A DNA stretch of 64,000 nucleotides. Origin: Clostridia bacterium (GTDB lineage: Bacteria > Bacillota > Clostridia > Oscillospirales > RGIG8002). Below the pieces are notes generated by a model, which saw nothing but the letters and a program-made list of their open reading frames with translations, was not told the origin of the DNA and ran no database searches. How positions within the stretch are numbered: position 1 is the first letter of the stretch; each line of letters starts with the position of its first letter. The DNA lies in the NCBI GenBank assembly GCA_017620395.1, contig JAFZQJ010000034.1:1395-65394 (forward strand), in the 5' to 3' direction. Positions 1-64,000 of the stretch are shown piece by piece. The translations under genes and the position numbers were made by a program.

Positions 1-312
1 GAGTATCACATTCTCGCGATGGAATACGCCACCGAGGAGGAGCTGAAGCTCATCGCCGGCTACTCGCTGCGCATCAACGAGCTGCTCGGCAGCTTCTTCG
101 AGAAGCTCGGCGTGCGGCTGATAGACTTCAAGCTCGAATACGGCCGCACCTCCGACGGTAGCATCGTGCTCGCGGACGAGATCTCGCCCGACACCTGCCG
201 CTTCTGGGATATCGCCACCGGCATGAAGCTCGATAAAGACCGTTTCCGCAGAGATCTCGGCGGCGTCGAGGACGCTTATAACGAGATACTGAAGCGCGTT
301 TTCTCGGAGTAA
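1..312 (+). CDS. purC: SAICAR synthetase, C-terminal fragment (gene begins upstream of window)
   Basis: The frame is open to the window edge. The translation (..[32 protein letters not shown]..) matches a PurC C-terminus and heads the pur operon. Confidence 0.85.
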
Positions 313-348
313 TTATCCGTCTGTTCAGGTCAAAAAGTGAGGTTACCT

Positions 349-1770
349 ATGTTTGACAAAATCCATGAAGAATGCGGAGTATTCGGCGTCTACGCCGACA
401 AAAAGACCGACGTCGCGGGGCTTTGCTACTACGGCCTTTTCGCTCTGCAGCACAGAGGGCAGGAGAGCTGCGGCATCTACGTCAACGACGACGGCGTGAT
501 AAACGGCTACAAGGCCGCCGGCATCGTCAACGACGTCTTCACGCGTCCGGTGCTCGAATCGCTCGGGCAGGGGAGCATGGCGCTCGCCCACGTCCGCTAC
601 GGCACTGCCGGCAGCAGCGGCAGCAAGAACGCCCAGCCCGTGCAGATAAACCACATCAAGGGCAGCATGGCGCTCGCCTATAACGGCAACATCGCCAACG
701 CGATGAGCCTGCGCGAGAAGCTCGAAAGCACCGGTTCCATCTTCCACACCACCGGCGACGCCGAGGTCATCGCCTACGTCGTCACCCGCGAGAGGATGAA
801 CGCGCCCTCCATCGAAGCGGCAGTCTCCGCCACGATGAAGCAGCTTGTCGGCGCGTATTCCATAGTGCTCATGTCCCCGCGCAAGCTCGTCGCCGCGCGC
901 GATCCTATGGGCTTCCATCCGCTCTGCATCGGTCAGAAGGACGGAATGTACGTCGTCGCCTCCGAGACCTGCGCGCTCGACTCCGTCGGCGCGAAGTTCC
1001 TCCGCGACGTCGAGCCGGGCGAGATCGTGATAATCGATGAAGACGGCGTCCGCTCCGACAAGAGCAACTGCATAGAAGGCAAAAAATCGCTCTGCGTTTT
1101 CGAGTTCGTATACTTCGCGCGTCCCGACTCGGTCGTCGACGGCAGCTCGGTGCATATCGCGCGCCGCCGCGCGGGCGCTATGCTCGCCCTGCGCCATCCC
1201 GTCAACGCCGACGTCGTCATCGGCACGCCGGACAGCGGCATAGACGCCGCGATTGGCTACGCGAACGAATCCGGTATTCCCTACGCCGTCGGGCTCATCA
1301 AGAACAAGTACATCGGCAGGACGTTTATAGACATCGGCCAGGACTACCGTATGGACCGCGTCAAGATCAAGCTTAACGCCGTCTCCGCGGTCGTGAAGGA
1401 CAAGCGCGTCATCCTCGTCGACGACAGCATCGTGCGCGGCACCACCAGCGCCCGCATCGTCAAGATGCTGAAGGACGCGGGCGCGAAAGAGGTGCATCTG
1501 CGCATCTCCTCGCCGCCGTTCCTCTATCCCTGCTACTTCGGCACGGATATCGACTCGCAGGACGTGCTGATCGCCTGCAAGCATCCGGTCGAGGAGATCG
1601 CGAAGATCGTCGGCGCCGACTCGCTCGGCTACCTCGCGATAGAGGATATGCCCAAGCTCGCGTATAACACCAAGCTCGAGATATGCGACGCCTGCTTCAC
1701 CGGCGAATACCCGATAGACGTCCCGAAGGAGCAGAAGAGCTTCCGTTTCGAGAAAAAGATTTCGGAGTGA
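349..1770 (+). CDS. purF: Amidophosphoribosyltransferase
   Basis: Has the N-terminal M..CGVFGV Ntn-glutamine amidotransferase motif and the PRTase loop [16 protein letters not shown] 349 is preferred over the track's GTG 337. Confidence 0.95.
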
Positions 1771-1774
1771 TAAT

Positions 1775-2809
1775 ATGGAAAAGAGCTACAGCGAGAGCTA
1801 TAAAAACGCGGGAGTCGACATAACCGCGGGCTACGAGGCCGTCCGGCTTATGAAGGACAGCATCGCGCGCACGGTAACTCCGGGCGTGCTTTCCGGACTC
1901 GGCGGCTTCGGCGGCCTGTTTCAGCCCGACCTTTCGGGTATTAAGCGCCCCGTGCTCGTTTCCGGCACCGACGGAGTAGGCACGAAGCTGAAGCTGGCGT
2001 TCCTGCTGGATAAGCACGACACCGTCGGCATCGACTGCGTCGCGATGTGCGTCAACGACGTCATCTGCTGCGGGGCGAAGCCGCTGTTCTTCCTCGACTA
2101 TATCGCGCTCGGCAAAAACGTGCCGCAGCGCGTCGCGGATATCGTCGCCGGCGTCGCGGAGGGCTGCGTGCAGTCCGGCGCCGCGCTCATCGGAGGCGAG
2201 ACCGCCGAAATGCCCGGCTTTTACCCCGAGGACGAATACGACCTCGCGGGCTTCTGCGTCGGAGTCGCGGACGCGGATAGGATAATCGACAAAGAGCGCG
2301 TCGAAACCGGCGACGTTATCATCGCGCTGCCGTCTTCGGGCGTCCACTCGAACGGCTTTTCGCTCGTTCGCAAGGTCTTCGACGTCGAGCGCGCCGACCT
2401 CCGCGCCTACGCCGACCGCCTCGGCAAGCCGCTCGGCGAATGCCTGCTGACGCCTACGAAGATATACGTCAAGCCGATGCTTGCGCTGTTCGGCTCCGTC
2501 GACGTAAAGGGGGTTTCCCACATCACCGGCGGAGGCTTCTACGAGAATATCCCGCGCGCGCTGCCTGAGGGCAAATGCGCGAGGATAGACCGCGCTTCGC
2601 TGCGCGTTCCGCCCATATTCGGCCTCATCGCCGAGAAGGGCGGTATCCCCGAGCGCGATATGTTCAACACCTACAATATGGGCGTCGGCATGAGCGTCAT
2701 CGTTCCCGCCGCCCAGGCGGACGAGGCGCTGCGCGTGCTGAAAAACGCGGGCGAGGACGCGTACGTCATCGGCGAGGTCGCCGAGGGCGACGGCGTCGTT
2801 ATCGAATAA
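1775..2809 (+). CDS. purM: Phosphoribosylformylglycinamidine cyclo-ligase (AIR synthetase)
   Basis: 344 aa with GGFGGLF and GTDGVGTKL motifs. A GGAG SD lies 7 nt upstream. Confidence 0.95.
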
Positions 2810-2821
2810 GGAGAAACTGCT

Positions 2822-3409
2822 ATGATTGACGGAAGAGTCGCGGTGCTCGTCTCCGGAGGCGGCACGAACCTGCAGGCGCTGATAGACGCGCAGAAAAAGG
2901 GGATAATCAGGAGCGGCCGCATCGTGCTCGTCGTTTCCAGCAACCCCGACGCATACGCGCTTACGCGCGCGAAGAAGGCGGATATCCCGACCTTCGTCGC
3001 GGAGAAGGGCGCAAATTTCGAGAAGAGCATCATCGCCGCGATAGAGGAGGCGAAGGCGGATTTCATCGTCCTCGCCGGTTTCATGAAGATACTCAGCGCG
3101 GATTTCGTCCGGCGCTATGAGAGAAGGATAATCAACGTCCATCCGGCGCTCATCCCCTCCTTCTGCGGCGAGGGATTTTACGGCCTTAAGGTGCATCAGG
3201 CGGCGCTGGACTACGGCGTGAAGGTCACCGGCGCGACGGTGCATTTCGTCAACGAGATACCCGACGGCGGCGAAATAATCGCGCAGAAGGCGGTCGCGAT
3301 CCGCGAGGACGATACCGCCGAAACTTTGCAAAAACGTGTTATGCGGCTTGCGGAGCACAAGATACTTCCGCTCGCGCTTGAAAAATGCCTGAGTGAAGCC
3401 CGTCGCTGA
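2822..3409 (+). CDS. purN: Phosphoribosylglycinamide formyltransferase
   Basis: 195 aa with VLVSGGGTNLQALID and INVHPALIPSF motifs. Confidence 0.93.
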   Translation: MIDGRVAVLVSGGGTNLQALIDAQKKGIIRSGRIVLVVSSNPDAYALTRAKKADIPTFVAEKGANFEKSIIAAIEEAKADFIVLAGFMKILSADFVRRYERRIINVHPALIPSFCGEGFYGLKVHQAALDYGVKVTGATVHFVNEIPDGGEIIAQKAVAIREDDTAETLQKRVMRLAEHKILPLALEKCLSEARR

Positions 3410-3431
3410 CGGGGGAGAAAGGAGCAAAACA

Positions 3432-4115
3432 ATGGTTGAACTGAAAGAGTATTTATCGTCAAACGTCTATCCCGGCAGAGGGATAATCATCGGCAGAACT
3501 TCCGACGGCAGCGCCGCTGTCGCGTACTTCATCATGGGGCGCAGCGTCAACAGCCGCAACCGCGTCTTCGTCGCGGACGGCGACGGCATACGCACCGAGG
3601 CGAAGGATCCCTCCAAGCTTGTCGATCCGTCGCTCATCATATACTCGCCGGTCAGAGTCATCGGCGACAAGCTGATAGTTACGAACGGCGACCAGACCGA
3701 TACGATCTATGATTTCATAGCGGACGGCAAGACATTCGAGCAGGCGCTCGACACCCGCTGCTACGAGCCGGACGAGCCGAATTTCACCCCGCGCATCAGC
3801 GGCATGCTCGACGAAAGCGACGGCTCCTATAAGCTCAGCATCCTGCGCTGCAAAAAGGGTGAATGCGAGCGCGTTTACCGCGATTACGCGCCCGTTCCGG
3901 GCGCCGGACACATAATCCACACCTACGATTCGGACGGCTCGCCGATCCCCTCCTTCTCGGGAGATCCCGTCGAGGTTCGTATCCCCGACAGCATCGAGGA
4001 GTTCACCTCGATCCTCTGGGAGAATCTCAACGAAGACAACAAGGTCTCGCTTTTCGTCAGATACGTCAGTTCCAAAAACGGCATCGGCGAAACGAAGATC
4101 ATCAACAAGTATTGA
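3432..4115 (+). CDS. purO: IMP cyclohydrolase, archaeal PurO-type
   Basis: Motifs YPGRGIIIGR..VAY..GRS.NSRNR, NGDQTDTI and YEPDEPNFTPRISG resemble PurO as recalled from Methanocaldococcus. ATG 3432 follows a GGAG SD, and the track start at 3393 overlaps purN. Confidence 0.8.
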   Translation: MVELKEYLSSNVYPGRGIIIGRTSDGSAAVAYFIMGRSVNSRNRVFVADGDGIRTEAKDPSKLVDPSLIIYSPVRVIGDKLIVTNGDQTDTIYDFIADGKTFEQALDTRCYEPDEPNFTPRISGMLDESDGSYKLSILRCKKGECERVYRDYAPVPGAGHIIHTYDSDGSPIPSFSGDPVEVRIPDSIEEFTSILWENLNEDNKVSLFVRYVSSKNGIGETKIINKY

Positions 4116-4133
4116 TAAACGGAGGAAGCGAAA

Positions 4134-5306
4134 ATGAAAGAGTTCACCCTGAAATACGGCTGCAATCCCAACCAGTCGCCCGCGCGTATATTCGTCGAGA
4201 ACGGCGAGCTGCCCGTTGAAGTCCTCAACGGCAGACCCGGCTATATCAATTTCCTCGACGCGTTCAACTCCTGGCAGCTCGTCAAGGAGCTGAAGGCGGC
4301 GCTCGGGCTTCCCGCCGCGGCGTCCTTCAAGCACGTCAGCCCCGCCGGAGCGGCGGTCGGACTTCCGCTTTCCGACGTGCTGCGTCAGATATACTTCACC
4401 GGCGACGGCGGGCTTTCGCCGCTTGCCTGCGCCTACGCCAGAGCGCGCGGCGCGGACAGAATGTCCTCCTTCGGCGACTGGATCGCGCTTTCCGACGTCT
4501 GCGACCTTTCCACCGCGAAGCTTATTCAGCACGAAGTATCCGACGGCGTGATCGCCCCCGGCTACGACGACGACGCGCTCGAGGTGCTGAAATCCAAGCG
4601 CAAGGGCAACTACAATATCGTGAAGATCGACCCCGAATACGTTCCTCCGAAAACGGAGGTCAAGCAGGTCTTCGGCGTTTCCTTCGAGCAGGGGAGAAAC
4701 GACCTCGAGATAAGCGAAAAGCTGCTCGAAAACGTAGTCACCGCCAACAAAGAGTTCCCCGAGAGCGCGAAGCGCGACCTAATCCTCGCGCTCATCACGC
4801 TGAAATATACCCAGTCAAACTCCGTCTGCTACGCGAAGGACGGTCAGGCGATCGGCGTAGGCGCCGGTCAGCAGTCGCGCATCCACTGCACCCGTCTCGC
4901 CGGCACGAAGGCGGATAACTGGCATCTGCGCCAGCATCCGAAGGTGCTCGCTCTGCCGTTCCGCGAGGATATAGCCCGCCCGAACAGGGACAACGCCATC
5001 GACGTTTACATCTCCGAGTTTTACGAAGACGTCATCGGCGACGGGGTCTGGCAGGAGTGCTTCACCCGCAAGCCCGAGCCGCTTACCCCCGCGGAGAAGC
5101 GCGAGTTTCTCGACGGCGTGAAGGGCGTTTCGCTCGGCAGCGACGCGTTCTTCCCCTTCGGCGACAACATCGAGCGCGCCGTCAAGAGCGGCGTGCAGTA
5201 CATCTCCGAGCCCGGCGGCTCGATCCGCGACGAACAGGTCATCGAGACCTGCGACCGCTTCGGCGTGACGATGGCGTTCAGCGGCGTCCGCCTGTTCCAC
5301 CACTGA
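4134..5306 (+). CDS. purH: AICAR formyltransferase (PurH transformylase domain only, no MGS-like IMPCH domain)
   Basis: 390 aa with KHVSPAGAA, GVGAGQQSRI and SDAFFPF motifs of the AICARFT half of PurH. It sits next to the purO-type gene. Confidence 0.88.
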   Translation: MKEFTLKYGCNPNQSPARIFVENGELPVEVLNGRPGYINFLDAFNSWQLVKELKAALGLPAAASFKHVSPAGAAVGLPLSDVLRQIYFTGDGGLSPLACAYARARGADRMSSFGDWIALSDVCDLSTAKLIQHEVSDGVIAPGYDDDALEVLKSKRKGNYNIVKIDPEYVPPKTEVKQVFGVSFEQGRNDLEISEKLLENVVTANKEFPESAKRDLILALITLKYTQSNSVCYAKDGQAIGVGAGQQSRIHCTRLAGTKADNWHLRQHPKVLALPFREDIARPNRDNAIDVYISEFYEDVIGDGVWQECFTRKPEPLTPAEKREFLDGVKGVSLGSDAFFPFGDNIERAVKSGVQYISEPGGSIRDEQVIETCDRFGVTMAFSGVRLFHH

Positions 5307-5331
5307 TAAACCAACCAAAGGAGAGCCTGCG

Positions 5332-6597
5332 ATGAAGGTGCTCGTTGTCGGAAGCGGCGGCAGAGAACACGCCGTGATAAAGAAGCTGCGCGAAAGCGCG
5401 CTTGTCGATAAGATATACGCGCTGCCCGGAAACGGCGGCATCGCGCAGGACGCCGAATGCGTCCCGATAGGCGCGATGGAGCTGGAGAAGATCCGCGACT
5501 TCGCGGTCGAAAAGGGGATAGGCCTCGCCGTCGTGACGCCGGACGACCCGCTTGTCGCCGGCGCCGTCGACCTGCTCGAGGCCGCGGGAGTGCCCGCCTT
5601 CGGGCCCTGCAAAGCCGCCGCCGCGATAGAGGGCAGCAAGGCGTTCGCCAAGGAGCTGATGAAGAAATACGGCATCCCGACGGCGCGCTACGAGGTGTTC
5701 ACCGATTGCGAAAAGGCGCTCGAATACGCCGCCTCCGCGCCAATGCCCTTCGTCGTCAAGGCGGACGGGCTCGCGCTCGGCAAGGGCGTCGTGATCCCCG
5801 CGACGAGGGAAGAGGCGCTCGCCGCCGTCCGCTCGATGATGTCGGGCGAGGCGTTCGGCGACAGCGGCAGAACGGTCGTCATCGAGGAGTTCCTCGAGGG
5901 GCCGGAGGTCTCCGTTCTCGCCTTCACCGACGGCAAAACGATCGTGCCGATGGTGTCCTCGATGGATCACAAACGCGCCCTCGACGGCGACAAGGGCCTG
6001 AACACCGGCGGTATGGGCACGGTCGCGCCCAACCCCTACTACACCGACGCCGTCGCGAAGGAGTGCATGGAACGCATATTCCTGCCCACCGTCGCGGCGA
6101 TGAACGCCGAAGGCCGCCCATTCAAGGGCTGCCTCTATTTCGGGCTCATGATAACCGAAAACGGCCCGAAGGTCATCGAATACAACTGCCGCTTCGGCGA
6201 TCCCGAAACGCAGGTCGTGCTCCCGCTGCTGGAGGGCGACCTTGCGCGGATAATGCTCGCCGTCCGTAACGGCACGCTCGCGGATGAAAGAGTATCCTTT
6301 TCGGATAAGCGCGCCGCCTGCGTGATCCTCGCCTCCGGCGGCTACCCGAAGGCGTACAAAAAGGGCTGCCCGATCACGATAGGCGACGTCGGCGATGCCG
6401 TCGTCTACCACGCCGGCACGAAGCTGACGGAGGACGGACTCGTTACCTCCGGCGGCAGAGTCATGGGCGTGACTGCCGTCGGCGAAACGCTGCGGCAGGC
6501 GCTCGACAGGGCTTACGCCGCCGCGGATAATATCAGCTTTGAAAATATGTATAAGCGGAGCGACATAGGCGCGAGAGCGCTTAAGGCCGCCGAATAA
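5332..6597 (+). CDS. purD: Phosphoribosylamine-glycine ligase
   Basis: 421 aa. The start MKVLVVGSGGREHA and the ATP-grasp core are typical of PurD. Confidence 0.95.
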   Translation: MKVLVVGSGGREHAVIKKLRESALVDKIYALPGNGGIAQDAECVPIGAMELEKIRDFAVEKGIGLAVVTPDDPLVAGAVDLLEAAGVPAFGPCKAAAAIEGSKAFAKELMKKYGIPTARYEVFTDCEKALEYAASAPMPFVVKADGLALGKGVVIPATREEALAAVRSMMSGEAFGDSGRTVVIEEFLEGPEVSVLAFTDGKTIVPMVSSMDHKRALDGDKGLNTGGMGTVAPNPYYTDAVAKECMERIFLPTVAAMNAEGRPFKGCLYFGLMITENGPKVIEYNCRFGDPETQVVLPLLEGDLARIMLAVRNGTLADERVSFSDKRAACVILASGGYPKAYKKGCPITIGDVGDAVVYHAGTKLTEDGLVTSGGRVMGVTAVGETLRQALDRAYAAADNISFENMYKRSDIGARALKAAE

Positions 6598-6609
6598 CGG
6601 GAGAAGATT

Positions 6610-9600
6610 ATGGTATTTCGTGTTTTCACCGAGAGAAAGCGCGGCTTCGCCGCGGAGGCGGCGCGGACGCTTTCGGATATAAGAGAACTGCTCGGCGTGA
6701 CCTCCGTCACGGGTGTGCGCCTGCTCAACCGCTACGACGCGGAGGGTATGAGCGAAGCGGATTTCCGCGCCTGCCTGACGACCGTCTTTTCCGAGCCGCA
6801 GATGGACGATATCCTGTTCGAAGTGCCGCAGGGGAACTACACGGCGTTCGCCGTCGAATACCTGCCGGGGCAGTTCGATCAGCGCGCCGATTCCTGCGCG
6901 CAGTGCATCCAGCTCGCCTGCGGAGGCGAGCGCCCGGCCGTGCGAAGCGGCAAGGTCTACCTGCTCGAAGGCGACGTCACCCCCGCTCAGCTCGAAGCGG
7001 TGAAAAAGTACATCATCAATCCCGTCGAGAGCCGCGAGGCGTCCTTCGACAAGCCGGAAACGCTGCGTATGGACGCCGACGCGCCCGCGGACGTCGCGGT
7101 TCTGGACGGCTTCACGCGGCTTGACGACGCGGGGCTCGACAAGGTCATCGCGGACTACCGCCTCGCGATGGATCACGCGGATATCGCCTTCTGCCGCGAC
7201 TACTTCCGCGGAGAAGGGCGCGATCCGTCGCTTACCGAGCTGCGTATGCTCGATACCTACTGGTCCGACCACTGCCGCCACACCACCTTCGGCACGGTTA
7301 TCGAGAGCGTCGAGCTTGCCGATCCCGCCGTCGCGGCGGCTTACGCGCGCTTTGAGGATATGCGCCGCGAGCTCGGCAGGACGAAGCCCGTCACGCTTAT
7401 GGAACTCGCGACTATCGGCGCGAAATATCTGAAAGCGAAGGGACTGCTGACCGACCTCGACGAATCCGAGGAGATCAACGCCTGCACAGTGAAGATAAAA
7501 GCCGTCGTCGACGGCGAGGCGCAGGACTGGCTGCTGCTCTTCAAAAACGAAACGCACAACCACCCGACCGAGATCGAGCCCTTCGGCGGAGCCGCCACCT
7601 GCATCGGCGGCGCGATTCGCGATCCGCTCTCCGGCAGGGCTTACGTATACCAGGCGATGCGCGTGACCGGCGCGTCCGACCCGACCGTTCCGATATCGGA
7701 AACGCTATCCGGCAAGCTGCCGCAGCGCAAGATAGTTACCGAAGCGGCGGCGGGATATTCATCTTACGGCAACCAGATCGGGCTCGCGACCGGGCTCGTT
7801 GACGAAATATACCATCCCGGCTACGCCGCGAAGCGCATGGAGATCGGCGCGGTCGTCGGCGCGGCTCCCGCGCGCAACGTGCGGCGCGAAGTTCCCGCCC
7901 CGGGCGACGTCGTGATCCTGCTCGGCGGCAGAACCGGACGCGACGGCTGCGGCGGCGCGACCGGATCGTCTAAATCCCACTCCGTCGCCTCGCTCGAGCA
8001 GTGCGGCGCGGAGGTGCAGAAGGGCAACGCGCCCGAGGAGCGCAAGCTCCAGCGCCTCTTCCGAAACAGCGAGGCCGCGCGGCTGATAAAGCGCTGCAAC
8101 GACTTCGGCGCTGGCGGCGTATCCGTCGCCATCGGCGAGCTCGCTGACGGCATGGAGATCAACCTCGACCTCGTTCCGAAGAAGTACGACGGGCTCGACG
8201 GCACCGAGCTCGCGATAAGCGAATCGCAGGAGCGTATGGCGGTCGTGCTCGCGGCCGCGGACAAGGCGCGCTTCCTCGAGCTCGCCGCGGGCGAGAACCT
8301 CGAGGCCGTGCAGGTCGCGGAGATAACCGCCGAACCCCGCCTCGTCATGAAATGGCGCGGCAAAACCATAGTCGATATCTCGCGCGAGTTCCTCAATTCC
8401 AGCGGCGCGCCGAAATACACCTCCGTCAGGGTGGACGCTCCCGCGCCCGAAGCGGAAGCGCCCGTCGAAGGCGGCTTTGCGGAGCGCGTCAAGGCGCTCG
8501 CCTCGGACCTCAACGTCTGCTCCAAGCGCGGACTTTCCGAGCGCTTCGACTCGACCATAGGCGCGGCGACGCTGCTTTCGCCCTTCGGCGGAAAGCGCAG
8601 ACGCACTCCCGCGCAGGCGATGGCGGCGCTGCTTCCCGCGGACGGCGAGACCGACGCCTGCTCGATAATGGCGTACGGCTTCGAGCCGTACCGCACCGAA
8701 CGCGATCCCTACGCCGGCTCGTATACCGCCGTCGCGCAGTCTGTGGCGAAGGTCATCGCCGCGGGCGGCAAACGCGCGAATACGCATCTTACTTTCCAGG
8801 AATACTTTCAGCGGCTCGGCTCGGCGCCGGAAAACTGGGGCAAGCCGTTCGCCGCGCTGCTCGGCGCGCTCGACGCGCAGATAGACCTCTCCCTCGCCGC
8901 GATCGGCGGCAAGGACTCGATGAGCGGCAGCTTTGAGAAGTTCCATGTTCCGCCTACGCTCGTTTCTTTCGCCGTCGCGTCCGGCGTTCAGTCCGACGTC
9001 ATCGCGCCGGAGTTCAAACGCGCCGGAGCGCGCGTCTTCCTGCTCCGTCCGGACGAAGAGGGCGGCAGACCAACCGCCGCGGGACTGACCACCGCGTTCG
9101 ATTATGCGGAAAAACTCATCGCGGATAAGAAGGCGGTTTCCGCCTACGTCGTCGGCGGCAAGGGCGCCGCCGAGGGCGTGATGAAGTGCTGCTTCGGCAA
9201 CGGGCTCGGCTTCGCCTTCGCGGACGGCGCGGATCCCTTCGCGCCGCACGCCTGCTCCTTCATTCTTGAGGCCGCCGACGGCTTCGAGCCGCGGGCCGCA
9301 GAGGGCTTTGAAATCTCGCTGCTCGGCGTTGTTACAGGCGAATACACGATCGCGTTCGGAAACGAAAAGGCCGATTTAAGCGAAATCGAAGCGCTCTACG
9401 AGGGCCGCCTCGAATCCGTCTTCCACAGCTTTGCCGCGCCGGCGGAAAAACCGCCCGTGCTCGCGTATGAAGGCAAAAGCGCCGCCGCTCCGGCGGTGCT
9501 GACCGCGAAGCCGCGCGTTTTCATACCCGTCTTCCCGGGCACGAACTGCGAATACGACACCGCCCGCGCCTTTGAGAAGGCCGGCGCGGAGCCGGACGTC

Positions 9601-10308
9601 TTCGTTCTCCGCAACCTCACCGCCGCGGATATCGCCGCCTCCGCTTCGGAAGCGGCGCGCCGCATAGCGCGGTCGCAGATCATATTCATCCCCGGCGGAT
9701 TTTCCGGCGGCGACGAGCCGGACGGAAGCGGCAAGTTCATCACCGCGTTCTTCCGCAGTCCCGCCGTCAGCGAAGCGACGGGCGAGCTGCTCGACGTCCG
9801 CAAAGGACTTATGGGCGGCATCTGCAACGGCTTCCAGGCGCTCGTAAAGCTCGGGCTGCTGCCTTACGGCCGCATCAGAGAAGCGACCTCCGACTCCCCG
9901 ACGCTGACCTACAACGTCATCGGCAGACACCAGTCGCGTATGGTGCTGACCCGCGTCGCGTCCGCGCTCTCGCCCTGGCTTTCCGCCTGCGAGGTCGGCG
10001 ACGTCCATCTCGTTCCCGTATCCCACGGCGAAGGCCGCTTCGTCGCGCCGGAGCCGCTGCTGCGCGAGCTCGCGGATAACGGGCAGATCGCGACTCAGTA
10101 CTGCGACGCGGATGGAACGCCCTCCGGCGATATCGAATACAACCCCAACGGTTCCTACTGGGCGGTGGAGGGCATAACCTCCGCCGACGGCCGCATCTTC
10201 GGCAAGATGGGGCACAGCGAACGCGTTTACGGCAAGCTTTACAAAAACATACCCCACACGCGCGAGAACGGAATGTTCGCCTCGGCGGTGAGGTATTTCA
10301 AGGGTTGA
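6610..10308 (+). CDS. purL: Phosphoribosylformylglycinamidine synthase, single-chain (fused PurL/PurQ type)
   Basis: 1232 aa with an FGAM synthetase core (NHPTEIEPFGGAATCIGG) and a C-terminal glutaminase (GGFSGGDE, GICNGFQ, SHGEG). Confidence 0.93.
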   Translation: MVFRVFTERKRGFAAEAARTLSDIRELLGVTSVTGVRLLNRYDAEGMSEADFRACLTTVFSEPQMDDILFEVPQGNYTAFAVEYLPGQFDQRADSCAQCIQLACGGERPAVRSGKVYLLEGDVTPAQLEAVKKYIINPVESREASFDKPETLRMDADAPADVAVLDGFTRLDDAGLDKVIADYRLAMDHADIAFCRDYFRGEGRDPSLTELRMLDTYWSDHCRHTTFGTVIESVELADPAVAAAYARFEDMRRELGRTKPVTLMELATIGAKYLKAKGLLTDLDESEEINACTVKIKAVVDGEAQDWLLLFKNETHNHPTEIEPFGGAATCIGGAIRDPLSGRAYVYQAMRVTGASDPTVPISETLSGKLPQRKIVTEAAAGYSSYGNQIGLATGLVDEIYHPGYAAKRMEIGAVVGAAPARNVRREVPAPGDVVILLGGRTGRDGCGGATGSSKSHSVASLEQCGAEVQKGNAPEERKLQRLFRNSEAARLIKRCNDFGAGGVSVAIGELADGMEINLDLVPKKYDGLDGTELAISESQERMAVVLAAADKARFLELAAGENLEAVQVAEITAEPRLVMKWRGKTIVDISREFLNSSGAPKYTSVRVDAPAPEAEAPVEGGFAERVKALASDLNVCSKRGLSERFDSTIGAATLLSPFGGKRRRTPAQAMAALLPADGETDACSIMAYGFEPYRTERDPYAGSYTAVAQSVAKVIAAGGKRANTHLTFQEYFQRLGSAPENWGKPFAALLGALDAQIDLSLAAIGGKDSMSGSFEKFHVPPTLVSFAVASGVQSDVIAPEFKRAGARVFLLRPDEEGGRPTAAGLTTAFDYAEKLIADKKAVSAYVVGGKGAAEGVMKCCFGNGLGFAFADGADPFAPHACSFILEAADGFEPRAAEGFEISLLGVVTGEYTIAFGNEKADLSEIEALYEGRLESVFHSFAAPAEKPPVLAYEGKSAAAPAVLTAKPRVFIPVFPGTNCEYDTARAFEKAGAEPDVFVLRNLTAADIAASASEAARRIARSQIIFIPGGFSGGDEPDGSGKFITAFFRSPAVSEATGELLDVRKGLMGGICNGFQALVKLGLLPYGRIREATSDSPTLTYNVIGRHQSRMVLTRVASALSPWLSACEVGDVHLVPVSHGEGRFVAPEPLLRELADNGQIATQYCDADGTPSGDIEYNPNGSYWAVEGITSADGRIFGKMGHSERVYGKLYKNIPHTRENGMFASAVRYFKG

Positions 10309-10309
10309 T

Positions 10310-10819
10310 ATGGACGTAAAGGTGATACGCAGCGACCGCCGCACCGCGTCGGTCGAAATATCGCGGGACCTGACCGTCACCGTCCGCGTGCCGCGGCGCT
10401 TTTCGGACGAGCGGGTGCAGGCGTTCGTCGAACGCAACTCCGGCTGGATAGAGAAGCACCTCAAGGCGCAGCGCGAGCGCAACGCGTGGCTCCGCTTTCC
10501 CGTCGACGCCGATCCCGCGTTACTTCGCGCGGAGGCGGAAAAAGAACTGCCGCCGCTGCTTGAGAAGTATATCGCGCTTACCGGTCTGAAGCCGAAGGCG
10601 GTGAAGGTAAACTCGGCGAAAAAGCGGCTCGGAAGCTGTTCGCCGGACGGCACGATACACTTTTCATACACGCTGATGCTTTACCCGCCCGAAGCGGTCG
10701 AATACGTCGTGCTGCACGAGCTGGCGCACCTGAAGGAACGCAACCATCAGCGCGGCTTTTACGCGCTGATAGAACGCTATATGCCGGACTGGCGCTCCCG
10801 CAGGGCGCTGCTGAAATAG
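10310..10819 (+). CDS. YgjP-like (DUF45/SprT-like) metal-dependent hydrolase
   Basis: 169 aa with an HELAHLKERNH zinc motif near the C-terminus. The ATG is 1 nt after the purL stop, so the two are coupled. Confidence 0.7.
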   Translation: MDVKVIRSDRRTASVEISRDLTVTVRVPRRFSDERVQAFVERNSGWIEKHLKAQRERNAWLRFPVDADPALLRAEAEKELPPLLEKYIALTGLKPKAVKVNSAKKRLGSCSPDGTIHFSYTLMLYPPEAVEYVVLHELAHLKERNHQRGFYALIERYMPDWRSRRALLK

Positions 10820-10844
10820 AGCCGCGGCAAACGGCGGCATAACA

Positions 10845-10880
10845 AAAGGTCTCATCTGCCGGATGAGACCTTTGCTTTTT
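10845..10880. terminator. Bidirectional rho-independent terminator between the ygjP-like (+) and ltaS-like (-) genes
   Basis: AAAGGTCTCATC-tgccg-GATGAGACCTTT with an A-tract before and a T-tract after. Confidence 0.8.
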
Positions 10881-10891
10881 ACTGATCACTA

Positions 10892-12802
10892 TTACTTATA
10901 TCTTGCCCAGATCTTGTCTGTTACGTACTGCTTGCCGAAGAGGGCGTCGTACTGGAACATATGCTGACGCTCCAGTTCGGCATTTTCCTCTTCGGTGACG
11001 GAGCCGCTTTCCGCGATGCTTCCGTCGCCGCGCAGGTAGTAGTCGCCTCCGGTGCCCTTGACGTATCCGCTCTGCTGCAGCAGATATTTGAAATACATCG
11101 GCTGCGGCAGGGAATAGGTCTGCGTCATATAAGGGATGAGATAGTAGGTGCTCAGCGCCGTGTCGGGGCTTGCGGAAACGTCCGTGTAGTTGTCCCAGAT
11201 GACGAAAGGCGGGGTGTGCAGGTCGTAGAAGCCCTCGGGAGTATCAGTGCTGTTCTTCGTGTAGCCGGAGGCGAAATACGATGCCTCCTTGTTGCCGAAG
11301 GAGCCGAGGTGGTCGCCGAAAAACATAACTATCGTCGGTTCGCCGCAGGTCGAGAAGTAGTCGGTCAGTTGCCTGAGCATATCGTCGGCAAAGCAGATGC
11401 TCGTCGCGTAGCTGCGTATCGCGCCGAAAACGCCTTTTCTGAGGTCCATACTGCCGTCGGTCGCGTTTATCATCGTGCCTTCGTCATAGTCGTTGCCGCT
11501 GTAACTGCCGTGGTTCTGCATCGTTACGGTGAAGTTGAAGAACGGCTTGCCGGTGGCGCGATTCTCTTCATACTGCTTTATGATCATATCCGCGGTCGAT
11601 TCGTCGCTGACGTAGGTGCGCATCCGGAGCGGAAGCGCAAAATCGGGTTCGGAGACGAACTTCTCGAAACCGATGAGCGGATAGACGTTGTCGCGGTTCC
11701 AGAAGTGCGGGCCGTACGAGTGGATCGCCGTCGTAGAGTAGCCAAGCTCGTCGCGCAGGAAGCTGACGTAACTCGGCGTCGTTTTTTTGACGTGCTGCTG
11801 GTAGGGGGTGGAACTTGCCGGCAGGTAGCGCAGGCTGTAACCCGTCAGCAGCTCGAATTCCACGTTCGCCGTGCCGCCGCCGAACTGCGGTGTGAAGTGG
11901 GCGCCGCCGGTCTTCGTCTGCGCGATCTCGTGCAGCGTCGGAGTCGTGGAGCGCTCGAAGTTGATGTATGAGAACTTATCCGCGTCGGTGAAGGATTCGT
12001 TCATTACTATTATAATATTGGGCTTCTCGACCGCGCCGGCATCTTCGCCGTCGTCCGTGTAAGCGGCGTTCAGTTCGGTGAGCACCTCGCCGTAGGTCGC
12101 TTCGGCCGATTCCTTGCCGTAGCCGGAGGGCTTTTCGGGCAGGACGTAGGGTATGTTAGCCAGGAAGTTTACCAAAAACCCGTTGTTGTTGCGGGTGTTG
12201 AGCTGCTTCCACTGGTAGGCGGTCAGCCCCGTGGCGTTAAGAAAAGAGGGGTTTAAGAAAGTCGCGAAGAAGCCGCCGACGAATACGGCGAGCGTTACCG
12301 CGGCTATTATCGCGCCGTTGCGGAGGCGTATGACGAGTCCGTTTTTCTTTATCACGAGCTTGTCGAAGAAGAAAAGCCCCAGAGTGATCGCCGCAATCAT
12401 CACGACCGCCGTTATGAGCCCGAGAGTGATCTCGAATTCGAGCATACCCGTTGTCTCCGCGGCTTCGGTCAGTATCGTGAAGTCGCAGGGGAGTATCGTT
12501 TCGCCGCGGATGCTCACCTTCAGATAATCGAAGTAATTGAAGGCGCAGAACAACACGGAAAACGGCAGGAACGCGATCCACGTTTTCCTCACCAAAAAGA
12601 ACAGCACGAGCATCGGCATATAAACGAAGAGGGTATTCATAACGAACGCCCAGCCGCTCGGCATAAGGAACGCGCGAAGGAAGGTGCCTTCGCTGACGAT
12701 GCACATCAGCACGGTCAGCAGATTCGCGGCGATGAGAAGCACCGCGACCGGTGCCGCGTATTTTTCAAATGTCTCTTTTTTGAACTTTTGCAGGATGCGC
12801 AT
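10892..12802 (-). CDS. LTA synthase family protein (membrane sulfatase-like phosphoglycerol transferase)
   Basis: 636 aa with about five N-terminal TM helices followed by an extracellular alkaline-phosphatase/sulfatase-like domain (NIIIVMNESF.., FFGDHL). An AAGGAG SD is present. Confidence 0.8.
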   Translation of the reverse strand: MRILQKFKKETFEKYAAPVAVLLIAANLLTVLMCIVSEGTFLRAFLMPSGWAFVMNTLFVYMPMLVLFFLVRKTWIAFLPFSVLFCAFNYFDYLKVSIRGETILPCDFTILTEAAETTGMLEFEITLGLITAVVMIAAITLGLFFFDKLVIKKNGLVIRLRNGAIIAAVTLAVFVGGFFATFLNPSFLNATGLTAYQWKQLNTRNNNGFLVNFLANIPYVLPEKPSGYGKESAEATYGEVLTELNAAYTDDGEDAGAVEKPNIIIVMNESFTDADKFSYINFERSTTPTLHEIAQTKTGGAHFTPQFGGGTANVEFELLTGYSLRYLPASSTPYQQHVKKTTPSYVSFLRDELGYSTTAIHSYGPHFWNRDNVYPLIGFEKFVSEPDFALPLRMRTYVSDESTADMIIKQYEENRATGKPFFNFTVTMQNHGSYSGNDYDEGTMINATDGSMDLRKGVFGAIRSYATSICFADDMLRQLTDYFSTCGEPTIVMFFGDHLGSFGNKEASYFASGYTKNSTDTPEGFYDLHTPPFVIWDNYTDVSASPDTALSTYYLIPYMTQTYSLPQPMYFKYLLQQSGYVKGTGGDYYLRGDGSIAESGSVTEEENAELERQHMFQYDALFGKQYVTDKIWARYK

Positions 12803-13159
12803 TGGAAAAGCTCCTTTTGGTCTGAAAACAGAGTGATTTGCGCCGGAAATGGCGCTTGCCGTGCTTGAAAAAGGCGGGAACGGCAGGCTGATGGATTTTT
12901 AGCGGTCGGGAAAAACTGAACGCCTCTGAAGCAGCGTTTTTTCTTAATATTCGACCGGTATCAAGCAATATGAATAGTATTCATATGAGTTCGATTCATA
13001 TAATAGCGAGGCGTGATGGGTGTTGATGGTTGACAAACCCGTATTATACAGGGGCGGTAAAGGGTAAACGTGTTGTTTTCGCGCGCGGGATCGCCGAACG
13101 CTCCGAAAAACGGCAGGAAAAAGGAGAGAGCGGCGGCAATGGAAGCTCGCGTTTTTCGG

Positions 13160-13804
13160 TCATTCCGATGCTATTTTACGGAAAAGCTCCGAGATGTGTT
13201 CGTACTTTTCGAGGTATTCGGGATTTTCCTCCGCGTCGTCCGGCGCGGTGCGCATATACATGCGCAGGTCGGAGTGTTCGGGAGTGGGCGGTTCCATATC
13301 GCCGCAGAGTTTCTTATACTCCGAGCGCACCTTTTGCGCGAAGGGGCTGCCGGAGAGCTTGAAATAGGTGTTTTCGGCGTATCCGCCGGGGAGGAGACCG
13401 CTCACGTCGGCAACGCCGCCGGCGTTGGAGAGCAGAGTGTACTTGCCCTCGTCGGTGATGAAAAGCAGCACCTCGCCGGTCATTATCTCAGCCTGGAAGC
13501 GCTGGTTGTAGGAATAGTTGAGCTGTGCGTTGCCGGCGTCTGTGGAAAGCCCCATGACCTGCACGTTGACCTTACCGTCGCCGTTCCAGTCGTCGATATA
13601 TTCCTTAAAAACGTTCTCGTAGGCGTAAATCTCGGCGTCGTAGATGAAGAAATCGCCGGAGAGTATGACCGTCAGGTCGTAGTTTGTTTTGGACAGGCAG
13701 CTGACAAGTCCGATCGTCAGCAGCGCGGCGGCGATGATCAGAGTTATGAATACGTATTTGTAGTAATATCCGTATTGTTTGAACCAGTTGACGAGCTTTT
13801 TCAT
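13160..13804 (-). CDS. Hypothetical membrane-anchored protein
   Basis: 214 aa with a single N-terminal TM helix (YVFITLIIAAALLTIGLV). Codon usage is coherent and I recognise no motif. Confidence 0.6.
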   Translation of the reverse strand: MKKLVNWFKQYGYYYKYVFITLIIAAALLTIGLVSCLSKTNYDLTVILSGDFFIYDAEIYAYENVFKEYIDDWNGDGKVNVQVMGLSTDAGNAQLNYSYNQRFQAEIMTGEVLLFITDEGKYTLLSNAGGVADVSGLLPGGYAENTYFKLSGSPFAQKVRSEYKKLCGDMEPPTPEHSDLRMYMRTAPDDAEENPEYLEKYEHISELFRKIASE

Positions 13805-13880
13805 CGGATCCCTTTCGTACGGAGTGTTTCGCAGAAACGGTGAACCGCGGCCCGCGCTCGGCGGACCGCGGTGTCAGAGC

Positions 13881-14018
13881 TTAGTCCTGCTGGAGCTCGA
13901 ACTCCTCCTTGCCGGCTCCGCAGAGCGGGCAGGTCCAGTCGTCGGGAAGGTCCGCGAACTTGACGCCCTCGGCTTCCTCGTCGTAAACGTAACCGCATAA
14001 GACGCATACGTATTTCAT
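13881..14018 (-). CDS. Rubredoxin (45 aa, absent from the ORF track)
   Basis: My translation is [45 protein letters not shown]. It has two CxxCG knuckles, and a GAAGGAGG SD lies 7 nt upstream. Confidence 0.9.
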
Positions 14019-14067
14019 GATAATTACCTCCTTCTGCTGTATGGGCGTTTCCGCCGACGATGGGATT

Positions 14068-14096
14068 ATTATAAATCATTCGACCAAAAAACGCAA
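14068..14096 (-). promoter_or_regulatory. Putative sigma-A promoter for the rubredoxin gene
   Basis: The minus strand reads TTGCGT-17 nt-TATAAT about 45 nt upstream of the start codon. Confidence 0.45.
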
Positions 14097-14106
14097 TACC
14101 TGAATC

Positions 14107-14135
14107 AAAAAAGCCGCTGCGAGAGCGGCTTTTTT
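14107..14135 (-). terminator. Rho-independent terminator downstream of the prsA-like gene
   Basis: AAAAAAGCCGCT-gcgag-AGCGGCTTTTTT. Confidence 0.8.
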
Positions 14136-14155
14136 ACCGGTTAAAGTTAATAATA

Positions 14156-15436
14156 TCAGTTGTTGCCGGACGCCAGCATCGAGGCGTAGTAGGAGTTGTA
14201 ATAGGCTATCTGCTGAGAGACGTTGGAGGCGACGTTGTTGTCCTCGTAAATGTCGGAGGGGCTGTAGCGGCGAACTGCGGAGCTGCTTCTGTTGACGGTC
14301 GCTTCCTCGATCCACTTGTTCTCGACTTCTTCATACTTTTCGTGCTCATACTCGTGAACGAAATCGGCGAGGGTATCTTCCATATATTCGGGTTTCTCGT
14401 ACTTGTCGTAAGCCTTGATTATGTGCCAGCCGTAGGTGGATTCGCAGGAGCTGATTTCGCCGACGGCGAGATCCCACGCGGCTTCCTCGAACTCGCTGAC
14501 CATATCGCCCTTCTTGAAGATATAGCCCTTGTCCTTGTCCATTCCGTCTTCGCTGTATTCCTCAATGAGCGCCTCGAAGTCTTCGCCGGCCTGAGCTCTG
14601 GCGAGCACGTCCTTGTAGGTGGCTTCGATCTCGGCCTTCTTCTCGTCGGCGGACTTGGTGACGTTGCCGTCTTCGTCCTTATCGTCGGTCAGGCCCTGAG
14701 TCTTGAAGAGGATGTGCTTGACGCGGCGGTAGTTCTCGTCATATTCGGCCTTCTTGGCGTCTTCGCTGATGGCGTTGTCGCTGTCCTCGCCGTAAAGCAG
14801 CTCGGTGAGATGCTCCTGGATGAGTCCGGCCTTGACGATGCGCTCGTAGGTGTCAAGAGAAACGCCCATCTTGTTGAGGCTGCTCTCGAGCTCGGCCTTG
14901 CCGCCGTTCTGAGCGTAGTTGGATTCCAGAGAAGCCTTGTCTTCATCGGTCAGCTCGATCTTGTATTCGGCCGCCTTCTTTTCCATAATGATGACCCACG
15001 CGCAGTTCTCATACGCCTTGTCGATGACGTAATCCTTCGCGGTCTTGTTCTCGACGATCGCGTCCCAGAGGGTAGCGGGCTTATTGTCTTCGCTCGACTC
15101 GCTCGATGAATCGGTGGAGGAGGACTCGGTGGAAGCCTCTTCGGAAGAAGCGGGCTCGGAGGAGTCGGGAGCGGAGGACTCAGGCAGGGACGACTCCGCG
15201 GAGGATTCATCGCTGCTGTCGGAATACTCGCTGGAGAGCTGTCCGTACTGATACTGCTGCTCGAGGGAGAAGATAGCGGAATGCAGGAAGTAGATGTACA
15301 TTCCGGCGGGGATATCCTCGCCGTCGACGGTGCCGGCGGTTCGGGTAGCGAGTCCGCAGCCGCTGAAGGCGACCGCCATGCCGCTGAGCAGGCAGGCGAT
15401 AACGATGAGGGATACGAGTTTCTTTACGGTTTTCAT
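14156..15436 (-). CDS. prsA: PrsA-like lipoprotein peptidyl-prolyl isomerase (parvulin/PpiC type)
   Basis: Has a signal peptide with lipobox (AFSGC) and a parvulin motif (..VKHILF.., GDMVSEFEEAAWDL..GEIS..STYGWHIIK). A Ser/Glu/Asp-rich linker spans aa 68-119. Confidence 0.85.
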   Translation of the reverse strand: MKTVKKLVSLIVIACLLSGMAVAFSGCGLATRTAGTVDGEDIPAGMYIYFLHSAIFSLEQQYQYGQLSSEYSDSSDESSAESSLPESSAPDSSEPASSEEASTESSSTDSSSESSEDNKPATLWDAIVENKTAKDYVIDKAYENCAWVIIMEKKAAEYKIELTDEDKASLESNYAQNGGKAELESSLNKMGVSLDTYERIVKAGLIQEHLTELLYGEDSDNAISEDAKKAEYDENYRRVKHILFKTQGLTDDKDEDGNVTKSADEKKAEIEATYKDVLARAQAGEDFEALIEEYSEDGMDKDKGYIFKKGDMVSEFEEAAWDLAVGEISSCESTYGWHIIKAYDKYEKPEYMEDTLADFVHEYEHEKYEEVENKWIEEATVNRSSSAVRRYSPSDIYEDNNVASNVSQQIAYYNSYYASMLASGNN

Positions 15437-15455
15437 TTAGTCTGACAGTCCTTTC

Positions 15456-18400
15456 TTATTCGGAAGGCTCTCCGGAGCGGTCGTTTTTAAGCTCTTCGGG
15501 TACATATTGAGCCATTCTGTATTTATCTAACACTTCTTCAATTATACTCAAAGTTTGCCGCTTGTCAACATTTTTTATATAAAGATAAGGTTTTGCCCCG
15601 ATTTTTACCGAAGCGTCTCTGCCGATAATGAGCGCGGCGCGGCCGAGGACAGATTCGTCCGGATCGGTCGGGATGACGCATAGACCGCCGCCGCGGAAGG
15701 AGATCTCATCGAGCTCCAGACGGTTGCCTTCGGAGCGGAGGAGCGCGATCTTTATCAGGTCTGAAACGCAGGAGGGCGGTTCGCCGAAGCGGTCGGAAAG
15801 CTCGGCGGCGACGGAGTCCGCGTCCTCGCGTGATGCGACGGCGGCGATTGCGCGGTAAAGCTCGATGCGCGTCAGCTCGGAGGCGACGTAGCTCTCGGGG
15901 ATGTAGGCGGAGACGGGCAGGTTGACGAAGCAGTCGGCGTCGCGTGTTTCGGGAGCCTCGCCCTTCGCGGCGCGTACGGCCTCGGCGAGCATCTTCATAT
16001 ACAGGTCGTATCCGACCGCGTCCATATGGCCGCTCTGCTGGGAGCCGATGAGGTTGCCCGCGCCGCGTATTTCGAGGTCGCGCATCGCGATCCTTATGCC
16101 GCTGCCGAACTCGGTGAACTCGCGCAGCGCGGCGAGGCGCTTTTCGGAGACCTCGCTGAGCGCCTTATCCTTGCGGAAGGTGAAATAGGCGTAGGCGCGG
16201 CGTGAGCTCCTGCCGACTCTGCCGCGCAGCTGATGGAGCTGCGAAAGCCCCATAAGGTCGGCGTTCTCGACGATGAGCGTGTTGACGTTCGGCACGTCGA
16301 TACCGGTCTCTATGATGGTGGTGCAGACGAGTATCTGTATGTCTCCGGCGACGACCGCGGACCATATGTCCGACAGCTCGTCCTCGTCCATCCGGCCGTG
16401 CGCGACGGCGACGGCGGCGTTCGGGAAGCGTTCGGCTATTCGTGCGGCGACGCGCTCGATGCCTTCGACGCGGTTGTAGAGGTAATAGACCTGCCCGCCG
16501 CGGGAAAGCTCGCGCTCGATCGCGCCGAATATGAGCTTCGGCGAGTACTCCGCGACGAAGGTCAGCACCGGCTGGCGGTCGACGGGAGGCTCCTCGAGCA
16601 TCGACAGGTCGCGGATGCCGGATAGCGCCATATTCAGCGTGCGCGGTATCGGAGTTGCGGAGAGCATCAGCGTGTCGACTCCCTTGCAGAGCTGGCGGAG
16701 CTTCTCCTTGCTCGCGACGCCGAAACGCTGTTCCTCGTCGATGACGAGCAGACCGAGATTCTTAAAGCGAATGTCTTTTGAAAGTATGCGGTGGGTGCCG
16801 ACGATGAGGTCGCATCTGCCGTCGGCGAGGCGTTTGAGTATTTCGTTCTGCTCCTTCTTCGTCTTGAAGCGGGAGAGGAACTCGATCTCGACCGGCATCC
16901 GCTCGAAGCGGCGCACGGCGGTGTTGTAATGCTGGAGCGCGAGCAGCGTGGTAGGCACGAGTATCGCCGCCTGCATACCGTCAGAGATGCACTTGAAGCA
17001 TGCGCGGAGCGCGACCTCCGTCTTGCCGTAGCCGACGTCGCCGCAGAGTATGCGGTCCATCGGGACGGCGCTTTCCATATCCGCCTTGACCTCCTCGGCG
17101 CAGCGGAGCTGGTCGTCCGTTTCTTCAAACGGGAACGCGGCCTCGAATTCGCGCTGCCACTCTCCGTCCGGGGAGAAGGCGTGGCCGGGGCGGCTGGTGC
17201 GCTCGGCGTAGAGCTTGATAAGCTCTTTTGCGAGGTCCTTCGCGGCGGCCTTCGCGCGCTTCGTGGCGTTTTTCCACGCGGCGCCGCCCATTTTGGAAAG
17301 CTGCACCGCGCCCTCGGCGTGCCCGCCGATGTATTTTGAGACGAGGTCGAGCTGGTTGACCGGCACGAAGAGCGAGTCCGTTCCGGCGTACTTTATCTTG
17401 ATATATTCCTTCGTAACGCCCTCGAACGTCAACTGCTCGACGCCTTCGTAGCGCCCGATTCCGTAGTAGGAATGGACGACGAGGTCGCCTTCGCGCAGGT
17501 CGGCGAGAGAGTTGACGGGGCTGCCTTTTTTGTGGAGCTTCGCGCGTTTTTTGCGGGCGTAGGGGAGTTCGCCGCAGGTGACTATCGCGGCGTTCGCGCT
17601 TTCGTATTCGACGCCGGATGAGAAGAAGCCGTCGGTGACGGTTATCACACCTGCGTCGACTGAGTCCGGCTCGTGCAGAAAGCGGGCGTTGAAACCGTTT
17701 TCGCGCAGATATCCGGCGACGTATTCGGCGTTCTTTTCGCTGCCGGCGAAGAGAAGCACGCGGCTGCCCTTGCGTTTGTAGGACGCCATCAGCTCGTCGA
17801 GCTGAGCAAGGCCGCCCTGCCACGCGCCCGTTGCGCGGACGGGCACGCGCTCCTCGAAGTCGCGTTTGAATTCGCCGGAGGTGCGGCGCAGGTCCTCGAG
17901 CAGGAAGGAGGCCTTGCCGTTATAAACGGATACGAACTCCGCGTATTTCAGCCGCAGTCCGTTCTCGCCGCCTCCGAGCGAGCCGCTCTCGATGAGCGCG
18001 GTCTGCTCCTCGCGCCAGGCGGTCGCGGATTCGCGCGCGCGTTCGGCGCAGGCGTGCGGCTCGGCGATGAAGACGAGCGCGTCTTCGCAGTAATCCGCGA
18101 GCGTAGCGGCTTCCGGCATTATGAGCTTCTGGTATTTGTCCGCCGACGGCAGCCGCCCGAACGCGCGGAGACGTTCGAGGTCGGAGGCGGCGGAGGCGTC
18201 CTTTTTCGCGAGCGCGGCAAGGGCGGCTTCGAAGGCGTCCGCGTCGTCCGGCGCGCATTCGGCGCAGGGAGTTATCGCGCATTCGATCAGCTTCTCTCCG
18301 CGCCGCTGGGTGTAGACGTCGAAGCGGTTGACGCTCTCGAGCGTGTCGTCGAAAAAGTCGAGGCGCAGGGGACTGTCGGACGGCGGGTAGAAATCGATGA

Positions 18401-18935
18401 TGTCGCCGCGCAGCGCGAACTGCCCGACGCCCTCGACGGTGTCGACGCGGGTGTAGCCGCCGCCGGAGAGCGCTGAAACGACGGAGTCCGGCGGATAATT
18501 ACCGCCGGCTTTCAGCGTCATGATGCGCCCCGCGAGCGTTTCGGGCGGCAGGGTGGTGTCCATACACGCGGCGGCGGGCGCGACGACCGCGGCCGCTCTG
18601 CCTTCGAGCAGCGCGGAAAGCGCCGCGAGGCGCGCGTGCGCGCTGTCGCGGCTGAAGCCCTCGACGCTGTCGAAAACGAAGTCGCGCTGCGGGAAAACGC
18701 ACACTCCGCCGCCGAAGAGCGTTTCGAGGTCGTGTTTCATCGAAACGGCGTCTTTCTCATCGGGAACGACCACGACGGCGGGCTTTCCGGCGTCCGCGGA
18801 CAGCGCGAAAATAAGCTGCGCTTTTGCCGCCGCGGAAAGTCCGCATAGGTAGGCGCAGCTCTCTTTCTTTATTGCTTTTTCGAGTCGCGGGCGGCATTCG
18901 AGTTCGCTCACGAGCTTTCTCAAAGCGTCAATCAT
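15456..18935 (-). CDS. mfd: Transcription-repair coupling factor
   Basis: 1159 aa with a UvrB-homology N-terminus, a CarD/RID region and SF2 helicase motifs (GDVGYGKTEVA, DEEQRFG). Its start overlaps the dnaI stop (ATGA). Confidence 0.95.
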   Translation of the reverse strand: MIDALRKLVSELECRPRLEKAIKKESCAYLCGLSAAAKAQLIFALSADAGKPAVVVVPDEKDAVSMKHDLETLFGGGVCVFPQRDFVFDSVEGFSRDSAHARLAALSALLEGRAAAVVAPAAACMDTTLPPETLAGRIMTLKAGGNYPPDSVVSALSGGGYTRVDTVEGVGQFALRGDIIDFYPPSDSPLRLDFFDDTLESVNRFDVYTQRRGEKLIECAITPCAECAPDDADAFEAALAALAKKDASAASDLERLRAFGRLPSADKYQKLIMPEAATLADYCEDALVFIAEPHACAERARESATAWREEQTALIESGSLGGGENGLRLKYAEFVSVYNGKASFLLEDLRRTSGEFKRDFEERVPVRATGAWQGGLAQLDELMASYKRKGSRVLLFAGSEKNAEYVAGYLRENGFNARFLHEPDSVDAGVITVTDGFFSSGVEYESANAAIVTCGELPYARKKRAKLHKKGSPVNSLADLREGDLVVHSYYGIGRYEGVEQLTFEGVTKEYIKIKYAGTDSLFVPVNQLDLVSKYIGGHAEGAVQLSKMGGAAWKNATKRAKAAAKDLAKELIKLYAERTSRPGHAFSPDGEWQREFEAAFPFEETDDQLRCAEEVKADMESAVPMDRILCGDVGYGKTEVALRACFKCISDGMQAAILVPTTLLALQHYNTAVRRFERMPVEIEFLSRFKTKKEQNEILKRLADGRCDLIVGTHRILSKDIRFKNLGLLVIDEEQRFGVASKEKLRQLCKGVDTLMLSATPIPRTLNMALSGIRDLSMLEEPPVDRQPVLTFVAEYSPKLIFGAIERELSRGGQVYYLYNRVEGIERVAARIAERFPNAAVAVAHGRMDEDELSDIWSAVVAGDIQILVCTTIIETGIDVPNVNTLIVENADLMGLSQLHQLRGRVGRSSRRAYAYFTFRKDKALSEVSEKRLAALREFTEFGSGIRIAMRDLEIRGAGNLIGSQQSGHMDAVGYDLYMKMLAEAVRAAKGEAPETRDADCFVNLPVSAYIPESYVASELTRIELYRAIAAVASREDADSVAAELSDRFGEPPSCVSDLIKIALLRSEGNRLELDEISFRGGGLCVIPTDPDESVLGRAALIIGRDASVKIGAKPYLYIKNVDKRQTLSIIEEVLDKYRMAQYVPEELKNDRSGEPSE

Positions 18936-19909
18936 TTGATACCCATTTTCTTTTTAAGTCTGATATCGGTCCCGCAGAAAAAGACCGGAGTGTAGTCGCC
19001 GGTCAGGCGGGAATATATCGCGTCGCCGTAGCGCTCGTTCAGCTCCGTGAGCGAAAGGTTGGTGCTGATTATCGTCGGGAGCGCGGACATGATGCGCGAA
19101 TTGACTATCGTATAGAGCGATTCGCGGGCGGAAACGGTGGAGAACTCGGCTCCGAGATCGTCGAGCACGAGAAGGTCGCAGGAGCAGACGGCGTCCGTCA
19201 GTCCGTCGTTGCCTCTGCCGAAGCGCTCGTTGTCGAGCTTCGTCATCAGCGCGGGAACGCTGTCGTAGAGAACGCCGAGCCCCGCGTCGATAGCCTCCTT
19301 CGCGACGGCGAGGGAGAGGTGAGTCTTGCCGAGTCCGGTGCCGCCGGTGAAAAGCATACTGTCGGTGCGCGAACCTATTCCGGCGGCGTAGCGTTTGACG
19401 TAGGCGAGTACGTCCGACATGCGCTCTCTCGGAGATTCTCCGGTTTCGTCCGGCTCGTCGGAGTAATAGCCGAGGTCGAAATCAGCGAATGAGGTCGGCT
19501 TCAGACGGGAAGAAGCGTTCAGCTTCTCGTAGGCGGTCGTGCGCAGTTCGCGTTTCAGGCATTCGCACATCTTTCCGTCGATATAGTATTCGTCTTTGCA
19601 CTTGTCGCAGGAGTATATATCGTCGAGGTAATGCGCGTCAAGCCCCGCGTCGGTCAGCAGCTTCTCCCGTTCCGCGCGGAGCGCCTTGTTCTTATTCATT
19701 ATCGCGTCGAAAGCGTCGCCGCCGCTGTTGGAACGGATCGCGGCGAAAAGCGCGGATGCGGTGCCGCGAAGCTCGTCGTCGATCTCGCCGAAGCGCGGAT
19801 TCGCCTCGCGGAGCAGCGTGCGTCTTTCTTCGGTTATCATAGCGCAGAGGTCGTGCTTTTGCTTCAGCCGCGCAAGCGCTTCCTCGTATACTTCTCTGCC
19901 GTAGCTCAT
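18932..19909 (-). CDS. dnaI: DnaI/DnaC-type helicase loader
   Basis: Has an N-terminal Cys cluster (CDKCKDEYYIDGKMCEC), Walker A GGTGLGKTHL and Walker B LLVLDDLG. ATG 19909 (GGAGG SD) forms an ATGA overlap with the dnaD stop. The track's longer start is rejected. Confidence 0.85.
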   Translation of the reverse strand: MSYGREVYEEALARLKQKHDLCAMITEERRTLLREANPRFGEIDDELRGTASALFAAIRSNSGGDAFDAIMNKNKALRAEREKLLTDAGLDAHYLDDIYSCDKCKDEYYIDGKMCECLKRELRTTAYEKLNASSRLKPTSFADFDLGYYSDEPDETGESPRERMSDVLAYVKRYAAGIGSRTDSMLFTGGTGLGKTHLSLAVAKEAIDAGLGVLYDSVPALMTKLDNERFGRGNDGLTDAVCSCDLLVLDDLGAEFSTVSARESLYTIVNSRIMSALPTIISTNLSLTELNERYGDAIYSRLTGDYTPVFFCGTDIRLKKKMGIK

Positions 19910-20817
19910 TCGGAGGCCTCCTTCAGTTTCTTGCGTCCCCATTCCTCATACGCCTTGACGTCGGCTTCGGAGAAGGAGCGGGCGGCGCCTTTCTTACCGG
20001 GAGCCGCGTTCTCTTTTTCGAGGTCTTTCTTCTTTTTGATGCCCTGCTCGCGCCACTTTCTGAGGATGCCGTTCATATAGGCGAAGGACGCCTTGCCGGT
20101 CTTTTCGGCGGTGCGCTCGAAGGCTACTGTGATGAGATCCCAGCCCATGCCCCATTCGTTGATCCAGCGCTGCAAATGCGCCTTTTCGGAAGTGGTGAGG
20201 TTGCGCTCCTCGATGCCGATGATCGACTTGATTCTGAGTTCGGCCTTGTCGGCGGCCATCATCTCAGCTACCTTCTTCTCTGCGGCTTCGTAACTGTCTA
20301 CGCCGGCGTCCTGCCAGGAGTACGCGAGCTTCTCGACGTAACGCATATTCGGCTTGCCTATCGAAACGCAGTACTGCACCATCAGCAGAAATGCGTCGGC
20401 GGGGATGCCCGCCCAGCTGTAAACGGAGAAAAGCGCTTCCGTTTCGGAGCGGGTGAGGGTATGCCCGATGAGCTCCTGCGCGCGCTTGAGCAGGAAGGAG
20501 AGGGTTTCGTCCGTCTCCGCCGCCTTCGCGACCTCGACGGCGTCGATCTTGCCGCGCTTGGGCGCGGGAGCCTCCTTCGGCTCCGCGGGCGCGCCGAGCA
20601 CGCCGCTGTCCTTCCAGTATTCGACTATCAGTTCGACGGCGGAGACGCTCGCGCCGCTGGCGCGGCAAAGCTCCTCCACAGTGACCGCGCGGGGTGCGTG
20701 GCGGAGGATATAGAGCAGTATCTTCAGCTTTTTCTCATCGGCGTCCTTCATGAATTCGTCCACCAGCGCGGACGGAACTCCGAAGTAGGGCGACGGCGTG
20801 AAGTCGATCTTGGGCAT
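19906..20817 (-). CDS. DnaD/DnaB(Bsu)-type replication initiation protein with two DnaD-like C-terminal repeats
   Basis: 303 aa with an N-terminal winged-helix-like region and two repeats (..YVEKLAYSWQDAGV.. and ..YMNGILRKWREQGI..). Confidence 0.75.
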   Translation of the reverse strand: MPKIDFTPSPYFGVPSALVDEFMKDADEKKLKILLYILRHAPRAVTVEELCRASGASVSAVELIVEYWKDSGVLGAPAEPKEAPAPKRGKIDAVEVAKAAETDETLSFLLKRAQELIGHTLTRSETEALFSVYSWAGIPADAFLLMVQYCVSIGKPNMRYVEKLAYSWQDAGVDSYEAAEKKVAEMMAADKAELRIKSIIGIEERNLTTSEKAHLQRWINEWGMGWDLITVAFERTAEKTGKASFAYMNGILRKWREQGIKKKKDLEKENAAPGKKGAARSFSEADVKAYEEWGRKKLKEASE

Positions 20818-20873
20818 CGTTACCTCTGTAAGTTCATCGGCTGACCGCGGTCAGCGCGGTTTTGTAAATAAGA

Positions 20874-22328
20874 TTAATACGCCTTGCCGAAATAGACGAG
20901 ATTCTTCGCTTTCTTTCCGCAGACGATGCAGGTATCCGCTATCGGCTCGCCGTCGAAGGGGATGCAGCGCGACGTCACGCCGGCGACCTCTTTGAGCTTG
21001 TCTTCGCATTCGTGGTCGTGGTTTTCGCAGAGCATCGCCTTGATGAATCCGGGCTTGTTCTCGGCGATATCCTTGAAGGTCTCGAGGTCGGTCGCCTCGT
21101 AGATGTGGCTGTTGAGGTTATCGAGCGCGGCGGCGTAAAGCTCGCTCTGCACGTCGTCGAGCACCTTCTTCACGCTGTCGGCGAGGGAATCGTCGTTGGC
21201 TATGGTGAACTTGTCGCCGCCGGTGCGCTTGGCGGCCATGCAGACGCCGTTTTCGATGTCGCGCGGTCCGATCTCGATGCGGAGCGGTACGCCGCGCATC
21301 TCGTGTTCGGCGAACTTCCAGCCGGGAGTTGCTTCGCGCTCGTCGACGGTGACGCGGATACCCTCGGCCTTCAGCTTCGCGGCGAGGGCGCGGGCGGCGT
21401 CGAGCACGCCTTCCTTATGCGCCGCGACGGGCACGACCGCGACCTGAACGGGCGCGATCATCGGAGGCAGCACGAGTCCTCTGTCGTCGCCGTGGACCAT
21501 TATTATCGCGCCGATGATGCGCGTGGACATACCCCATGAGGTCTGGTGCGGATAGGCGAGCTTGTTGTTCCTGTCGGCGAAGGTGACGTCGAAAGCGCGG
21601 GAGAAGCCGTCGCCGAAGTAGTGCGTCGTGCCGCTCTGGAGCGCCTTGCCGTCGTGCATCATCGCCTCGATGGTGAAGGTGCTTTCCGCGCCGGCGAACT
21701 TTTCCTTATCGGTCTTCTGACCCTTGAGCACGGGGATGGCGAGGTATTTGCGGCAGAAATCGGCGTAGACGTCGAGCATACGCAGCGTTTCCTCCATCGC
21801 CTCCTCGGGCGTTTCGTGTATCGTGTGGCCCTCCTGCCAGAAGAACTCGGTTGTGCGCAGGAAGGGGCGGGTGGTCTTTTCCCAGCGGACGACGCTGCAC
21901 CACTGGTTATACAGCTTCGGCAGGTCGCGGTATGACTGCACCGTGCGGGAGTAGTGGTCGCAGAAGAGCGTTTCGGAGGTGGGGCGCACGCATATCGGCT
22001 CCTGCAGCTCCTCGGAGCCGCCCTTCGTCACCCACGCGACCTCGGGCGCGAAGCCCTCGACGTGATCCTTTTCTTTGTTGAGCAGGCTCTCGGGAATGAA
22101 CATCGGCATCATGACGTTCTCGTGCCCGAGCTCCTTGAAGCGGGCGTCGAGCGCGTTGCGGATATTCTCCCAGAGGGCGCAGCCGTAGGGGCGCACGACC
22201 ATGCAGCCTTTTATGCCGGAATAGTCGGCGAGCTCCGCCTTCTTGACGATGTCGGTGTACCACTGGGCGAAATCGACGTCGCGGGGGGTTATTTCCTCAA
22301 GCAGGCGGTTGTCTTTTTTGTCAGCCAT
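20874..22328 (-). CDS. proS: Prolyl-tRNA synthetase, archaeal/eukaryote-like architecture (no INS editing domain)
   Basis: 484 aa class II aaRS with a C-terminal Zn-type domain ending ..[18 protein letters not shown]. Confidence 0.92.
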
Positions 22329-22368
22329 ATAAGTAATCTCCTGTACGTATAGTGATTGTTGTTTGAAA

Positions 22369-22986
22369 TCAGACCTGAAGCCCGTTGTATTCGGACATCA
22401 GCGCCTCGAACGAAGCGCCGCCGGCGAGCTTTTCTACCGCGTCGGCGACGTGCGGGAGCACCTTTTCGAGCGTCTTTTCCTCCTCCGCGTCGAATGCGCC
22501 GAGTACGTAGGACGCCATATCGTAATCCTGCATATCGGGACGCGCGATGCCGATCTTGATGCGCGGAACGGCGTCGGTGCCGAGGTGCAGTATGATGCTC
22601 CTCAGTCCCTTCTGACCGCCGTCGCTGCCGCCGGTACGTACGCGCAGCTTGCCGAGCGGGAGCGCGGCGTCGTCGGAAATGATCAGCACGCGCTCCGTCG
22701 GGAGCTTATAAAAGCGCTTCGCGGCGGAAACGGCTTCGCCGCTGCCGTTCATGAAGGTCAGCGGCTTGAGCAGCACGACCTTCGCGCCGCCGAGCCTGCA
22801 TTCGCAGGTCAGCGCCGAGAACTTCTTGCGGAAGTTCGGCGCTTCGGGCAGCCGCGAAGCGATGAAGTCCACCGCGCGGTAGCCGCAGTTGTGGCGGGTG
22901 CGGCGGTACATATCGCCGGGGTTTCCGAGGCCGACTATGAGATAGTCGACGGACGGGGAGCCCTTGAACTTACCGAAAAGACTCAT
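22369..22986 (-). CDS. pth: Peptidyl-tRNA hydrolase
   Basis: Has [15 protein letters not shown] motifs and is adjacent to prs. Confidence 0.92.
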
Positions 22987-22987
22987 A

Positions 22988-23944
22988 TCAGACGAAAAGC
23001 GGGGAAACGGGCTTGTCCTCGTAGATGCGCTCGATCGCTTCCGCGAAGGTCGGGGCGACGGGGAGCATCTTTATCTTGGGCAGCATTTTTTCCTCGGGGA
23101 TCGGCACGGTGTCGAGCAGCACGAGCTCCTCGATGGGGCTGGCTTCGATGCGCTCCATTGCGGGGCCGGAGAGGACGCCGTGGGTGGCGCAGGCGTAAAC
23201 GTGGGTCGCGCCGTTTTCCTTTATCGCCTTGGCGGCGTTGCAGATGGTGCCGGCGGTGTCGATCATATCGTCAACCAGCACGCAGCTCTTGCCTTCGACG
23301 TTGCCCATGATGTGCATGACCTCGGAGACGTTGGCCTTAGCGCGGCGCTTGTCGATGATCGCGATCGGCACGTCGAGGCGGGTGCCGAAGTTTCTGGCGC
23401 GCTTCGCGCTGCCGGCGTCGGGGGAGACGATGACGAACTCCTCACCGGTCTGCTTCGCCTTCTCGCGGAAGTAGGGCGCGAGAAGCGGAACGCCGAGCAG
23501 GTGGTCGACGGGGATGTTGAAGAATCCCTGTATCTGGGGAGCGTGGAGATCCATGGTAAGGATGCGGTTGGCGCCTGCGGTGACGATCAGGTCGGCTACG
23601 AGTTTCGCGGAGATCGGGTCGCGGGCGCGGGCTTTTCTGTCCTGACGGGCGTAGCCGAAGTAGGGAATGACCGCGGTGATACGCGCGGCGCTCGCGCGTT
23701 TGAACGCGTCGATCATGATGAGCAGCTCCATGAGGTTGTCGTTGACCGGAGCGCAGGTCGACTGGATGACGTAAACGTCGCTTCCGCGGACGCTCTCGAG
23801 GATGGAGACCGCGATCTCGCCGTCGGAGAAGCGGCCGACTTCGCATTTGCCCTCCGGCAGTCCGAGGTGAGTCGCTATCTGCGAGGCGACCTCTTTGTTG
23901 GAGTTGGCTGCGAAGATCTTGATGTCCTTACCGTGAAAATACAT
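22988..23944 (-). CDS. prs: Ribose-phosphate pyrophosphokinase
   Basis: Start [12 protein letters not shown].. with an AAGGGGA SD. Has the PRPP loop and [10 protein letters not shown] motif. The track's 31-codon N-terminal extension is rejected. Confidence 0.93.
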
Positions 23945-24008
23945 GTGCAAATCCCCTTTTTCGTTATTCGGTATGCGCCGCAATTCCGGCGCATAATCAT
24001 ACACCTTG

Positions 24009-24037
24009 ATTATACAACGGTTGAAAATGATATGCAA
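24009..24037 (-). promoter_or_regulatory. Putative sigma-A promoter of the prs-pth block
   Basis: The minus strand reads TTGCAT-17 nt-TATAAT about 65 nt upstream of the prs ATG. Confidence 0.5.
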
Positions 24038-24209
24038 GCAAAAATTGCCTCTTGTGCGAAAAAAGTTAAAAAACCCCTCGAAACGGTACCGCGCCGCGCT
24101 TTCCGGCGCGTCCGCGGACGGAAAAACAGATACAGGTTCCGTCGAGAAGCTTCGAAAATAAAAAAAATTAAAAAAATTGAAAAAAAGGATGGATTTTACT
24201 CTACATATT

Positions 24210-24218
24210 TGTTATAAT
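24210..24218 (+). promoter_or_regulatory. Putative extended -10 (TGtTATAAT) for ppdK
   Basis: TGTTATAAT lies about 65 nt upstream of ATG 24285 and is preceded by long A-tracts (24150-24190, UP-like). The -35 is weak. Confidence 0.45.
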
Positions 24219-24284
24219 ATTTCGGTTATACAGACGACGAATGTAATTCGTTTGACAACAAACAAAAAATATGGAGGTCAAAAC

Positions 24285-26924
24285 ATGAGCAAAAAGTATG
24301 TCTATCTGTTCTCCGAGGGCAACAGCGGTATGCGCGAGCTGCTCGGCGGAAAGGGCGCCAACCTGGCGGAAATGACCAACCTCGGCCTTCCCGTGCCGCA
24401 GGGGTTCACCATTTCCACCGAGGCCTGCACGCAGTACTACGAGGACGGCCGCAGGATCAACGAAGAGATCCAGGCGCAGATAATGGAGTACATCGAGAAG
24501 ATGGAGCAGATCACCGGCAAGAAGTTCGGCGATCTCGAGAATCCGCTCCTCGTTTCCGTCCGTTCCGGCGCGCGCGCTTCGATGCCCGGCATGATGGATA
24601 CGATATTGAACCTCGGCCTCAACGAAGAGGTCGTCAACGTCATCGCGAAGAAGTCGAACAATCCCCGCTGGGCGTGGGACTGCTACAGACGCTTCATCCA
24701 GATGTTCTCCGACGTCGTCATGGAGGTCGGCAAGAAGTACTTCGAGCAGCTCATCGACGCGATGAAGGAAGCCAAGGGCGTCAAGTACGACACCGAGCTT
24801 ACCGCGGACGATTTGCACGAGCTCGCCGATCAGTTCAAGGGCGAGTATAAGAAGCAGCTCGGCAAGGATTTCCCCGACGACCCGAAGGAGCAGCTCTTCG
24901 AGGCGATCAAGGCCGTTTTCCGTTCCTGGGACAACCCCAGAGCGAACGTCTACCGCATGGACCACGACATCCCGTATTCCTGGGGCACCGCGGTCAACGT
25001 TCAGATGATGGCGTTCGGCAATATGGGCGATACGTCCGGCACCGGCGTCGCCTTCACGCGTAACCCCGCCACCGGCGAGAAGGGACTCATGGGCGAGTTC
25101 CTCGTCAACGCGCAGGGCGAAGACGTCGTCGCGGGTATCCGCACCCCGATGCCCATCGCTCAGATGGCGGAAGTTTTCCCCGAAGTCTTCAAGCAGTTCA
25201 ACGAGGTCTGCTCGATCCTCGAGAACCACTACCACGATATGCAGGATATGGAGTTCACGATCGAAGACCGCAAGCTCTATATGCTCCAGACCAGAAACGG
25301 CAAGCGCACCGCCGCCGCCGCGATAAAGATCGCCTGCGACCTGATCGACGAAGGTCAGATCACCGAGGAAGAAGCCGTCATGCAGATCGACGCCAAGAGC
25401 CTCGATATGCTGCTGCACCCGACCTTCGATCCCGAGGACCTGAAGGCCGCCGATAAGGCCAACGTCATCGGCAAGGGCATCGCCGCTTCGCCCGGCGCCG
25501 CCACCGGCACCGTCGTATTCACCGCCGAGGACGCCGTCGAGCACGGCAAGGCCGGCGAAAAGGTCATCCTCGTCCGCCTCGAGACCTCCCCCGAGGACAT
25601 CGAAGGCATGAAGTACTCCCAGGGCATTCTGACCGTCCGCGGAGGCCAGACCTCCCACGCGGCGGTCGTCGCCCGCGGAATGGGCACCTGCTGCGTCTCC
25701 GGCTGCGGAGATATCGCAATGAACGAGGAGAAGAAGGAATTCACCCTCGCGGGCAAGACCTTCAGAGAAGGCGACGCGCTTTCGCTTGACGGCTCCACCG
25801 GCAAGATATACGACCGCGCGATAAAGACCGTTCCCGCCGATCCGAGCAGCGGTTACTTCGGCAGGATCATGGAGCTCGCCGACAAGTTCAAGAAGCTGGG
25901 CGTCCGCACGAACGCCGACACGCCTTACGACGCCGCCCAGGCGGTCAAGTTCGGCGCCGAGGGCATCGGACTGTGCCGCACCGAGCATATGTTCTTCGAG
26001 GCCGACAGGATCACCGCGTTCCGCGAGATGATCGTCTCCAAGACGCTCGAGCAGCGCAAGGCCGCGCTCGATAAGATAATGCCCTTCCAGCAGAGCGACT
26101 TCGAGGGTATGTACGAGGCCATGGAAGGCAGACCGGTAACGATCCGCTTCCTCGATCCTCCGCTCCACGAGTTTGTTCCCACCGCCGAGGTGGAGATCGA
26201 AGAGCTCGCCAACCGTCTGAACATCACCGTCGAGGAGATCCACAACGTCATCACCTCGCTGCACGAGTTCAACCCGATGATGGGCCACCGCGGATGCCGT
26301 CTCGCCGTCACCTATCCGGAGATCGCCGAGATGCAGACGACCGCAGTCATCAGAGCCGCCATCAACGTTCAGAAGAAGCATCCCGACTGGAAGATCGTTC
26401 CCGAGATCATGATCCCGCTGGTCGGCGAGGTCAAGGAGCTGGCCTTCGTCAAGAAGGTCGTCACGACGACCGCCGACAAGGAGATCGCCGCCGCCGGCAT
26501 CGAAATGCACTACAAGGTCGGCACCATGATCGAGATCCCGAGAGCCGTGCTCACCGCGGACGAGATCGCGAAGGAAGCGGAGTTCTTCTCCTTCGGCACC
26601 AACGACCTTACGCAGATGACATTCGGCTTCTCCCGTGACGACGCGGGCAAGTTCCTGAAGTCCTACTACGAGAACAAGATCTACGAGAGCGATCCCTTCG
26701 CCCGCCTCGACCAGAACGGCGTCGGCAAGCTCGTGAAGATGGCCGCCGAGCTGGGCAAAAAGACCCGCCCCGACATCAAGCTCGGAATCTGCGGCGAACA
26801 CGGCGGAGACCCCTCCAGCGTCGAGTTCTGCCACAAGGTCGGTCTGAACTACGTTTCCTGCTCGCCTTACCGCGTGCCGATCGCGAGACTGGCCGCCGCC
26901 CAGGCGAATATCAAGAACAAATAA
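24285..26924 (+). CDS. ppdK: Pyruvate, phosphate dikinase
   Basis: Start [22 protein letters not shown] after a GGAGG SD. Has the phosphohistidine region [13 protein letters not shown] and a PEP-utilising C-terminus. The track start 24177 is rejected. Confidence 0.95.
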
Positions 26925-26937
26925 GAGAATACGCATA

Positions 26938-26969
26938 CCGCGGCGTTCCCATTTGCGGGAACGCCGCGG
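26938..26969 (+). other. GC-rich 13-bp stem-loop just after the ppdK stop (terminator-like, no U-tract)
   Basis: CCGCGGCGTTCCC-atttgc-GGGAACGCCGCGG. Confidence 0.5.
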
Positions 26970-27018
26970 CATACGGAGAAAGGAAGGCCGCGGGGAAGCG
27001 TCCCCGCGGAACACGCCT

Positions 27019-28041
27019 ATGATGAAGGAAAAACTCCTCAAGCTTCAGGCTGAGGCGATGGCGAAGATAACCTCCGCCTCCCAGCCCGAATCGCTCGAAG
27101 CCGCCCGCCTTGAATATCTCGGTAAAAAGGGCGAGCTGACGCAGGTGCTGCGCGGAATGGGCGAAGTCGCGCCCGATGAGCGTCCCGCGATGGGGCAGCT
27201 CGTCAACTCCGTGCGCGAAACCGTCGAAGCGGCGATAGACCTTCGCCGCCGCGAACTTTCGTCAAAAATAATGGAAGCCCGTCTGGCGCAGGAAAAGGTC
27301 GACGTGACCATGCCGGGCGAGCCGGTCGTAACAGGCAGAAGACATCCGCTGAGCACCGTGCTCGGCGAGATGATAGACATATTCACCAAGATGGGCTTCG
27401 ACATCGCCGAAGGCCCCGAGGTGGAGTACGATTATTACAACTTCGAGGCGCTGAACATCCCGAAGAACCACCCCGCGCGCGACACGCAGGACACCTTCTA
27501 CTTCACGGATAACGTCCTGCTGCGCACTCAGACTTCGTCCGTTCAGATACGCGTCATGGAGAAGCAGAAGCCGCCTATCCGCATCGTTGCCCCGGGACGC
27601 GTTTACCGTTCCGACGCCGTCGACGCGACCCATTCGCCGCTGTTTCACCAGATGGAAGGCCTCGTCGTCGACAAGGGGATCACGATGGCGGATCTGAAGG
27701 GCACGCTCGAGAACCTCGCCAAGATGATGTACGGCGAGGACGCGGTTTGCCGCTTCCGTCCGCATCACTTCCCGTTCACCGAGCCGTCCGCGGAGATGGA
27801 TGTGCAGTGCTTCGCCTGCAAGGGCGAGGGTTGCCGCCTCTGCAAGGGCGAGGGCTGGATCGAGGTCCTCGGCGCGGGCATGGTGCATCCGAAGGTGCTT
27901 CGCACCTGCGGCATCGATCCGGACGTCTACTCCGGCTTCGCGTTCGGCATCGGGCTTGAGCGCGTTACGATGCGCCGCTACAACATCGACGACCTGCGCC
28001 TGCTTTATGAAAACGATCTTCGTTTTCTCGGCCAGTTTTAA
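27019..28041 (+). CDS. pheS: Phenylalanyl-tRNA synthetase alpha subunit
   Basis: Start [13 protein letters not shown].. with class II motifs ([22 protein letters not shown]). The track's upstream start is rejected. Confidence 0.93.
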
Positions 28042-28053
28042 GGAGGGACGAAG

Positions 28054-30444
28054 ATGAAGCTTTCAAAGAAATGGCTCAACGATTACGTTGAGATAGACGT
28101 GCCCGAGAGGGAATACGCCGAAAGGATGACCATGAGCGGCTCCAAGGTCGAGGGTTGGGAAGAAACCTGCGGAGAGCTCAGCCGCGTCGTAGTCGGCAGA
28201 GTGCTCTCCGTCGACAGGCACCCGGACGCCGACAAGCTCGTCGTCTGCAAGGTCGACGCCGGCGAAGCGGAGCCGATACAGATCGTCACCGCCGCCACGA
28301 ACGTGTTCCCCGGCGCCGCCGTTCCGGTCGCGCTGCACAAGTCAACGCTTCACGGCGGCAAGACCATCGAACGCGGCAAGCTGCGCGGAGTCGTCAGCGA
28401 CGGAATGTTCTGCTCCGTCGCGGAGCTGGGCGTGACCGTACACGATTTCCCGACCGCGATCGAAGACGGCATACTTATTATTGATGAAGACGAATACGAC
28501 GCCGTCCCCGGAACGGATATCAGAGAAGCGCTCGGTCTTGACGATACCGTCGTCGAGTTCGAGATAACCTCCAACCGTCCCGACTGCCTGTCGGTCATCG
28601 GCCTCGCGCGCGAGACCGCCGCGACCTTCGGCCTTGACATCACCTATCCTTACGTCGACGCGGGCGAATACGCCGGCAACGACGTGAATAAGTATATCTC
28701 TGTCGAAGTCCGCGACGCCGACCTCTGCCCGCGCTACTCCGCGGCGGTGGTCAGGGACATAAAGATCGCGCCCTCGCCGCGCTGGATGCGCGAACGCCTC
28801 CGCGCGAGCGGCGTGCGCCCGATAAACAACATAGTCGACATAACGAACTTCGTCATGCTCGAATACGGCCAGCCGATGCACGCCTTCGACCGCTCCACGC
28901 TGAAGGAAGGCCGCATCGTCGTCCGCCGCGCCGCCGACGGCGAAAGCATCACAACGCTCGACGGCGGCGAACACCCGCTCGACCGCGACACCCTCGTGAT
29001 CGCGGACGGCGAACGCCCCGTCGCGCTCGCCGGAGTCATGGGCGGCGAAAACACCGAGATCCGCGACACGACCGAAACGGTCGTCTTCGAGTCCGCGAAC
29101 TTCGACGGCGCCGCCGTCCGCATCGCGGCGAAGAAGGCGGGGCTGCGCACAGACTCCTCCGCCCGCTTCGAGAAGGGGCTTGACAGCCGCAACACGCTGC
29201 CCGCGCTCGTCCGCGCGCTCCAGCTCGTCGAAACGCTCGGCGCAGGCACCGTCGTGGGCGGCATAATCGACGTCGATAACGCGAACTACGCGCCGCGCAG
29301 GCTGAAGCTTGACGCCGGCTGGATCAACGGCTTCCTCGGCACCGATATCCCCGTCGACCGTATGCGCGACATACTCTCGGATATCGACTTCGATATCGAC
29401 GGCGACGAGATAATCGTCCCGTCCTTCCGCGCCGACGTGGAATGCGAAGCCGACGTCGCCGAGGAGATCGCGAGATTTTTCGGTTACAATAATATAGGCG
29501 ACACCATGATGAAGGGCGAGGCGTCCTCCCACGGCTATACCGACGCGGAGATTTTCCGCAAGCGCCTGAATACGTCCGCCGTATCGCTGGGGCTCTTCGA
29601 GATAATGACCTACTCCTTCATCAGCCCCAAGTATTACGATAAGATCAGACTGCCGATAGACAGCCCGCTGAGAAACTGCATGAAGATCAGCAACCCGCTG
29701 GGCGAAGACACCTCCGTCATGCGCACGACGATGATACCCTCCGCGCTGGAGGTCGTCGCCCGCAACTGCTCGCGCGGAGTCGTCGAGGGCAGGCTTTACG
29801 AAGAGGGCACGGTCTACATCCCCACCGAAGAGGGCAAGCTCCCGCTGGAGCAGAAGCGCTTCACCGTCACCGTCTTCGGCGAGAACGCGGAGTTCTTCGC
29901 CGTCAAGGGCATGCTGGAAGCGCTCTTCGCCGATATCGGCGTGGGCGAGGTGAAGTTCGCCGCGAAGTCGGACGATCCGACTTTCCATCCCGGCCGCTGC
30001 GCCGTGATAACGAAGGGCGGGAACGTCCTCGGCGTTATGGGGCAGATACACCCCGTCACCGCGCAGAACTGGGAGATCGCCGTCCCCGTCTTCGTCGCGG
30101 ATCTTGACGAGGAGCTTATGCGCGCTCTGCGCAAGCCGATAACCGACTATAAGCGCCTGCCGAAATACCCGGCGATTACCCGCGACCTCGCGCTCGTCTG
30201 CGACGAGAGCGTCGCCGCCGGAGACCTTTCGGATATCATTGCCGCCGCCGGCGGAAGCATCGTCGAGAGCGTACGCCTCTTCGACGTCTACCGCGGCAAG
30301 GGAGTGGCGGGCGGCAAGAAGAGCATGGCTTACAGCGTCGTGCTCCGCGCCGCCGATCACACGCTGACCGACGCCGAGGCGGAAGCCGCCGTCGCGAGGA
30401 TACTCAAAAAGCTCGAAGCCGCGGGCGCGACTCTGCGCTCGTAG
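28054..30444 (+). CDS. pheT: Phenylalanyl-tRNA synthetase beta subunit
   Basis: 796 aa with tRNA-binding, B3/4, B5 and FDX-ACB-like regions. It immediately follows pheS. Confidence 0.95.
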   Translation: MKLSKKWLNDYVEIDVPEREYAERMTMSGSKVEGWEETCGELSRVVVGRVLSVDRHPDADKLVVCKVDAGEAEPIQIVTAATNVFPGAAVPVALHKSTLHGGKTIERGKLRGVVSDGMFCSVAELGVTVHDFPTAIEDGILIIDEDEYDAVPGTDIREALGLDDTVVEFEITSNRPDCLSVIGLARETAATFGLDITYPYVDAGEYAGNDVNKYISVEVRDADLCPRYSAAVVRDIKIAPSPRWMRERLRASGVRPINNIVDITNFVMLEYGQPMHAFDRSTLKEGRIVVRRAADGESITTLDGGEHPLDRDTLVIADGERPVALAGVMGGENTEIRDTTETVVFESANFDGAAVRIAAKKAGLRTDSSARFEKGLDSRNTLPALVRALQLVETLGAGTVVGGIIDVDNANYAPRRLKLDAGWINGFLGTDIPVDRMRDILSDIDFDIDGDEIIVPSFRADVECEADVAEEIARFFGYNNIGDTMMKGEASSHGYTDAEIFRKRLNTSAVSLGLFEIMTYSFISPKYYDKIRLPIDSPLRNCMKISNPLGEDTSVMRTTMIPSALEVVARNCSRGVVEGRLYEEGTVYIPTEEGKLPLEQKRFTVTVFGENAEFFAVKGMLEALFADIGVGEVKFAAKSDDPTFHPGRCAVITKGGNVLGVMGQIHPVTAQNWEIAVPVFVADLDEELMRALRKPITDYKRLPKYPAITRDLALVCDESVAAGDLSDIIAAAGGSIVESVRLFDVYRGKGVAGGKKSMAYSVVLRAADHTLTDAEAEAAVARILKKLEAAGATLRS

Positions 30445-30479
30445 CGCAAACGTGAAACAGGGAACAGGAGGAGAAAACC

Positions 30480-30728
30480 ATGAACGACCCTACCATTCAA
30501 TTCAGGATCAGATCGAACGATTCCGACGAGATGAAAAAGCTGCTCAAGCAGATCTACGCCGCGCTTGAGTCGAAGGGGTATAACCCGATCAATCAGCTCG
30601 TGGGGTACATTCTCTCCGAGGACCCCACCTACATCACCACCCACGACAACGCTCGCAGTCTTATCCGCAGGATAGACCGCGACGAGCTCCTTCAGGAAAT
30701 GCTGAAGGTGTATCTCGAGCTGAAATGA
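30480..30728 (+). CDS. ireB: IreB-family regulatory phosphoprotein (UPF0297/YrzL)
   Basis: 82 aa with the motif ..[20 protein letters not shown].. Confidence 0.85.
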
Positions 30729-30759
30729 CCTTGTTTGAGGTGTGAGAAAGGAAGAGAAT

Positions 30760-31035
30760 ATGGACCTTTTGATGTATAAGGGCAAGCCGCTCGTCCGGCA
30801 GGACAACACGATCTACTACGGCAACATGAACGAGAAGTACGTCGCCATGATCCAGATCGCCGACTATACCGAGAAGAACGGCATGAAGCTGCCCTCCAAG
30901 CTGCTCGTGCAGCTCGCGCTGACCGATCCGGAGATCCGTATGCGCGACAAGATCGTCAAGAAGACGGAAAAGACCACCCTTTACGACGCAATCGAGATCG
31001 CGGCGATCTGGCTCGAGCGCTCGCTCAAGCAGTAA
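30760..31035 (+). CDS. Hypothetical small protein (91 aa)
   Basis: ATG 30760 follows a GAAAGGAAGAG SD. I recognise no motif. Confidence 0.55.
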   Translation: MDLLMYKGKPLVRQDNTIYYGNMNEKYVAMIQIADYTEKNGMKLPSKLLVQLALTDPEIRMRDKIVKKTEKTTLYDAIEIAAIWLERSLKQ

Positions 31036-31045
31036 TAGTTATTGT

Positions 31046-31077
31046 AAAAAAACAGCCGACGCCGTCGGCTGTTTTTT
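31046..31077 (+). terminator. Rho-independent terminator
   Basis: AAAAAAACAGCCGAC-gc-GTCGGCTGTTTTTT. Confidence 0.85.
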
Positions 31078-31211
31078 GTCATCCTGATCGGCGGCAAAGC
31101 CGTATTTGTACGGGCGATCTGATCGCCCGTCATTCCGAGCGTATGTGAGGAATCCCCCAAGTGCCGCAGCACGTTTGTCATCCTGAGCGAGCGAAGCGAG
31201 TCGAAGGATCC
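31078..31211. repeat. Three direct copies of a REP-like unit (gtcat[ct]c[ct]ga..g(g)a(a/t)tcc)
   Basis: The units start at 31078, 31129 and 31177. A related inverted pair lies at 37878-37964. Confidence 0.75.
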
Positions 31212-31234
31212 TGAAGGTAACGGTACTGAAAAAG

Positions 31235-31298
31235 AAAAAGTGTGTATTCGGAACAGGAACCTCCGTCCAAACCCGTTTTTTCCGAATATACACTTTTT
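31235..31298. repeat. 19-bp inverted repeat (1 mismatch) with a 26-nt spacer, overlapping the sigma-gene promoter -35
   Basis: AAAAAGTGTGTATTCGGAA ... TTCCGAATATACACTTTTT. Confidence 0.7.
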
Positions 31299-31315
31299 AT
31301 TATTTATGTTATAAT
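31287..31315 (+). promoter_or_regulatory. Putative promoter of the sigma/anti-sigma/dockerin operon
   Basis: TATACA-17 nt-TATAAT with TG at -15/-14 (TGtTATAAT), about 70-80 nt upstream of the sigma start. Confidence 0.4.
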
Positions 31316-31383
31316 GAAGAAAACCCGTGACCGACGGCGCGAAAATGCGTCTATTGGTATGAAAGGCCTTTTTACAAAGGGGA

Positions 31384-31953
31384 ATGGAGTGCGGCGTGAA
31401 CGACGAAAGAATAGTCGCATTGTTCTGGAACAGGGACGAAAGCGCGCTTGCCGAAACGGAAAAGCGCTACGGCGACTACTGCCTTTATATCGCCGAAAAC
31501 GTGCTCCGCAACGCGCGCGACGCGGAGGAGTGCGTCAACGACGCGCTGCTCGCCGCCTGGAACTCCATCCCGCCGAACAGACCGGATAACTTCAGAGTCT
31601 ATCTCGGCGCGCTCGTGCGCAACGCCGCGCTCGACGTCTGGCGGCGCGGGAACGCAAAAAAGCGCAAAGCCGCGTCCGTCGCTTCGCTCGAAGAGCTCGG
31701 CGAGCTTGCCTCCGCCTTCGACGTGGAAGACGCCGTCGGCGCCAAAGAGCTCTCGCGCCTGATCTCCGATTACCTGACGACGCTTGACGAAACGGAGCGA
31801 AAAGTCTTCGTCCGCCGCTATTGGTGCTATGAGCCGATCGAGGCGATATGCGCGCGTTACGGCTTCGGCAAAAGCAAGGTCAAAATGATGCTCAAACGCA
31901 CGAGGGACGGCCTCGCCGCGTATCTGAAAAAGGAAGGTCACTATGAATATTGA
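31384..31953 (+). CDS. RNA polymerase sigma factor, sigma-70 family (ECF-like, regions 2 and 4)
   Basis: About 185 aa with ..FWNRDESALAETEKRYG..DAEECVNDALLAAW.. and a C-terminal HTH. GTG 31396 (GGAG 6 nt upstream) may be the real start. Confidence 0.85.
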   Translation: MECGVNDERIVALFWNRDESALAETEKRYGDYCLYIAENVLRNARDAEECVNDALLAAWNSIPPNRPDNFRVYLGALVRNAALDVWRRGNAKKRKAASVASLEELGELASAFDVEDAVGAKELSRLISDYLTTLDETERKVFVRRYWCYEPIEAICARYGFGKSKVKMMLKRTRDGLAAYLKKEGHYEY

Positions 31954-33121
31954 TATATTGAATGAAGCTATCGGAGGGATCGACGCTTACATCGTCGAAG
32001 AGGCGCTCGCCGACGGAGAAAAGAAGCCGAAGGTGACCGCCTTCGCGCAGCGTCCGTGGATGAAATGGGCGGCTGCGGCGGTCGCGATAGTCGTCATCGC
32101 CGCCGGAACGCCGCTCGCGCTGAAAGCGATCGGCTCCTTCCGCAACGAAAACTTCGTCGCCCCGAACGGCAGCGGGAACGGCAACCCCGGCGCGGTTGCT
32201 CCCGTCGACAGCGGCGAGCCGGAAAGCAGCAGCGAGCCGGATAGCAGCTCCGCGCCGGAAAGTGAAAACAACGCCTCGTCTGAACAAAGCGGCGAAAGCC
32301 GCTCCCGCGGCAGCGAGCAGCAAACCCCGCCCGCCTCGGATCCGCCCGAAACGAGCTCGCCCGAGCCAGACTCCTCCTCATTTGATATCGAAGTCGGCTC
32401 CGGCAGCATCGGCGGCCCGCTGAGCATCGGCGGCAGCCATTTCGGCGGCAACTTTCACAAAAAGAATATGCCCGCGGTCACGTATCGGATAAACGGCGAA
32501 TCACAATCCTTCGATTATGACCACTCGGCATGGATAATGATCGACGCGGAATCCGACCTTGACGGCAACGAGGGCGTATATATCATAGATTATTACTCCG
32601 GCAAAGACGGCAGCAGCGCAGTCGCGTATGACGGTTCCGAAGAGCTGATGGAATACACCGGCCGCTATAACGACTACGGCTCCGGCGATGAGATCTCCGA
32701 AGTAGCAGCCACGGAAGCTGCAAAAAACGTGCTGCTTAACACCGATCTCCCGTTCGCTGCGCTCGAAAACCTGCAGATCTCGAAATCGGAATCCGGCAAA
32801 AACTATCACAGGATCGTGGCTTCCTTCACCGGCGGCGAAGTCGAGATTCTTCTCAACAAAGACGGCAGCCTGAAGCACTTCATCGTCAACAGAGACGCCT
32901 CCGTCTGGCTGACGCCGGAGAGGATAGCGGCGGGCAGGGAAAAGCTCGACGCGAAGATTGACGCGTTGAGCGCCGAGCGGCCGAACGAGCGCTTCGTCGC
33001 TACCGGCGTCGAGGTATATCAAAAGCTCGCGAATAAGATATACGCGATCTACGAAGTGATCCAGTATCCGTATCAAGGCTCGGATTTCCAAAAACGGTTA
33101 AGATTCTACTGCGTCGTATAA
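31943..33121 (+). CDS. Putative anti-sigma factor: short cytoplasmic N-terminus, one TM, acidic Ser/Pro-rich linker, about 240-aa ectodomain
   Basis: Overlaps the sigma gene by 11 nt. The N-terminus (..IDAYIVEEA..) and TM helix (WMKWAAAAVAIVVIAAG) are typical of partners of this sigma family. A PepSY-like stretch lies in the ectodomain. Confidence 0.65.
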   Translation: MNIDILNEAIGGIDAYIVEEALADGEKKPKVTAFAQRPWMKWAAAAVAIVVIAAGTPLALKAIGSFRNENFVAPNGSGNGNPGAVAPVDSGEPESSSEPDSSSAPESENNASSEQSGESRSRGSEQQTPPASDPPETSSPEPDSSSFDIEVGSGSIGGPLSIGGSHFGGNFHKKNMPAVTYRINGESQSFDYDHSAWIMIDAESDLDGNEGVYIIDYYSGKDGSSAVAYDGSEELMEYTGRYNDYGSGDEISEVAATEAAKNVLLNTDLPFAALENLQISKSESGKNYHRIVASFTGGEVEILLNKDGSLKHFIVNRDASVWLTPERIAAGREKLDAKIDALSAERPNERFVATGVEVYQKLANKIYAIYEVIQYPYQGSDFQKRLRFYCVV

Positions 33122-33173
33122 CGCCGCTTTTCGGATAACGCTTGACAAATCAGAGGGGGAGGAAATAATAACA

Positions 33174-34220
33174 ATGAAAAACCTCACGAAAAAACTGCTC
33201 GCGGCGCTTCTGACGCTGCTGATGGTCGCTGCACTGATGCCGGTGACGGCTTCGGCGGATCAGAACGCGATCATCATCGTCGAGCTGAACGAGCCGTATT
33301 ACGGTGAAAACCTCAACGAGATACTTCCCGAGATCAAAATGGAGGTGTCGTATCCCTTCATCGACGGCTACGCGTTCGTCGTCTATTACGCCCACACCTC
33401 GGATGAGGACGCCTACGCCGCCGCTGAGGCTTTGGCGACGAACTCTCGCGTCAAGAGCGCGACCTACTGCCCCGGTAACCCGACCGAAAACACCTCCCGC
33501 GTCAGGTTCCATATCACGATCTCGGAGGATTATTTCGGCGAGGATTATTACACGCCGATAACTTCGGTCGAGCTGGGGAAGCTTTTCCCGAACAGGGTTA
33601 TCAAGCGTGCCCGCAAATGGGGTTTCCGCAATTTCGATATTTTCTTCGATATCGGCTCGTCGGAAGACTGGTACGAAATCTATGACGAGTTAAAATCCAA
33701 CCCGTTCATTCTGTCGTTCCACACCTTCGACATGGGCGGTTCCGGCAAAGCCGTTACGATCGGCACTCTCGCGGTGACGACGAAGGCGGAGCATACCGAA
33801 AATGAGATCATCGGCCTGTATGCGGACTTGGGAGCATATGAAGTTGTCGAATCATACTCCGCGCATTATTTCAAGTTCAACATTCGTGACAGATCGCTCA
33901 GAGGAACGCTCGAGGCGGTCAAAGCGCTGAAGAACGATCCCGACGTCGCAAACGTCGTATGGACAGATACGATTGGCTTTCCGACCGTAATGCCGAAGGA
34001 GCTTGAAGAAGCCGACTTCCTTGCGCCGGAACGCCCGGAGGCGACGGTGGAGACCGCCCTCGGCGCGTTAAGGATAGCCGCGAAGCTCGGTGAAGCGAAA
34101 AACGGCGTTTACGATTACAAGCTCGCCGACGCGATCTGGCAGTTCGACTGCGACGGCGACAAGGCGATCACCGTTTCCGACGCGCTTATCCTCCTTCGCA
34201 AAGCCGCGAAGCTTGCGTAA
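33174..34220 (+). CDS. Secreted protein with three tandem ~80-aa repeats and a C-terminal dockerin-like module
   Basis: Has a signal peptide (..PVTASADQ) and ends DCDGDKAITVSDALILLRKAAKLA-stop. The first F-hand is degenerate. Confidence 0.75.
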   Translation: MKNLTKKLLAALLTLLMVAALMPVTASADQNAIIIVELNEPYYGENLNEILPEIKMEVSYPFIDGYAFVVYYAHTSDEDAYAAAEALATNSRVKSATYCPGNPTENTSRVRFHITISEDYFGEDYYTPITSVELGKLFPNRVIKRARKWGFRNFDIFFDIGSSEDWYEIYDELKSNPFILSFHTFDMGGSGKAVTIGTLAVTTKAEHTENEIIGLYADLGAYEVVESYSAHYFKFNIRDRSLRGTLEAVKALKNDPDVANVVWTDTIGFPTVMPKELEEADFLAPERPEATVETALGALRIAAKLGEAKNGVYDYKLADAIWQFDCDGDKAITVSDALILLRKAAKLA

Positions 34221-34287
34221 TACTCCATACCTTAATCCACGGTAATTCAGATTATCAATACCCGATTAACAATAAGGAGGAACTATT

Positions 34288-35886
34288 ATGAAAAAACTTA
34301 CCAAAATCATTTCCGCAATGCTGACGGCGGTAATGCTGTTCAGTCTGTTCGCGGTGCCTGCCGCCGCGTACGCGGACGGCGGCGTCTGCGGCGAAAATCT
34401 CACGTGGACGCTTGAAAACGGCGTCCTCACCATCAGCGGCGCGGGTCCTATGGAGAACTACCTGAAGTACAACGCGCATGACACGTACTCCGTAGAGCGC
34501 CCCGATCTGGACCGCCTTGCGCCGTGGGGAACGGATATCAAAAACGTCATTATCGAGGACGGCGTAACGACTATCGGCGACTTTGCGTTCTATAACTGCA
34601 AGCAGATAGAGAGCATAGAGATCCCCGCGAGCGTCAAGGTCATAGGCAAGAGCGCGTTTGCGGACGCGGTCCTGCAGACGCTCGTACTGCCGGAAGGCGT
34701 TGAAGAAGTGAAAGAATACGCGTTTTTCGACTGTGATCTCAAGAGCAACGATTTCCGTATGCCCGACAGTCTCAGGATAATAGGCGAAAAAGCTTTTCAG
34801 TGCTATATGGGTATGATTGAGATCGGCGAGGGCGTTGTGGATATAGGCAAGGAAGCTTTCGGCAACAACGTGGTAATGAATATCCCTGAGAGCGTACAGC
34901 ATATCGGCAAAGACGCGTTCAAGATAACTTCTTTCTACAAAGACGAGAGCAACTGGAGAATGGACGCGCTCTATATCGGCAAGTGGCTGATAAAGGTCAA
35001 GGAGAATACCAAACTCGAGTTCTTCGTCGTCAAACGCGGCACGGAGCACATCGCGGATTATGCTTTTGAAAATTGCAAGTCGCTGAAAGACGACATAATA
35101 CTTCCGAAGAGCTTGAAGTCCATAGGAAGAAGCGCGTTCCAGGCCTGCAACAATCTCGAAGCGCTCGACATACCGGAAGGAGTGACGGATATCGGCCCCG
35201 GCGCGTTTTCCGGCTGCAAGGGCCTGACCGAGCTCAAACTTCCTGAGTCGATAACCGAGATAGGCGATCAAATGTTATCCGGCTTGAGCTTTGAGCAATT
35301 CGAGATTTCGGATAACGTGGAACGTATAGGCGAAGGCGCTTTCCTGAGTTGTATGCAGCTTAAATCGATCACGATCCCGTCAGGCGTGAAAAGAATAGAG
35401 CCGTGGACGTTTATGAGCTGCACGTCGCTCGAGGAAGTGAACCTCCCCGAAGGCCTTGAAAGCATCGGCGATTTCGCTTTCCTGGCCTGTGCCTCTCTGC
35501 GCAGGATCGTTATTCCCAGAAGCGTGACGAGCATCGGCATCGGTCTTTTCTATTTCAACGTGCCGACGCCCACGGATATAGTTATGGCGGTATACGAGGG
35601 CTCGTATGCGCAGACCTACGCCGAAGAAAACGGCATAGCTTATGAGATAATCGGCGAAGAAAAACCGATAGACGAGAATAACGGGGAACTTGTCGGCGAT
35701 ATGGACGGCGACGGTGAGATCACCGTTTCCGACGCGCTACGCGCGCTGCGTATCGCCGCGAAGCTTGAGGCCCCCGTTGCGGCGAAGGGCACGAGAAGCG
35801 CGCTCCTCGGCGACGTTGACGGCGACGGAGCCGTTACGGTCGCGGACGCACTTGCGATCCTCCGCAAAGCCGCGAAGCTTGCGTAA
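34288..35886 (+). CDS. Secreted BspA-type leucine-rich-repeat protein with C-terminal dockerin
   Basis: Has a signal peptide and repeated ..IP.SV..IG..AF..C..L motifs (LRR_5-like). Two F-hand segments, GDMDGDGEITVSDALRALRIAAKL and GDVDGDGAVTVADALAILRKAAKLA-stop, span nt 35695-35883. Confidence 0.85.
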   Translation: MKKLTKIISAMLTAVMLFSLFAVPAAAYADGGVCGENLTWTLENGVLTISGAGPMENYLKYNAHDTYSVERPDLDRLAPWGTDIKNVIIEDGVTTIGDFAFYNCKQIESIEIPASVKVIGKSAFADAVLQTLVLPEGVEEVKEYAFFDCDLKSNDFRMPDSLRIIGEKAFQCYMGMIEIGEGVVDIGKEAFGNNVVMNIPESVQHIGKDAFKITSFYKDESNWRMDALYIGKWLIKVKENTKLEFFVVKRGTEHIADYAFENCKSLKDDIILPKSLKSIGRSAFQACNNLEALDIPEGVTDIGPGAFSGCKGLTELKLPESITEIGDQMLSGLSFEQFEISDNVERIGEGAFLSCMQLKSITIPSGVKRIEPWTFMSCTSLEEVNLPEGLESIGDFAFLACASLRRIVIPRSVTSIGIGLFYFNVPTPTDIVMAVYEGSYAQTYAEENGIAYEIIGEEKPIDENNGELVGDMDGDGEITVSDALRALRIAAKLEAPVAAKGTRSALLGDVDGDGAVTVADALAILRKAAKLA

Positions 35887-35934
35887 CAATCCATATGTTT
35901 GAATTGAACAGGGAGGGGCAAAGGAGGAGTTACA

Positions 35935-36768
35935 ATGAAAAGAGTTGGCAAAACTATTGCGCTATTTTTGGTGTTGGCCATTTTAGCAGGGGCGGTATCT
36001 TTCGTAAGTTTTGCGCAGAAGGACTCAGACGATGTGTATTATCCTGATGATTATCCGTGGCTTACGCTCGGGGAAGTATCAAAAACCGCAACTGACGTTA
36101 TTCGTCTTCGTGTCGGTGAAACGTGTGAAATAGCAATAATAAACCTTGAAGCCGGCATAATGGATTTCGGTGGGACGACTTTAGCGCAGTATTGGCTTGG
36201 AGAAAAAACAGACGGAAACAGGATCAATATGTTTACTCTATGGAGAGTGAAGGATTCTTCTATTATCGATTTTACAGAAGAATACAAATCGGCGCATCCG
36301 TCGGAATATGAAACCCTTCCTATGCTGGAGCAAGATGCGCGATATCTCGAGCGATATGATATGTGTGCTGGCTTTATACCATATCTCAAGTACGCCTTTA
36401 CGGAATCGGATATAGATGAATCTGGTTATGAATATGGCGATATTGAGAATGGTAACTGGGGACAGCGCAGAGCCGTTATAGTCGGCAAAAAAGCAGGAAC
36501 AACGACTATTGAAGTTGCGAAAGGCGGATGGGGAATAACATGTCCGGCAAGAGGGACGCTTACGGTGATTTGCTATGATGAAACTGTTGGCGACGTTGAC
36601 GGCGATGGGGAAGTCACTGTAGCAGACGCGCTTTCCGTGTTGCGCGTAGCAGCGAAGCTTGCGCCGCAGACGAAGAGCACCGGTTCAGTTTTCGATTTCG
36701 ACGGCGACGGAGCCGTCACAGTCGCGGACGCGCTTGCGATACTGCGCGTCGCCGCGAAGCTTGCGTAA
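35935..36768 (+). CDS. Secreted protein (AT-rich body, Ig-like patches) with C-terminal dockerin
   Basis: Has a signal peptide. The dockerin spans nt 36589-36765 (GDVDGDGEVTVADALSVLRVAAKLA .. FDFDGDGAVTVADALAILRVAAKLA-stop). Confidence 0.75.
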   Translation: MKRVGKTIALFLVLAILAGAVSFVSFAQKDSDDVYYPDDYPWLTLGEVSKTATDVIRLRVGETCEIAIINLEAGIMDFGGTTLAQYWLGEKTDGNRINMFTLWRVKDSSIIDFTEEYKSAHPSEYETLPMLEQDARYLERYDMCAGFIPYLKYAFTESDIDESGYEYGDIENGNWGQRRAVIVGKKAGTTTIEVAKGGWGITCPARGTLTVICYDETVGDVDGDGEVTVADALSVLRVAAKLAPQTKSTGSVFDFDGDGAVTVADALAILRVAAKLA

Positions 36769-36807
36769 GTGAGTTCGGTTTCCTCTTAATAACGCAGAAG
36801 TAATGCG

Positions 36808-36839
36808 GAAGCCGCCGCGTCGGAAGACGCGGCGGCTTC
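36808..36839. terminator. GC-rich 14-bp hairpin between convergent genes (probable terminator; weak T-tracts)
   Basis: GAAGCCGCCGCGTC-ggaa-GACGCGGCGGCTTC. Confidence 0.55.
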
Positions 36840-36857
36840 ATATATTCCGTTTTTATA

Positions 36858-37562
36858 TCACGCGTTGACTCTTCCGCGCCTCTCGCGGTACTGCTTCGGG
36901 GTCACGCCGACGGCCTTGTGAAACACCTTCGTGAAATAGCTCTGGTCGTCGAAGCCGCACGCGCCCGCGATATCCACTATGCGAACGGTATTGTCGAGCA
37001 GCAGCTGTTTGCTTCGCTCGATCCGCACCTCGCGCACGTAGTCGGTCAAACTCATGCCGATCTCCTCCTTAAAGACGGTGGAGATATACGACCGCGAGAG
37101 GAAGACCTTTTTCGCCACGTCGTCCAGCGATATTTTTTTCGCGTAGTTGGCGTTGACGTATTCCGTTATTTTATAAACGGCGGTCGAGTGCCTTATCCGC
37201 GGCAGGTCGAAGGAGTAGTCGATGAACCTGTGCAGCACCCCCGTGACCCACTCGTTCATATCCTCGAAGGAGGTGAAGCGGTCTATGTCGCCGAGATACT
37301 TCGTGTTCAGCGCCATGACCTCGCGCATGTCCGCGCCGGAGTCTATGACCGCGCGGGAGAGCACGACCACCAGCTCTATCATCCGCGCCCTTATCTCCGC
37401 GAGGTCGAAGTCGTTGGAAAAGTATATGTGTCCGATCAGCTCGTTCAGCGCGTTCTGCGCGCCGAGCTTGTCGTGAGTGAGTATCATCGAGCGCAGCGCC
37501 TTTTCCTTTTCGATGGGGTAGTCGACGGCGTATCCGCCGCCGGCGTGCGGAGCTTCACGCAT
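36858..37562 (-). CDS. AraC-family transcriptional regulator
   Basis: 234 aa starting at ATG 37562 (GAGGAGG SD). Has a C-terminal double HTH (..LDDVAKKVFLSRSYISTVFK.., ..IAGACGFDDQSYFTKVFHK..). The track's 80-codon N-terminal extension is rejected. Confidence 0.85.
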   Translation of the reverse strand: MREAPHAGGGYAVDYPIEKEKALRSMILTHDKLGAQNALNELIGHIYFSNDFDLAEIRARMIELVVVLSRAVIDSGADMREVMALNTKYLGDIDRFTSFEDMNEWVTGVLHRFIDYSFDLPRIRHSTAVYKITEYVNANYAKKISLDDVAKKVFLSRSYISTVFKEEIGMSLTDYVREVRIERSKQLLLDNTVRIVDIAGACGFDDQSYFTKVFHKAVGVTPKQYRERRGRVNA

Positions 37563-37743
37563 TTTTCCGCCTCCTCTCGTGATTTTTGTAATTATATCAG
37601 ATTTTTTGGAAAATTTCAAGGTGCGGGAGGTAAAAAGGCGTTCGTCGGATATTTCATATAATATGATATATTTATGTTGCAAACGGCCGCGGCGTATGTT
37701 ATAATCGGCTTGTATAATCGCCGTTGCGGCGTGGAGGAACGCT

Positions 37744-40062
37744 ATGGAAAAATCACTGAGAATAAAAATAATATCGCTGCTTGCCGCGCTGACGCTGCTC
37801 ATAGCGGCTGTGTGCGTGCCGTCCGCGGGCGCGGAGCGCTATGAAGCTCCCGCGGCCGTGAAAGAAACGGCGTCCGGACATCCTGAACGAAGCGAAGGAT
37901 CCCCCGGATATTCCGACCTTTTGCGTGAGGAAGGGGATTCCTCGCCCGTCGGGCTCGGAATGACAGACCTCGCCCCGACCGAAGACAGCGCTTTCATAGG
38001 CGAGGCGACCGTGCCCGTGTTTGAAACGGCGGTGCGCGGCGAATCCGACGTCTCGGGCGCGACGCCGTGGCAGTATAACTACACCGACGAAAGCTGGACG
38101 GCTTACGAAGCCGCGCTCGCCTCCGCGCAGACCGCGGATGAACGCGCCGCCGCGTTCGACCTGCTTGCGCCTCGCAACACCGAGGCCGTCACCGCCGGCT
38201 TTTTCAGCGGCTGGAACACATCCGACGTCAACGCCGTCGTAACCGCGAACAGCGGCCGCCTCTGCGACTCCATCGGCGACAGTCTGAACACCAACGGCGT
38301 ATGGAACAACGGCGATTTCTCCCGCAACACGGTCTTTGATGCGGGCGACGGCTGGTTCTCCATGACCGCGGCTGCCGACTTCGCGGGCAAGGCGATGGGC
38401 TGGAAGAATATGGACCGCAGCGCGACGCTGAATCCCAACAAGCAGAGCGCCGGCGCGGCGTACCCCGAGATGGACGTCTCCGGCCTTTCCTACGCCGAGG
38501 GCATACGCTTCAAGCTTGAGGTCTACGGTCCCGAATACGCCGTGCTCGGAACCGACGCCGTCGAGCGCATACTGATCGGTCTTTCCAACTGCGACACCAT
38601 GGTGCGCGAACAGTACGCGCTGAACGTCAAACCCTCGCAGGTCGGCTCCGACGGATATATCAACATCCCGTTCAGCTGCTTTGTCAACGCGTGGTGGTGC
38701 CGCGCTTTCTCGCAGTCCGAGCTCGAGGACGTCATCGTCTTCATAATCGAAGCCTACGGCGAAGCCGAGGGCACGACCGTGAAGGTTTCAGACCTGCACG
38801 GTTATATAACCGTCGCTCCCGTTATCCCGCCGGAGCCGCGCGAGCCGGGCTTCGCGGAGCCGAGGGCGAGCGAATACGTCGGTTCGACCTTCCGCGCCAC
38901 CGACTTCCGCATTATAAAATTCGACGAGATGTTCCCCGAGGGCTTCGCCGGCGACACGAGCTGGGATCCGATGGGCATCGACGATAACGGCATAATATAC
39001 TTCGGCTACACCGGACGCCGTACCGACCTGATCCCCGACGAGGTGATAGAGGATTTCGCCGTCTTCTCGTATGATCCGGAGACTGACGTCGTCAAGTTCC
39101 TCGGCACCCTCATTGAGGCGAGCAAGGCGTGCGGCAACTACGTTTACGGCGAGGAAATCCCGAAGGGACACACGAAGTTCTACTGTATTGATAACAAGAT
39201 GTATCTTGCGAGCCAGAGCTTCCACGACTACAAGGACAAGATCGACGGCGCGGACGGCTATATGACCAAGCGCGGCGCCCATCTGTATATGTACGACATC
39301 GAGAAGGAAGCGCTCATCGACCTTTCCGCGTCCTTCCCGGGCGGCGTATGGTGCGAGCACCAGGGAGTCGTCGCGCTGAACTATATGCCGGAACTCGGCA
39401 AGCTCGTCGGCTTCACGCATCCGCTTGCGGACCTCGTCTTCTACGATCTCGCGACCGGCACGGTAGACCGTTACGTCAACGGCATCCCGTGGTCGCTCGG
39501 CAATCCGCTGAGCCGCGAGATAATCGTCAGCGGCGACAGAGTGTATCTCTACCGCGGCGTTGAGGATCCCGGGCAGCGCGCCGAGATCCAGTGGCCGGTC
39601 TACTGCTATGACTACGGCGAAAACCGCCTCTATCAGACGGGAGACACGATGAAGGGCGGCTTCTGGAACGGTCAGGCGACGACCTCGGACGGCAAAACGA
39701 CCTACATCAGCGGCTGCTGCGGATACCTTTACAAGATGGATATGGAGACCGGCAGAGTGACCTTCCTGCGCGATATGGACCTCGACGGCGAGAACGTCAT
39801 CGGTTATACCTATTCGATATCGATGTCGCCGGACGAAACGAAGCTGTTCTATATCCCGACGGCGCGAAAGCCCGGCCGCATTTACGAATACGATATCGCG
39901 ACGAACACACTCGCAGTTGTCGCGGACGTTCAGCAGAGCGTCTACTGCGGCAGCAATATCGTGACGAAGGATAACTGGTACTACTTCACCCGCTTCGGCG
40001 AGAACGGCACGTGGGAGGGCGCTCCGAGCGTCGTCGCCTACAAGCTCGAGCCGTGGGAATGA
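37744..40062 (+). CDS. Secreted 772-aa protein: signal peptide, repeat-derived linker, CBM-like middle region, beta-propeller-like C-terminal half
   Basis: Signal peptide ends ..SAGA. The C-terminal half has recurrent hydrophobic-Y/F-x-D/G blade-like strings (IIYFGYTG, KMYLASQ, HLYMYDIE, LVFYDLATG, RVYLYRG, VYCYDYG, YLYKMDMETG, RIYEYDIATN, NWYYFTRF). Confidence 0.7.
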   Translation: MEKSLRIKIISLLAALTLLIAAVCVPSAGAERYEAPAAVKETASGHPERSEGSPGYSDLLREEGDSSPVGLGMTDLAPTEDSAFIGEATVPVFETAVRGESDVSGATPWQYNYTDESWTAYEAALASAQTADERAAAFDLLAPRNTEAVTAGFFSGWNTSDVNAVVTANSGRLCDSIGDSLNTNGVWNNGDFSRNTVFDAGDGWFSMTAAADFAGKAMGWKNMDRSATLNPNKQSAGAAYPEMDVSGLSYAEGIRFKLEVYGPEYAVLGTDAVERILIGLSNCDTMVREQYALNVKPSQVGSDGYINIPFSCFVNAWWCRAFSQSELEDVIVFIIEAYGEAEGTTVKVSDLHGYITVAPVIPPEPREPGFAEPRASEYVGSTFRATDFRIIKFDEMFPEGFAGDTSWDPMGIDDNGIIYFGYTGRRTDLIPDEVIEDFAVFSYDPETDVVKFLGTLIEASKACGNYVYGEEIPKGHTKFYCIDNKMYLASQSFHDYKDKIDGADGYMTKRGAHLYMYDIEKEALIDLSASFPGGVWCEHQGVVALNYMPELGKLVGFTHPLADLVFYDLATGTVDRYVNGIPWSLGNPLSREIIVSGDRVYLYRGVEDPGQRAEIQWPVYCYDYGENRLYQTGDTMKGGFWNGQATTSDGKTTYISGCCGYLYKMDMETGRVTFLRDMDLDGENVIGYTYSISMSPDETKLFYIPTARKPGRIYEYDIATNTLAVVADVQQSVYCGSNIVTKDNWYYFTRFGENGTWEGAPSVVAYKLEPWE
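37878..37964. repeat. Inverted pair of REP-like units embedded in-frame (87 nt) in the 37744-40062 CDS
   Basis: acatcctgaacgaagcgaaggatccccc ... ggggattcctcgcccgtcgggctcggaatgac. Same family as 31078-31211. Confidence 0.75.
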
Positions 40063-40100
40063 AGCAACGAAGCCGCTTTTTGCTTTAGTAAGAGCATAAT

Positions 40101-40128
40101 AAAAACCGCCTCGTCAGAGGCGGTTTTT
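40101..40128. terminator. Bidirectional rho-independent terminator
   Basis: AAAAACCGCCTC-gtca-GAGGCGGTTTTT between convergent genes. Confidence 0.85.
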
Positions 40129-40141
40129 GATGTTAGATACG

Positions 40142-41377
40142 TTATTCTTCCATTCTCGAAAACGCGGAAATTATCCCGAGCTTGCCGCTTTCGTAGGTGA
40201 TCCCGCCCTGGAGGTAGGCGGTATACGGCGGGCGCAGCGGACCGTCGCAGGATAGCTCGATCGAAGCGCCCTGAGTGAAGGCGCCCGCCGCCATCACGAC
40301 GTCGCAGTCGTAGCCGGGCATCGCCCATCCGACCGGCGTGACGAAGGAGTCTATCGGCGACGCCGCCTGCACTCCTGCGCAGAAGGCGAGCAGCTTGTCC
40401 TCCGCGCCGAAGCGGAGCTCCTGCACTATATCGGTGCGCGGAACGTCGGAGGCGGGGAAGGCGTCGTAACCGAGCCGCTGCGCGAGCGCGGCGGCGAAAA
40501 CGGCGGTCTTCACAGCCTGCGCGACGACGTGCGGCGCGACGAAAACCCCCTGCAGTATCTCGCGGTTGAAGCCGAAGGTGGCTCCGCATTCAAGTCCGAT
40601 GCCGGGCGCGGTGAGGCGGTCGGCGCAGAGCTCGATCTGCTTCGCGCCGCCGGCGATATATCCGCCGCCGCGCGCGATCCCGCCGCCGGGGTTCTTTATC
40701 AGCGAGCCCGCCGCGACGTCGGCTCCGACGGCGGTCGGCTCGAGCGTTTCGCAGAATTCGCCGTAGCAGTTGTCGACGATTATCGTGACGTCGGGGGAGA
40801 GCCCCTTGACGAATTCACAGAGCGCCTTTATGTCCGCTATTGACAGCGATTTGCGCGAGGTGTAGCCCTTCGAGCGCTGGATGAAGACGGCGGAAGCGCC
40901 GCCGATATTCGCCTTTATCGCGTCGAGGTCGGGACTGCCGTCGGGCAGAAGTTCGACCTGCCGGTACTCGGCTCCGGCGGACTTCAGCGAGCCGGGGTGG
41001 TCGCCGGCGACGGCTTCGCGGAGCGTATCGTAAGGCGCGCCGGTGACGGAGAGCAGCGTGTCGCCGCGGTGCAGCAGCCCGAAAAGCGCGGTCGCGATCG
41101 CGTGGGTGCCGTTGACGAAGGTGTGGCGCACCAGCGCCGCCTCGGTGCCGAAAAGCTTCGCGAAGACGCGGTCGATGACCTCGCGCCCCGCGTCGTCGTA
41201 GCCATAACCGGTAGTTCCCGCGAAGTGGCTGTCGCTGACGCGGCACTCGGAGAAGGCGTCCAGCACGCGCCTGCTGTTCTCAAGCGCGGCGGCGTCGATG
41301 CGCGCGAACTGTTCCGCGCAGGCGGCTTCCGCGGCCGCGGCTTCTCTTATGACTTTTTCGTTTGTATAAACGCTCAT
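40142..41377 (-). CDS. Methionine gamma-lyase-family / YnbB-like PLP enzyme
   Basis: 411 aa. The N-terminal region ..F..RVSDSHFAGTTGYGYDD.GR..ID.VFA..FG.E.ALVR..F.NGTHA.. is typical of the YnbB ('aluminium resistance') family. Confidence 0.8.
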   Translation of the reverse strand: MSVYTNEKVIREAAAAEAACAEQFARIDAAALENSRRVLDAFSECRVSDSHFAGTTGYGYDDAGREVIDRVFAKLFGTEAALVRHTFVNGTHAIATALFGLLHRGDTLLSVTGAPYDTLREAVAGDHPGSLKSAGAEYRQVELLPDGSPDLDAIKANIGGASAVFIQRSKGYTSRKSLSIADIKALCEFVKGLSPDVTIIVDNCYGEFCETLEPTAVGADVAAGSLIKNPGGGIARGGGYIAGGAKQIELCADRLTAPGIGLECGATFGFNREILQGVFVAPHVVAQAVKTAVFAAALAQRLGYDAFPASDVPRTDIVQELRFGAEDKLLAFCAGVQAASPIDSFVTPVGWAMPGYDCDVVMAAGAFTQGASIELSCDGPLRPPYTAYLQGGITYESGKLGIISAFSRMEE

Positions 41378-41431
41378 GATCGCGCCTCCTCGGGCGAATG
41401 GTAATATTTTTCGACTAATGCAAATAAGATA

Positions 41432-41460
41432 TTGATATTTCGGGGCGAAGATGTTATAAT
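41432..41460 (+). promoter_or_regulatory. Putative sigma-A promoter for metA
   Basis: TTGATA-17 nt-TATAAT, about 20-30 nt upstream of the start. Confidence 0.55.
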
Positions 41461-41481
41461 CTGTTTCGTTCCCGAAGGGAG

Positions 41482-42414
41482 ATGAACGCCGTGCCCATCA
41501 TGATAAACAACAATCTGCCCGCGGCGGGTACGCTGACGAGCGAAAATATATTCTGGATGGATAACGAACGCGCCATGTCGCAGGATATCCGTCCGCTTCA
41601 CATCGCCATTCTCAACCTGATGCCGACGAAGGTGACGACCGAAACGCAGCTTCTGCGTCTGCTCTCGAACACGCCGCTTCAGATCGAGATAACCCTGCTT
41701 ACCGCCGCTTCGCACAAGACGAAGAATACGTCGGCGGAGCATATGCTTGAGTTCTACAAGACCTTCGCGGACGTTAAGGATAAGAAGTTCGACGGCCTTA
41801 TCATCACCGGAGCGCCCGTCGAACGTCTCGAGTTCGAGCAGGTGGACTACTGGGACGAGCTGTGCGCCATCATCGACTGGAGCAAGACGAACGTTCAGTC
41901 CACTCTGTATATCTGCTGGGGCGCGCAGGCGGGACTCTATCACAGCTACGGCATAAGGAAGTCCGAACTGAGCGAAAAGGCGTTCGGCGTCTTCAAGCAC
42001 TACGTCACCGACAGGCTCTGTCCGCTCGTTCGCGGCTTCGACGACGTCTTTTTCGCGCCGCATTCGCGCTATACCGGAGTGCTGGACGAGGATATCGCGA
42101 AGCATCCGGAAATAACCGTCCTCGCGAGGTCGAAGGACCCGACCGTCGGCGTCTACATCGCGATCGCCAACGGGGGCAGGGAGGTCTACGTCACCGGCCA
42201 TTCGGAGTACGACCGCGAAACGCTGCTGCTCGAATACGAGCGCGACCGTAAGCAGGGACTCGGAACCGCGATGCCGGAGAACTATTTCAAGCACGACGAC
42301 AGCAACCAGGGCATTATGATGAACTGGCGCTCCCACGCGCACCTGCTCTATTCAAACTGGCTGAATTACTACGTTTATCAGGCGACGCCTTACGACCTCA
42401 ACGAAATTAAATAG
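41482..42414 (+). CDS. metA: Homoserine O-acyltransferase (MetA family)
   Basis: Has the MPI.I...LPA.. N-terminus and ..ILNLMP.K..TE.Q..RLL.. motifs. The start is ATG 41482 or GTG 41491. Confidence 0.92.
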
Positions 42415-42543
42415 AAACGGTTTTCATACGCCGCTTCGTCCTCGCGACGGGGCGGCGTTCGTTTATCTGTTATGAAATATGTTACCACTGTTCGCGCAGG
42501 TTGTCAAGGTGCGTGTTTTTTGCTAAAAGGCGCAAAAATACTG

Positions 42544-42572
42544 TTTACAAAAGTTGTTATATATGGTAGAAT
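42544..42572 (+). promoter_or_regulatory. Putative sigma-A promoter of the V-ATPase operon
   Basis: TTTACA-17 nt-TAGAAT about 60 nt upstream of ATG 42632. Confidence 0.5.
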
Positions 42573-42631
42573 AATGCTAATATCAGGAGAGTGCGATTTT
42601 TCGCGCGAACACTCTGACGGAGGGCAACGAT

Positions 42632-42937
42632 ATGGCAATGCTTGACGATATAAAAGCCGCTGAGGCGAAGGCCGCCGAAATGAAGGAGACCGCCGCCGCG
42701 GAGGCGAAGGAATACGCCGCCGCCGCGGAGGCGAACGTCGCCGCCGCGAGAGAAGTGTTGCTCGAGTCCGCGCGCGGCGAAGCCGCCGCCATGGCCGAGA
42801 CCGCTTCCGAGGACGCCGCCGCCGCGAGCGAAACGCTGCTCGCCGCCGGAAGCGACGCGGATAAGCGTATGGCAGAATCCGCGGAAAAGAATATTCCCGC
42901 CGCCGTAGACGCCGTCTTCGCGCAGCTTGCGAAGTGA
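42632..42937 (+). CDS. Small Ala/Glu-rich coiled-coil protein, probable V-type ATPase peripheral-stalk subunit (G/H-like)
   Basis: 101 aa, first gene of the ntp operon, with a GGAGGG SD. Confidence 0.55.
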   Translation: MAMLDDIKAAEAKAAEMKETAAAEAKEYAAAAEANVAAAREVLLESARGEAAAMAETASEDAAAASETLLAAGSDADKRMAESAEKNIPAAVDAVFAQLAK

Positions 42938-42990
42938 AGCGCGCAGCGGGTTTTTCGCAATCACATACTTGTTTTTTCAGGAGATAACGC

Positions 42991-44865
42991 ATGCTCGTAC
43001 CGATGAAAAAAGCGTATATCGCGTGCCTCAGGGATGACCGTGAGGCTTTGATTGACGCGCTCTTTTCCCTCGGCGAGGTCATGCCGATAGAACGCGACGA
43101 CAAGGCGCTGAGCGACGCCTCCGCGGAGCTGAAGCTGAGAAACGCCGAGGCGCTGCTGAAGGATATCCGCCCGTACGCGCCGAAGAAGGGGATGTTCACC
43201 CCGCGTCCCGAGGTTGACGAGGAGCGTTTCGCCCGCGTCGACGCGGAAACGGTCGAAACGCAGGAGCGTCTGCGCGAGCTCGTCGGCGAGCGCGACGCGC
43301 TGAAGGAGGCCGCCGAGGCCGCGAAGAAAGCTGCCGCCGATATCGAGCTCTGGCGCGGGCTGGGCGCGGACGCGCTCGACGTATGCGCCTCCGAATACAC
43401 CGTGCGCCGCGTCGGTACCGTTCCGACGTCGAAGGCGGACGCGCTTGCGGAAAAACTCGCGCCGTTCGCGGAGTTTGAAACGGTCGGTGAAAAGTCCGGC
43501 AAACGCGCCGTTCTGGTCGTCTGCGCCGCGGAGGACGCCTCCGAAACGGAAGCGCTGCTGCGCGAATACGAATTCGAGGAATCCCGCCTGCCGTTTGCCG
43601 CCGGCAAAGCGGAGGAGGAATACAACAGACAGCTCGCCGCGAAAGCGGACGCCGAAGCCGCCCTCGCCGGGAAGGAGAAGGAGCTCGCCGAGCTTTCACA
43701 AAAGGCGAACGACGTGACGCTGCTCGCGGAGCAGTACCGCGCCGAACGCGACAAGGACGAAGCGCCGCTGGTGCTGACCGACGACGCGGTATATATCGAG
43801 GGCTGGGTACGCGCCGACCGCACCGAGAAGGTGACGAAAGCGCTGAAAAAAGTCACCGACTGCGTCGCGGTCGAATTCACAGACCCGGCGGAAGATGAAA
43901 AACCGCCCACCGCGGCGGAAAACAGCAGGTTCGTAAAGCCGTTTGAGAGCATAACGAATATGTTCTCCGCGCCCGACCCCTACGAGATAGATCCGAACCC
44001 CGTCATGGCGCCGTGGTACTGGATAATCTTCGGTATGATGATGGCGGACGTCGGCTACGGATTCCTGATGATGCTCGGCGCGTGGCTCTTCAAGAAGTTC
44101 ATGAAGCCGCGCGGAGAGATGGCGAAGCTGGTCAGCGTCATCGGCTTCTCCGGACTGCCCACGGTCGTCTTCGGAGTCGTCTTCGGCAGCTATTTCGGCG
44201 CTGAATGGTTCCCGCCGTTGATAGGATTCTCGCTGCTCGACGGAATACTGCCGGTGCTGCTGATCGCCTGCGGAGTCGGAGTGCTCCACATTTTCACCGG
44301 TATGATCGTCAAGGCGGTCGCCGCGTTCAAGGCGGGCGACTGGCAGACGGCGGTCTTCGATAACTTCGCGTGGATGGCGCTGATAAGCGGACTTATCGTC
44401 ATGGCGCTCAACGTGAAGATCGGCGCGATCATCGCCGGAGCCGCCGCGCTCGTGGTGCTCTTCACCGCGGGGCGGAAGAAACCGAACGTCGTCGGCAAGC
44501 TGACCGGCGGACTCGGCAGTCTCTACGGCATAACGAGCTACCTGAGCGACATCCTCTCGTATTCGCGTATCCTCGCGCTCTGCATCTCCACCGCCGTCAT
44601 CGGTTACGTTATGAATATCCTCGCGGGGCTCGTTATGGGCATACCGATAGTCGGATACGTTTTCGCGGGGCTGGTCTATATCGTCGGCCACCTCTTCAAC
44701 CTCGCGATGGGACTGCTTTCGGCTTACGTTCACGACAGCCGCCTGCAGTATATTGAGTTCTTCACCCGCTTCTATGAAGGCGGCGGCACGGTCTTCAAGC
44801 CGTTCAGGCTCGAAACGAAGAACGTGGACGTTGTCCGCGGGAGCGGCAAAGATAGTAAAGAATAA
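42991..44865 (+). CDS. ntpI: V-type ATP synthase subunit I
   Basis: 624 aa with a cytoplasmic coiled-coil N-half and a polytopic membrane C-half. Confidence 0.9.
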   Translation: MLVPMKKAYIACLRDDREALIDALFSLGEVMPIERDDKALSDASAELKLRNAEALLKDIRPYAPKKGMFTPRPEVDEERFARVDAETVETQERLRELVGERDALKEAAEAAKKAAADIELWRGLGADALDVCASEYTVRRVGTVPTSKADALAEKLAPFAEFETVGEKSGKRAVLVVCAAEDASETEALLREYEFEESRLPFAAGKAEEEYNRQLAAKADAEAALAGKEKELAELSQKANDVTLLAEQYRAERDKDEAPLVLTDDAVYIEGWVRADRTEKVTKALKKVTDCVAVEFTDPAEDEKPPTAAENSRFVKPFESITNMFSAPDPYEIDPNPVMAPWYWIIFGMMMADVGYGFLMMLGAWLFKKFMKPRGEMAKLVSVIGFSGLPTVVFGVVFGSYFGAEWFPPLIGFSLLDGILPVLLIACGVGVLHIFTGMIVKAVAAFKAGDWQTAVFDNFAWMALISGLIVMALNVKIGAIIAGAAALVVLFTAGRKKPNVVGKLTGGLGSLYGITSYLSDILSYSRILALCISTAVIGYVMNILAGLVMGIPIVGYVFAGLVYIVGHLFNLAMGLLSAYVHDSRLQYIEFFTRFYEGGGTVFKPFRLETKNVDVVRGSGKDSKE

Positions 44866-44896
44866 TTAAAAAGATATTCAATTCGGAGGTAACACA

Positions 44897-45376
44897 ATGT
44901 TTAGCAACGGAACAGTCATCACCATCTTCGGCGCCGCGGTCGCCGCGTTCCTTTCGGGAATGGGCTCCGCGATAGGCGTACGCTCCGGCGGCGTTGCCGC
45001 GGCGGGAGTGACCGCGGAAAAGCCCGAGCTTTTCGGTAAGCTGCTGGTTCTCCAGGCGCTGCCCGGAACGCAGGGAATATACGGCTTCCTTACCGCCGTT
45101 CTCATCCTCGTCCAGAGCGGACTTATGGGCGGCAACGCGAATATCAGCACCGCGCAGGGCTGGGCGTTCTTCTTCGCCGGCCTGCCGATCGGCATACTCG
45201 GCCTGATCTCCGCCATCTATCAGGGCAAGGTCGCGGTCGCCGCGATCCACATGACCGCCAAGCAGCCGGAGTCCTCCGGTAAGGGCATCACCATGGCGGT
45301 CCTCGTCGAGACCTACGCCATACTCGGACTGCTCGTATCCCTGCTGCTCGTCCTCTTCGCGACGAAGGGACTTTGA
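44897..45376 (+). CDS. ntpK: V-type ATP synthase subunit K (4-TM proteolipid)
   Basis: 159 aa with LPGTQGIYGF, YQGKVA and LVETYAILG motifs, as in Enterococcus hirae NtpK. Confidence 0.92.
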   Translation: MFSNGTVITIFGAAVAAFLSGMGSAIGVRSGGVAAAGVTAEKPELFGKLLVLQALPGTQGIYGFLTAVLILVQSGLMGGNANISTAQGWAFFFAGLPIGILGLISAIYQGKVAVAAIHMTAKQPESSGKGITMAVLVETYAILGLLVSLLLVLFATKGL

Positions 45377-45397
45377 TTCTGATTCGGGAGAAGCAAG

Positions 45398-45958
45398 ATG
45401 GGAGCAGAAGCCGTAATCGAAAAAATACTGGCGAGAGCTTCAGCCGAAGCGGACAAGATAAAGTCCGCGGGCAAAGCCGACGCGGATAAGCGCTCCGCCG
45501 AAGCGGAGGCCGCCGCGGAAGCCGAGAAAGAAGCGATCCTCACGCGCGGCAGGGCCGAAGCGGACGCGATAAGATACCGCGAGAAGCTGAAGGCCGAGCT
45601 TGACGTGCGCAAAAACACGCTCGCCGAAAAACGCGCCCTGCTCGACAGGGTGTATTCCGGCGTACGCGAAAAGCTCGCGTCGCTGCCGGACGGCGAAAAA
45701 GCGGAGCTTTACGCGAAGCTCGCCGCGTCCTTCGGTATGACCGAAAACGTCAAGGTCTACGCCTCCGCCGATATGAAGGCGTTTGCCGAGGCGAACGCCG
45801 CCCGCTGGGGCGGCGCCTACGCCGGCGAGATAAAGGGGAGCGGCGGCGTGCTGCTTTCCGGCGAACGCTGCGACGCGGATCTTTCGCTCGACGCGATCGT
45901 CGCCGACCTGCGCGAGCGCACCGAGAGCGACGCCGCGCGCATACTCTTCGGAGAATAA
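45398..45958 (+). CDS. ntpE: V-type ATP synthase subunit E
   Basis: 186 aa with a charged coiled-coil N-terminus, in the expected operon position. Confidence 0.85.
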   Translation: MGAEAVIEKILARASAEADKIKSAGKADADKRSAEAEAAAEAEKEAILTRGRAEADAIRYREKLKAELDVRKNTLAEKRALLDRVYSGVREKLASLPDGEKAELYAKLAASFGMTENVKVYASADMKAFAEANAARWGGAYAGEIKGSGGVLLSGERCDADLSLDAIVADLRERTESDAARILFGE

Positions 45959-45998
45959 CTGATTTCAACTGCCGCCGAGGCGGCGGAACGGGAGAAAA

Positions 45999-46850
45999 AT
46001 GGCTGATAACTTCGGTATAAAAAGCGGCTACCCGTACGCGGTAGGACGCGTCAGAGCGATGGAGGATTCCGTCTTTTCCCGCGAGCAGTATTCACGGCTG
46101 ATCGCGGCGGAGAAGGACGGACGCCTTCGCGTACTCGCCGAAACCGGCTACGGAGCGGGAGCGGAAAAGCAGGAGCTCGAGCCGATGATCGACGCGGAGC
46201 TTCGCGGCGTTCACGAACTGATGAACGAGATCGCGCCCGAGCCGGAGCTGACCGACCTTTTCTTTCACGAATACGACGCGCACAATCTGAAAGCGCTGCT
46301 CAAAGCGCGCATCGTCGGCGCGGACGCGGACGGCATACTGCTCTCCTGCGGCGTCTTCGACGTCGAGGTGCTGAAGGTATGCGTTTCCGCGGATGAATAC
46401 TCCATGCTCGGCGCGGCGTTCGAGCCGCTCGAGAAGCTCGAGGGCGTGACAGATCCCGGCGAGATAAGCCGCGCGGTCGACTCCGCCGTATACGCGCATA
46501 TCTTCGCGACGCTGAAGAAGCGCAAGGCGCCCGCGCTCGAGGAGTTCTTCAAGCTGAAGGCGGGCTTCACAAACGCGCTGACGCGCATGCGCGGCAGGGC
46601 GCTCGGCCTTTCGGAAGAGGCCGTCGCGAAGCTGCTCATCGCCGGCGGCTTCGAGGAGCCGGCGGCGGAAGGCGGCGCACGCGAGTTCGAGCGCGCCTGC
46701 TCGCAGAAGCTCAACGCCTGTCTGCGCGATTCCCGCTCCGATCCGTTCGGGCCGGCCGCGCTCGGCAGCTATGTCAACGACAAACAGAACGAAGCGCGCA
46801 ATATCAGGATTATCTTCGCCGGAGGCGGCGAGGACGATATCGACTTTTAA
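45999..46850 (+). CDS. ntpC: V-type ATP synthase subunit C (d-type)
   Basis: 283 aa with ..YAVGRVRAME.. at the N-terminus, in the expected operon position. Confidence 0.85.
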   Translation: MADNFGIKSGYPYAVGRVRAMEDSVFSREQYSRLIAAEKDGRLRVLAETGYGAGAEKQELEPMIDAELRGVHELMNEIAPEPELTDLFFHEYDAHNLKALLKARIVGADADGILLSCGVFDVEVLKVCVSADEYSMLGAAFEPLEKLEGVTDPGEISRAVDSAVYAHIFATLKKRKAPALEEFFKLKAGFTNALTRMRGRALGLSEEAVAKLLIAGGFEEPAAEGGAREFERACSQKLNACLRDSRSDPFGPAALGSYVNDKQNEARNIRIIFAGGGEDDIDF

Positions 46851-46863
46851 CGGGAGGTAAGCG

Positions 46864-47184
46864 ATGGACGCCGAAAGAACGAAAATTGCCGCTGTTGGCG
46901 ACCTTGCCTCCGTGCTGCTTTTCAACGCGCTCGGCATAACCGCCGTCGGCGCGGATACTCCGCAGGACGCGGAGCGCGAGATAACGCGGCTCGTTTCCGA
47001 GGGGTATTCCGTCATATTCGTGACGGAAAAGACCGCCGCGGGCGTGCCCGAGCTTATCAGTAAGTATAAATCGCAAACCTTCCCCGCGATCATCCCGATC
47101 CCCGACAAGGACGGCAGCGACGGCAGCGGCCTTCGCGCCATTCAGGCGAACGTGGAGAAAGCGGTCGGAAAGAACATATTTTGA
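46864..47184 (+). CDS. ntpF: V-type ATP synthase subunit F
   Basis: 106 aa with KIAAVGDLASVLLFNALGI. Confidence 0.88.
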   Translation: MDAERTKIAAVGDLASVLLFNALGITAVGADTPQDAEREITRLVSEGYSVIFVTEKTAAGVPELISKYKSQTFPAIIPIPDKDGSDGSGLRAIQANVEKAVGKNIF

Positions 47185-47193
47185 GGTGGCAGG

Positions 47194-48960
<1,767 letters not shown>

Positions 48961-48978
48961 CGCGGAACGGAGGAAGTT

Positions 48979-50358
48979 ATGCAGAAGGAATACAAGACCA
49001 TAACCGAGGTCGTCGGGCCGATAATGGTCGTTGAGGGCGTCGAAGGCGTCAAATACGACGAGCTCGTCCACATCAAGCAGGCGGACGGGAATATCCGCGT
49101 CGGCAAGGTGCTTGAAATCGACGGCGACAGAGCGATGGTGCAGCTTTTCGAGAGCTCGCAGGGGCTCCGCGTCGCGGAGAGCAAGGCGAAGTTCCTCGGC
49201 CACGGCACGACGCTTTCCGTCAGCCGCGATATGCTCGGCAGAGTTTTCGACGGCATGGGGCGCTCCATCGACGACGGCCCCGAGATAATCCCCGAGAAGA
49301 AACTCGACATAAACGGCTCGCCCATGAACCCCGCGGCTCGCGACTATCCGGCGGAGTTCATACAGACCGGCATCTCCGCGATCGACGGGCTGAACACCCT
49401 CGTCCGCGGGCAGAAACTGCCCATCTTCAGCGGAAGCGGCCTGCCTCACGCGAAGATCGCGGCGCAGATCGCCCGTCAGGGCAAGGTGCTCGGCAGCAAC
49501 GAGAAGTTCGCCGTCGTCTTCGCCGCCATCGGCATCACGTTCGAGGAGGCGCAGTTCTTCATCGACGACTTCCGCCGCACCGGTTCTATCGAGCGCTCGG
49601 TGCTCTTCATGAACCTCGCCAACGACCCGGCGGTCGAGCGTATCGCGACTCCGCGAATGGCGATAACCTGCGCGGAATACCTCGCCTACGAGCTCGGTAT
49701 GCACGTGCTCGTCATAATGACCGACATAACCAACTACGCGGAAGCGCTCCGCGAGGTTTCCGCCGCGCGCAAGGAAGTTCCCGGCCGCCGCGGCTACCCC
49801 GGCTATCTCTACACCGACCTCGCGTCGATGTACGAAAGAGCTGGCAGGATCAACGGCAACAAGGGCTCGATCACCCAGATCCCGATCCTGACAATGCCGG
49901 AGGACGACAAGACCCACCCGATCCCCGATCTTACGGGCTACATCACGGAGGGGCAGATCATCCTCTCGCGCGAGCTTTACTACAACGGCGTTACGCCGCC
50001 CATCGACGTCCTGCCTTCCCTCAGCCGACTCAAAGACAAGGGCATCGGCAAGGGCAAGACCCGCGAGGACCACGCGGACACGATGAATCAGCTCTTCTCC
50101 GCCTACGCCCGCGGCAAGGACGCGAAGGAGCTGGCGGTCATCCTCGGCGAATCCGCGCTTTCCGAAATGGATAAGCTTTACGCGAAGTTCGCCGTCGAGT
50201 TCGAGAAGCGCTACGTTTCGCAGGGCTACGAAACCGACCGCAGCATAGAAGAAACGCTGGATATCGGCTGGGAGCTGCTCGGCATCCTGCCGCGCACCGA
50301 GCTGAAGCGTATCCGCACCGAATACCTCGATAAATACTATCACGAAGCGAAAAACTGA
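48979..50358 (+). CDS. ntpB: V-type ATP synthase subunit B
   Basis: 459 aa, typical of the non-catalytic B subunit. Confidence 0.96.
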
Positions 50359-50374
50359 TTAACGGAGACCTGAA

Positions 50375-51016
50375 ATGGCGAAGCTGATAAATCCCACGCG
50401 GATGGAGCTGAACAAGTACAAAAGGCGTGTCAAGACCGCTGTCAGGGGGCATAAGCTCCTGAAAGACAAGCAGGACGAAATGGCGCGTCAGTTCATGCTG
50501 CACATAAAGCGGAATATGGAGCTTCGCCGCAAGGTCGAGGAAAAACTCGCGAAGGTCATGGCGGAGTCCTCCTCCGCGGCGGCCCGCATGGGCAGCAGCG
50601 CGGTGCGCGAGGCGCTGCTCGTGCCGGCGCGTTCAGCGAAGGTGTCGCTGACCGTCAAGAACATAATGAGCGTCAACGTCCCGTCCCTCCGCTACGAGGG
50701 CGGCGACGAGGAAACGCAGCTGCCTTACGGCTTCGCGTTCTCCTCCGGCGCGCTGGACGGCGCGGTCATGACGCTCGCGGACCTGCTTCCGGACCTCATC
50801 GAGCTTGCGGGCGTGGAAAAGACCTGCGATATGCTCGCCGAGGAGATGGAGAAGACCCGCCGCCGCGTCAACGCGCTCGAGTTCGTCATGATCCCCGAAA
50901 TGAACGAAGCCATCAAGTATATCTCCATGAAGCTCGAAGACAACGAGCGCAGCAACATCACCCGCCTGATGAAGATCAAAGACCAGAAGCTCAAAAAAGA
51001 ATCGGCAGGGAAATAA
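50375..51016 (+). CDS. ntpD: V-type ATP synthase subunit D
   Basis: 213 aa starting ..NPTRMELNKYKRRVKTAVRGHKLLKDK.. Confidence 0.92.
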   Translation: MAKLINPTRMELNKYKRRVKTAVRGHKLLKDKQDEMARQFMLHIKRNMELRRKVEEKLAKVMAESSSAAARMGSSAVREALLVPARSAKVSLTVKNIMSVNVPSLRYEGGDEETQLPYGFAFSSGALDGAVMTLADLLPDLIELAGVEKTCDMLAEEMEKTRRRVNALEFVMIPEMNEAIKYISMKLEDNERSNITRLMKIKDQKLKKESAGK

Positions 51017-51032
51017 GGAGAGAAGAGATAGA

Positions 51033-53180
51033 GTGAAAAGAATAACTGCAATCATAATGTGCGTTGTATTTTTGATGTCGGTCGGTGTCTTGAATGTGAG
51101 CGCATCATATATTGATGAGCGTTGGCAATGGTCAAATGACGTTCAACAGGAACGTTGTACATATCGTGTTTGGCATGAGGCGTACGAAAGACTTGGTATA
51201 AGCTTACCGGACACGTGGGGGAATGCTGCTACTTGGTATGATAATGCGCCATATGACGGATATCCAGTTGATAATAACCCATCTGCAAATTCTATTGCTT
51301 GCTGGGATGATGGGGGTTGGGGACATGTCGCATATGTAACAAGCGTTGATTCGGAGTGGGTTTATTATAGACATGCGGGGTTTGACCCCAGTGATAGGTA
51401 TACTGGCTATTGGTACAATGACGATAAAAGAAGAATAGACAATATGGGATGGGATTTCGAGGGATATATTCACCTCACCTCTTTAGATCTCGGCTCTGAT
51501 TTCTACGCGTTCATAATCAAGCAGGATTCGTGGAAGCACCTTGCGGCCGAAAACGGCAATGTTCAGTTACCGTCGACCGGAAATAACAGCTCCGATCCAA
51601 AGCAGATATGGCACTTTATCAGGATGTCTGACGGCTCTTACAAAATCGTCAACGAGTTTTACGATATGTGTATGGATGCGGCGAATTTCGGCACAAGCAA
51701 CGGTACCAACGTCGGATTGTGTACGAGCAACGATTCTACCGCGCAAAGATGGTTCATTTCAACTATGGGCAACGGATACGCGCTTTCGCCGGCATATACG
51801 AGTATGGTTATAGACGTCACCGGCGGCGTGAACGATCCCGGTACCAATGTGCAGCTTTGGCAGTCCGGAAACACGTCGGCTCAGGCTTTTTCGATATACA
51901 AACTCACGGAGGACGGCGTTACCTATTCCAAGCCCGCGAAGCCGTCCGCGGTGACGGTGAACGCTTCGGTTTCCGCCAATAAGGTTTTGAGTATCTCGTG
52001 GAGTCAGTCGCCTCTGAAGGGATCGTTTGACGCGCGCGCATACGACGTTTATATCTATAAAGACAGCGCGAGCAGCACGCCGATCCATACAAAAATGAGT
52101 TTGAGCGCCACTTCATATACATACAGCCTCCCTTCTGAAGGAACGTATTACGTTAAGGTTGCCGCCGTCAACACGAAGTATTACGGTTGGTATACGTTCT
52201 CCTCGACGGTAAAGGTGGAAACGAAGAGCGACTTGCTAGGAGATATGGACGGCGACGCTTCTATAACCGTTTCGGACGCGCTCGCCGCGCTGAGGATTGC
52301 CGCAAGGCTTGCGAGCGCCACGAGCAGCGTGAAGAAGATAGCCGACGTGGATTTCGACGGAACGATAACGGTTTCCGACGCGCTTGCGATACTGCGCGTC
52401 GCCGCGAGGCTTGCCGGTACGAAGACGCTCACCGTACAGTCGCTGAGCAGCTGTACGCTGTATCCCGAATGCTATAAGAACTATGCCGTTTCTTCCAACT
52501 ATACGGACGCCCGCGTCGAGTGGTTGAGCAGCGACGCGTCCGTCGCAACCGTCGGCAGCAACGGCAAGGTAACGGCTAAAAGCGCCGGAACGGCGACGAT
52601 AACCGCAAAGGTTTCCGTTATCGGTCAGCAGAAATCCGTTTCGTATACCGTCACGGTCAAGAACCCGAGCGTTGTTTTGGCGCCTGCTTCTCAGAGCACG
52701 TCTTATGACGCGTATTCTAACAACAGAGTCATTATCAGCGGTCATATCGCTTACAAGTGCCCGCTTCCTTCCGTGACGACGGACGTCAACGAGGCATATT
52801 GCGGCGACAGCCGCGTGAGCACTTCAAGTATTACAAAGGAGATAACGTCCGGTGATGGTAAGTTCAGCGGCGAATACTTCTATTCGTATCAGCCCGGCAC
52901 GATAAAGATCAAGTATTCATTCTCCGTCGCCGGCAAGACTTACAGCAGCACTTATACCTGCAACCTCACGCTGACGCGCACCAATCCGGATATGGGGCAG
53001 TATATAAGAAGCTCGACTTCGACGTCTTCGACGAATCTGGGTATGGTACCCGCGAATACGACTTATGTGATAACGCAGGTCGCGGTCACCGGAACGGTAG
53101 GAGAGTCGGGATGCCAGGTCTGGGGATACACGACCTATGGCGGCGTATCCGGATGGACTTTGATCGAGTATTGGCAGTAA
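51033..53180 (+). CDS. Secreted multidomain cell-wall hydrolase: CHAP + ricin-type lectin + Fn3-like + internal dockerin + Big_2-like + SH3-like C-terminus
   Basis: GTG start after an AAGGAGAG SD, then a signal peptide. CHAP Cys/His context (..ERCTYRVW.., GNAATWYD, GWGHVAYVTSV). QxW-type lectin repeats (KQIWHF, AQRWFI, VQLWQS). Dockerin at nt 52239-52418. Big_2 string (SSDASVATVGSNGKVTAKSAGTATITA). Confidence 0.8.
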   Translation: MKRITAIIMCVVFLMSVGVLNVSASYIDERWQWSNDVQQERCTYRVWHEAYERLGISLPDTWGNAATWYDNAPYDGYPVDNNPSANSIACWDDGGWGHVAYVTSVDSEWVYYRHAGFDPSDRYTGYWYNDDKRRIDNMGWDFEGYIHLTSLDLGSDFYAFIIKQDSWKHLAAENGNVQLPSTGNNSSDPKQIWHFIRMSDGSYKIVNEFYDMCMDAANFGTSNGTNVGLCTSNDSTAQRWFISTMGNGYALSPAYTSMVIDVTGGVNDPGTNVQLWQSGNTSAQAFSIYKLTEDGVTYSKPAKPSAVTVNASVSANKVLSISWSQSPLKGSFDARAYDVYIYKDSASSTPIHTKMSLSATSYTYSLPSEGTYYVKVAAVNTKYYGWYTFSSTVKVETKSDLLGDMDGDASITVSDALAALRIAARLASATSSVKKIADVDFDGTITVSDALAILRVAARLAGTKTLTVQSLSSCTLYPECYKNYAVSSNYTDARVEWLSSDASVATVGSNGKVTAKSAGTATITAKVSVIGQQKSVSYTVTVKNPSVVLAPASQSTSYDAYSNNRVIISGHIAYKCPLPSVTTDVNEAYCGDSRVSTSSITKEITSGDGKFSGEYFYSYQPGTIKIKYSFSVAGKTYSSTYTCNLTLTRTNPDMGQYIRSSTSTSSTNLGMVPANTTYVITQVAVTGTVGESGCQVWGYTTYGGVSGWTLIEYWQ

Positions 53181-53203
53181 GTGATACCGAATAGTTTAAC
53201 AAC

Positions 53204-53231
53204 AAACGCCTCCCGAGCGGGAGGCGTTTTT
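53204..53231. terminator. Bidirectional rho-independent terminator (shared by the CHAP gene and dinB)
   Basis: AAACGCCTCCCG-agc-GGGAGGCGTTTTT. The dinB stop codon lies in the T-tract. Confidence 0.85.
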
Positions 53232-54477
53232 ATATATCGAGATGCGTTTCTATGTGCCGCAGGGGATCGGCGAAGGCGGGCGGGATATACTCGCTCTTCT
53301 TGCGCAGCAGCAGCGAAGCCGGCGTTATCGCGCCCTTGCCGAAGCGGCTGCGGACGCCGTCCGCGGCGCGCTCGAGCGTCTCGGCGCGTTCGTGCCGTCG
53401 GAAGCCGCCGCCGAAGTCGAGCTGCGCGGGGAACTTCTCGTCGCAGAGGTTTATCGCCGTCAGCGTCACCGCGCGTACGGGGCAGCGCCAGTCGTACCGC
53501 TCGCGGAAGAGGCGGAAGCCCGCCTCCGCGAGTTCGCAGGCGCAGGAGGTCGGGTAGCGCGTCGCGGTTTGGTACTGCTCAAAGGCGAGCATGCTGTCCC
53601 GCACGCGCACGGAAACTCCGCGCGCCGCGAGCCCGTTCTGCCGCAGCCGCCTGCCGACGTCCTGCGCCAGATGCAGCAGCATAAGCCGGACCTCCGCGTT
53701 ATCCTTCATATCCGCCGGCGGCGTCTGCCCGTGCCCGACGCTCTTTATCGGGCTGACGTACCCGATCGGCATGACGGGGGAGAGGTCGAGTCCGTTGGCG
53801 TACTGCCAGAGCGTCAGCCCCGCCTTGCCGAAGGCGCGCTGAAGGAAGTCGGGGTTCGTCCGCGCGAGGTCGCCTATCGTGTGGATGCAGTAGCGTTCGA
53901 GCTGCGCGCGGCTGCTGCGCCCGACGCCGAACAGATCCGCCGCGGGAAGCGGCCATATCTTTTCGCGGAAGTCGCGCCCGATCTCCGTCGTCGCGTCAGG
54001 CTTCTTCATATCCGAGCCGAGCTTCGCGAAGATCTTGTTGAAGCTGACGCCGACGGAGATGGTCAGCCCGACCTCCTCGCGCATACGCCGCCGCAGCTCG
54101 TCCGCGATGGCGCGTCCGTCGCCGAAAAGCAGTCTGCTCGCGCTGACGTCGAGCCAGCATTCGTCCATGCCGAAGGGCTCGACGAGGTCGGTGTATTCGG
54201 CGTAAAGCTCCCGCGCCGCGCGCGAGAAGCGCGCGTATTCGCCGTAGTGAGGCGAAACGATGACGAGCTGCGGGCATTTCTTCTGCGCCTGCCATATCGC
54301 CTCCGCCGTCGCCACGCCGAAGCGCTTTGCCTCCTCCGATTTTGCCAACACGATCCCGTGGCGGTCCTCCTTCGAGCCGCAGACGGCGATCGGCAGCCCT
54401 TTCAGCGACGGGTCGAGCACCGCCTCGATAGAGGCGAAGCAGTTGTTTATGTCGCAGTGCAGTATCGTCCTGTCCAC
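53230..54477 (-). CDS. dinB: Y-family DNA polymerase IV
   Basis: GTG 54477 lies after an AAGGAGGG SD. The N-terminus ..ILHCDINNCFASIE.. is the Y-family catalytic motif, and the protein is 415 aa. The track's longer ORF is rejected. Confidence 0.9.
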   Translation of the reverse strand: MDRTILHCDINNCFASIEAVLDPSLKGLPIAVCGSKEDRHGIVLAKSEEAKRFGVATAEAIWQAQKKCPQLVIVSPHYGEYARFSRAARELYAEYTDLVEPFGMDECWLDVSASRLLFGDGRAIADELRRRMREEVGLTISVGVSFNKIFAKLGSDMKKPDATTEIGRDFREKIWPLPAADLFGVGRSSRAQLERYCIHTIGDLARTNPDFLQRAFGKAGLTLWQYANGLDLSPVMPIGYVSPIKSVGHGQTPPADMKDNAEVRLMLLHLAQDVGRRLRQNGLAARGVSVRVRDSMLAFEQYQTATRYPTSCACELAEAGFRLFRERYDWRCPVRAVTLTAINLCDEKFPAQLDFGGGFRRHERAETLERAADGVRSRFGKGAITPASLLLRKKSEYIPPAFADPLRHIETHLDI

Positions 54478-54597
54478 GCGCAGCCCTCCTTTCCGCGAAA
54501 ACGCGTCCGCTTTCCGCCGCCGCTTCCGCAAAAACGGCGTCAGCAAACAAGCCTTCGCCGTCTGTCCGGAAATTCGTGAAGTTTTTTCAAAAACCCC

Positions 54598-54626
54598 TTG
54601 ACAAATGGTGAAAGTCATTGTAATAT
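54598..54626 (+). promoter_or_regulatory. Putative promoter P(xre): TTGACA-17-TAATAT, with a GTGAAAG site inside the spacer
   Basis: Read directly from the sequence. It points toward xre/immA. Confidence 0.5.
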
Positions 54627-54629
54627 AAT

Positions 54630-54647
54630 GGTGAAACTTGTTTCACC
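54630..54647. promoter_or_regulatory. Perfect palindrome GGTGAAAC-tt-GTTTCACC (candidate operator)
   Basis: 8-bp arms located between the two predicted -10 elements. Confidence 0.6.
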
Positions 54648-54664
54648 AACGCTCTGTACCTATT

Positions 54665-54693
54665 ATTTTAGGTGAAACTAAGTTCATTGTCAA
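54665..54693 (-). promoter_or_regulatory. Putative promoter P(dinB): minus strand TTGACA-17-TAAAAT, whose spacer is the GGTGAAACTAAGTTCAT site
   Basis: Read directly from the sequence. It points toward dinB. Confidence 0.5.
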
Positions 54694-54703
54694 GTGAAAG
54701 ATG

Positions 54704-54719
54704 ATGAAATTACTTTCAT
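54704..54719. promoter_or_regulatory. Palindrome ATGAAA-ttac-TTTCAT (candidate operator)
   Basis: 6-bp arms, preceded by AGTGAAAG at 54694. Confidence 0.45.
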
Positions 54720-54753
54720 ATTTTTGCCGTTTTTATACGGGGGAGGAAACGAA

Positions 54754-55146
54754 ATGCTTTTCGGAGAGAAACTCAGGGAGCTGCGCAAAAAGGAAGGGCT
54801 GACGCAGGAGGCGCTCGCCGCCGAGATCGACGTTACCAAGCGCACGCTCATCAACTACGAGAGCGGCCGCTGCTACCCGAAGCAGGCGGAGATTGTCATG
54901 CGTCTTGCGAAGCGCTTTTCCGTCAGCGCGGACTATCTCATGAGCGAGGCAGACGAGTTCGTCGCGCAGGCGCACGCCCGCGGCGGCGCGCGCGGCATGG
55001 CGCAGGCGAAGGAGCTTGTCGCGGAGGTCAGCGGACTTTTCGCGGGCGGGGAGCTCGCGGACGAGGACAAGGACGCTGTCCTGCGCGCGATAATCGACGC
55101 CTACTGGGACGCGAAAAACGATAACAGGAAATACGCGAGGTCGTGA
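54754..55146 (+). CDS. XRE-family HTH transcriptional regulator
   Basis: ATG 54754 follows a GGGGGAGG SD. The HTH_3 signature is ..GEKLRELRKKEGLTQEALAAEIDVTKRTLINYESG.. (130 aa). Confidence 0.88.
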   Translation: MLFGEKLRELRKKEGLTQEALAAEIDVTKRTLINYESGRCYPKQAEIVMRLAKRFSVSADYLMSEADEFVAQAHARGGARGMAQAKELVAEVSGLFAGGELADEDKDAVLRAIIDAYWDAKNDNRKYARS

Positions 55147-55152
55147 TCCACA

Positions 55153-55650
55153 ATGAGCTATATCGAGTTGGAAGCGGAGGCGCTTGCGGCGAAATACGGC
55201 ACGCGCGATCCCTTCGAGATAGCGCGTCAGGAGGGGATAGCGGTCTATTTCCGCAATGACTTCACCAAGCTCAAGGGTATGTATAAAGTTATCCTTCGCC
55301 GCCGCTGCGTCTTCATCAACGCCGGACTGCCGCAGGAGGAGATGCGCTATATCTGCGCGCACGAGCTGGGGCACGACAAGCTCCACCGCGCCGCGACCGC
55401 GAAAGCGGGACTCTGCGACTTCGTGATGTTCGACGTGAAAAACAAGCTGGAGTACGAGGCGAATCTTTTCGCCGCGCACCTGCTCATAGACGACCGGCAG
55501 GTCTCCCACGCCGCCGTGAACGGCATGACGGCGCAGGAACTGGCGGCCGCGCTCGGCGTACCCGAAACGCTCGTCACGATAAAGGCGGCGAACTACGAGA
55601 AACGCCGTCAGCATCACGCGCCGCGCGAGCTGAAAAATCCGCTGTATTGA
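55153..55650 (+). CDS. ImmA/IrrE-family (COG2856) zinc metallopeptidase
   Basis: 165 aa with an HEXXH motif (CAHELGHDKLH) and a downstream ..EYEANLFAAHLL.. It starts 6 nt after the xre stop. Confidence 0.85.
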   Translation: MSYIELEAEALAAKYGTRDPFEIARQEGIAVYFRNDFTKLKGMYKVILRRRCVFINAGLPQEEMRYICAHELGHDKLHRAATAKAGLCDFVMFDVKNKLEYEANLFAAHLLIDDRQVSHAAVNGMTAQELAAALGVPETLVTIKAANYEKRRQHHAPRELKNPLY

Positions 55651-55677
55651 CGGCGTTATTGTGAGGAGCGCAGTCTT

Positions 55678-55922
55678 TCTTGGCTCCCTCTGAGGAGGGA
55701 GCTGTCGAGGGCGGCGGTAAGCCGTCCGAGACTGAGGGAGAGATAACGTCGATTTGCGATTTGCCGGGAGTCTGTTCCGAAGACGGCGAATTATCTTATG
55801 TGTACTTATCCCTCATCTCCGTCGCGGCGCTTATACATAAGGAGGGCTGTCGTTATCTCTCCCTCCGTCTTGCCTCGGCTTAAGCCTCGGCAATCCACCT
55901 CCCTCCTCAGAGGGAGGCAAGA
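55678..55922. mobile_element. MITE-like element: ~70-bp imperfect terminal inverted repeats flanking a ~100-bp core, no ORF
   Basis: The left arm (55678-55748) aligns with the reverse complement of the right arm (55851-55922). Identical blocks are ctccctctgaggagggag and gagggagagataacg. Confidence 0.65.
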
Positions 55923-55945
55923 ACATACTTCTGAACTCTACACTC

Positions 55946-55977
55946 AAAAACGGAAGGAACGCGTTCCTTCCGTTTTT
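55946..55977. terminator. Bidirectional rho-independent terminator
   Basis: AAAAACGGAAGGAACGCGTTCCTTCCGTTTTT. Confidence 0.85.
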
Positions 55978-56038
55978 CGTTCTAATCCGGACTTGCCCTC
56001 AATAGAATGTAGCACAAGCTGTTGAAAGGGTGAGAACC

Positions 56039-56236
56039 GTGAAAAAGAGCATATTATCGCATATCGGCGTCGGCACGGTGCGCGTCGCCGCCGCGGCGCT
56101 GATAACGGCCGTGCTGCTCGCGCTGCGGCTCGTCGGCGCGGATACGTCGCCGGTGAAACGCGAGATCGCCTCCGGCGGAAGCGCGATGGGGGTGGTGAGG
56201 TACGTTGTCGGCAAGTATAACGAGTTCACGGCGTAG
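56039..56236 (+). CDS. Hypothetical small membrane protein
   Basis: 65 aa from GTG 56039 (GGGTGAG SD) with one TM helix. It overlaps the next gene by 32 nt. Confidence 0.35.
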   Translation: MKKSILSHIGVGTVRVAAAALITAVLLALRLVGADTSPVKREIASGGSAMGVVRYVVGKYNEFTA

Positions 56237-56807
56237 CGCGCTGCGCTTCGACGTCGGCGTGCCGTTCCTGCTTTCGCTCGGCGCGCTGATGTTCGTCAGC
56301 GGCGGGCTCGCCGTCTGGGCGGCGCTCGCCGCGCTCACGCACGAAGCGGCGCATCTGCTCGCGATATACGCCTGCGGTTTTCGCGTGCGGCGCGTCTCGC
56401 TCCACGGCGGAGGCGTGCGTATGGAGCTGAACTCCGAGCCGCCGAAGGGGAAAGCGGCGCTGATCCTGGCGTCCGGATGCTTCGGCAACCTGCTCGCCGC
56501 CGGCGCGGTAAAGGCGTTCGGCGGCGCGTCGCTGCGCGCTTATATCTTCTTCGGCGCGAACCTGCTTCTGTGCCTGCTGAATATCCTGCCGCACTCCTCG
56601 CTTGACGGCGGCAAGCTGCTCCGCCTCGCGCTCGGCGAAAGGGGGAGCGCGGCGAAAGTCGCGTTCTGCGCGGACGTCGCCGTGACCTTCCTGCTGACGG
56701 CGGCGGGCGCGATGATCTTTCTCAAATGCGGCAAAAACCCGACCGCGCTGCTGCTCGGGCTCTGCCTTGTCGCGAAATTGCCGGTTTTCGGCAAAAAAAG
56801 CTATTGA
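56205..56807 (+). CDS. Site-2 protease family (M50) membrane metalloprotease, short SpoIVFB-like form without CBS domain
   Basis: Has HEAAH in the first TM region and the NILPHSSLDGG motif. The TTG start (GGTGAGG SD) is uncertain. Confidence 0.75.
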   Translation: MSASITSSRRSALRFDVGVPFLLSLGALMFVSGGLAVWAALAALTHEAAHLLAIYACGFRVRRVSLHGGGVRMELNSEPPKGKAALILASGCFGNLLAAGAVKAFGGASLRAYIFFGANLLLCLLNILPHSSLDGGKLLRLALGERGSAAKVAFCADVAVTFLLTAAGAMIFLKCGKNPTALLLGLCLVAKLPVFGKKSY

Positions 56808-56830
56808 ATTCCGCGCCGATTGTGCTATAA
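56803..56830 (+). promoter_or_regulatory. Putative promoter for dapL-asnS
   Basis: TTGAAT-16 nt-TGcTATAAT. Confidence 0.5.
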
Positions 56831-56863
56831 TGTCAATTAGTATATTATGGGCGGAGATGTGTT

Positions 56864-58054
56864 ATGAAAGTCAACGCTAATTTCCAGAAAATGAAACCGA
56901 GCTACCTCTTTTCCGAGATAGCGAAACGCACCGCGGAGTTCCGCGCGCAGGAGCCGGATAAGGATATAATCCGCCTCGGCATCGGCGACGTGACGCGTCC
57001 GCTTTGCCCCGCCGTCGTTGAAGCGGGCAAGAAGGCGGCGGACGAAATGGGCCGCGTCGAGACCTTCCGCGGCTACGCGCCGGACGGCGGCTATCCCTTC
57101 ATACGCGAAGCCGTCAGCCGCTACTACGCGCGTCGCGGAGTTGAGATCGCTCCCGACGAGATTTTCGTCTCCGACGGCGCGAAGTGCGACGTGGGCAACA
57201 TCCTCGATATCTTCGCCGCGGGCGTGACCGCGCTGATCCCCGACCCCGTCTATCCCGTCTACGTCGACACAAACATCATGGCGGGCAACAACATCATATA
57301 CGTAAACGGCAGCGCGGAGAACGGCTTCCTGCCCGTTCCGGACGAAAGCACGCCTCCGGCCGACCTCATCTATCTCTGCTCGCCGAATAACCCGACCGGC
57401 GCGGTCTATGACGCCGGACAGCTCGCGAAGTGGATCGCCTACGCGCGAAACTGCGGCGGCGTGATACTTTTCGACGCCGCTTACGAGGGCTTCGTCGAAG
57501 GCGGCCTTCCGCACAGCATCTTCGAGATCGAAGGCGCGAGAGAGTGCGCGATCGAGTTCTGCAGCCTCTCAAAGACCGCCGGCTTCACCGGCACGCGCTG
57601 CGCCTACACTGTCGTGCCGAAGGAGCTGAACGCCGACGGCGTGAGCCTTAACGCCCTCTGGGCGAGGCGCACCGCGACGAAGTTCAACGGCGTTTCCTAC
57701 GTCATACAGCGTATGGCGGAGGCGGCGTTGAGCGATGAGGGGCTCGCGGAAATCAAGGAAAACCTCAATTATTACAAAGAGAACGCACGCATGATATCCG
57801 CCGCGCTCGACGAGCTCGGCATCGAATACACGGGCGGCAAAAACTCGCCTTACATCTGGCTTAAATGCCCGAACGGCATGGGCTCGTGGGAGTTCTTCGA
57901 CCTGCTGCTGAAAAAAGCGGGCGTGGTCGGAACGCCTGGCGCCGGCTTCGGCGTCAACGGCGAGGGCTTCTTCCGTCTGACCGCGTTCGGAGACAGAGAA
58001 CGCACGGCGGAGGCCGTCGAGAGAATAAAGAGAACCGTCAGGGAGGAAATATAA
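56864..58054 (+). CDS. dapL: LL-diaminopimelate aminotransferase
   Basis: 396 aa with the N-terminus ..NANFQKMKPSYLFSEI.. and the PLP-lysine motif SLSKTAGFTGTRCAY. Confidence 0.88.
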   Translation: MKVNANFQKMKPSYLFSEIAKRTAEFRAQEPDKDIIRLGIGDVTRPLCPAVVEAGKKAADEMGRVETFRGYAPDGGYPFIREAVSRYYARRGVEIAPDEIFVSDGAKCDVGNILDIFAAGVTALIPDPVYPVYVDTNIMAGNNIIYVNGSAENGFLPVPDESTPPADLIYLCSPNNPTGAVYDAGQLAKWIAYARNCGGVILFDAAYEGFVEGGLPHSIFEIEGARECAIEFCSLSKTAGFTGTRCAYTVVPKELNADGVSLNALWARRTATKFNGVSYVIQRMAEAALSDEGLAEIKENLNYYKENARMISAALDELGIEYTGGKNSPYIWLKCPNGMGSWEFFDLLLKKAGVVGTPGAGFGVNGEGFFRLTAFGDRERTAEAVERIKRTVREEI

Positions 58055-59440
58055 ATGAAACATACCGATCTTTGCGATATCCACAAGAGTTATAAAGAGC
58101 TCATCGGGACCGAAATGACCGTCTGCGGCTGGATAAAATCCATCCGCGACTCAAAGCAGGTCTGCTTCGTCGAGCTCAACGACGGCACCTGCATGAAAAA
58201 CCTGCAGGTAGTCATCGACAAGGCGACCTTTGCCGACGTCGACAAGGTGCTCAGGCAGAACACCGGCGCGTCCCTCGCCGTCCACGGCAAGCTCGTCGAA
58301 TCCATCAACCCGAAGCAGCCCTTCGAGCTTCACCCCGACAGCGTCGAAGTCCTCGGCGAAGTGCCGGAGGACTACCCGCTGCAGAAGAAGGCGCATTCGC
58401 TCGAGTTCCTGCGCACGATCCCGCATCTGCGCGGCAGGACCAACACCTTCGCGGCGATGTTCCGCATCCGTTCGCAGCTCGCGGCGGCGATCCACGAATT
58501 CTTCAGGGGCAGGAACTTCACCTACGTCCACACCCCGATAATCACCGGCAGCGACTGCGAGGGCGCGGGCGAGATCTTCCACGTCACCACCCACGTCTTC
58601 GGCGAGGACATCAAGAGCGCCGAAGAATACGCCGCCACCGACTTCTTCAAGCGCACCGCCGGTCTGACCGTTTCCGGTCAGCTGGAGGGCGAAGCGATGG
58701 CGCTTTCGCTCAGCAAGATCTACACCTTCGGCCCGACCTTCCGCGCCGAGAACTCGAACACGCCGCGCCACGCCGCGGAGTTCTGGCAGATCGAGCCGGA
58801 AGTCGCGTTCGCCGATCTGTTCGACATCATCGAGCTCGCCACCGCGATGATAAAGCACATTACCAACAGCGTGCTCGTCAACTGCCCCGAGGAGATCGAC
58901 TTCTTCGAGCGCTTCTATGAGAAGGGCCTGAAGGACAAGCTCCTCAACATCGTCAACTCCGAGTTCGCCGTCGTGGAATACACCGAGGCGATCGAGCTTC
59001 TCAAGAAGTCCGGAAAGCAGTTTGACTACCCCGTCGAGTGGGGGCTTGACCTGCAGACCGAGCACGAGCGCTATTTGACCGACGAGGTCTATAAGCGCCC
59101 CGTCTTCGTCATCAACTACCCGAAGGACATCAAGTCCTTCTATATGAAGCTCAACCCGGACGGCAAGACCGTCGCGGCGACCGACCTGCTCGTTCCGGGC
59201 GTCGGAGAGATCATCGGCGCGAGCCAGAGGGAAGACAACTACGACCTGCTGATGAAGCAGATAACCGACCGCAAGATGACGATGGACGACTACGTCTGGT
59301 ACACCGACCTGCGCCGCTTCGGCTCCGTGCCGCACGCGGGCTACGGTCTCGGTTTCGAGCGTATGCTTATGTACATCACCGGCATCGGCAACATCCGCGA
59401 CACGATTCCCTTCCCGAGAGCGAAGAACCTGCTTGCGTAA
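58055..59440 (+). CDS. asnS: Asparaginyl-tRNA synthetase
   Basis: 461 aa class IIb aaRS (FRAENSNT.RH..EF, GLGFERM). The start abuts the dapL stop. Confidence 0.93.
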   Translation: MKHTDLCDIHKSYKELIGTEMTVCGWIKSIRDSKQVCFVELNDGTCMKNLQVVIDKATFADVDKVLRQNTGASLAVHGKLVESINPKQPFELHPDSVEVLGEVPEDYPLQKKAHSLEFLRTIPHLRGRTNTFAAMFRIRSQLAAAIHEFFRGRNFTYVHTPIITGSDCEGAGEIFHVTTHVFGEDIKSAEEYAATDFFKRTAGLTVSGQLEGEAMALSLSKIYTFGPTFRAENSNTPRHAAEFWQIEPEVAFADLFDIIELATAMIKHITNSVLVNCPEEIDFFERFYEKGLKDKLLNIVNSEFAVVEYTEAIELLKKSGKQFDYPVEWGLDLQTEHERYLTDEVYKRPVFVINYPKDIKSFYMKLNPDGKTVAATDLLVPGVGEIIGASQREDNYDLLMKQITDRKMTMDDYVWYTDLRRFGSVPHAGYGLGFERMLMYITGIGNIRDTIPFPRAKNLLA

Positions 59441-59444
59441 AACT

Positions 59445-59861
59445 ATGGCGAACAGAGTTTACAACACGCGCCAGCGCGAATCGGTGCTTGCCTGCATGAA
59501 GGAGAGCGCCGGCGGACATATGACCGCGCAGCAGGTTACCGACCTGCTCCGCGCGCGCGGCGAAAAGATCGGGCTGACGACCGTCTACCGCTGCCTTGAC
59601 CGGCTGGTGGGGGAGGGCGTCCTCGTGAAGTACGCCGCCGCCGACGGCGAAAGCGCCTGCTTCCGTCTCGCCGAGTGCGGAAGCGAGAACTGCTTCCACA
59701 TGAAGTGTGAGAACTGCGGCGCGTTCTTCCATATGACCTGCGACCACCTTTCCGAGCTTGCGGAACACATCTACGGCGAGCACGACTTCACCGTCGACCC
59801 GTACAAGACGGTTTTCTACGGTATCTGCGGCGAGTGCAAACGCCGTCAGGAAGACAAATAA
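59445..59861 (+). CDS. Fur-family metalloregulator
   Basis: About 138 aa with a winged helix (..TTVYRCLDRLV..) and Cys pairs CENCG and CGECK. The 3' end overlaps the convergent PBP gene by 16 nt. Confidence 0.85.
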   Translation: MANRVYNTRQRESVLACMKESAGGHMTAQQVTDLLRARGEKIGLTTVYRCLDRLVGEGVLVKYAAADGESACFRLAECGSENCFHMKCENCGAFFHMTCDHLSELAEHIYGEHDFTVDPYKTVFYGICGECKRRQEDK

Positions 59862-61441
59862 TCGCATATCAGCTTAAAAACGGGAGCCGCGCTTCGAGAG
59901 CCGCTGCTCCCGTTTTCGCATATAACGACGATGGCGTACCGCGGGCTTTCGGCGGGGTAAAATCCGGCGAACCACGCGTTGTTCACGCGCGTTCCGTCTT
60001 CGGAAAAACTGCCCGTCTGCGCGGTCGCGGTCTTGCCGCCCGCGCCTCCGGCCTTCGGTTTCGCCGCCGCGCCGGTGCCGTTCTCGACCGCGTTGACCAT
60101 AAGCTTCCGCAGCCGCTCCGCGACCTCGGCGCTTACAACGCGCACCGGCTCGGCGGAGTCGAACGCCTCGACGACGTCGCCCGATTCGTCGCGTATCGCG
60201 GTAACGAGCCGCGGAGTCGGGCGCAGTCCGCCGTTCGCAGCGACCGAAACCATCACCGCGGCCTGTACGGGCGTAACCATGAGATCGCCCTGCCCGATTG
60301 AGAAGTTCGCGACCGCGGCGGAAGCGGCGAGCGAGCTCTTTTCAGTCAGCCGGCCAGCGTCCGTGACCATGCCGTCGGCGAGGCGGTAGGCGCGTCCGAT
60401 CCCGAAACGCGCCGCCGCGTCGTAAAGGCCGTCCGCGCCGACGTTGAGCGCCGCTTTTATGAAGTAGGGGTTGCAGCTGCCGGCGAAGGCGGCGGCGAGC
60501 CCCACGCGCCCGTGGCCGTCGTCCTTGTGGCAGCTGACGTCCCTGCCGCCGACGTGGATATATCCGCGGCAGGTGTAAACGAAGCCGTCCAGCCCCGCCT
60601 CGATTATCGAAGCGGCGGTGACGATCTTGAAGGCGCTGCCGACGCTGAACGCCGCGAAGGCGCGGTTGAGCAGGGGAGCGTCCGCGTCGGTCAAACTCTC
60701 CGCGACGCCGTTCGGGTCGTAGTCGGGGAAGGATTCGCAGGCGAGCAGGTCGCCGTTGCTTACGTCCATGACGACGACGGCGCCGCGCCGATTGCCCTCT
60801 ACGGAACAGAACGCCGCCCGCGCCATCAGCGAGAGATTTTTGTCGATCGTCAGCGCGACCGCACTCCTGCCGCCGTCGCCGCCGCGCGAAACCGCCGCGC
60901 CGGTCAGCTCGCGCCCCCGCGCGCTGACGGTCACGGAAGCGTTGACGCTCCCGCCGCCGGAGAGCACGCCGTCGAACGCCCGCTCGACGCCGGAAACGCC
61001 CTTTCCGTCGCCGTTGACGTAGCCGACGATGTGCGCCGCCACGCCGTCGGAGGGGAAGCGGCGCGGGACCTCGAGCAGCGCGACGTTTTCGAGCCGCAGA
61101 TCGCGGTCGCTGACCTTGAAGGCGAACGGCATCCCCGACTCCGCCGCCTTCGTAACGCGCTCGGGCGAAACGTCCGCCGCCTCCGCCAGACGCTTCACGG
61201 CGTATTCGCTTTTCAGCGGCGGCACGCATACGGCGTAAACGTCGCTTTCGCCGTCGACGAGCGACGCGCCGTTGCGGTCGAGGATATCCCCGCGCTGCTC
61301 CGTCAGTTTCACCGAATACCGCCGCCCCGTCGAGAGCACCGCGAGCCCGTCGTCTCCGCGCATGACGAAAAAGACCCGCACCGTGAGCGCGGTGAAGATC
61401 AGTATCAGCGCGGCGTAAAACTTCAGCGTCCGTTTCTTCAT
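59846..61441 (-). CDS. Class B penicillin-binding protein (PBP2/SpoVD-like transpeptidase)
   Basis: 531 aa with an N-terminal TM helix, a dimerisation region and an SxxK motif (GSAFK). Confidence 0.85.
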   Translation of the reverse strand: MKKRTLKFYAALILIFTALTVRVFFVMRGDDGLAVLSTGRRYSVKLTEQRGDILDRNGASLVDGESDVYAVCVPPLKSEYAVKRLAEAADVSPERVTKAAESGMPFAFKVSDRDLRLENVALLEVPRRFPSDGVAAHIVGYVNGDGKGVSGVERAFDGVLSGGGSVNASVTVSARGRELTGAAVSRGGDGGRSAVALTIDKNLSLMARAAFCSVEGNRRGAVVVMDVSNGDLLACESFPDYDPNGVAESLTDADAPLLNRAFAAFSVGSAFKIVTAASIIEAGLDGFVYTCRGYIHVGGRDVSCHKDDGHGRVGLAAAFAGSCNPYFIKAALNVGADGLYDAAARFGIGRAYRLADGMVTDAGRLTEKSSLAASAAVANFSIGQGDLMVTPVQAAVMVSVAANGGLRPTPRLVTAIRDESGDVVEAFDSAEPVRVVSAEVAERLRKLMVNAVENGTGAAAKPKAGGAGGKTATAQTGSFSEDGTRVNNAWFAGFYPAESPRYAIVVICENGSSGSRSAAPVFKLICDYLSS

Positions 61442-61536
61442 AAAAATATTTTGCCCGTTTTACTCAAGAGTATTGAAAAAAACGCGCCGATGGTGTAAAA
61501 TAACGGGTGAAAGAAAAACGAAAGGAAGTATTATAA

Positions 61537-62109
61537 ATGGAAAGAACAGTACTTATCGAATCCTCCGCCCGCCACGTCCATCTGACGCAGGAGCACGTTG
61601 AGATCCTTTTCGGCAAGGGAGCCGAGCTCACATTTAAGAAGGAGCTTTCCCAGCCCGGTCAGTTCCAGTCCGAGCAGCGCGTCGACCTCGTCGGGCCGAA
61701 GAATACGCTCAAGAATATATCCATCCTCGGACCCGTCCGCAAGGCGACGCAGGTCGAGCTTTCCTGCACCGACGCCAGAGCGCTCGGCATCAAGGTGCCC
61801 GTCCGTGAGTCCGGCGACATCGCCGGCAGCGCGCCCGTGACCATCGTCGGACCCGAAGGCAGCATCGACATCCCCGAAGGCGCGATCGCCGCGAAGCGCC
61901 ATATCCATCTGACTCCCGCGGATGCCGAAGAGTTCGGCGTGACCAACGGCCAGATCGTCAGCGTCAAGACCGAAGGTGAGCGCGGACTCGTTTTCGACAA
62001 CGTCGTCGTGCGCGTCAGCCCGAACTTCAAGAAGGCGATGCACATCGACACCGACGAAGCCAACGCCATGGGCTACGCCGGCGAGACCTACGGCGTGATC
62101 GTGGGATAA
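61537..62109 (+). CDS. pduL: Phosphate propanoyl/acetyl-transferase PduL
   Basis: 190 aa with the duplicated PduL motif (SARHVHL.., AKRHIHL..). Confidence 0.9.
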   Translation: MERTVLIESSARHVHLTQEHVEILFGKGAELTFKKELSQPGQFQSEQRVDLVGPKNTLKNISILGPVRKATQVELSCTDARALGIKVPVRESGDIAGSAPVTIVGPEGSIDIPEGAIAAKRHIHLTPADAEEFGVTNGQIVSVKTEGERGLVFDNVVVRVSPNFKKAMHIDTDEANAMGYAGETYGVIVG

Positions 62110-62122
62110 ACGGGATAAGCAT

Positions 62123-62156
62123 AAAAAGTGACGCGCCAATTGGCGCGTCACTTTTT
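62123..62156. terminator. Rho-independent terminator after pduL
   Basis: AAAAAGTGACGCGCCA-at-TGGCGCGTCACTTTTT. Confidence 0.88.
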
Positions 62157-62195
62157 ATGTAGAACTGAATAATTAGACAATGAGTGAAGCTTAGA

Positions 62196-62363
62196 CTACT
62201 TGCCGCATTTCACAACGGTATCAATTAGGCAATCAAGCGTTGTATAATAGTATTTATTATCTTTTGGCGAATTATCGTAAAACTCGTTTAGCATAAACCC
62301 GTATAGATCTTCTAGTTGTATGTCCGTCGGCTCTAATCGGAAGTTTCCGATTGAATGATTCAT
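62196..62363 (-). CDS. Possible 55-aa ORF in an AT-rich islet (not in the track)
   Basis: My translation is MNHSIGNFRLEPTDIQLEDLYGFMLNEFYDNSPKDNKYYYTTLDCLIDTVVKCGK. There is no clear SD and I recognise no motif. Confidence 0.25.
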   Translation of the reverse strand: MNHSIGNFRLEPTDIQLEDLYGFMLNEFYDNSPKDNKYYYTTLDCLIDTVVKCGK

Positions 62364-62553
62364 TATTGCTATCGGGATATTTATTTTTTTAATATAGCAT
62401 AGAAATCTTACTCTATGTAGTTTGTGATTTTGTTTTCCATAAAGGATACCTCTGTTTTGAAAGCTTTCACCTATAAGTCGCGGATTTTGGATTTGATTCG
62501 GCGTTTTTTATATTTTTTTGCCGCCGGAAATTCCGGCGGCAAAAATACTTGAA

Positions 62554-63468
62554 CTACGCTTTCTCTATCGGCAGCCACAGCTCGATATATCTGGACTGAC
62601 TTATAGTTTCATCACCGTTTTTATAGTACCAATGTGTCACTTCGATTTCCGGGGCGTCTGCAAGCTGATATCCGGACGACGGCAGCCACTCGCTTACCAT
62701 TTTTCGGCGAAGTTCCGTAATGGCGTTAGTAGGGTACCGCATCCTCTCGGTCTCGCAGATCACGAACAACTGTTTCGGAACGACGATCTTTTCAAATTCC
62801 TTGGCTTTCTCGTCATATCCTAAACCTTTTGCGAGGTTTTCCGTCCACCATTCATCAAGTTGCTGCGCAATGTAGAAATCAAATCCGTCGTCTCCGATAT
62901 TCGTTATTACGCTGTAACCGTTGTCACGATCGCCGCAGACGCCTTTCAGCAAATACTGGTTGACTCTTGAATGAACGTAGAAATCATGTTCCTGTTCATA
63001 TCTGTTTTCCGGTGCGCCGGTAAAATGTCTTTTGAACCCGGTCAAAATCATTTCCGGCTTTTCTTCGATCCTGTAGTTCATGGTTGTTCCACCCTCCAAA
63101 CTGAATTTCAGTACAAGGCGTGAAAAGGAGCGAAGCTTAGCGGATTTGTCACGTGCCTGTGACGGCAGGACGCCGTGAAAGGCTTTGAACGCACGGGCGA
63201 AGCTGTCGGGGTTGTCGTAGCCGTATTTCAGCGCGACGTCGATAACCTTTGCGCCGTCCGCCTGCAGTTCGGCGCCAGCAAGCGAAAGACGGCGGTTGCG
63301 GATATACTCGCCGAGCGTATAACCGCACAGGATCCCGAACACACGCTGAAAATGGTAAGACGACGAATATGCGACCGCCGCGACCTTTTCATAATCGATC
63401 TCGACGGTCAGATTTGCCTCGATGTAGTCAAGCGCCCCCTGCATTCCCGCGACCCAATCCATGTGCAT
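62554..63468 (-). CDS. AraC-family regulator with C-terminal GyrI-like effector-binding domain
   Basis: Has an N-terminal double HTH (..SSYHFQRVF.., ..YGYDNPDSFARAFK..) and a GyrI-like C-half. ATG 63462 is spaced better from the AAAGGAG SD than ATG 63468. Confidence 0.85.
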   Translation of the reverse strand: MHMDWVAGMQGALDYIEANLTVEIDYEKVAAVAYSSSYHFQRVFGILCGYTLGEYIRNRRLSLAGAELQADGAKVIDVALKYGYDNPDSFARAFKAFHGVLPSQARDKSAKLRSFSRLVLKFSLEGGTTMNYRIEEKPEMILTGFKRHFTGAPENRYEQEHDFYVHSRVNQYLLKGVCGDRDNGYSVITNIGDDGFDFYIAQQLDEWWTENLAKGLGYDEKAKEFEKIVVPKQLFVICETERMRYPTNAITELRRKMVSEWLPSSGYQLADAPEIEVTHWYYKNGDETISQSRYIELWLPIEKA

Positions 63469-63612
63469 TTCTCCTTTTTCCTTGTCTGTGCCGTCATTTT
63501 ACCACAGGGAGGGCATACTGTCCCGATTATTTGTGCTGAGAAATGAAGGCTCGTTACAATCCCGAAAGACTTGAAATAAGTTGTCATATTTGCGTATTAT
63601 ACGTATATTAGT

Positions 63613-63640
63613 ATTATATCTTTTTTATATGTATTGTCAA
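63613..63640 (-). promoter_or_regulatory. Putative promoter for the AraC/GyrI gene
   Basis: The minus strand reads TTGACA-16 nt-TATAAT. Confidence 0.45.
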
Positions 63641-63656
63641 GAACAAATAAGAATAA

Positions 63657-63680
63657 GAAACGCGCCTTCGGGCGCGTTTC
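63657..63680 (-). terminator. Rho-independent terminator downstream of ruvX
   Basis: GAAACGCGCC-ttcg-GGCGCGTTTC, followed on the minus strand by a T-rich tract. Confidence 0.75.
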
Positions 63681-63699
63681 TATATGCTATTTAGCGGTT

Positions 63700-64000
63700 T
63701 TACCTTTTCTTTATATAATCCAGATACCCCTGCAGTATCAGACACGCGGATGCGGTGTCGATGTTGTCCTTGCGCTTCTTGCCTTTGAAGTCGGTGGCGT
63801 TCATATACGCCGCGGCGCCGACGGTGGTCAGGCGCTCGTCCCAGAAGTAGACGCTGATGCCGCTGCGCATTTCAAGCTCGAAGGCGAACGCCGCCGCCTT
63901 TTCCGCGCGCGGACCGCGCGTGCCGTTCATATTCAGCGGCAGCCCCATGATTATCTGCGCGCAGTTGTTCTCGTGCGCGAAGGCGGATATCCTGTCGATT
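63700..64000 (-). CDS. ruvX: Holliday-junction resolvase-like RuvX/YqgF, C-terminal part (gene continues past the window end)
   Basis: ..GLPLNMNGTRGPRAEKAAAFAFEL...WDERLTT..A motif. The frame is open to the window edge. Confidence 0.85.
   Translation of the reverse strand, partial: IDRISAFAHENNCAQIIMGLPLNMNGTRGPRAEKAAAFAFELEMRSGISVYFWDERLTTVGAAAYMNATDFKGKKRKDNIDTASACLILQGYLDYIKKR

Follow-up and report, generated by a model that had tools for sequence, protein, structure and literature searches.

A recurrent ECF sigma/anti-sigma cassette with dockerin-bearing cargo in uncultured Clostridia, a candidate autoregulated operon

Described systems and their relation to the cluster

The regulation of cellulosome-type complexes has so far been known almost solely through the SigI/RsgI polysaccharide sensors of a few cultured clostridia. 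Clostridium (Acetivibrio) thermocellum harbors several autoregulated SigI/RsgI pairs per genome, which carry extracellular sensors and are tied to dockerin-bearing (cellulosomal) proteins (PMC4711584). The dockerin proteins of Ruminococcus flavefaciens FD-1 include 28 LRR, 16 peptidase, and 3 serpin modules, and sigma factors do not occur in the paper that describes them (PMC2930009). Stand-alone subtilisin-propeptide-like proteins are potent inhibitors (PMC6993865). PepSY domains are tied to enzyme inhibition and, in Firmicutes, have been reported as parts of membrane-anchored proteins and of proteins of the anti-sigma type.

The cluster described here lies in a 64-kb window, which is the whole stretch of DNA that was analysed (Clostridia bacterium, GCA_017620395.1 JAFZQJ010000034.1:1395-65394; positions are counted from the window's first letter). 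Its sequence makes it fairly probable that an uncultured ruminant-gut Clostridia bacterium has here an ECF sigma/anti-sigma operon that regulates itself and carries its regulon, the dockerin cargo, in cis.

Like SigI/RsgI of C. thermocellum, the system comprises several paralogous pairs of a sigma and a membrane anti-sigma per genome and is linked to dockerins. Unlike SigI/RsgI, it uses a two-domain ECF sigma, a ~35-aa N-terminal segment takes the place of RsgI_N, and the sensor is PepSY-like, with neither a SEAL domain with its Asn-Pro site nor a CBM. The putative targets are non-enzymatic and encoded in cis in the same apparent operon. SigW/RsiW and SigV/RsiV of B. subtilis share with the cluster the overlapping pair genes and an AAC/CGT-type candidate promoter, and SigW is the nearest structure to the sigma. 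Their regulated intramembrane proteolysis is matched by an M50 homolog on a contig of the same assembly. The anti-sigma, however, has no sequence relationship to theirs and lacks zf-HC2 and RsiV domains, and the regulon apparently consists of cis-encoded dockerin proteins instead of envelope-stress genes.

With R. flavefaciens FD-1, the cluster shares proteins that join a signal peptide, LRRs, and a dockerin, as well as protease- or inhibitor-related dockerin proteins. It differs in that the dockerin genes stand directly behind an ECF pair and in that the host belongs to a different, high-GC lineage of uncultured Clostridia. P3, the first cargo protein, resembles MEROPS I9-type inhibitors (e.g., the Plasmodium SUB1 inhibitor, PMC6993865) in being built from free-standing, prodomain-homologous modules with a beta-alpha-beta-beta-alpha-beta fold, but differs in joining three such modules in tandem to a dockerin and in giving no Inhibitor_I9 match. 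The modeled ectodomain of the anti-sigma finds its best structural match in the tandem PepSY region of YpeB. In contrast to the SEAL-PepSY fusions (Brogan et al. 2023), which are stalk-less, it lacks both a SEAL domain and an Asn-Pro hairpin and follows a long disordered stalk.

Layout and boundaries

The ORF check yields five plus-strand ORFs (31384-31953, 31943-33121, 33174-34220, 34288-35886, and 35935-36768). The genes of the sigma/anti-sigma pair overlap by 11 nt, and the later gaps measure 52, 67, and 48 nt. The same-strand cluster thereby takes the form given in the first-pass annotation, with the same coordinates, gaps, overlap, and flanking hairpins. Its features are as follows.

31046-31077, plus strand: intrinsic terminator that closes the ireB/orf97 unit upstream (dG -21.5 kcal/mol, z -7.2), with a T run behind it
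31287-31315, plus strand: candidate sigma-A-type promoter with extended -10 TGTTATAAT (31307-31315), 10/12 match with TG
31327-31352, plus strand: candidate ECF-type promoter, -35 GTGACC (31327-31332), 14-nt spacer, -10 GCGTCT (31347-31352)
31360-31373, plus strand: palindromic leader element TGAAAGGCCTTTTT(A), directly 5' of the RBS and conserved across cassettes
31384-31953, plus strand: ECF sigma factor gene (Sigma70_r2 and TIGR02937 matches), likely start GTG 31396
31943-32056, plus strand: residues 1-38 of the anti-sigma, its N-terminal segment on the cytoplasmic side, with the motif LNEAIGxIDxxIVEEA, the proposed sigma-binding part
32057-32434, plus strand: anti-sigma TM helix, juxtamembrane FRNENFVAPN, and ~100-aa Ser/Glu/Pro-rich stalk, disordered in the AF2 model
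32435-33121, plus strand: anti-sigma ectodomain, residues 165-392, modeled with a six-strand beta unit and, after it, two PepSY-like units of helix plus sheet (AF2 pLDDT ~90)
33174-34220, plus strand: P3, with signal peptide, three tandem prodomain-like ferredoxin-fold modules (~31-266), and an atypical dockerin (~289-348), from AF2 and hhalign
34288-35886, plus strand: P4, with signal peptide, BspA-type leucine-rich repeats (LRR_5), and dockerin (~467-532, Dockerin_1)
35935-36768, plus strand: P5, with signal peptide, ~190-aa domain, and dockerin (~216-277, Dockerin_1)
36808-36839, plus strand: strong terminal hairpin (dG -34.9 kcal/mol, z -7.3)

The hairpin at 31046-31077 is the predicted upstream boundary of the cassette, and the one at 36808-36839 is probably the end of the transcription unit. 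The upstream hairpin with its T run stands as the terminator it had been taken for; the downstream one is strong, but no U tract adjoins it, and UUUUU begins only ~15 nt past the stem. None of the three internal gaps folds more stably than its shuffled counterparts (z 1.24, -1.79, and 0.09), in keeping with the earlier statement that they hold no hairpin terminator.

The sigma factor and its membrane partner

By its domain content, sigma-2 and sigma-4 only, the first gene product is a bona fide ECF-type sigma, as had been proposed. Sigma70_r2 scores 39.5 bits (cut-off 24) and TIGR02937 sigma70-ECF 58 bits (cut-off 42.9), and region 4 reaches 22.2 bits in Pfam, slightly under its cut-off of 24.1. 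Its length of 185-189 aa falls within the two-domain size of ECF (group IV) sigmas (~180-200 aa), and among solved structures B. subtilis SigW comes closest (E 8.7e-4). Translation probably starts at GTG 31396 (185 aa) rather than at ATG 31384, because the ATG is unconserved in sister loci and GGAG-N7-GTG is conserved.

The gene that follows encodes a single-pass membrane protein, to which no Pfam or NCBIfam model matches, including zf-HC2, RsgI_N, DUF4179, and PepSY. There is no recognisable CBM, as had been noted for the sensor ectodomain. The protein behaves like the anti-sigma of the adjoining sigma, because the gene overlap is conserved and its N-terminus co-varies with the sigma. An 11-nt or 4-nt overlap of sigma stop and anti-sigma start is kept in all cassettes. 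In 11 cassettes, the identity of the N-terminal ~30-38 aa tracks sigma identity (Spearman rho 0.92), and no such tracking is seen for the TM segment (rho -0.06) or the ectodomain (rho 0.13). These two features speak for the earlier anti-sigma-like call; DUF4179 goes undetected by sequence. The same N-terminal module is also found directly after ECF sigma genes in fusion with serpin (L024/L025) or LRR_5 (L026/L027) ectodomains. The anti-sigma family is narrow, with 97 matches among 1.84 billion representatives.

The anti-sigma N-terminus is modeled with low confidence, and pLDDT stays below 50 across residues 24-161. N70, V72, and P74 are almost invariant. The best PDB match of the ectodomain in Foldseek is the C-terminal tandem PepSY of YpeB (5boi; probability 0.99, E 1.1e-3, moderate TM of 0.33), so that the modeled ectodomain resembles PepSY at the level of the fold; the PepSY suggestion of the first-pass annotation finds its support there and not in Pfam. 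Neither a SEAL nor an RsgI structure is among the best 50 Foldseek PDB matches. The conserved motif of the ectodomain is K-x-[ND]-M-P, and an Asn-Pro hairpin is absent.

The dockerin-bearing cargo

P4 matches LRR_5 (PF13306) with 270.7 bits over four stretches, above the cut-off, which agrees with its earlier description as LRR cargo. Dockerin_1 (PF00404) scores 25.6 bits in P4 and 33.3 bits in P5 (cut-off 22.9), and each of the two proteins has two D-x-D-G-D-G loops. A PDB sequence search with P5 gives matches in the EF-hand/dockerin part only. The Ig-like label for P5 is putative.

In P3, Dockerin_1 finds no Pfam match, even at E 1. The helix TVETALGALRIAAKL of its first dockerin segment is kept and the D-x-D-x-DG calcium loop is lost, which leaves only the second Ca loop intact. 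In BLAST, this region is 55% identical to the P4 dockerin over 62 aa (E 2e-9) and 48% identical to that of P5 over 60 aa (E 2e-8). The P3 family, nine of whose 31 members match EF-hand_7 only, is most strongly conserved in its dockerin part. The C-terminus of P3 is best called a degenerate dockerin on these alignments. Three secreted proteins with duplicated F-hand segments had been claimed; P4 and P5 bear this out, but the duplicated F-hand has to be withdrawn for P3, which lacks the first Ca loop and stays below the dockerin threshold.

The AF2 model of P3 (pLDDT 81) shows the beta-alpha-beta-beta-alpha-beta unit three times, with three helices at the C-terminus, and its Foldseek matches are generic RRM/ACT-type tandem ferredoxin folds. 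A closer relation comes from hhalign, in which the P3 modules align with the N-terminus of the dockerin-subtilase of locus L019 (probability 96.8%, E 2.8e-10). This homology to a subtilase prodomain supports the earlier propeptide-like call for the cargo. Sister prodomain-like modules are 43-48% identical. Inhibitor_I9 (PF05922) has no Pfam match in P3. As far as homology can tell, P3 could plausibly serve, once docked, as an inhibitor of proteases or as a chaperone.

Recurrence and mosaicism

Dockerin ORFs directly follow the anti-sigma gene in 13 of the 14 related loci that have downstream DNA, including two paralogs of the same MAG. The link between regulator pair and dockerin genes, on which the first-pass annotation was built, is no chance adjacency, since it recurs in these 13 loci. 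Outside the cassettes, only one dockerin ORF is found in ~200 kb of related loci. This MAG carries at least three cassettes that are paralogs of one another (J5441_07780, _06545, and _04440), and the layout is found in at least four chromosomal contexts with differing cargo. The cassette gaps span 36-93 nt and contain an RBS and no terminator.

Across the cassettes, the cargo comprises prodomain-like, LRR, Ig-like, and subtilase proteins, and no glycoside hydrolase is among the called cargo genes of any cassette. The cassette of the window and that of L007 are 72% identical in the ectodomain and 78% in P3, and their sigmas are 39% identical. Between L005 and L018, the ectodomain is swapped (48% identity) and the cargo is kept (79%). 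The comparison identifies the cassette as a multi-copy, mosaic family whose cargo appears to follow a protease/prodomain theme. Both the mosaic, multi-copy nature and this theme are absent from the first-pass annotation.

The recurring layout points to a hitherto undescribed control of what bacterial surface complexes display, and to a second mode of regulation, unrelated to SigI/RsgI, among the abundant but uncultured Clostridia of the rumen. Its distinctive traits are the several insulated copies per genome and a cargo that is adhesin-like or protease-related, not made of glycoside hydrolases.

Promoters

Within the 64 kb, the strict ECF-type promoter motif matches at a single place, which lies 5' of the sigma gene; a strict scan of the window finds no match between the cassette genes. 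Each related locus likewise has one strict match, in every case 5' of the sigma gene. Three motif classes (GTGACC-N14-GCGTCT, GTGACC-N17-GTGTAT, and GTAACC-N16/17-GCTTCT) track three sigma clades, and each of the three paralogs of this MAG has a different class. GTGACC-N14-GCGTCT is proposed as a candidate autoregulatory promoter of the AAC/CGT type for the ECF sigma. The extended -10 TGnTATAAT of the sigma-A-type candidate is kept at an equal relative position in the window cassette, L006, L008-L012, L016, L017, L021, and L023, and is not found in L005, L007, and L018.

Proposed mechanism and alternatives

In the proposed mechanism, the first ~35 residues of the anti-sigma would tether the sigma at the membrane. 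The stalk would span the wall and present the tandem PepSY-like ectodomain at its tip. A surface cue, probably a protein or protease event and not a polysaccharide, would lead to the destruction of the anti-sigma, most likely through regulated proteolysis; an M50 site-2 protease homolog is encoded in locus L005, on a contig of the same metagenome assembly. The released sigma would then activate the GTGACC-N14-GCGTCT promoter 5' of its own gene. Read-through of the short terminator-free gaps would co-transcribe the genes of three secreted, dockerin-tagged, non-catalytic proteins and stop at the 36808-36839 hairpin. Basal expression may come from the sigma-A-type promoter slightly upstream. If confirmed, the mechanism would give a function to an unannotated membrane-protein family and a starting point for working out the role of LRR-, peptidase-, and inhibitor-type dockerin proteins, a question of long standing. 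In that case, compact sensor, promoter, and cargo modules would also become available for surface-display engineering.

A sharper form of this model, possible but on the doubtful side, is a protease-sensing defence circuit. The ectodomain or the exposed stalk would be bait for extracellular subtilisin-type proteases, cleavage of this bait would be the site-1 event that frees the sigma, and dockerin-anchored inhibitors of the P3 type would protect or tune the surface complex. The prodomain homology of P3 fits such a circuit, as do the dockerin-bearing subtilases that come first in the cargo of L009 and L019, the serpin-ectodomain relative of the anti-sigma that adjoins a secreted serpin gene, the long disordered stalk, and the known ties of PepSY and stand-alone propeptides to inhibition (PMC6993865 for the latter). 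The window cassette, however, encodes no protease, P4 and P5 are ill-suited to an inhibitor role, the cargo of L008 is one Ig-like protein only, and sequence models detect neither Inhibitor_I9 nor PepSY.

A wider reading, tentative and held to be unlikely, takes the cassettes as a family of protease-sensing ECF circuits. Ectodomains of inhibitor-type fold (PepSY-like here, serpin in distant relatives) would report extracellular proteolysis, and the sigma would deploy dockerin-anchored prodomain-like inhibitors and other surface cargo. Within the anti-sigma gene, ~270 bp would act as a recombination hinge that re-pairs sigma modules with sensor and cargo modules. An island at 32040-32310, in the TM and stalk part of that gene, has 75-98% DNA identity to the paralogs L005 and L006, and its flanks have 40-60%.

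It is rather improbable that the adjacency is devoid of regulation, with the pair serving as a general module for envelope stress and the dockerin genes using promoters of their own. Several gaps within the cassettes contain AT-rich -10-like hexamers, which make internal promoters possible, and the first gap has a sigma-70-like site (TTGACA-16-AATAAT, 33142-33169) that overlaps the RBS-to-ATG spacer. The cargo GC of 44-56% (lowest in P5, at 44%) is unlike that of the regulator genes and flanks, as for independently acquired genes, and L022 has a sigma/anti-sigma pair without dockerin cargo. Against this stand the recurrence in 13 of 14 loci, in several contexts and with different cargo, and the short gaps with RBS and without terminator. 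The promoter-like site of the first gap is, moreover, missing from the ortholog L007.

The cassette was initially pictured as a self-contained, signal-responsive unit that loads its cargo onto a cohesin scaffold encoded elsewhere. This is an assumption, because no cohesin (PF00963) is found among the scanned ORFs of the window or the called genes in ~200 kb of related loci. Divergent ruminococcal cohesins can escape sequence models (PMC13463774), and a dockerin-profile search returned short fragments only. The dockerins might instead dock onto the anti-sigma, whose ectodomain would be a non-cohesin receptor through which cargo occupancy feeds back on the sigma in a partner-switch-like manner. 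The lack of a cohesin nearby, the strict association of the ectodomain family with dockerin genes, the conservation of the dockerin part in the P3 family, and the co-inheritance of ectodomain and P3 between the window and L007 despite diverged sigmas would all suit this idea. It is nonetheless highly unlikely: Foldseek gives no cohesin-like match to the ectodomain, L005 and L018 differ in the ectodomain and keep their cargo, and physical linkage by itself accounts for the co-inheritance.

That the pair senses polysaccharide in the SigI/RsgI manner and governs cellulosome enzymes is barely credible despite the analogous logic of multiple paralogous pairs and dockerin proteins, as a sigma-4 domain, which SigI-type sigmas lack, is detected next to sigma-2, the anti-sigma has no RsgI_N, SEAL match, Asn-Pro site, or CBM, and the cargo is non-enzymatic; the identity is rejected, and the distinction drawn in the first-pass annotation holds.

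Leader element

Both arms of the leader palindrome TGAAAGGCCTTTTT vary jointly in L021, L022, and L023, and the fold z-scores of the leader are weak. In some loci, the spacer/-10 region of the ECF-type candidate has partial dyad symmetry, and this dyad could be an operator or an RNA element, instead of or besides a promoter.

Organization of the cassette

Judged from its sequence, the cassette is best explained as an ECF operon that regulates itself and encodes its dockerin regulon in cis. The five plus-strand genes of the first-pass annotation, with their coordinates and gaps, are reproduced exactly by an ORF map. The sigma gene overlaps the gene of a membrane protein, the putative anti-sigma factor, which is followed by three secreted proteins (P3, P4, and P5). 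The intergenic gaps are 52, 67, and 48 nt long (anti-sigma/P3, P3/P4, and P4/P5, respectively).

Features of the cassette (positions in the window)
31046-31077: upstream hairpin (dG -21.5, z -7.2), then a T run; ends the preceding ireB/orf97 unit
31307-31315: extended -10 element, TGTTATAAT
31327-31332: -35-like element GTGACC
31347-31352: -10-like element GCGTCT, 14-nt spacer from GTGACC
31384-31953, +: sigma gene (ORF map)
31943-33121, +: anti-sigma (membrane protein) gene (ORF map), 11-nt overlap with the sigma gene
33174-34220, +: P3, signal-peptide protein (ORF map)
34288-35886, +: P4, signal-peptide protein (ORF map)
35935-36768, +: P5, signal-peptide protein (ORF map)
36808-36839: terminal hairpin (dG -34.9, z -7.3), 3′ of P5

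Hairpins had been described at both ends of the cassette and none in its gaps, which agrees with the dG and z values and with a comparison to shuffled sequence, where none of the three internal gaps folds better. No U tract adjoins the terminal hairpin. A candidate internal promoter in the first gap (TTGACA-16-AATAAT) is unlikely, as the site runs into the RBS-to-ATG spacer and is not kept in L007, the ortholog locus.

The surroundings are ordinary chromosome (pur operon, pheST, ireB, V-type ATPase). The GC content is 59.5% for the window, 60-66% for the flanking housekeeping genes, and 44-56% for the cargo genes (33000-36600), with P5 lowest. The low values are consistent with exchangeable or acquired cargo. 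Downstream, an AraC-family regulator gene (36858-37802, -) points toward the cassette and away from the gene of a 772-aa secreted protein without Pfam matches (37744-40062, +); the same pair lies 3′ of the cassette in the related locus L008. The AraC ORF of 314 aa overlaps the start of the 772-aa ORF, and a later start (234 aa) is chosen by gene callers.

The sigma factor and its putative promoter region

The sigma protein is an ECF factor by its profile matches (Sigma70_r2, 39.5 bits; TIGR02937, 58 bits with a cut-off of 42.9; Pfam and NCBIfam) and has SigW from B. subtilis as its closest solved structure, in line with the original ECF-like assignment. Translation probably starts at GTG 31396, since GGAG-N7-GTG is kept in sister loci and the ATG at 31384 is not.

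The region 5′ of the sigma gene keeps its order among the loci: extended -10, GTGACC, 14-nt spacer, GCGTCT, palindrome, RBS, and GTG start. The strict ECF motif has a single match in 64 kb and one per related locus, always 5′ of the sigma gene and never 5′ of any cargo gene in the window or the related loci. The motif classes parallel the sigma clades (GTGACC-N14-GCGTCT, GTGACC-N17-GTGTAT, and GTAACC-N16/17-GCTTCT), and the three paralogs of the metagenome-assembled genome (MAG) each carry a different class. Such a pattern would be expected of ECF promoters that are autoregulated and insulated from one another. The restriction of the motif to the sigma gene implies that the cargo would have to be induced by read-through from the putative promoter 5′ of that gene.

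A structured leader RNA or riboswitch 5′ of the sigma gene is not favored: Rfam returns no match in this region, fold z-scores range from -2.2 to +2.2, and no hairpin is common to all loci. The palindrome (31360-31373, TGAAAGGCCTTT...) is a conserved feature after the -10-like element and ahead of the RBS. In the leaders of L021, L022, and L023 both arms have changed in concert (GCGAAAG..CTTTCGC, TGAAAG-AGT-CTTTCA), its center varies in length, and its fold z-scores are weak; it may be a 5′-terminal RNA hairpin or an operator. Past the upstream terminator and ahead of the promoter, a ~48-nt repeat beginning GTCATYCYGAKCG occurs in three tandem copies (31078-31220). The repeat has six matches in the window (1.1 expected), and a related copy at 37877-37964 lies in frame within the 5′ portion of the 772-aa ORF (peptide GHPERSEGSP...). 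Comparable repeats precede the sigma gene in L008 and L011.

The putative anti-sigma protein

The membrane protein (392 aa) has no Pfam or NCBIfam match and no known anti-sigma domain. Its family is small, with 48 word-indexed homologs and 97 profile matches among 1.84 billion representatives. The AlphaFold model consists of a low-confidence N-terminus, a TM helix, a disordered Ser/Glu/Pro stalk of ~100 aa, and an ectodomain modeled with confidence (residues 165-392, pLDDT about 90).

Three lines of sequence evidence support its role as the anti-sigma factor. The overlap between the sigma stop and the anti-sigma start (11 or 4 nt) is kept in all cassettes compared. The identity of its first ~30 residues correlates with that of the sigma factor (Spearman 0.92; 11 cassettes, 45 non-independent pairs), and no such correlation is seen for the TM segment (-0.06) or the ectodomain (0.13). 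Finally, the N-terminal module and TM helix are also found, fused to quite different ectodomains, directly 3′ of ECF sigma genes. The distant relative P0136 (loci L024/L025) carries a serpin and adjoins a secreted serpin gene, and P0164 (L026/L027) carries an LRR_5 array; both genes overlap the end of the ECF sigma gene before them. The literature searched yielded no account of serpin-type anti-sigma factors. The putative anti-sigma family is hitherto undescribed, and the system lies within the ECF class.

Among PDB structures, the ectodomain is matched best by the tandem PepSY region of YpeB (probability 0.99, E 1.1e-3). The PepSY and DUF4179 HMMs suggested in the first-pass annotation give no sequence-level match, and neither assignment is retained at the sequence level. 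Similarity to cohesin, CBM, or SEAL was not found; the absence of a recognizable CBM, already remarked upon, holds among both Pfam and structural matches. A SEAL/RsgI-like autoproteolytic domain was considered because SEAL is often fused to PepSY (Brogan et al. 2023), and is rejected on the lack of an Asn-Pro hairpin and of any Pfam or structural match. A cohesin-like ectodomain finds no Foldseek support.

The dockerin cargo

All three secreted proteins had been read as ending in dockerins. This stands for P4, a BspA-type LRR protein as proposed, and for P5, which combines a clear dockerin with an unassigned N-terminal domain; both dockerins pass the Pfam threshold. It does not stand in full for P3, whose C-terminal 60 aa are homologous to the dockerins of P4 and P5 and retain the second Ca loop alone, with no duplicated F-hand and no Pfam match. 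Conservation within the P3 family (31 members) is highest in this tail.

P3 as a whole is modeled (pLDDT 81) as three beta-alpha-beta-beta-alpha-beta modules followed by three helices. No Pfam family matches P3, Inhibitor_I9 included, and an Inhibitor_I9 assignment by sequence is discarded. The suggestion of propeptide-like cargo is borne out by homology to the prodomain of the dockerin-subtilase in L019. This prodomain is 43-48% identical to modules of P3-like proteins in L005, L006, and L018, and 68% identical to a free-standing one-module dockerin protein encoded beside the subtilase. The P3 family profile aligns with the subtilase N-terminus (96.8% probability, E 2.8e-10), including the characteristic module end '...EALKNNPYVK..'. 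By these sequence relationships, P3 consists of subtilase-prodomain-like modules arrayed in tandem and joined to a dockerin. A role as inhibitor or chaperone is plausible by analogy, because stand-alone propeptide-like proteins are known as potent subtilase inhibitors (PMC6993865).

The L019 subtilase has a homolog in L009 (7975-9818) that is apparently frameshifted; a 98-aa fragment (7975-8271) holds the signal peptide and a prodomain piece, and the open frame 8244-9818 holds the remaining prodomain, S8 domain, and dockerin. The L019 gene is intact.

Recurrence and exchange of modules

The genomic contexts of anti-sigma orthologs and paralogs were all scanned with a dockerin profile and Pfam. 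Dockerin genes lie directly 3′ of the anti-sigma gene in 13 of the 14 loci that have downstream sequence, the exception being L022. Two of the recurring loci are further cassettes of the same MAG (L005 and L006), and the cassettes occupy at least four different chromosomal positions. P3-like proteins are present in most cassettes, LRR_5 proteins in the window and L020, a 681-aa Ig-like repeat protein in L008, L011, and L019, Big_2 in L019, and Peptidase_S8 subtilases with dockerins in L009 and L019. L008 and the window cassette share the ireB/AraC position but differ in cargo. Because dockerin genes recur at these loci and the cargo differs between cassettes, the unit is a sigma/anti-sigma pair that recurs and whose dockerin cargo is exchangeable.

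Outside the cassettes, about 200 kb hold one dockerin ORF (window 51057-53180). It encodes a fourth dockerin protein of 707 aa with CHAP, Ricin-B lectin, internal dockerin, and Big_2 in this order, has a low GC3 (0.60), and lies just 3′ of the V-type ATPase operon with no sigma/anti-sigma pair nearby. The gap between anti-sigma and first cargo gene in L006, L008, L009, and L011 contains a short hairpin, rich in GC and lacking a T tract (e.g. GGATGGTGCACCGTCC), followed by AACGAT; this arrangement does not occur in the window. The hairpin may be a processing or stability element.

The anti-sigma gene is itself mosaic. A ~270-bp island (window 32040-32310), common to the MAG paralogs L005 and L006, spans the TM helix, the FRNENFVAPN motif, and part of the stalk. 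Its DNA identity is 75-98%, compared to 40-60% in the flanks, and within its core the paralogs agree at 36 of 40 third codon positions. The phylogeny of sigma and N-terminus is incongruent with that of ectodomain and cargo. The window cassette and L007 share 39% identity in sigma, 72% in the ectodomain, and 78% in P3; for L005 and L018 the values are 97% (sigma), 48% (ectodomain), and 79% (cargo). The pattern points to gene conversion, or to a recombination hinge through which sigma modules acquire new sensor and cargo partners.

Comparison with known systems and the putative cue

The cohesin family PF00963 was not found among the secreted and unassigned ORFs of the window or in the precomputed Pfam annotation of all neighboring genes in the related loci, and a dockerin-profile search aimed at scaffoldins with cohesin and dockerin returned short fragments alone. 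Divergent ruminococcal cohesins are known to evade sequence searches (PMC13463774). The regulatory logic resembles that of SigI/RsgI, in which sigma/anti-sigma pairs control cellulosomal genes (PMC4711584), but Pfam and structure searches of the window cassette reveal none of the features that define that family, so that the distinction drawn at first reading is upheld. Dockerin proteins of the LRR, peptidase, and serpin types have been described in R. flavefaciens FD-1, in a paper from which sigma factors are absent (PMC2930009); the LRR- and peptidase-dockerin types are shared, whereas here an ECF pair stands in front. A full-text search found no description of a dockerin cassette with an ECF/anti-sigma pair within the literature searchable.

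The cell-surface cue is probably not polysaccharide. Proteolysis would be the most attractive, if speculative, cue because protease-related parts recur: the PepSY-like sensor, the prodomain-like cargo, the subtilase cargo of sister cassettes, and the serpin sensor of a distant relative. L005, a contig of the same metagenome assembly, encodes an M50 site-2 protease homolog, so a regulated-proteolysis route would be available.

Follow-up and report, generated by a model that had tools for sequence, protein, structure and literature searches.

The window analyzed here is a 64-kb stretch of DNA (64,000 nucleotides) from a Clostridia genome, with positions counted from its first base. On the plus strand, an open reading frame at 37744–40062 encodes a secreted protein of 772 amino acids, which has no relatives in Pfam, in NCBIfam (above cut-off) or in the PDB. 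The gene is preceded by GGAGG at 37733–37737 and by a promoter-like site at 37677–37705. Its product is predicted to have a signal peptide (codons 1–30; predicted signal-peptidase site AGA/ER, codon 30/31), a variable linker reaching to about residue 106, and then two folded regions. In an AlphaFold2 model, which is shallow (an alignment of eight sequences; mean pLDDT 55.9), pLDDT is below 50 over residues 18–106, and residues 23–102 are without secondary structure. The model suggests that the linker is disordered, which fits the reading of the segment as a disordered linker in the initial annotation.

Within this linker lies a palindrome of 90 nt (37876–37965, plus strand), 132 nt 3' of the start codon. 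It corresponds exactly to codons 45–74, with the translation GHPERSEGSPGYSDLLREEGDSSPVGLGMT; that the segment is translated seems likely from the conserved reading frame of the signal peptide, and the predicted tryptic peptides of the translated element are SEGSPGYSDLLR and EEGDSSPVGLGMTDLAPTEDSAFIGEATVPVFETAVR. Two of its three frames contain stop codons, and only the frame used by the gene is stop-free. From GTC tag to GTC tag the element measures 88 nt (37877–37964), and with the usual T and A flanking bases 90 nt. The initial annotation had quoted the sequence correctly and had recognized an in-frame palindrome, but the limits that it gave (37878–37964, 87 nt) miss the first base on the 5' side. 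It also placed the element just after the signal peptide, whereas the element begins 15 codons past the predicted cleavage site.

The element is made of two hairpin units in inverted orientation, with their GTC tags pointing outward (YGTCAT...ATGACR). The left unit, GACATCCTGAACGAAGCGAAGGATC with a CCCC tail, occupies 37877–37905 on the plus strand (unit proper 37877–37901), and the right unit, GTCATTCCGAGCCCGACGGGCGAGGAATC with a CCC tail, occupies 37933–37964 on the minus strand (unit proper 37936–37964); a spacer of 27 nt, ggatattccgaccttttgcgtgaggaa, lies between them (37906–37932). The two arms differ in subtype: the left one is ATCCT/AGGAT, the right one ATTCC/GGAAT. The right unit is canonical. 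The left unit has decayed in the window, where the tag GTC has become GAC (it reads GGAC) and GAGC has become GAAC; it is more canonical in orthologs (TGTCAG in locus L002 and CGTCAG in locus L003, ...CTGAGCGAAGCGAAGG).

Repeat Units in the Window

Units of the same kind occur between genes at 31078–31214, all on the plus strand. The first (31078–31128) is decayed: its 5' half, GTCATCCTGATCGGCGGCAAAGCCG, is retained and its 3' half is gone. The second, GTCATTCCGAGCGTATGTGAGGAATCCCCC (31129–31158), is of the subtype of the in-gene right arm (ATTCC/GGAAT, with CCCC), and the third, GTCATCCTGAGCGAGCGAAGCGAGTCGAAGGATCC (31177–31211), is of the subtype of the left arm (ATCCT/AGGAT). Of the three intergenic copies counted in the initial annotation at 31078–31211, two are therefore intact. 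The tags of the window units read cCGTCAT (31129), tTGTCAT (31177) and cTGTCAT (37964, minus strand).

We compared the window with a covariance model, R1, built from 31 units that all come from other phyla. Over the 64 kb there are exactly four matches with E ≤ 0.011, and the next one has E = 0.77. The best match in the whole window is the right arm of the in-gene element (37932–37968; 31.0 bits, E = 9e-6), which is also an exact pattern match. It is followed by the third intergenic unit (31173–31214; 30.4 bits, E = 1.4e-5), the second intergenic unit (31125–31158; 25.9 bits, E = 1.9e-4) and the left arm (37880–37901; 19.0 bits, E = 0.011); the decayed first unit gives no match. Since a model of foreign copies picks out the two arms and, apart from them, only intergenic units, we assign the arms to the family, and the similarity to the intergenic units claimed at the outset is significant in a formal comparison. 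A degenerate pattern, TCATYCYGANC-N(2-30)-RRGGAWYC, has three matches in the window (31130, 31178 and, on the minus strand, 37936) against 0.00 expected in shuffles.

The spacer downstream of pheT carries the repeat family both in the window and in the orthologous spacer of locus L006. The decayed unit at 31078 is orthologous to an intact long-loop unit there (4663–4711), and the unit at 31129 is missing from that spacer in the alignment. A 34-mer identical to the unit at 31177 lies at 12312–12345 of L006, adjoining the 3' end of the orthologous gene. The L006 units at 4870 and 12312 have no counterpart in the window. These reciprocal absences, of the 31129 unit from L006 and of the 4870 and 12312 units from the window, suggest that the family has been active in this lineage. 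For the lineage, the analysis covered the 64-kb window and about 90 kb of contigs from relatives.

The Repeat Unit in Other Genomes

For a pattern scan of 596 Gb, about 1,000 chance matches are estimated, and the number of hits in itself proves nothing. We regard the family found in the scan as real on the internal features of its hits, namely covariation, flanking bases, a unit-length peak and a tendency of units to form dimers. The sample analyzed, taken among the matches listed, as are all counts of units and dimers below, comprises 184 units from 127 loci. Each arm of the stem has nine positions, in the layout ATYCY-GA-GC...GC-GA-RGRAT. Every unit has A-T/T-A at the start of its stem, and positions 6–7 form a conserved G-A/A-G mismatch, leaving 5+2 Watson-Crick pairs; the two variable stem positions are Watson-Crick paired in 181 and 183 of the 184 units. 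The commonest loop is a 3-nt GNA (82 of the 184 units are 25-mers), and in other units the loop holds an inner hairpin that can reach about 30 nt. T occupies position −1 in 70% of the 184 units. The tail follows C-T-C across the pan-bacterial sample, with T at +1 in 76% and C at +2 in 47%; in the window it is CCCC. The 25-nt core, GTCATYCYGAGCGNAGCGARGRATC, is found in about 20 phylum-level groups and in viral contigs among the matches listed.

Units tend to pair. Among 130 pairs, the tags point outward in 86, inward in 22 and in the same direction in 22. The 86 tags-outward dimers have a median length of 91 nt, most often with spacers of 10–40 nt, and the in-gene element, which agrees with them in orientation and length, is thus a typical dimer. 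Dimers elsewhere commonly combine arms of two subtypes (e.g., L023, L042). Perfect-stem units resembling CGTC-1 accompany the family in L023, L065 and L073. In the pheT gene of a Rickettsiales genome there is a second, independent in-frame copy, which adds 20 residues, VIPNAQAEGSKDSSPMARND; this insert falls at an 18-residue gap of the window's own PheT.

Several other identities were considered for the unit. A classical MITE would have the inverted arms that are present here, but no anchored direct repeat is found at the ends of 78 of the 86 dimers, and we reject it. A small ribozyme or K-turn (CUGA...GAA and GUC motifs, a hammerhead-like core) is also rejected: the spacing is wrong, and Rfam 15 gives no match at gathering score in the window or at units in 18 loci (positions 4600–4960 of L006 have weak, unrelated matches only). 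As for selection at the RNA level, the 368 stem pairs include no G-T and only four C-A pairs, so there is no wobble signature that would indicate RNA or one strand; folding z-scores are weak. A mobilizing gene was sought by all-against-all BLASTP of 4,840 open reading frames from 240 loci. No protein family recurs in the bacterial loci and no RAYT gene lies near any copy, both in 8-kb pieces that give low power; among the viral contigs, only related phage genes recur.

It is possible, and we put it forward tentatively, that all of these units form one family whose 25-nt core has stayed nearly unchanged across about 20 phyla and in viral contigs, with strict Watson-Crick covariation, tandem G-A mismatches and a GNA triloop. 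This would imply a mobilizing or maintaining activity common to most bacteria, or else frequent transfer across phyla, perhaps by phages, and the family might then represent a broader, distinct branch of CGTC-tagged repeats, undescribed as such. Searches with the repeat unit as text found no relevant paper; Di Nocera et al. (2013) give their consensus sequences in figures, outside the reach of such searches.

Orthologs of the Host Gene

A search of 5.8 billion proteins yielded only seven full-length orthologs, and in all seven an AraC-type gene lies upstream and a Met-gamma-lyase gene downstream. The presence of the element differs among them, a comparison that the initial annotation had proposed as a refuting test; its outcome, like that of the formal similarity comparison, favors an insertion. 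Four carry it, namely the window, L001, L002 and L003 (the latter three encoding proteins P0001, P0002 and P0003). In the other three (L004, L005 and L006; P0004, P0005 and P0006) about 20 codons are missing at the element site, and neither arm can be traced by alignment or with R1. The annotation had proposed checking whether orthologs lack exactly the approximately 29 codons; the segment is indeed missing, but these genes are shorter by about 60 nt, compared with an element of 88–90 nt. The linker varies in length even among orthologs that lack the element, and in DNA and codon alignments of the seven orthologs it is too variable for an exact empty site to be defined; for this reason we infer the limits of the event and any deletion that accompanied it. 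When metagenomes were scanned with residues 1–360 of the protein, no closer relative came up, only 51–64% relatives that match from residue 75 on.

The carriers are not a clade on the C-terminal domain. In a tree of 406 ungapped columns, the window and P0001 group with P0004 (98% bootstrap), and P0002 and P0003 group with P0005–P0007 (90%). In alignment columns 31–150, by contrast, the window is 78–88% identical to L002 and L003 and only 55–75% identical to L004–L006, and sliding-window identities make the carriers mutual closest relatives. The alignments thus indicate that the gene is a recombination mosaic, with a 5' segment common to all carriers. For this reason we reject simple parsimony on the gene tree; with a common, recombining 5' segment, a single insertion suffices.

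Within the element, conservation at the protein level is weak. Among the carriers its amino acid identity is 67–70% and its nucleotide identity 78–83%, and the changed codons are nonsynonymous and synonymous in ratios of 9:3, 10:4 and 10:3. The residue is altered in 9–10 of 12–14 changed codons, and the normal protein-level conservation that would have spoken against an insertion is not seen. The parts ERSEG, REEGDSS and GLG do not vary among the four carriers, and some constraint on them is possible, although the sequences are few. Compared with most of the present copies, the four-way consensus of the carriers lies nearer to that of the family; only the window copy is equally near.

Origin of the In-Gene Element

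We consider it very likely that the element is an inverted dimer of two hairpin repeats of REP/REPIN type, normally intergenic, which inserted into the linker on one 5' haplotype, was tolerated, and has been drifting almost neutrally; we infer both the neutrality and the mechanism of insertion. The dimer would have entered the DNA coding for the N-terminal linker of the protein, on a 5' haplotype that is now common to four related uncultured Clostridia genomes. Three circumstances may explain its survival: it added a whole number of codons, it lay in the only stop-free frame of three, and the stretch that received it, which separates the signal peptide from the first folded domain, is poorly conserved, variable in length and probably disordered. 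Drift of the hairpins and of the 30 encoded residues would since have been almost neutral, with nothing but the open reading frame preserved.

Two single units might instead have inserted separately at neighboring sites. The arms differ in subtype, and each matches another intergenic unit. The spacer codons GAC CTT TTG CGT (DLLR) resemble GAC CTT CCG CGC (DLPR), which precede PTE in L005, and GACCT recurs directly after the right arm in the window, as if the right arm alone (about 48 nt) had been inserted. The recurrence may be chance, given the rarity of target duplications in the dimers, and we do not count it as evidence. Moreover, all four carriers have both arms, dimers of mixed subtype are common, and the tags-outward arrangement predominates (86 of 130 pairs, among the matches listed), and we find two insertions unlikely compared with one pre-formed dimer.

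Could the insertion be older? The dimer would then have been present in the common ancestor of all seven orthologs and would later have been deleted precisely, or nearly so, in the lineages of L004, L005 and L006. Palindromes are prone to deletion, and carriers and non-carriers are interleaved on the C-terminal tree. The mosaic in columns 31–150, however, lets one insertion plus recombination explain the pattern, and the non-carriers keep no trace of either arm. We therefore judge an ancestral element with later losses to be improbable.

The initial annotation had also raised an effect of the hairpins on translation or stability. Hairpins in the mRNA or DNA might slow translation after the signal peptide, make the transcript more stable, or serve as a binding site for gyrase or some other protein, and effects of REP elements on mRNA stability and supercoiling have been reported elsewhere, according to the discussion in PMC3733652. 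The 99-nt stretch around the element folds at −38 to −47 kcal/mol in all four carriers, and both the window and L002 retain a canonical right arm. But the folding z-scores against shuffles are only −1.5 to −2.8, a modest hairpin potential. Decay of the arms has taken a different course in each carrier, through stem changes that are not compensatory, and in L001 and L003 the arms fall below the R1 threshold (E = 0.1), leaving no recognizable units. Three orthologs manage without the element, and at its distance from the start codon it is too far away to occlude the ribosome-binding site. The proposed effect is unsupported, and a function of this kind seems very improbable to us. Finally, chance resemblance of an ordinary coding linker to the intergenic repeat can be dismissed: the left arm by itself is a marginal match, but the scaled window E-value predicts only about 2e-5 matches of at least 19 bits at a distance of up to 120 nt from a given site, it lies 30 nt from a right arm with E = 9e-6 and is inverted relative to it, as is typical for the family, it is more canonical in L002 and L003, and the pattern is not expected at all in shuffles.

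The in-frame repeat in this gene is real, and events of the same kind have long been known from Rickettsia and other bacteria. For the gene itself, insertion of a dimer that then drifted would be of small consequence, amounting to 30 extra residues in the flexible linker of an uncharacterized secreted protein. Rickettsia, Opitutus and some Proteobacteria are the best-known cases of protein growth through in-frame capture of palindromic repeats, and gut or rumen Clostridia can now be added to them. The present case is also a dated example, with four differently decayed carriers, three non-carriers and evidence for recombinational spread of the 5' segment. For annotation, such segments produce spurious “low-complexity” inserts and spurious short open reading frames. 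The broad spread of the 25-nt unit is a more interesting by-product than the in-gene case: what moves or maintains a hairpin that is alike in about 20 phyla, among the matches listed?

Comparison with Known Palindromic Repeats

REP, BIME and REPIN elements and the RAYT (TnpA-REP) transposases are reportedly the subject of work by Bertels and Rainey in 2011, Nunvar in 2010 and Ton-Hoang in 2012. Like REPs and REPINs, the present units are short, imperfect hairpins whose 5' tetranucleotide is unpaired and conserved; they form inverted doublets able to fold into a long hairpin, occupy sites downstream of genes and lack target duplications. Their tag, however, is GTC(A) (YGTC) and not GTAG, and the unit is nearly identical across phyla, whereas REP families are usually specific to a species or genus.

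Rickettsia palindromic elements (RPEs), said to have been described by Ogata et al. in 2000 and 2002, are reported to lie in frame in protein-coding genes. RPE-1 is the long type, and to our knowledge RPEs are restricted to Rickettsia. The resemblance lies in a selfish palindrome found both between genes and in frame within functional genes, where the added peptide is tolerated. In contrast to them, the present element is one dimer of 90 nt; its host is a member of the Clostridia, and it lies in an N-terminal linker rather than a folded domain. According to the summary in PMC10969869, the first-described RPEs are about 150 bp long, and copies within genes are frequent, with 44 cases in R. conorii.

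By description, the family most closely resembles the CGTC/TGTC-tagged palindromic repeats, which include RPE-4 and RPE-6 of Rickettsia. In the account of Di Nocera, De Gregorio and Rocco (2013, BMC Genomics 14:522, PMC3733652), these repeats comprise RPE-4 and RPE-6 of Rickettsia conorii and dRS3 of Neisseria and occur in five phyla, mainly in Alphaproteobacteria. They have an unpaired terminal tetranucleotide CGTC (variants TGTC and CCTC), an uninterrupted 8–9-bp stem with A-T in the first two positions, a 4–5-nt loop and a CCA tail. Single units and dimers in frame encode 20–30 residues, such as VIPAKAGI...IPAFAGMT and SFPRKRES...DSRFRGND. Measured against that account, the present stem is broken by the tandem G-A/A-G mismatch instead of being uninterrupted, the loop consists of three nucleotides (GNA) or holds a long, variable inner hairpin (up to about 30 nt) instead of 4–5 nt, the tail is CTC or CCC instead of CCA, and about 20 phylum-level groups are represented among the matches listed, compared with five phyla. 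There are also likenesses to the same account. Both kinds of repeat carry YGTC as an unpaired terminal tag, their stems start with A-T (ATTCC.../...GGAAT here), and a short C-rich tail follows; neither shows target duplications, and no dedicated transposase is known for either, for the present units within the low power of the 8-kb pieces. Both lie mainly between genes, with a minority in frame within genes. Dimers with tags outward predominate here, and the published dimer peptide VIPAKAGI...IPAFAGMT implies the same orientation. In the window and in L035, as in the published cases, the encoded peptides start with VIP... or end in ...GMT or ...ND.

A repeat pair within a coding sequence

The gene for the predicted secreted protein of 772 amino acids (37744–40062, forward strand, open reading frame; GGAGG 6 nt 5' of the ATG, promoter-like site at 37677–37705) contains an inverted pair of repeat units. 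The left unit begins at 37877 (GACATCCTGAACGAAGCGAAGGATC-CCCC) and is followed by a 27-nt spacer; the right unit, GGG-GATTCCTCGCCCGTCGGGCTCGGAATGAC, is the reverse complement of GTCATTCCGAGCCCGACGGGCGAGGAATC and ends at 37964. With the flanking T and A that are usual in the family, the palindrome spans 37876–37965, 90 nt that coincide exactly with codons 45–74 (GHPERSEGSPGYSDLLREEGDSSPVGLGMT), and both other frames contain stop codons. The initial annotation had correctly described an in-frame element with a length divisible by three, but its limits (37878–37964, 87 nt, 29 codons) were slightly too narrow. The unit is a small hairpin. Its GTC tag is unpaired; the outer stem pairs A-T-Y-C-Y with R-G-R-A-T and is separated by a tandem G-A/A-G mismatch from an inner G-C/C-G stem, which is capped by either a GNA triloop or a longer variable hairpin, and the tail is C-rich.

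A degenerate pattern of this layout has three matches in the window, against 0.00 expected from shuffles. To avoid circularity, we trained a covariance model (R1) on 31 different 25-mers, all from other organisms, and searched the window with filters off. Four matches are found in the 64 kb (the next has E = 0.77): the right arm in the gene (37932–37968, reverse strand, 31.0 bits, E = 9e-6), the left arm (37880–37901, forward, 19.0 bits, E = 0.011) and two intergenic units (31173–31214, forward, 30.4 bits, E = 1.4e-5; 31125–31158, forward, 25.9 bits, E = 1.9e-4). Pattern and model together confirm the palindromic pair inside the gene, and the likeness of the segment to the intergenic units is significant under this foreign-trained model. 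Three intergenic copies had been proposed at 31078–31211; two are intact, and the copy at 31078 retains only the 5' half.

By its layout of charged, hydrophobic and AXA parts, the N-terminus of the protein (MEKSLRIKIISLLAALTLLIAAVCVPSAGA/ER) is a putative Sec signal peptide. The AlphaFold2 model, from an 8-sequence alignment, is weak as a whole (mean pLDDT 55.9); in it a helix at residues 3–22 corresponds to the predicted signal peptide, residues 23–102 lack secondary structure and ordered structure begins at about residue 110. The pLDDT is below 50 over residues 18–106, with block means of 21–31 for residues 21–100. The element (residues 45–74) lies midway in this coil, in which E, A, S, G and P are abundant; this agrees, within so weak a model, with its earlier description as a disordered linker.

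The AraC-type regulator divergent from the gene (36858–37802, reverse strand) differs in size among the related contigs: it has 234–236 amino acids and only an HTH in L001 and L006, and apparently likewise in the window, and 375–401 amino acids with a PocR sensor domain in L003, L004 and L005. Seven copies of a 76-nt direct repeat (34145–36768 and 52241–52418) correspond to the dockerin type I repeats in which several neighboring secreted proteins terminate; these point to a probable cellulosome-type lifestyle of the source organism.

Orthologs with and without the segment

A protein search identifies seven full-length relatives (P0001–P0007, 74–95% identical), six of which we traced to contigs (L001–L006). 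All six share synteny: the upstream neighbor is an AraC-type regulator and the downstream one a Met-gamma-lyase gene. The segment is present in P0001, P0002 and P0003; P0004, P0005 and P0006 are shorter there and have no trace of either arm. The segment is thus missing from three orthologs, but the difference is about 20 codons, not exactly the 29 or so anticipated. The alignments yield no exact empty site, because the linker cannot be aligned and its length varies even among non-carriers: between AERYEAxx and DLPRP, non-carriers have 12–17 residues (counted from the protein alignment) and the window without the 30 codons would have about 7. The protein search and a metagenome scan found no closer relative that could provide one.

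In a gene tree built from 406 ungapped C-terminal columns, with six shorter homologs as the root, the carriers are not a clade: the window and P0001 group with P0004 (98% bootstrap), and P0002 and P0003 with P0005–P0007 (90%). This topology would fit an older insertion followed by several losses. Sliding-window identities explain the tree: the gene (37744–40062, compared with L001–L006) is a recombination mosaic. At columns 31–150 the window is 78–88% identical to L002 and L003 versus 55–75% to the non-carriers L004–L006, and its closest relative is L005 at columns 151–240 and L004 at 241–330 and 481–570. Since all carriers share one 5' haplotype, a single insertion plus recombination is sufficient, and we consider the older insertion with losses improbable.

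It follows from the comparisons that the segment was in all likelihood inserted and is not ancestral coding sequence, because R1 places it in a dispersed family, because that family also occupies an intergenic spacer that is orthologous between the window and the non-carrier L006, and because most of the four present copies are farther from the family consensus than is their four-way consensus, (Y)GTCATCCTGARCGAAGCGAAGGATCCCCC ... GGGGATTCCTCGCCCGTCGGGCTCGGAATGACA (the window copy alone is as near). After insertion, the arms decayed independently in the carriers. The right arm of L001 ends in ACGGC in place of ATGAC, the left stem of L002 and L003 has lost two pairs without compensation, and R1 detects neither arm in L001 or L003. 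Among carriers the 30 codons share 67–70% amino-acid identity at 78–83% nucleotide identity, the changed codons are nonsynonymous to synonymous at 9:3, 10:4 and 10:3, and in every carrier the frame is intact throughout them, free of frameshifts and stop codons. This is the apparent pattern of a sequence selected for its reading frame only.

Within the window, GACCTTTTGCG (37915–37925, in the spacer) and GACCTCGC (37966–37973, just 3' of the right arm) are both similar to the GACCTTCCGCG found before CCGACCGAA in orthologs without the element. The likeness may be due to chance, or to insertion of a single arm that left a remnant target duplication.

The initial annotation had also raised an effect of the hairpin on translation or stability. 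At 132 nt from the start codon, the element is unlikely to affect initiation, and the 99-nt stretch that contains it folds at −38 to −47 kcal/mol with z-scores of only −1.5 to −2.8. Given this distance and the weak z-scores, we prefer a neutral and tolerated insertion to a hairpin with a regulatory role.

Where the window has the half unit at 31078, the orthologous position of L006, which has no in-gene dimer, aligns as an intact long-loop unit (4663–4711). The family has been active in this lineage: unit 31129 is absent from L006, and L006 has extra units at 4870 (reverse strand) and 12312. The latter (12312–12345), about 40 nt 3' of the stop codon of the 772-aa gene ortholog, is identical over 34 nt to the long-loop unit GTCATCCTGAGCGAGCGAAGCGAGTCGAAGGATC at 31177–31210. 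Its occurrence at different loci suggests recent movement or conversion. A separate inverted repeat, AAGTGTGTATTCGGA ... TCCGAATAYACACTT, is conserved at 31237–31297 and at L006 4797–4853 despite differing inter-arm sequence. It has the repeat units on one side and, on the other, the promoter-like site of the next gene, whose product in L006 is a sigma-70 region-2 protein.

The repeat family across bacteria

We scanned one genome per species (596 Gb) with the pattern GTCATYCYGAGC-N(2-32)-GARGRATC, collecting at least 120 stretches. About 1,000 chance matches are estimated for this pattern, so the count alone is meaningless; it is length, sequence, pairing, flanks and dimers that show the matches to be one family. 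Among the matches listed, 82 of 184 units are 25 nt long, and GTCATCCTGAGCGCAGCGAAGGATC and its close variants are the most frequent sequences. At the two degenerate stem positions, C-G or T-A pairs are found in 181 and 183 of the 184, and G-T in none; position −1 is T in 70% and +1 is T in 76%. Relaxed matching gives 86 inverted pairs with tags outward versus 22 with tags inward and 22 in the same orientation, with a median dimer length of 91 nt, which makes the 88–90-nt in-gene element a typical dimer. No target duplication is seen in 78 of the 86 dimers.

By record titles, the matches listed fall into about 20 phylum-level groups, including Nitrospirota, Bacillota, Bacteroidota, Chloroflexota, Acidobacteriota, Planctomycetota, Verrucomicrobiota, Pseudomonadota, Campylobacterota and candidate-phyla-radiation groups; at least 120 IMG/VR viral contigs also carry the unit. 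Across these loci (L008–L247, and 31125–31214 and 37876–37965 in the window) the 25-nt core GTCATYCYGAGCGNAGCGARGRATC is nearly unchanged: its Watson-Crick covariation is strict, its tandem G-A mismatches are conserved and its loop is a GNA triloop. No Rfam family matches the unit, and the core as a text string was not found in the literature; we know of no mobilizing activity for it. This near-identity across most bacterial phyla and viral contigs is the broader and less expected result.

Two loci have unusual arrangements. In an uncultured Helicobacter sp. (L113), very long open reading frames (3–1922 and 1926–4961; 640 and 1,012 codons) are full of periodic ...CAGAATGAC / ...CGGAATGAC pieces, unit 3' halves read as QND or RND, and also embed whole units in frame; the second begins with ferredoxin / NADH-G-type iron-sulfur domains. 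In a Dehalococcoidia chromosome (OZ244885.1; L045, 6247–7141), a tandem array repeats about every 329 bp; each period contains a single inverted dimer, whose identical units GTCATTCCGAGCGACAGCCGAGGAATC are about 110 nt apart.

Relation to known repeats

A second, independent in-frame example of the family is found in a Rickettsiales genome (L035, JAJTHB010000013.1), where a 60-nt dimer in pheT (4083–4142) adds VIPNAQAEGSKDSSPMARND to the B5 domain, at an 18-residue gap of the window PheT. A further dimer lies just 3' of the pheT stop codon (5296–5375).

The superfamily of short palindromic repeats reported by Di Nocera et al. (2013; PMC3733652) is tagged CGTC, often TGTC, with A-T at the stem start and a 3-nt tail. 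It occurs mostly as one kind of inverted dimer, has no known dedicated transposase and includes Rickettsia RPE-4 and RPE-6 and Neisseria dRS3. Intragenic copies encode 20–30 residues, and more than half are dimers or groups (PMC3733652). Their tabulated peptides (VIPAKAGI, SFPRKRES, ...AGMT, DSRFRGND; PMC3733652) back-translate to GTCATTCC...GGAATC-type units and have the same frame signatures as the present copies (...GLGMT in the window, VIP...ARND in L035). In three loci, units of this perfect-stem type occur alongside the present variant. However, the present units have a conserved tandem G-A interruption, a 3-nt or very long loop and a CTC or CCC tail; because of these differences we file them, on a comparison of described features, as a variant related to CGTC-1 to CGTC-4 and not as a proven member.

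Presence and absence among orthologs, the R1 matches and the decay of the arms thus support the original proposal that an intergenic-type repeat was inserted in frame and tolerated as a linker. In-frame insertion of palindromic repeats is described as well documented in Rickettsia (PMC10969869), and the element is a kind of event already known from there.

Follow-up and report, generated by a model that had tools for sequence, protein, structure and literature searches.

A predicted CHAP-type wall hydrolase with an internal dockerin directly downstream of a V-ATPase operon

Dockerin-borne wall hydrolases and the proposal of their use against competitors were published between 2013 and 2019, with precedents in PMC3573020, PMC6403190 and PMC6487960. 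It has been reported that the cellulosome of Ruminococcus champanellensis contains dockerin-borne GH25 lysozymes (Morais et al. 2016, as relayed in PMC6403190 and PMC13463774), and a bovine rumen survey found dockerin-linked lysozyme and D-Ala-D-Ala peptidase genes (PMC6487960). The idea of competitor attack and the "lyticome" concept are both already in print (PMC6487960, PMC6403190). Another precedent is RflaF_05439 from R. flavefaciens FD-1, whose two NlpC/P60 domains are joined to an X-dockerin; this X-dockerin binds ScaE, a cohesin anchored to the wall, and the protein itself showed no activity (PMC3573020). In R. flavefaciens, about half of the dockerin proteins are non-carbohydrate-active, including LRR proteins, peptidases and serpins, and binding has been shown by internal dockerins as well as terminal ones (PMC3573020, PMC5301203), so for ruminococcal-type bacteria the first-pass annotation of this DNA started from an outdated premise, namely that the normal cargo of dockerins is glycoside hydrolases. 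Meanwhile, the amylosome of R. bromii, an Oscillospiraceae-type gut bacterium with non-cellulosomal dockerins, provides the closest solved natural dockerin to the subtype described here, that of Amy16 (PDB 9qf9; E 2e-7), although the parent proteins there are amylases and their cohesin partners are known.

The gene studied here, from an uncultured Clostridia bacterium of gut or rumen type, lies in a 64-kb window, the whole stretch of DNA that was analysed, and its features are collected in Table 1. The R. champanellensis and rumen lysozymes resemble its product in being secreted, dockerin-bearing peptidoglycan enzymes of Ruminococcus-type Clostridia, for which a competition role was proposed by the authors; they differ in that the head of the present protein is a CHAP cysteine peptidase/amidase and not a muramidase, its dockerin is internal, a ricin lectin, Fn3, Big_2 and SH3b are added, and lysis and binding are here predicted from sequence. 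RflaF_05439 is likewise a dockerin protein with a papain-like Cys-His-polar head from the CHAP/NlpC-P60 superfamily, its surface tethering via cohesin was shown, and P0003, a relative of the present protein, also has an NlpC/P60 head; however, there is no detectable sequence relationship between RflaF_05439 and our protein, and RflaF_05439 has neither lectin nor SH3b and bears its dockerin, together with an X module, at the C-terminus. PcsB-type CHAP enzymes (4cgk) and clostridial SH3_3 lysins (4krt) share the CHAP core with aligned Cys and His, the SH3b fold and domain shuffling, but they are without dockerin or ricin lectin, and the third residue of the present CHAP is His, not Glu. What is new at this locus is the presence of three sister dockerin proteins in the window, the compositional mosaic of the gene and the swapping of heads on a conserved tail.

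Table 1. Position and basis of the features of the gene and its surroundings in the 64-kb window
Feature	Position	Strand	Basis
13-pair terminator just before the promoter-like site	42428-42458		
Promoter-like site before the V-ATPase operon	42544..42572	+	TTTACA-17-TAGAAT with TG, 10/12 matches
Three more secreted proteins: 348 aa, 532 aa (LRR_5), 277 aa	33174..36768	+	six-frame motif scan, ORFs, alignment
ntpD, V-type ATPase subunit D, last operon gene	50375..51016	+	PF01813 on identical L001 gene
16-nt spacer GGAGAGAAGAGATAGA with GGAG ribosome-binding motif	51017..51032	+	sequence
Swapped cassette: spacer, signal peptide, CHAP, linker	51018..51485	+	no DNA similarity to L028
Complete gene	51033..53180	+	ORF list; GTG start, TAA stop, 715 aa
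Signal peptide, residues 1-24, MKRITAIIMCVVFLMSVGVLNVSA	51033..51104	+	read by eye from sequence
CHAP cysteine peptidase/amidase domain, residues 25-145	51105..51467	+	Pfam, PDB matches
Ricin-type beta-trefoil lectin, residues 146-291	51468..51905	+	Pfam, QxW motifs
Fn3 domain, residues 292-400	51906..52232	+	profile A2, AlphaFold2 model, Foldseek
Internal two-segment dockerin, residues 401-462	52233..52418	+	Pfam, PDB matches, subtype profile
Big_2 Ig-like domain, residues 463-538	52419..52646	+	Pfam, PDB intimin matches
Unassigned all-beta domain Y, residues 539-650	52647..52982	+	conserved with SH3b in rare relatives
SH3b cell-wall-binding domain, residues 651-715	52983..53177	+	relatives' SH3_3 repeats, profile A4
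Terminator hairpin, common to convergent dinB	53204..53229	+	11 pairs, 7/11 G-C, then TTTTAT

As shown in Table 1, the product is a predicted Sec-secreted peptidoglycan (wall) hydrolase of eight parts, in the order signal peptide, CHAP, ricin beta-trefoil, Fn3, two-segment dockerin, Big_2, beta domain Y and SH3b. Four independent metagenome contigs (L001-L004) share identical DNA over 50375-53260. The public gene calls are shorter, one of 578 aa without the CHAP domain and one of 694 aa without the signal peptide, and the 715-aa reading is better than either; the public name is merely "RICIN domain-containing protein", from which both CHAP and dockerin are missing, and because the start is truncated and these two domains are unnamed, annotation-based surveys will miss such enzymes. 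The signal peptide has a charged N-end, a hydrophobic core and a VSA end, after which cleavage would be expected, and it resembles the N-termini of all relatives. Besides the dockerin and the SH3b tail, no other surface anchor was found in the 715-aa sequence; the motif LPSTG at residues 178-182 was considered as a sortase signal and ruled out, since it falls within the lectin, lacks conservation in the relative P0002 and is followed by no membrane anchor. The architecture and secretion put forward in the first-pass annotation were borne out, including the Fn3 and SH3b domains, which go beyond Pfam.

The catalytic head scores 43.7 bits with CHAP (PF05257; gathering cut-off 26) over residues 37-111, and its PDB matches are 2k3a and PcsB. 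The Cys and His contexts had been recognised correctly: C42 aligns with Cys57, the catalytic residue in the CHAP structure 2k3a, H98 lies within GHVAYV, and both are invariant among the relatives (alignment A1). The CHAP family cuts either the stem peptides of peptidoglycan or the MurNAc-L-Ala bond, and its third relay residue is usually Glu, with Asn. At this position the present protein has H114, while Glu is found in five relatives and Gln in the closest one. His is counted among the accepted third residues of the CHAP/NlpC-P60 superfamily (PMC3573020); H114 in place of the usual Glu counts against the overall explanation preferred below and is within the accepted range of the superfamily. 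The lectin that follows scores 76.3 bits with RicinB_lectin_2 (PF14200) and 35 bits with Ricin_B_lectin (PF00652), both above the gathering cut-off, and the three QxW repeats proposed earlier are present as QIW at 191, QRW at 238 and QLW at 274. The segment after the lectin had been called Fn3-like, and this holds despite the lack of a Pfam fn3 match on the protein at E up to 10: profile A2, built from 18 homologous segments, matches only Fn3 domains in the PDB (titin, NCAM2, neogenin), and the AlphaFold2 model (pLDDT 91.4) has Fn3 domains as its top Foldseek matches, with TM 0.6-0.7. The fn3 match in the relative P0006 sits in another region than this segment.

Downstream of the dockerin, the Big_2-like string of the first-pass annotation is a Big_2 domain (PF02368; 31.2 bits, cut-off 22.8) at residues 488-534; PF26918 (Ig_Eae, Ig-like), a precomputed match on P0002 and P0003, adds nothing to it. 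Domain Y and SH3b are kept together as a C-terminal unit in rare relatives, and the profile of domain Y has no match in the PDB. The structure model of residues 539-715 is unusable (pLDDT 39), as only four near-identical sequences were available as input; for this region a word-indexed search gave one fragment, and the relatives needed an exhaustive search. The SH3b-like end is sub-threshold with Pfam SH3_3 alone (15.7 bits, cut-off 27), whereas profile A4 matches the SH3b domains of the solved wall hydrolases 4krt, 2kq8, 2kyb and 2kt8; in addition, a comparison of residues 650-714 with P0133 and P0139 matches the SH3_3 repeats of these two proteins (E 1e-6 to 1e-8), and remote relatives have SH3_3 at the same C-terminal position.

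To judge from the arrangement of signals around it, the gene is probably transcribed together with the V-ATPase operon, as its final member. The ntpD stop codon TAA occupies 51014-51016 and the spacer after it has 16 nt, so the gene starts at the 17th base, as had been described; an independent promoter or terminator isolating the gene from ntpD was looked for, and the scan found neither in the spacer. The promoter-like site before the operon is the only good candidate on the + strand upstream of the gene, and from the 13-pair terminator preceding that site, the next comparable + strand terminator is the one at 53204. This strong terminator hairpin had been described as bidirectional and shared with dinB: it does lie directly between the stop codons of the two genes, but it is scored as a terminator on the + strand only, owing to the weak T-run on the dinB side. 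The adjacency of ntpD and the gene recurs in a second, diverged lineage (L028); a scan of reference genomes with NtpD gave relatives 50-56% identical, none with the gene or dinB within 10 kb.

As the first reading had it, the gene has a higher AT content than its neighbours: its GC content is 0.51, compared with 0.62 in the V-ATPase operon and 0.65 in dinB. The GC3 values form a mosaic, the CHAP head being at 0.34, the body at 0.62-0.71 and host genes at about 0.8. In contig L028 a gene with a different CHAP head stands at the same place after ntpD; its DNA matches the ntpD 3' end at 91.6% and the body plus terminator at 81%, with nothing across 51018-51485. A third relative, at another locus (L029), has an NlpC/P60 head on the conserved tail; P0003 is the protein with this head on a body shared with ours. 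These different heads on a conserved tail indicate that catalytic heads are swapped as cassettes. P0002 is 36% identical to our protein in the CHAP and 67-97% identical elsewhere, whereas the values for P0003 are 26% in the head, 48% in the lectin and 80-85% in Y plus SH3b. On these comparisons the protein belongs to a small Oscillospiraceae-type family of predicted wall hydrolases with exchangeable cassettes. Metagenome scans for more alleles with this tail found none, only ricin-Fn3 relatives 42-53% identical; flanking repeats, a tRNA or an Rfam family as signs of a mobile element were not found, and PADLOC gave no defence-system match on the protein.

We favour, with moderate confidence, the explanation that the gene specifies a dockerin-bearing, surface-tethered, cassette-built wall hydrolase of the V-ATPase operon. 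Its role is put forward more tentatively: it may well be a surface-tethered lytic enzyme that acts on neighbours' walls, for competition or for peptidoglycan scavenging. The variable head and the lectin would act on the walls of neighbouring bacteria, and the dockerin with a cohesin partner would tether the enzyme to the surface of the producer; the faster divergence of head and lectin than of the tail is consistent with a target that varies and an anchoring partner that stays the same. A self-directed autolysin is possible, if rather doubtful. Such an enzyme would be held on its own wall by SH3b and a cohesin partner, would split or remodel peptidoglycan in growth and division and would be made constitutively with the V-ATPase operon. 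It would agree with the closest solved CHAPs, which come from PcsB and secreted staphylococcal proteins and which we take to be self-directed division or autolysis enzymes, and with the best partial NCBIfam matches, PcsB and ScrM; SH3b is, by its PDB matches, the typical wall anchor of clostridial autolysins, no immunity gene adjoins the gene, and in two lineages the gene has stayed at the end of a housekeeping operon. A self-directed enzyme sits less easily with a different CHAP at the same locus and with a P0003 body that carries NlpC/P60, another family of the papain-like superfamily; nor would it explain the foreign composition of the head or the rapid divergence of the lectin from P0003, and the gene is unlinked to division or wall-synthesis genes, its relatives being scattered among unrelated genes. 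The C-terminal SH3b and the coupling to a housekeeping operon, which also suit an autolysin, count against the competitor role. As for a wider version of the competitor role, in which a lineage without sign of cellulosomal enzymes would have its own dockerin system as a "lyticome" weapon, with swapped heads and lectin and constitutive expression via the V-ATPase operon, we regard it as unlikely.

The surface tethering in the favoured explanation depends on the dockerin. The proposed internal two-segment dockerin at nt 52239-52418 is in frame, corresponds to residues 403-462 with the near-identical segments DMDGDASITVSDALAALRIAARLA and DVDFDGTITVSDALAILRVAARLA, and scores 26.2 bits with Dockerin_1 (PF00404; gathering cut-off 22.9) over residues 402-453. 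It matches 2ccl_B and 1ohz_B (Xyn10B dockerin) in the PDB, and the subtype profile matches the dockerins of R. bromii Amy16, C. thermocellum Xyn10B and R. flavefaciens ScaH. The calcium-loop segments DMDGDASITVSD and DVDFDGTITVSD are each followed by a helix of the form ALAxLRxAARLA. A dockerin of this subtype also stands at the end of the three other secreted proteins of 348, 532 and 277 aa (with Dockerin_1 scores of 25.6 and 33.3 bits in Pfam among them), and none of the three is a glycoside hydrolase or a recognised enzyme. We infer that the dockerin is a working targeting module; its subtype recurs in at least three further secreted proteins of the 64 kb, which are not carbohydrate-active, and it would probably plug the enzyme into a surface protein that bears a cohesin and is encoded outside the window. 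Unlike the R. champanellensis and rumen systems, the window showed no carbohydrate-active enzyme with this dockerin, and neither Pfam nor a sequence comparison with solved structures revealed a cohesin or scaffoldin in it; in particular, no cohesin match came from the Pfam and PDB sequence searches with the unannotated secreted proteins of 772, 392 and 348 aa, and a homology search with the dockerin returned short fragments only and nothing on partners. With no cohesin in the window, scaffold display is something that we infer.

It is also conceivable, and in our view distinctly improbable, that the dockerin is an orphan calcium-binding module without a cohesin partner, and that the protein is released or held by SH3b with no scaffold display. 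In R. flavefaciens, most dockerins borne by LRR proteins bound no tested cohesin (PMC5301203), so a dockerin is no guarantee of a partner; an orphan module would likewise suit the lack of a detected cohesin in the window and the Ala at position 6 of loop 1, where Gly is usual. Against this, D1, D3, D5 and D12 are present in both calcium loops and the helices are near-identical, four different secreted proteins of the window retain the subtype, and the dockerin is 63-81% identical in P0002 and P0003. Further, the cohesin search spanned about 2-3% of a genome, and cohesins can diverge beyond sequence detection (PMC13463774). A phage endolysin or the remnant of a prophage lysis module is barely credible, since the common endolysin layout of CHAP plus SH3b, the XRE/ImmA pair 1.5 kb downstream and the foreign base composition of the head are set against a multi-adhesin architecture of 715 aa with a signal peptide, V-ATPase and dinB as neighbours with no holin, integrase, tRNA or phage structural gene nearby, no flanking repeats, no match in IMG/VR and one weak match among 50,697 phage records (36% identity over CHAP).

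Should the dockerin bind a cohesin on the cell surface and the enzyme lyse other bacteria, the protein would be a clean natural case of cohesin-dockerin interaction serving antagonism and not fibre digestion, and three heads on one tail would be ready as natural variants for tests of specificity; otherwise, it would be an ordinary outcome of domain shuffling among Gram-positive wall hydrolases. In the distant relatives, ricin and Fn3 are kept after a CHAP, NlpC/P60 or M23 head, and the tails consist of SLH, Listeria-Bacteroides repeats or other modules, the combinations including M23 with SLH, CHAP with Flg_new and CHAP with a C-terminal dockerin.

The open reading frame lying 3' of ntpD begins with GTG and comprises 715 codons, and the DNA between ntpD and the terminator, both included, has exactly the same base sequence in four independent metagenome contigs, so the region is not an assembly artefact. 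In public data, where the product is named "RICIN domain-containing protein" and its CHAP domain, dockerin and signal peptide were missed, the starts are in conflict (578, 694 or 715 aa): the 578-aa version starts at ATG 51444 and loses the CHAP domain; the 694-aa version (NCBI MBO4935061.1) starts at GTG 51096 and loses the signal peptide. The 715-aa start of the first-pass annotation was kept because only this reading has an N-terminus (MKR, a hydrophobic core, VSA and then S) of the type found in every relative, a GGAG motif lies upstream, and all domains 3' of it are of extracellular types. A promoter-like site inside the gene lies just before ATG 51444, the start used by the ENA gene calls; it is probably due to chance, and its use would give a product without signal peptide or CHAP domain.

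Judged against curated Pfam cut-offs, the protein matches CHAP (43.7 bits, cut-off 26), two ricin-type lectin models (76.3 and 35 bits), Dockerin_1 (26.2 bits, cut-off 22.9) and Big_2 (31.2 bits, cut-off 22.8); SH3_3 scored only 15.7 bits (cut-off 27), and no Pfam Fn3 model matched. The region of about 110 residues after the lectin is kept in about 30 relatives; a profile built from 18 of them matched only Fn3 domains in the PDB (titin, NCAM2, neogenin, contactin), and its AlphaFold2 model (pLDDT 91.4) matched Fn3 domains in Foldseek, by which the predicted Fn3 domain is correctly assigned. The last 177 residues are almost an orphan: a word-indexed search returned one fragment, and the model (pLDDT 39) was unusable. 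When 1.84 billion representatives were searched exhaustively with HMMER, 27 remote relatives emerged; the match lies almost invariably at the very C-terminal end of a secreted protein, and several of the relatives pass the SH3_3 threshold at the aligned position. Repeats already assigned to SH3_3 align with the last 62 residues (E 1e-6 to 1e-8), and the C-terminal profile matches SH3b domains of clostridial and Bacillus wall hydrolases (4krt, 2kq8, 2kyb, 2kt8); on these comparisons the predicted SH3b domain is also correct. Thus the proposed CHAP-ricin-Fn3-dockerin-Big_2-SH3-like architecture holds, as do its three QxW repeats (residues 191, 238, 274) and its internal dockerin, which is in frame (residues 403–462) and consists of two near-identical segments, each having a loop with Asp in positions 1, 3, 5 and 12 and then a helix ALAxLRxAARLA. 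The 110 residues before SH3b (539–650) form an all-beta domain, Y, for which a profile found no relative among the known structures of the PDB. The Y-SH3b unit also occurs on unrelated surface proteins (P0122-P0148), including S8 subtilases with Listeria-Bacteroides repeats, a PASTA-repeat protein and a Ser/Thr kinase ectodomain, which suggests a portable wall-anchoring cassette without a family name.

CHAP domains cleave the peptide part of peptidoglycan or the MurNAc-L-Ala bond. The Cys/His context first read from the sequence was borne out: C42 aligns with the catalytic Cys57 of the solved CHAP protein 2k3a, H98 lies within GHVAYV, and neither varies among relatives. The third catalytic position is Glu in most relatives, His114 here and Gln in the closest relative, P0027; since Gln, Asn, His, Glu and Asp are all accepted in the superfamily (PMC3573020), the site looks competent.

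The gene follows ntpD after 16 nt, and a scan of this gap found neither a terminator nor a promoter-like site, as the first-pass annotation had claimed for the terminator; no recognisable promoter or terminator separates it from ntpD. From the promoter-like site of the V-ATPase operon, no comparable + strand terminator was found until the hairpin behind the gene, a layout that would fit one transcription unit of about 10.6 kb. The hairpin had been described as a bidirectional terminator shared with dinB; its position between both stop codons stands, and its score applies to the + strand only. The nearest NtpD relatives in the reference genome set (50–56% identity) belong to uncultured Oscillospiraceae and Clostridia, including goat gut MAGs.

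Positions of features in the window
Feature	Position	Strand	Remark
Sigma factor and dockerin gene cluster	31384–36768	+	
348-aa secreted protein	within 33174–36768	+	dockerin with degenerate first segment
532-aa BspA-type leucine-rich-repeat (LRR_5) protein	within 33174–36768	+	above Dockerin_1 cut-off
277-aa secreted protein	within 33174–36768	+	above Dockerin_1 cut-off; GC3 only 0.44
AraC-family regulator	36858–37802	-	
772-aa secreted protein	37744–40062	+	adjoins the divergent AraC-family regulator
V-ATPase operon promoter-like site	42544–42572		directly 3' of a strong terminator
CHAP-dockerin gene	51033–53180	+	
Internal promoter-like site	51391–51419		GTGATA-17-TACAAT with TG
Terminator hairpin	53204–53229	scored + only	11 pairs, between CHAP-dockerin gene stop and convergent dinB stop
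dinB (DNA polymerase IV, - strand) and divergent XRE-HTH / ImmA pair	53230–55650		
XRE-HTH / ImmA-metallopeptidase pair	54694–55146 and 55153–55650		best PADLOC matches CapH, CapP
Nested inverted repeats	55677–55977		intergenic

The gene is a mosaic. GC at third codon positions (GC3) is 0.34 in the CHAP part and 0.62–0.71 in the other domains, against about 0.8 in host core genes, in agreement with its reported AT-richness. P0002, a relative at the same locus after ntpD on metagenome contig L028, is 33% identical in the signal peptide and 36% in the head, the N-terminal catalytic domain (a different CHAP), and 82% in ricin, 76% in Fn3, 81% in the dockerin, 67% in Big_2, 88% in Y and 97% in SH3b. 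At the DNA level, L028 matches the last 166 nt of ntpD at 91.6% and the gene body plus terminator at 81%, with zero similarity over 51018–51485; therefore, the signal-peptide-plus-CHAP cassette was exchanged in situ. Directly past the terminator L028 ceases to match; its downstream neighbour is therefore a different one. P0003 on contig L029 carries an NlpC/P60 head (26%; signal peptide 50%, ricin 48%, Fn3 51%, dockerin 63%, Big_2 64%, Y 80%, SH3b 85%) and lies at another locus behind its own near-consensus promoter (11/12 matches with TG), so the family is also found away from the ATPase operon. In more distant relatives the ricin-Fn3 pair is retained behind a CHAP, NlpC/P60 or M23 head, with tails of SLH repeats, Listeria-Bacteroides repeats, Cys-rich repeats with Fn3, or a C-terminal dockerin; their neighbours are unrelated genes and sometimes transposase genes or other dockerin proteins. 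The CHAP heads closest to the present one (60–68% identity) belong to proteins whose bodies are unrelated.

Scanning all six frames for the dockerin motif showed that three further secreted proteins end in the same subtype as the present one (GDxDGDGxxTVxDALxxLRxAAKLA); none of them is a glycoside hydrolase. They follow an ECF-like sigma factor (Sigma70_r2/r4) and a 392-aa single-pass membrane protein without known domain, whose position suggests an anti-sigma factor; the arrangement resembles that of cellulosome genes under sigma/anti-sigma control. The closest match of the subtype profile is the R. bromii Amy16 dockerin (E 2e-7), followed by those of C. thermocellum Xyn10B and R. flavefaciens ScaH. 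Neither Pfam nor a sequence search against solved structures found a cohesin in the window; because ruminococcal cohesins are reported often to go undetected by sequence-based methods (PMC13463774), this absence from 64 kb tells little. The 772-aa secreted protein was considered as a divergent cohesin carrier, and the check by sequence was negative (no Pfam or PDB sequence match).

SH3b domains bind peptidoglycan, and dockerins bind cohesins in a calcium-dependent manner. The conserved tail (dockerin, Big_2, Y and SH3b) would tether the enzyme to its producer, the dockerin on a cohesin protein and SH3b on the wall, and the fast-changing head and lectin would meet a variable substrate. Action on other bacteria is tentatively favoured, because head and lectin change fast on a conserved tail. 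Close behind in likelihood is a self-directed autolysin, since the most similar CHAP structures belong to enzymes of division and autolysis, the surroundings show no immunity gene, and the gene rides on a housekeeping operon. An orphan dockerin is improbable and a phage lysin very improbable; a search of 50,697 phages gave a single weak match, IMG/VR gave none, and neither phage genes nor a tRNA nor flanking repeats lie nearby.

The observation itself is fully borne out; the wall-lytic reading is partly supported, and its central idea has already been published. In ruminococci, dockerins reportedly often sit on proteins that are not carbohydrate-active, and internal dockerins are functional (PMC5301203); an R. 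flavefaciens dockerin protein with NlpC/P60 modules binds the wall-anchored cohesin of ScaE (PMC3573020), and lysozymes bearing dockerins have been described for R. champanellensis. In a rumen survey, lysozyme-like and D-Ala-D-Ala peptidase modules were found linked to dockerins, and a role in competition among microbes was suggested (PMC6487960), an idea named the "lyticome" in a 2019 review (PMC6403190). The protein joins these known dockerin-borne wall hydrolases. A full-text search for dockerin with "CHAP domain" found no described CHAP-dockerin protein, and CHAP as a dockerin-borne catalytic family, like this particular architecture, appears undescribed so far; unnamed public examples are P0117 (CHAP, ricin, dockerin) and P0139 (phage-type lysozyme, SH3_3, dockerin). 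What it usefully adds is the exchange of the head in place, a cluster of dockerin genes within the window and the faulty public annotation.

Contigs of relatives carry further non-enzymatic dockerin proteins (L026, 11694–14298; L027, from the same sample as L001, one of the four identical contigs, 877–2520): one of more than 1544 aa with Dockerin_1, LRR_5 and Flg_new beside transposase and resolvase genes, and a CAP-domain protein with a faint dockerin match. Beyond dinB, the XRE/ImmA pair may be a DNA-damage-responsive switch over that gene. The intergenic region that follows, without an Rfam match, holds nested inverted repeats (28 nt at 93% complementarity around 20 nt at 95%), followed by a perfect 16+16 palindrome terminator, and may be a structured RNA or a small repeat element.
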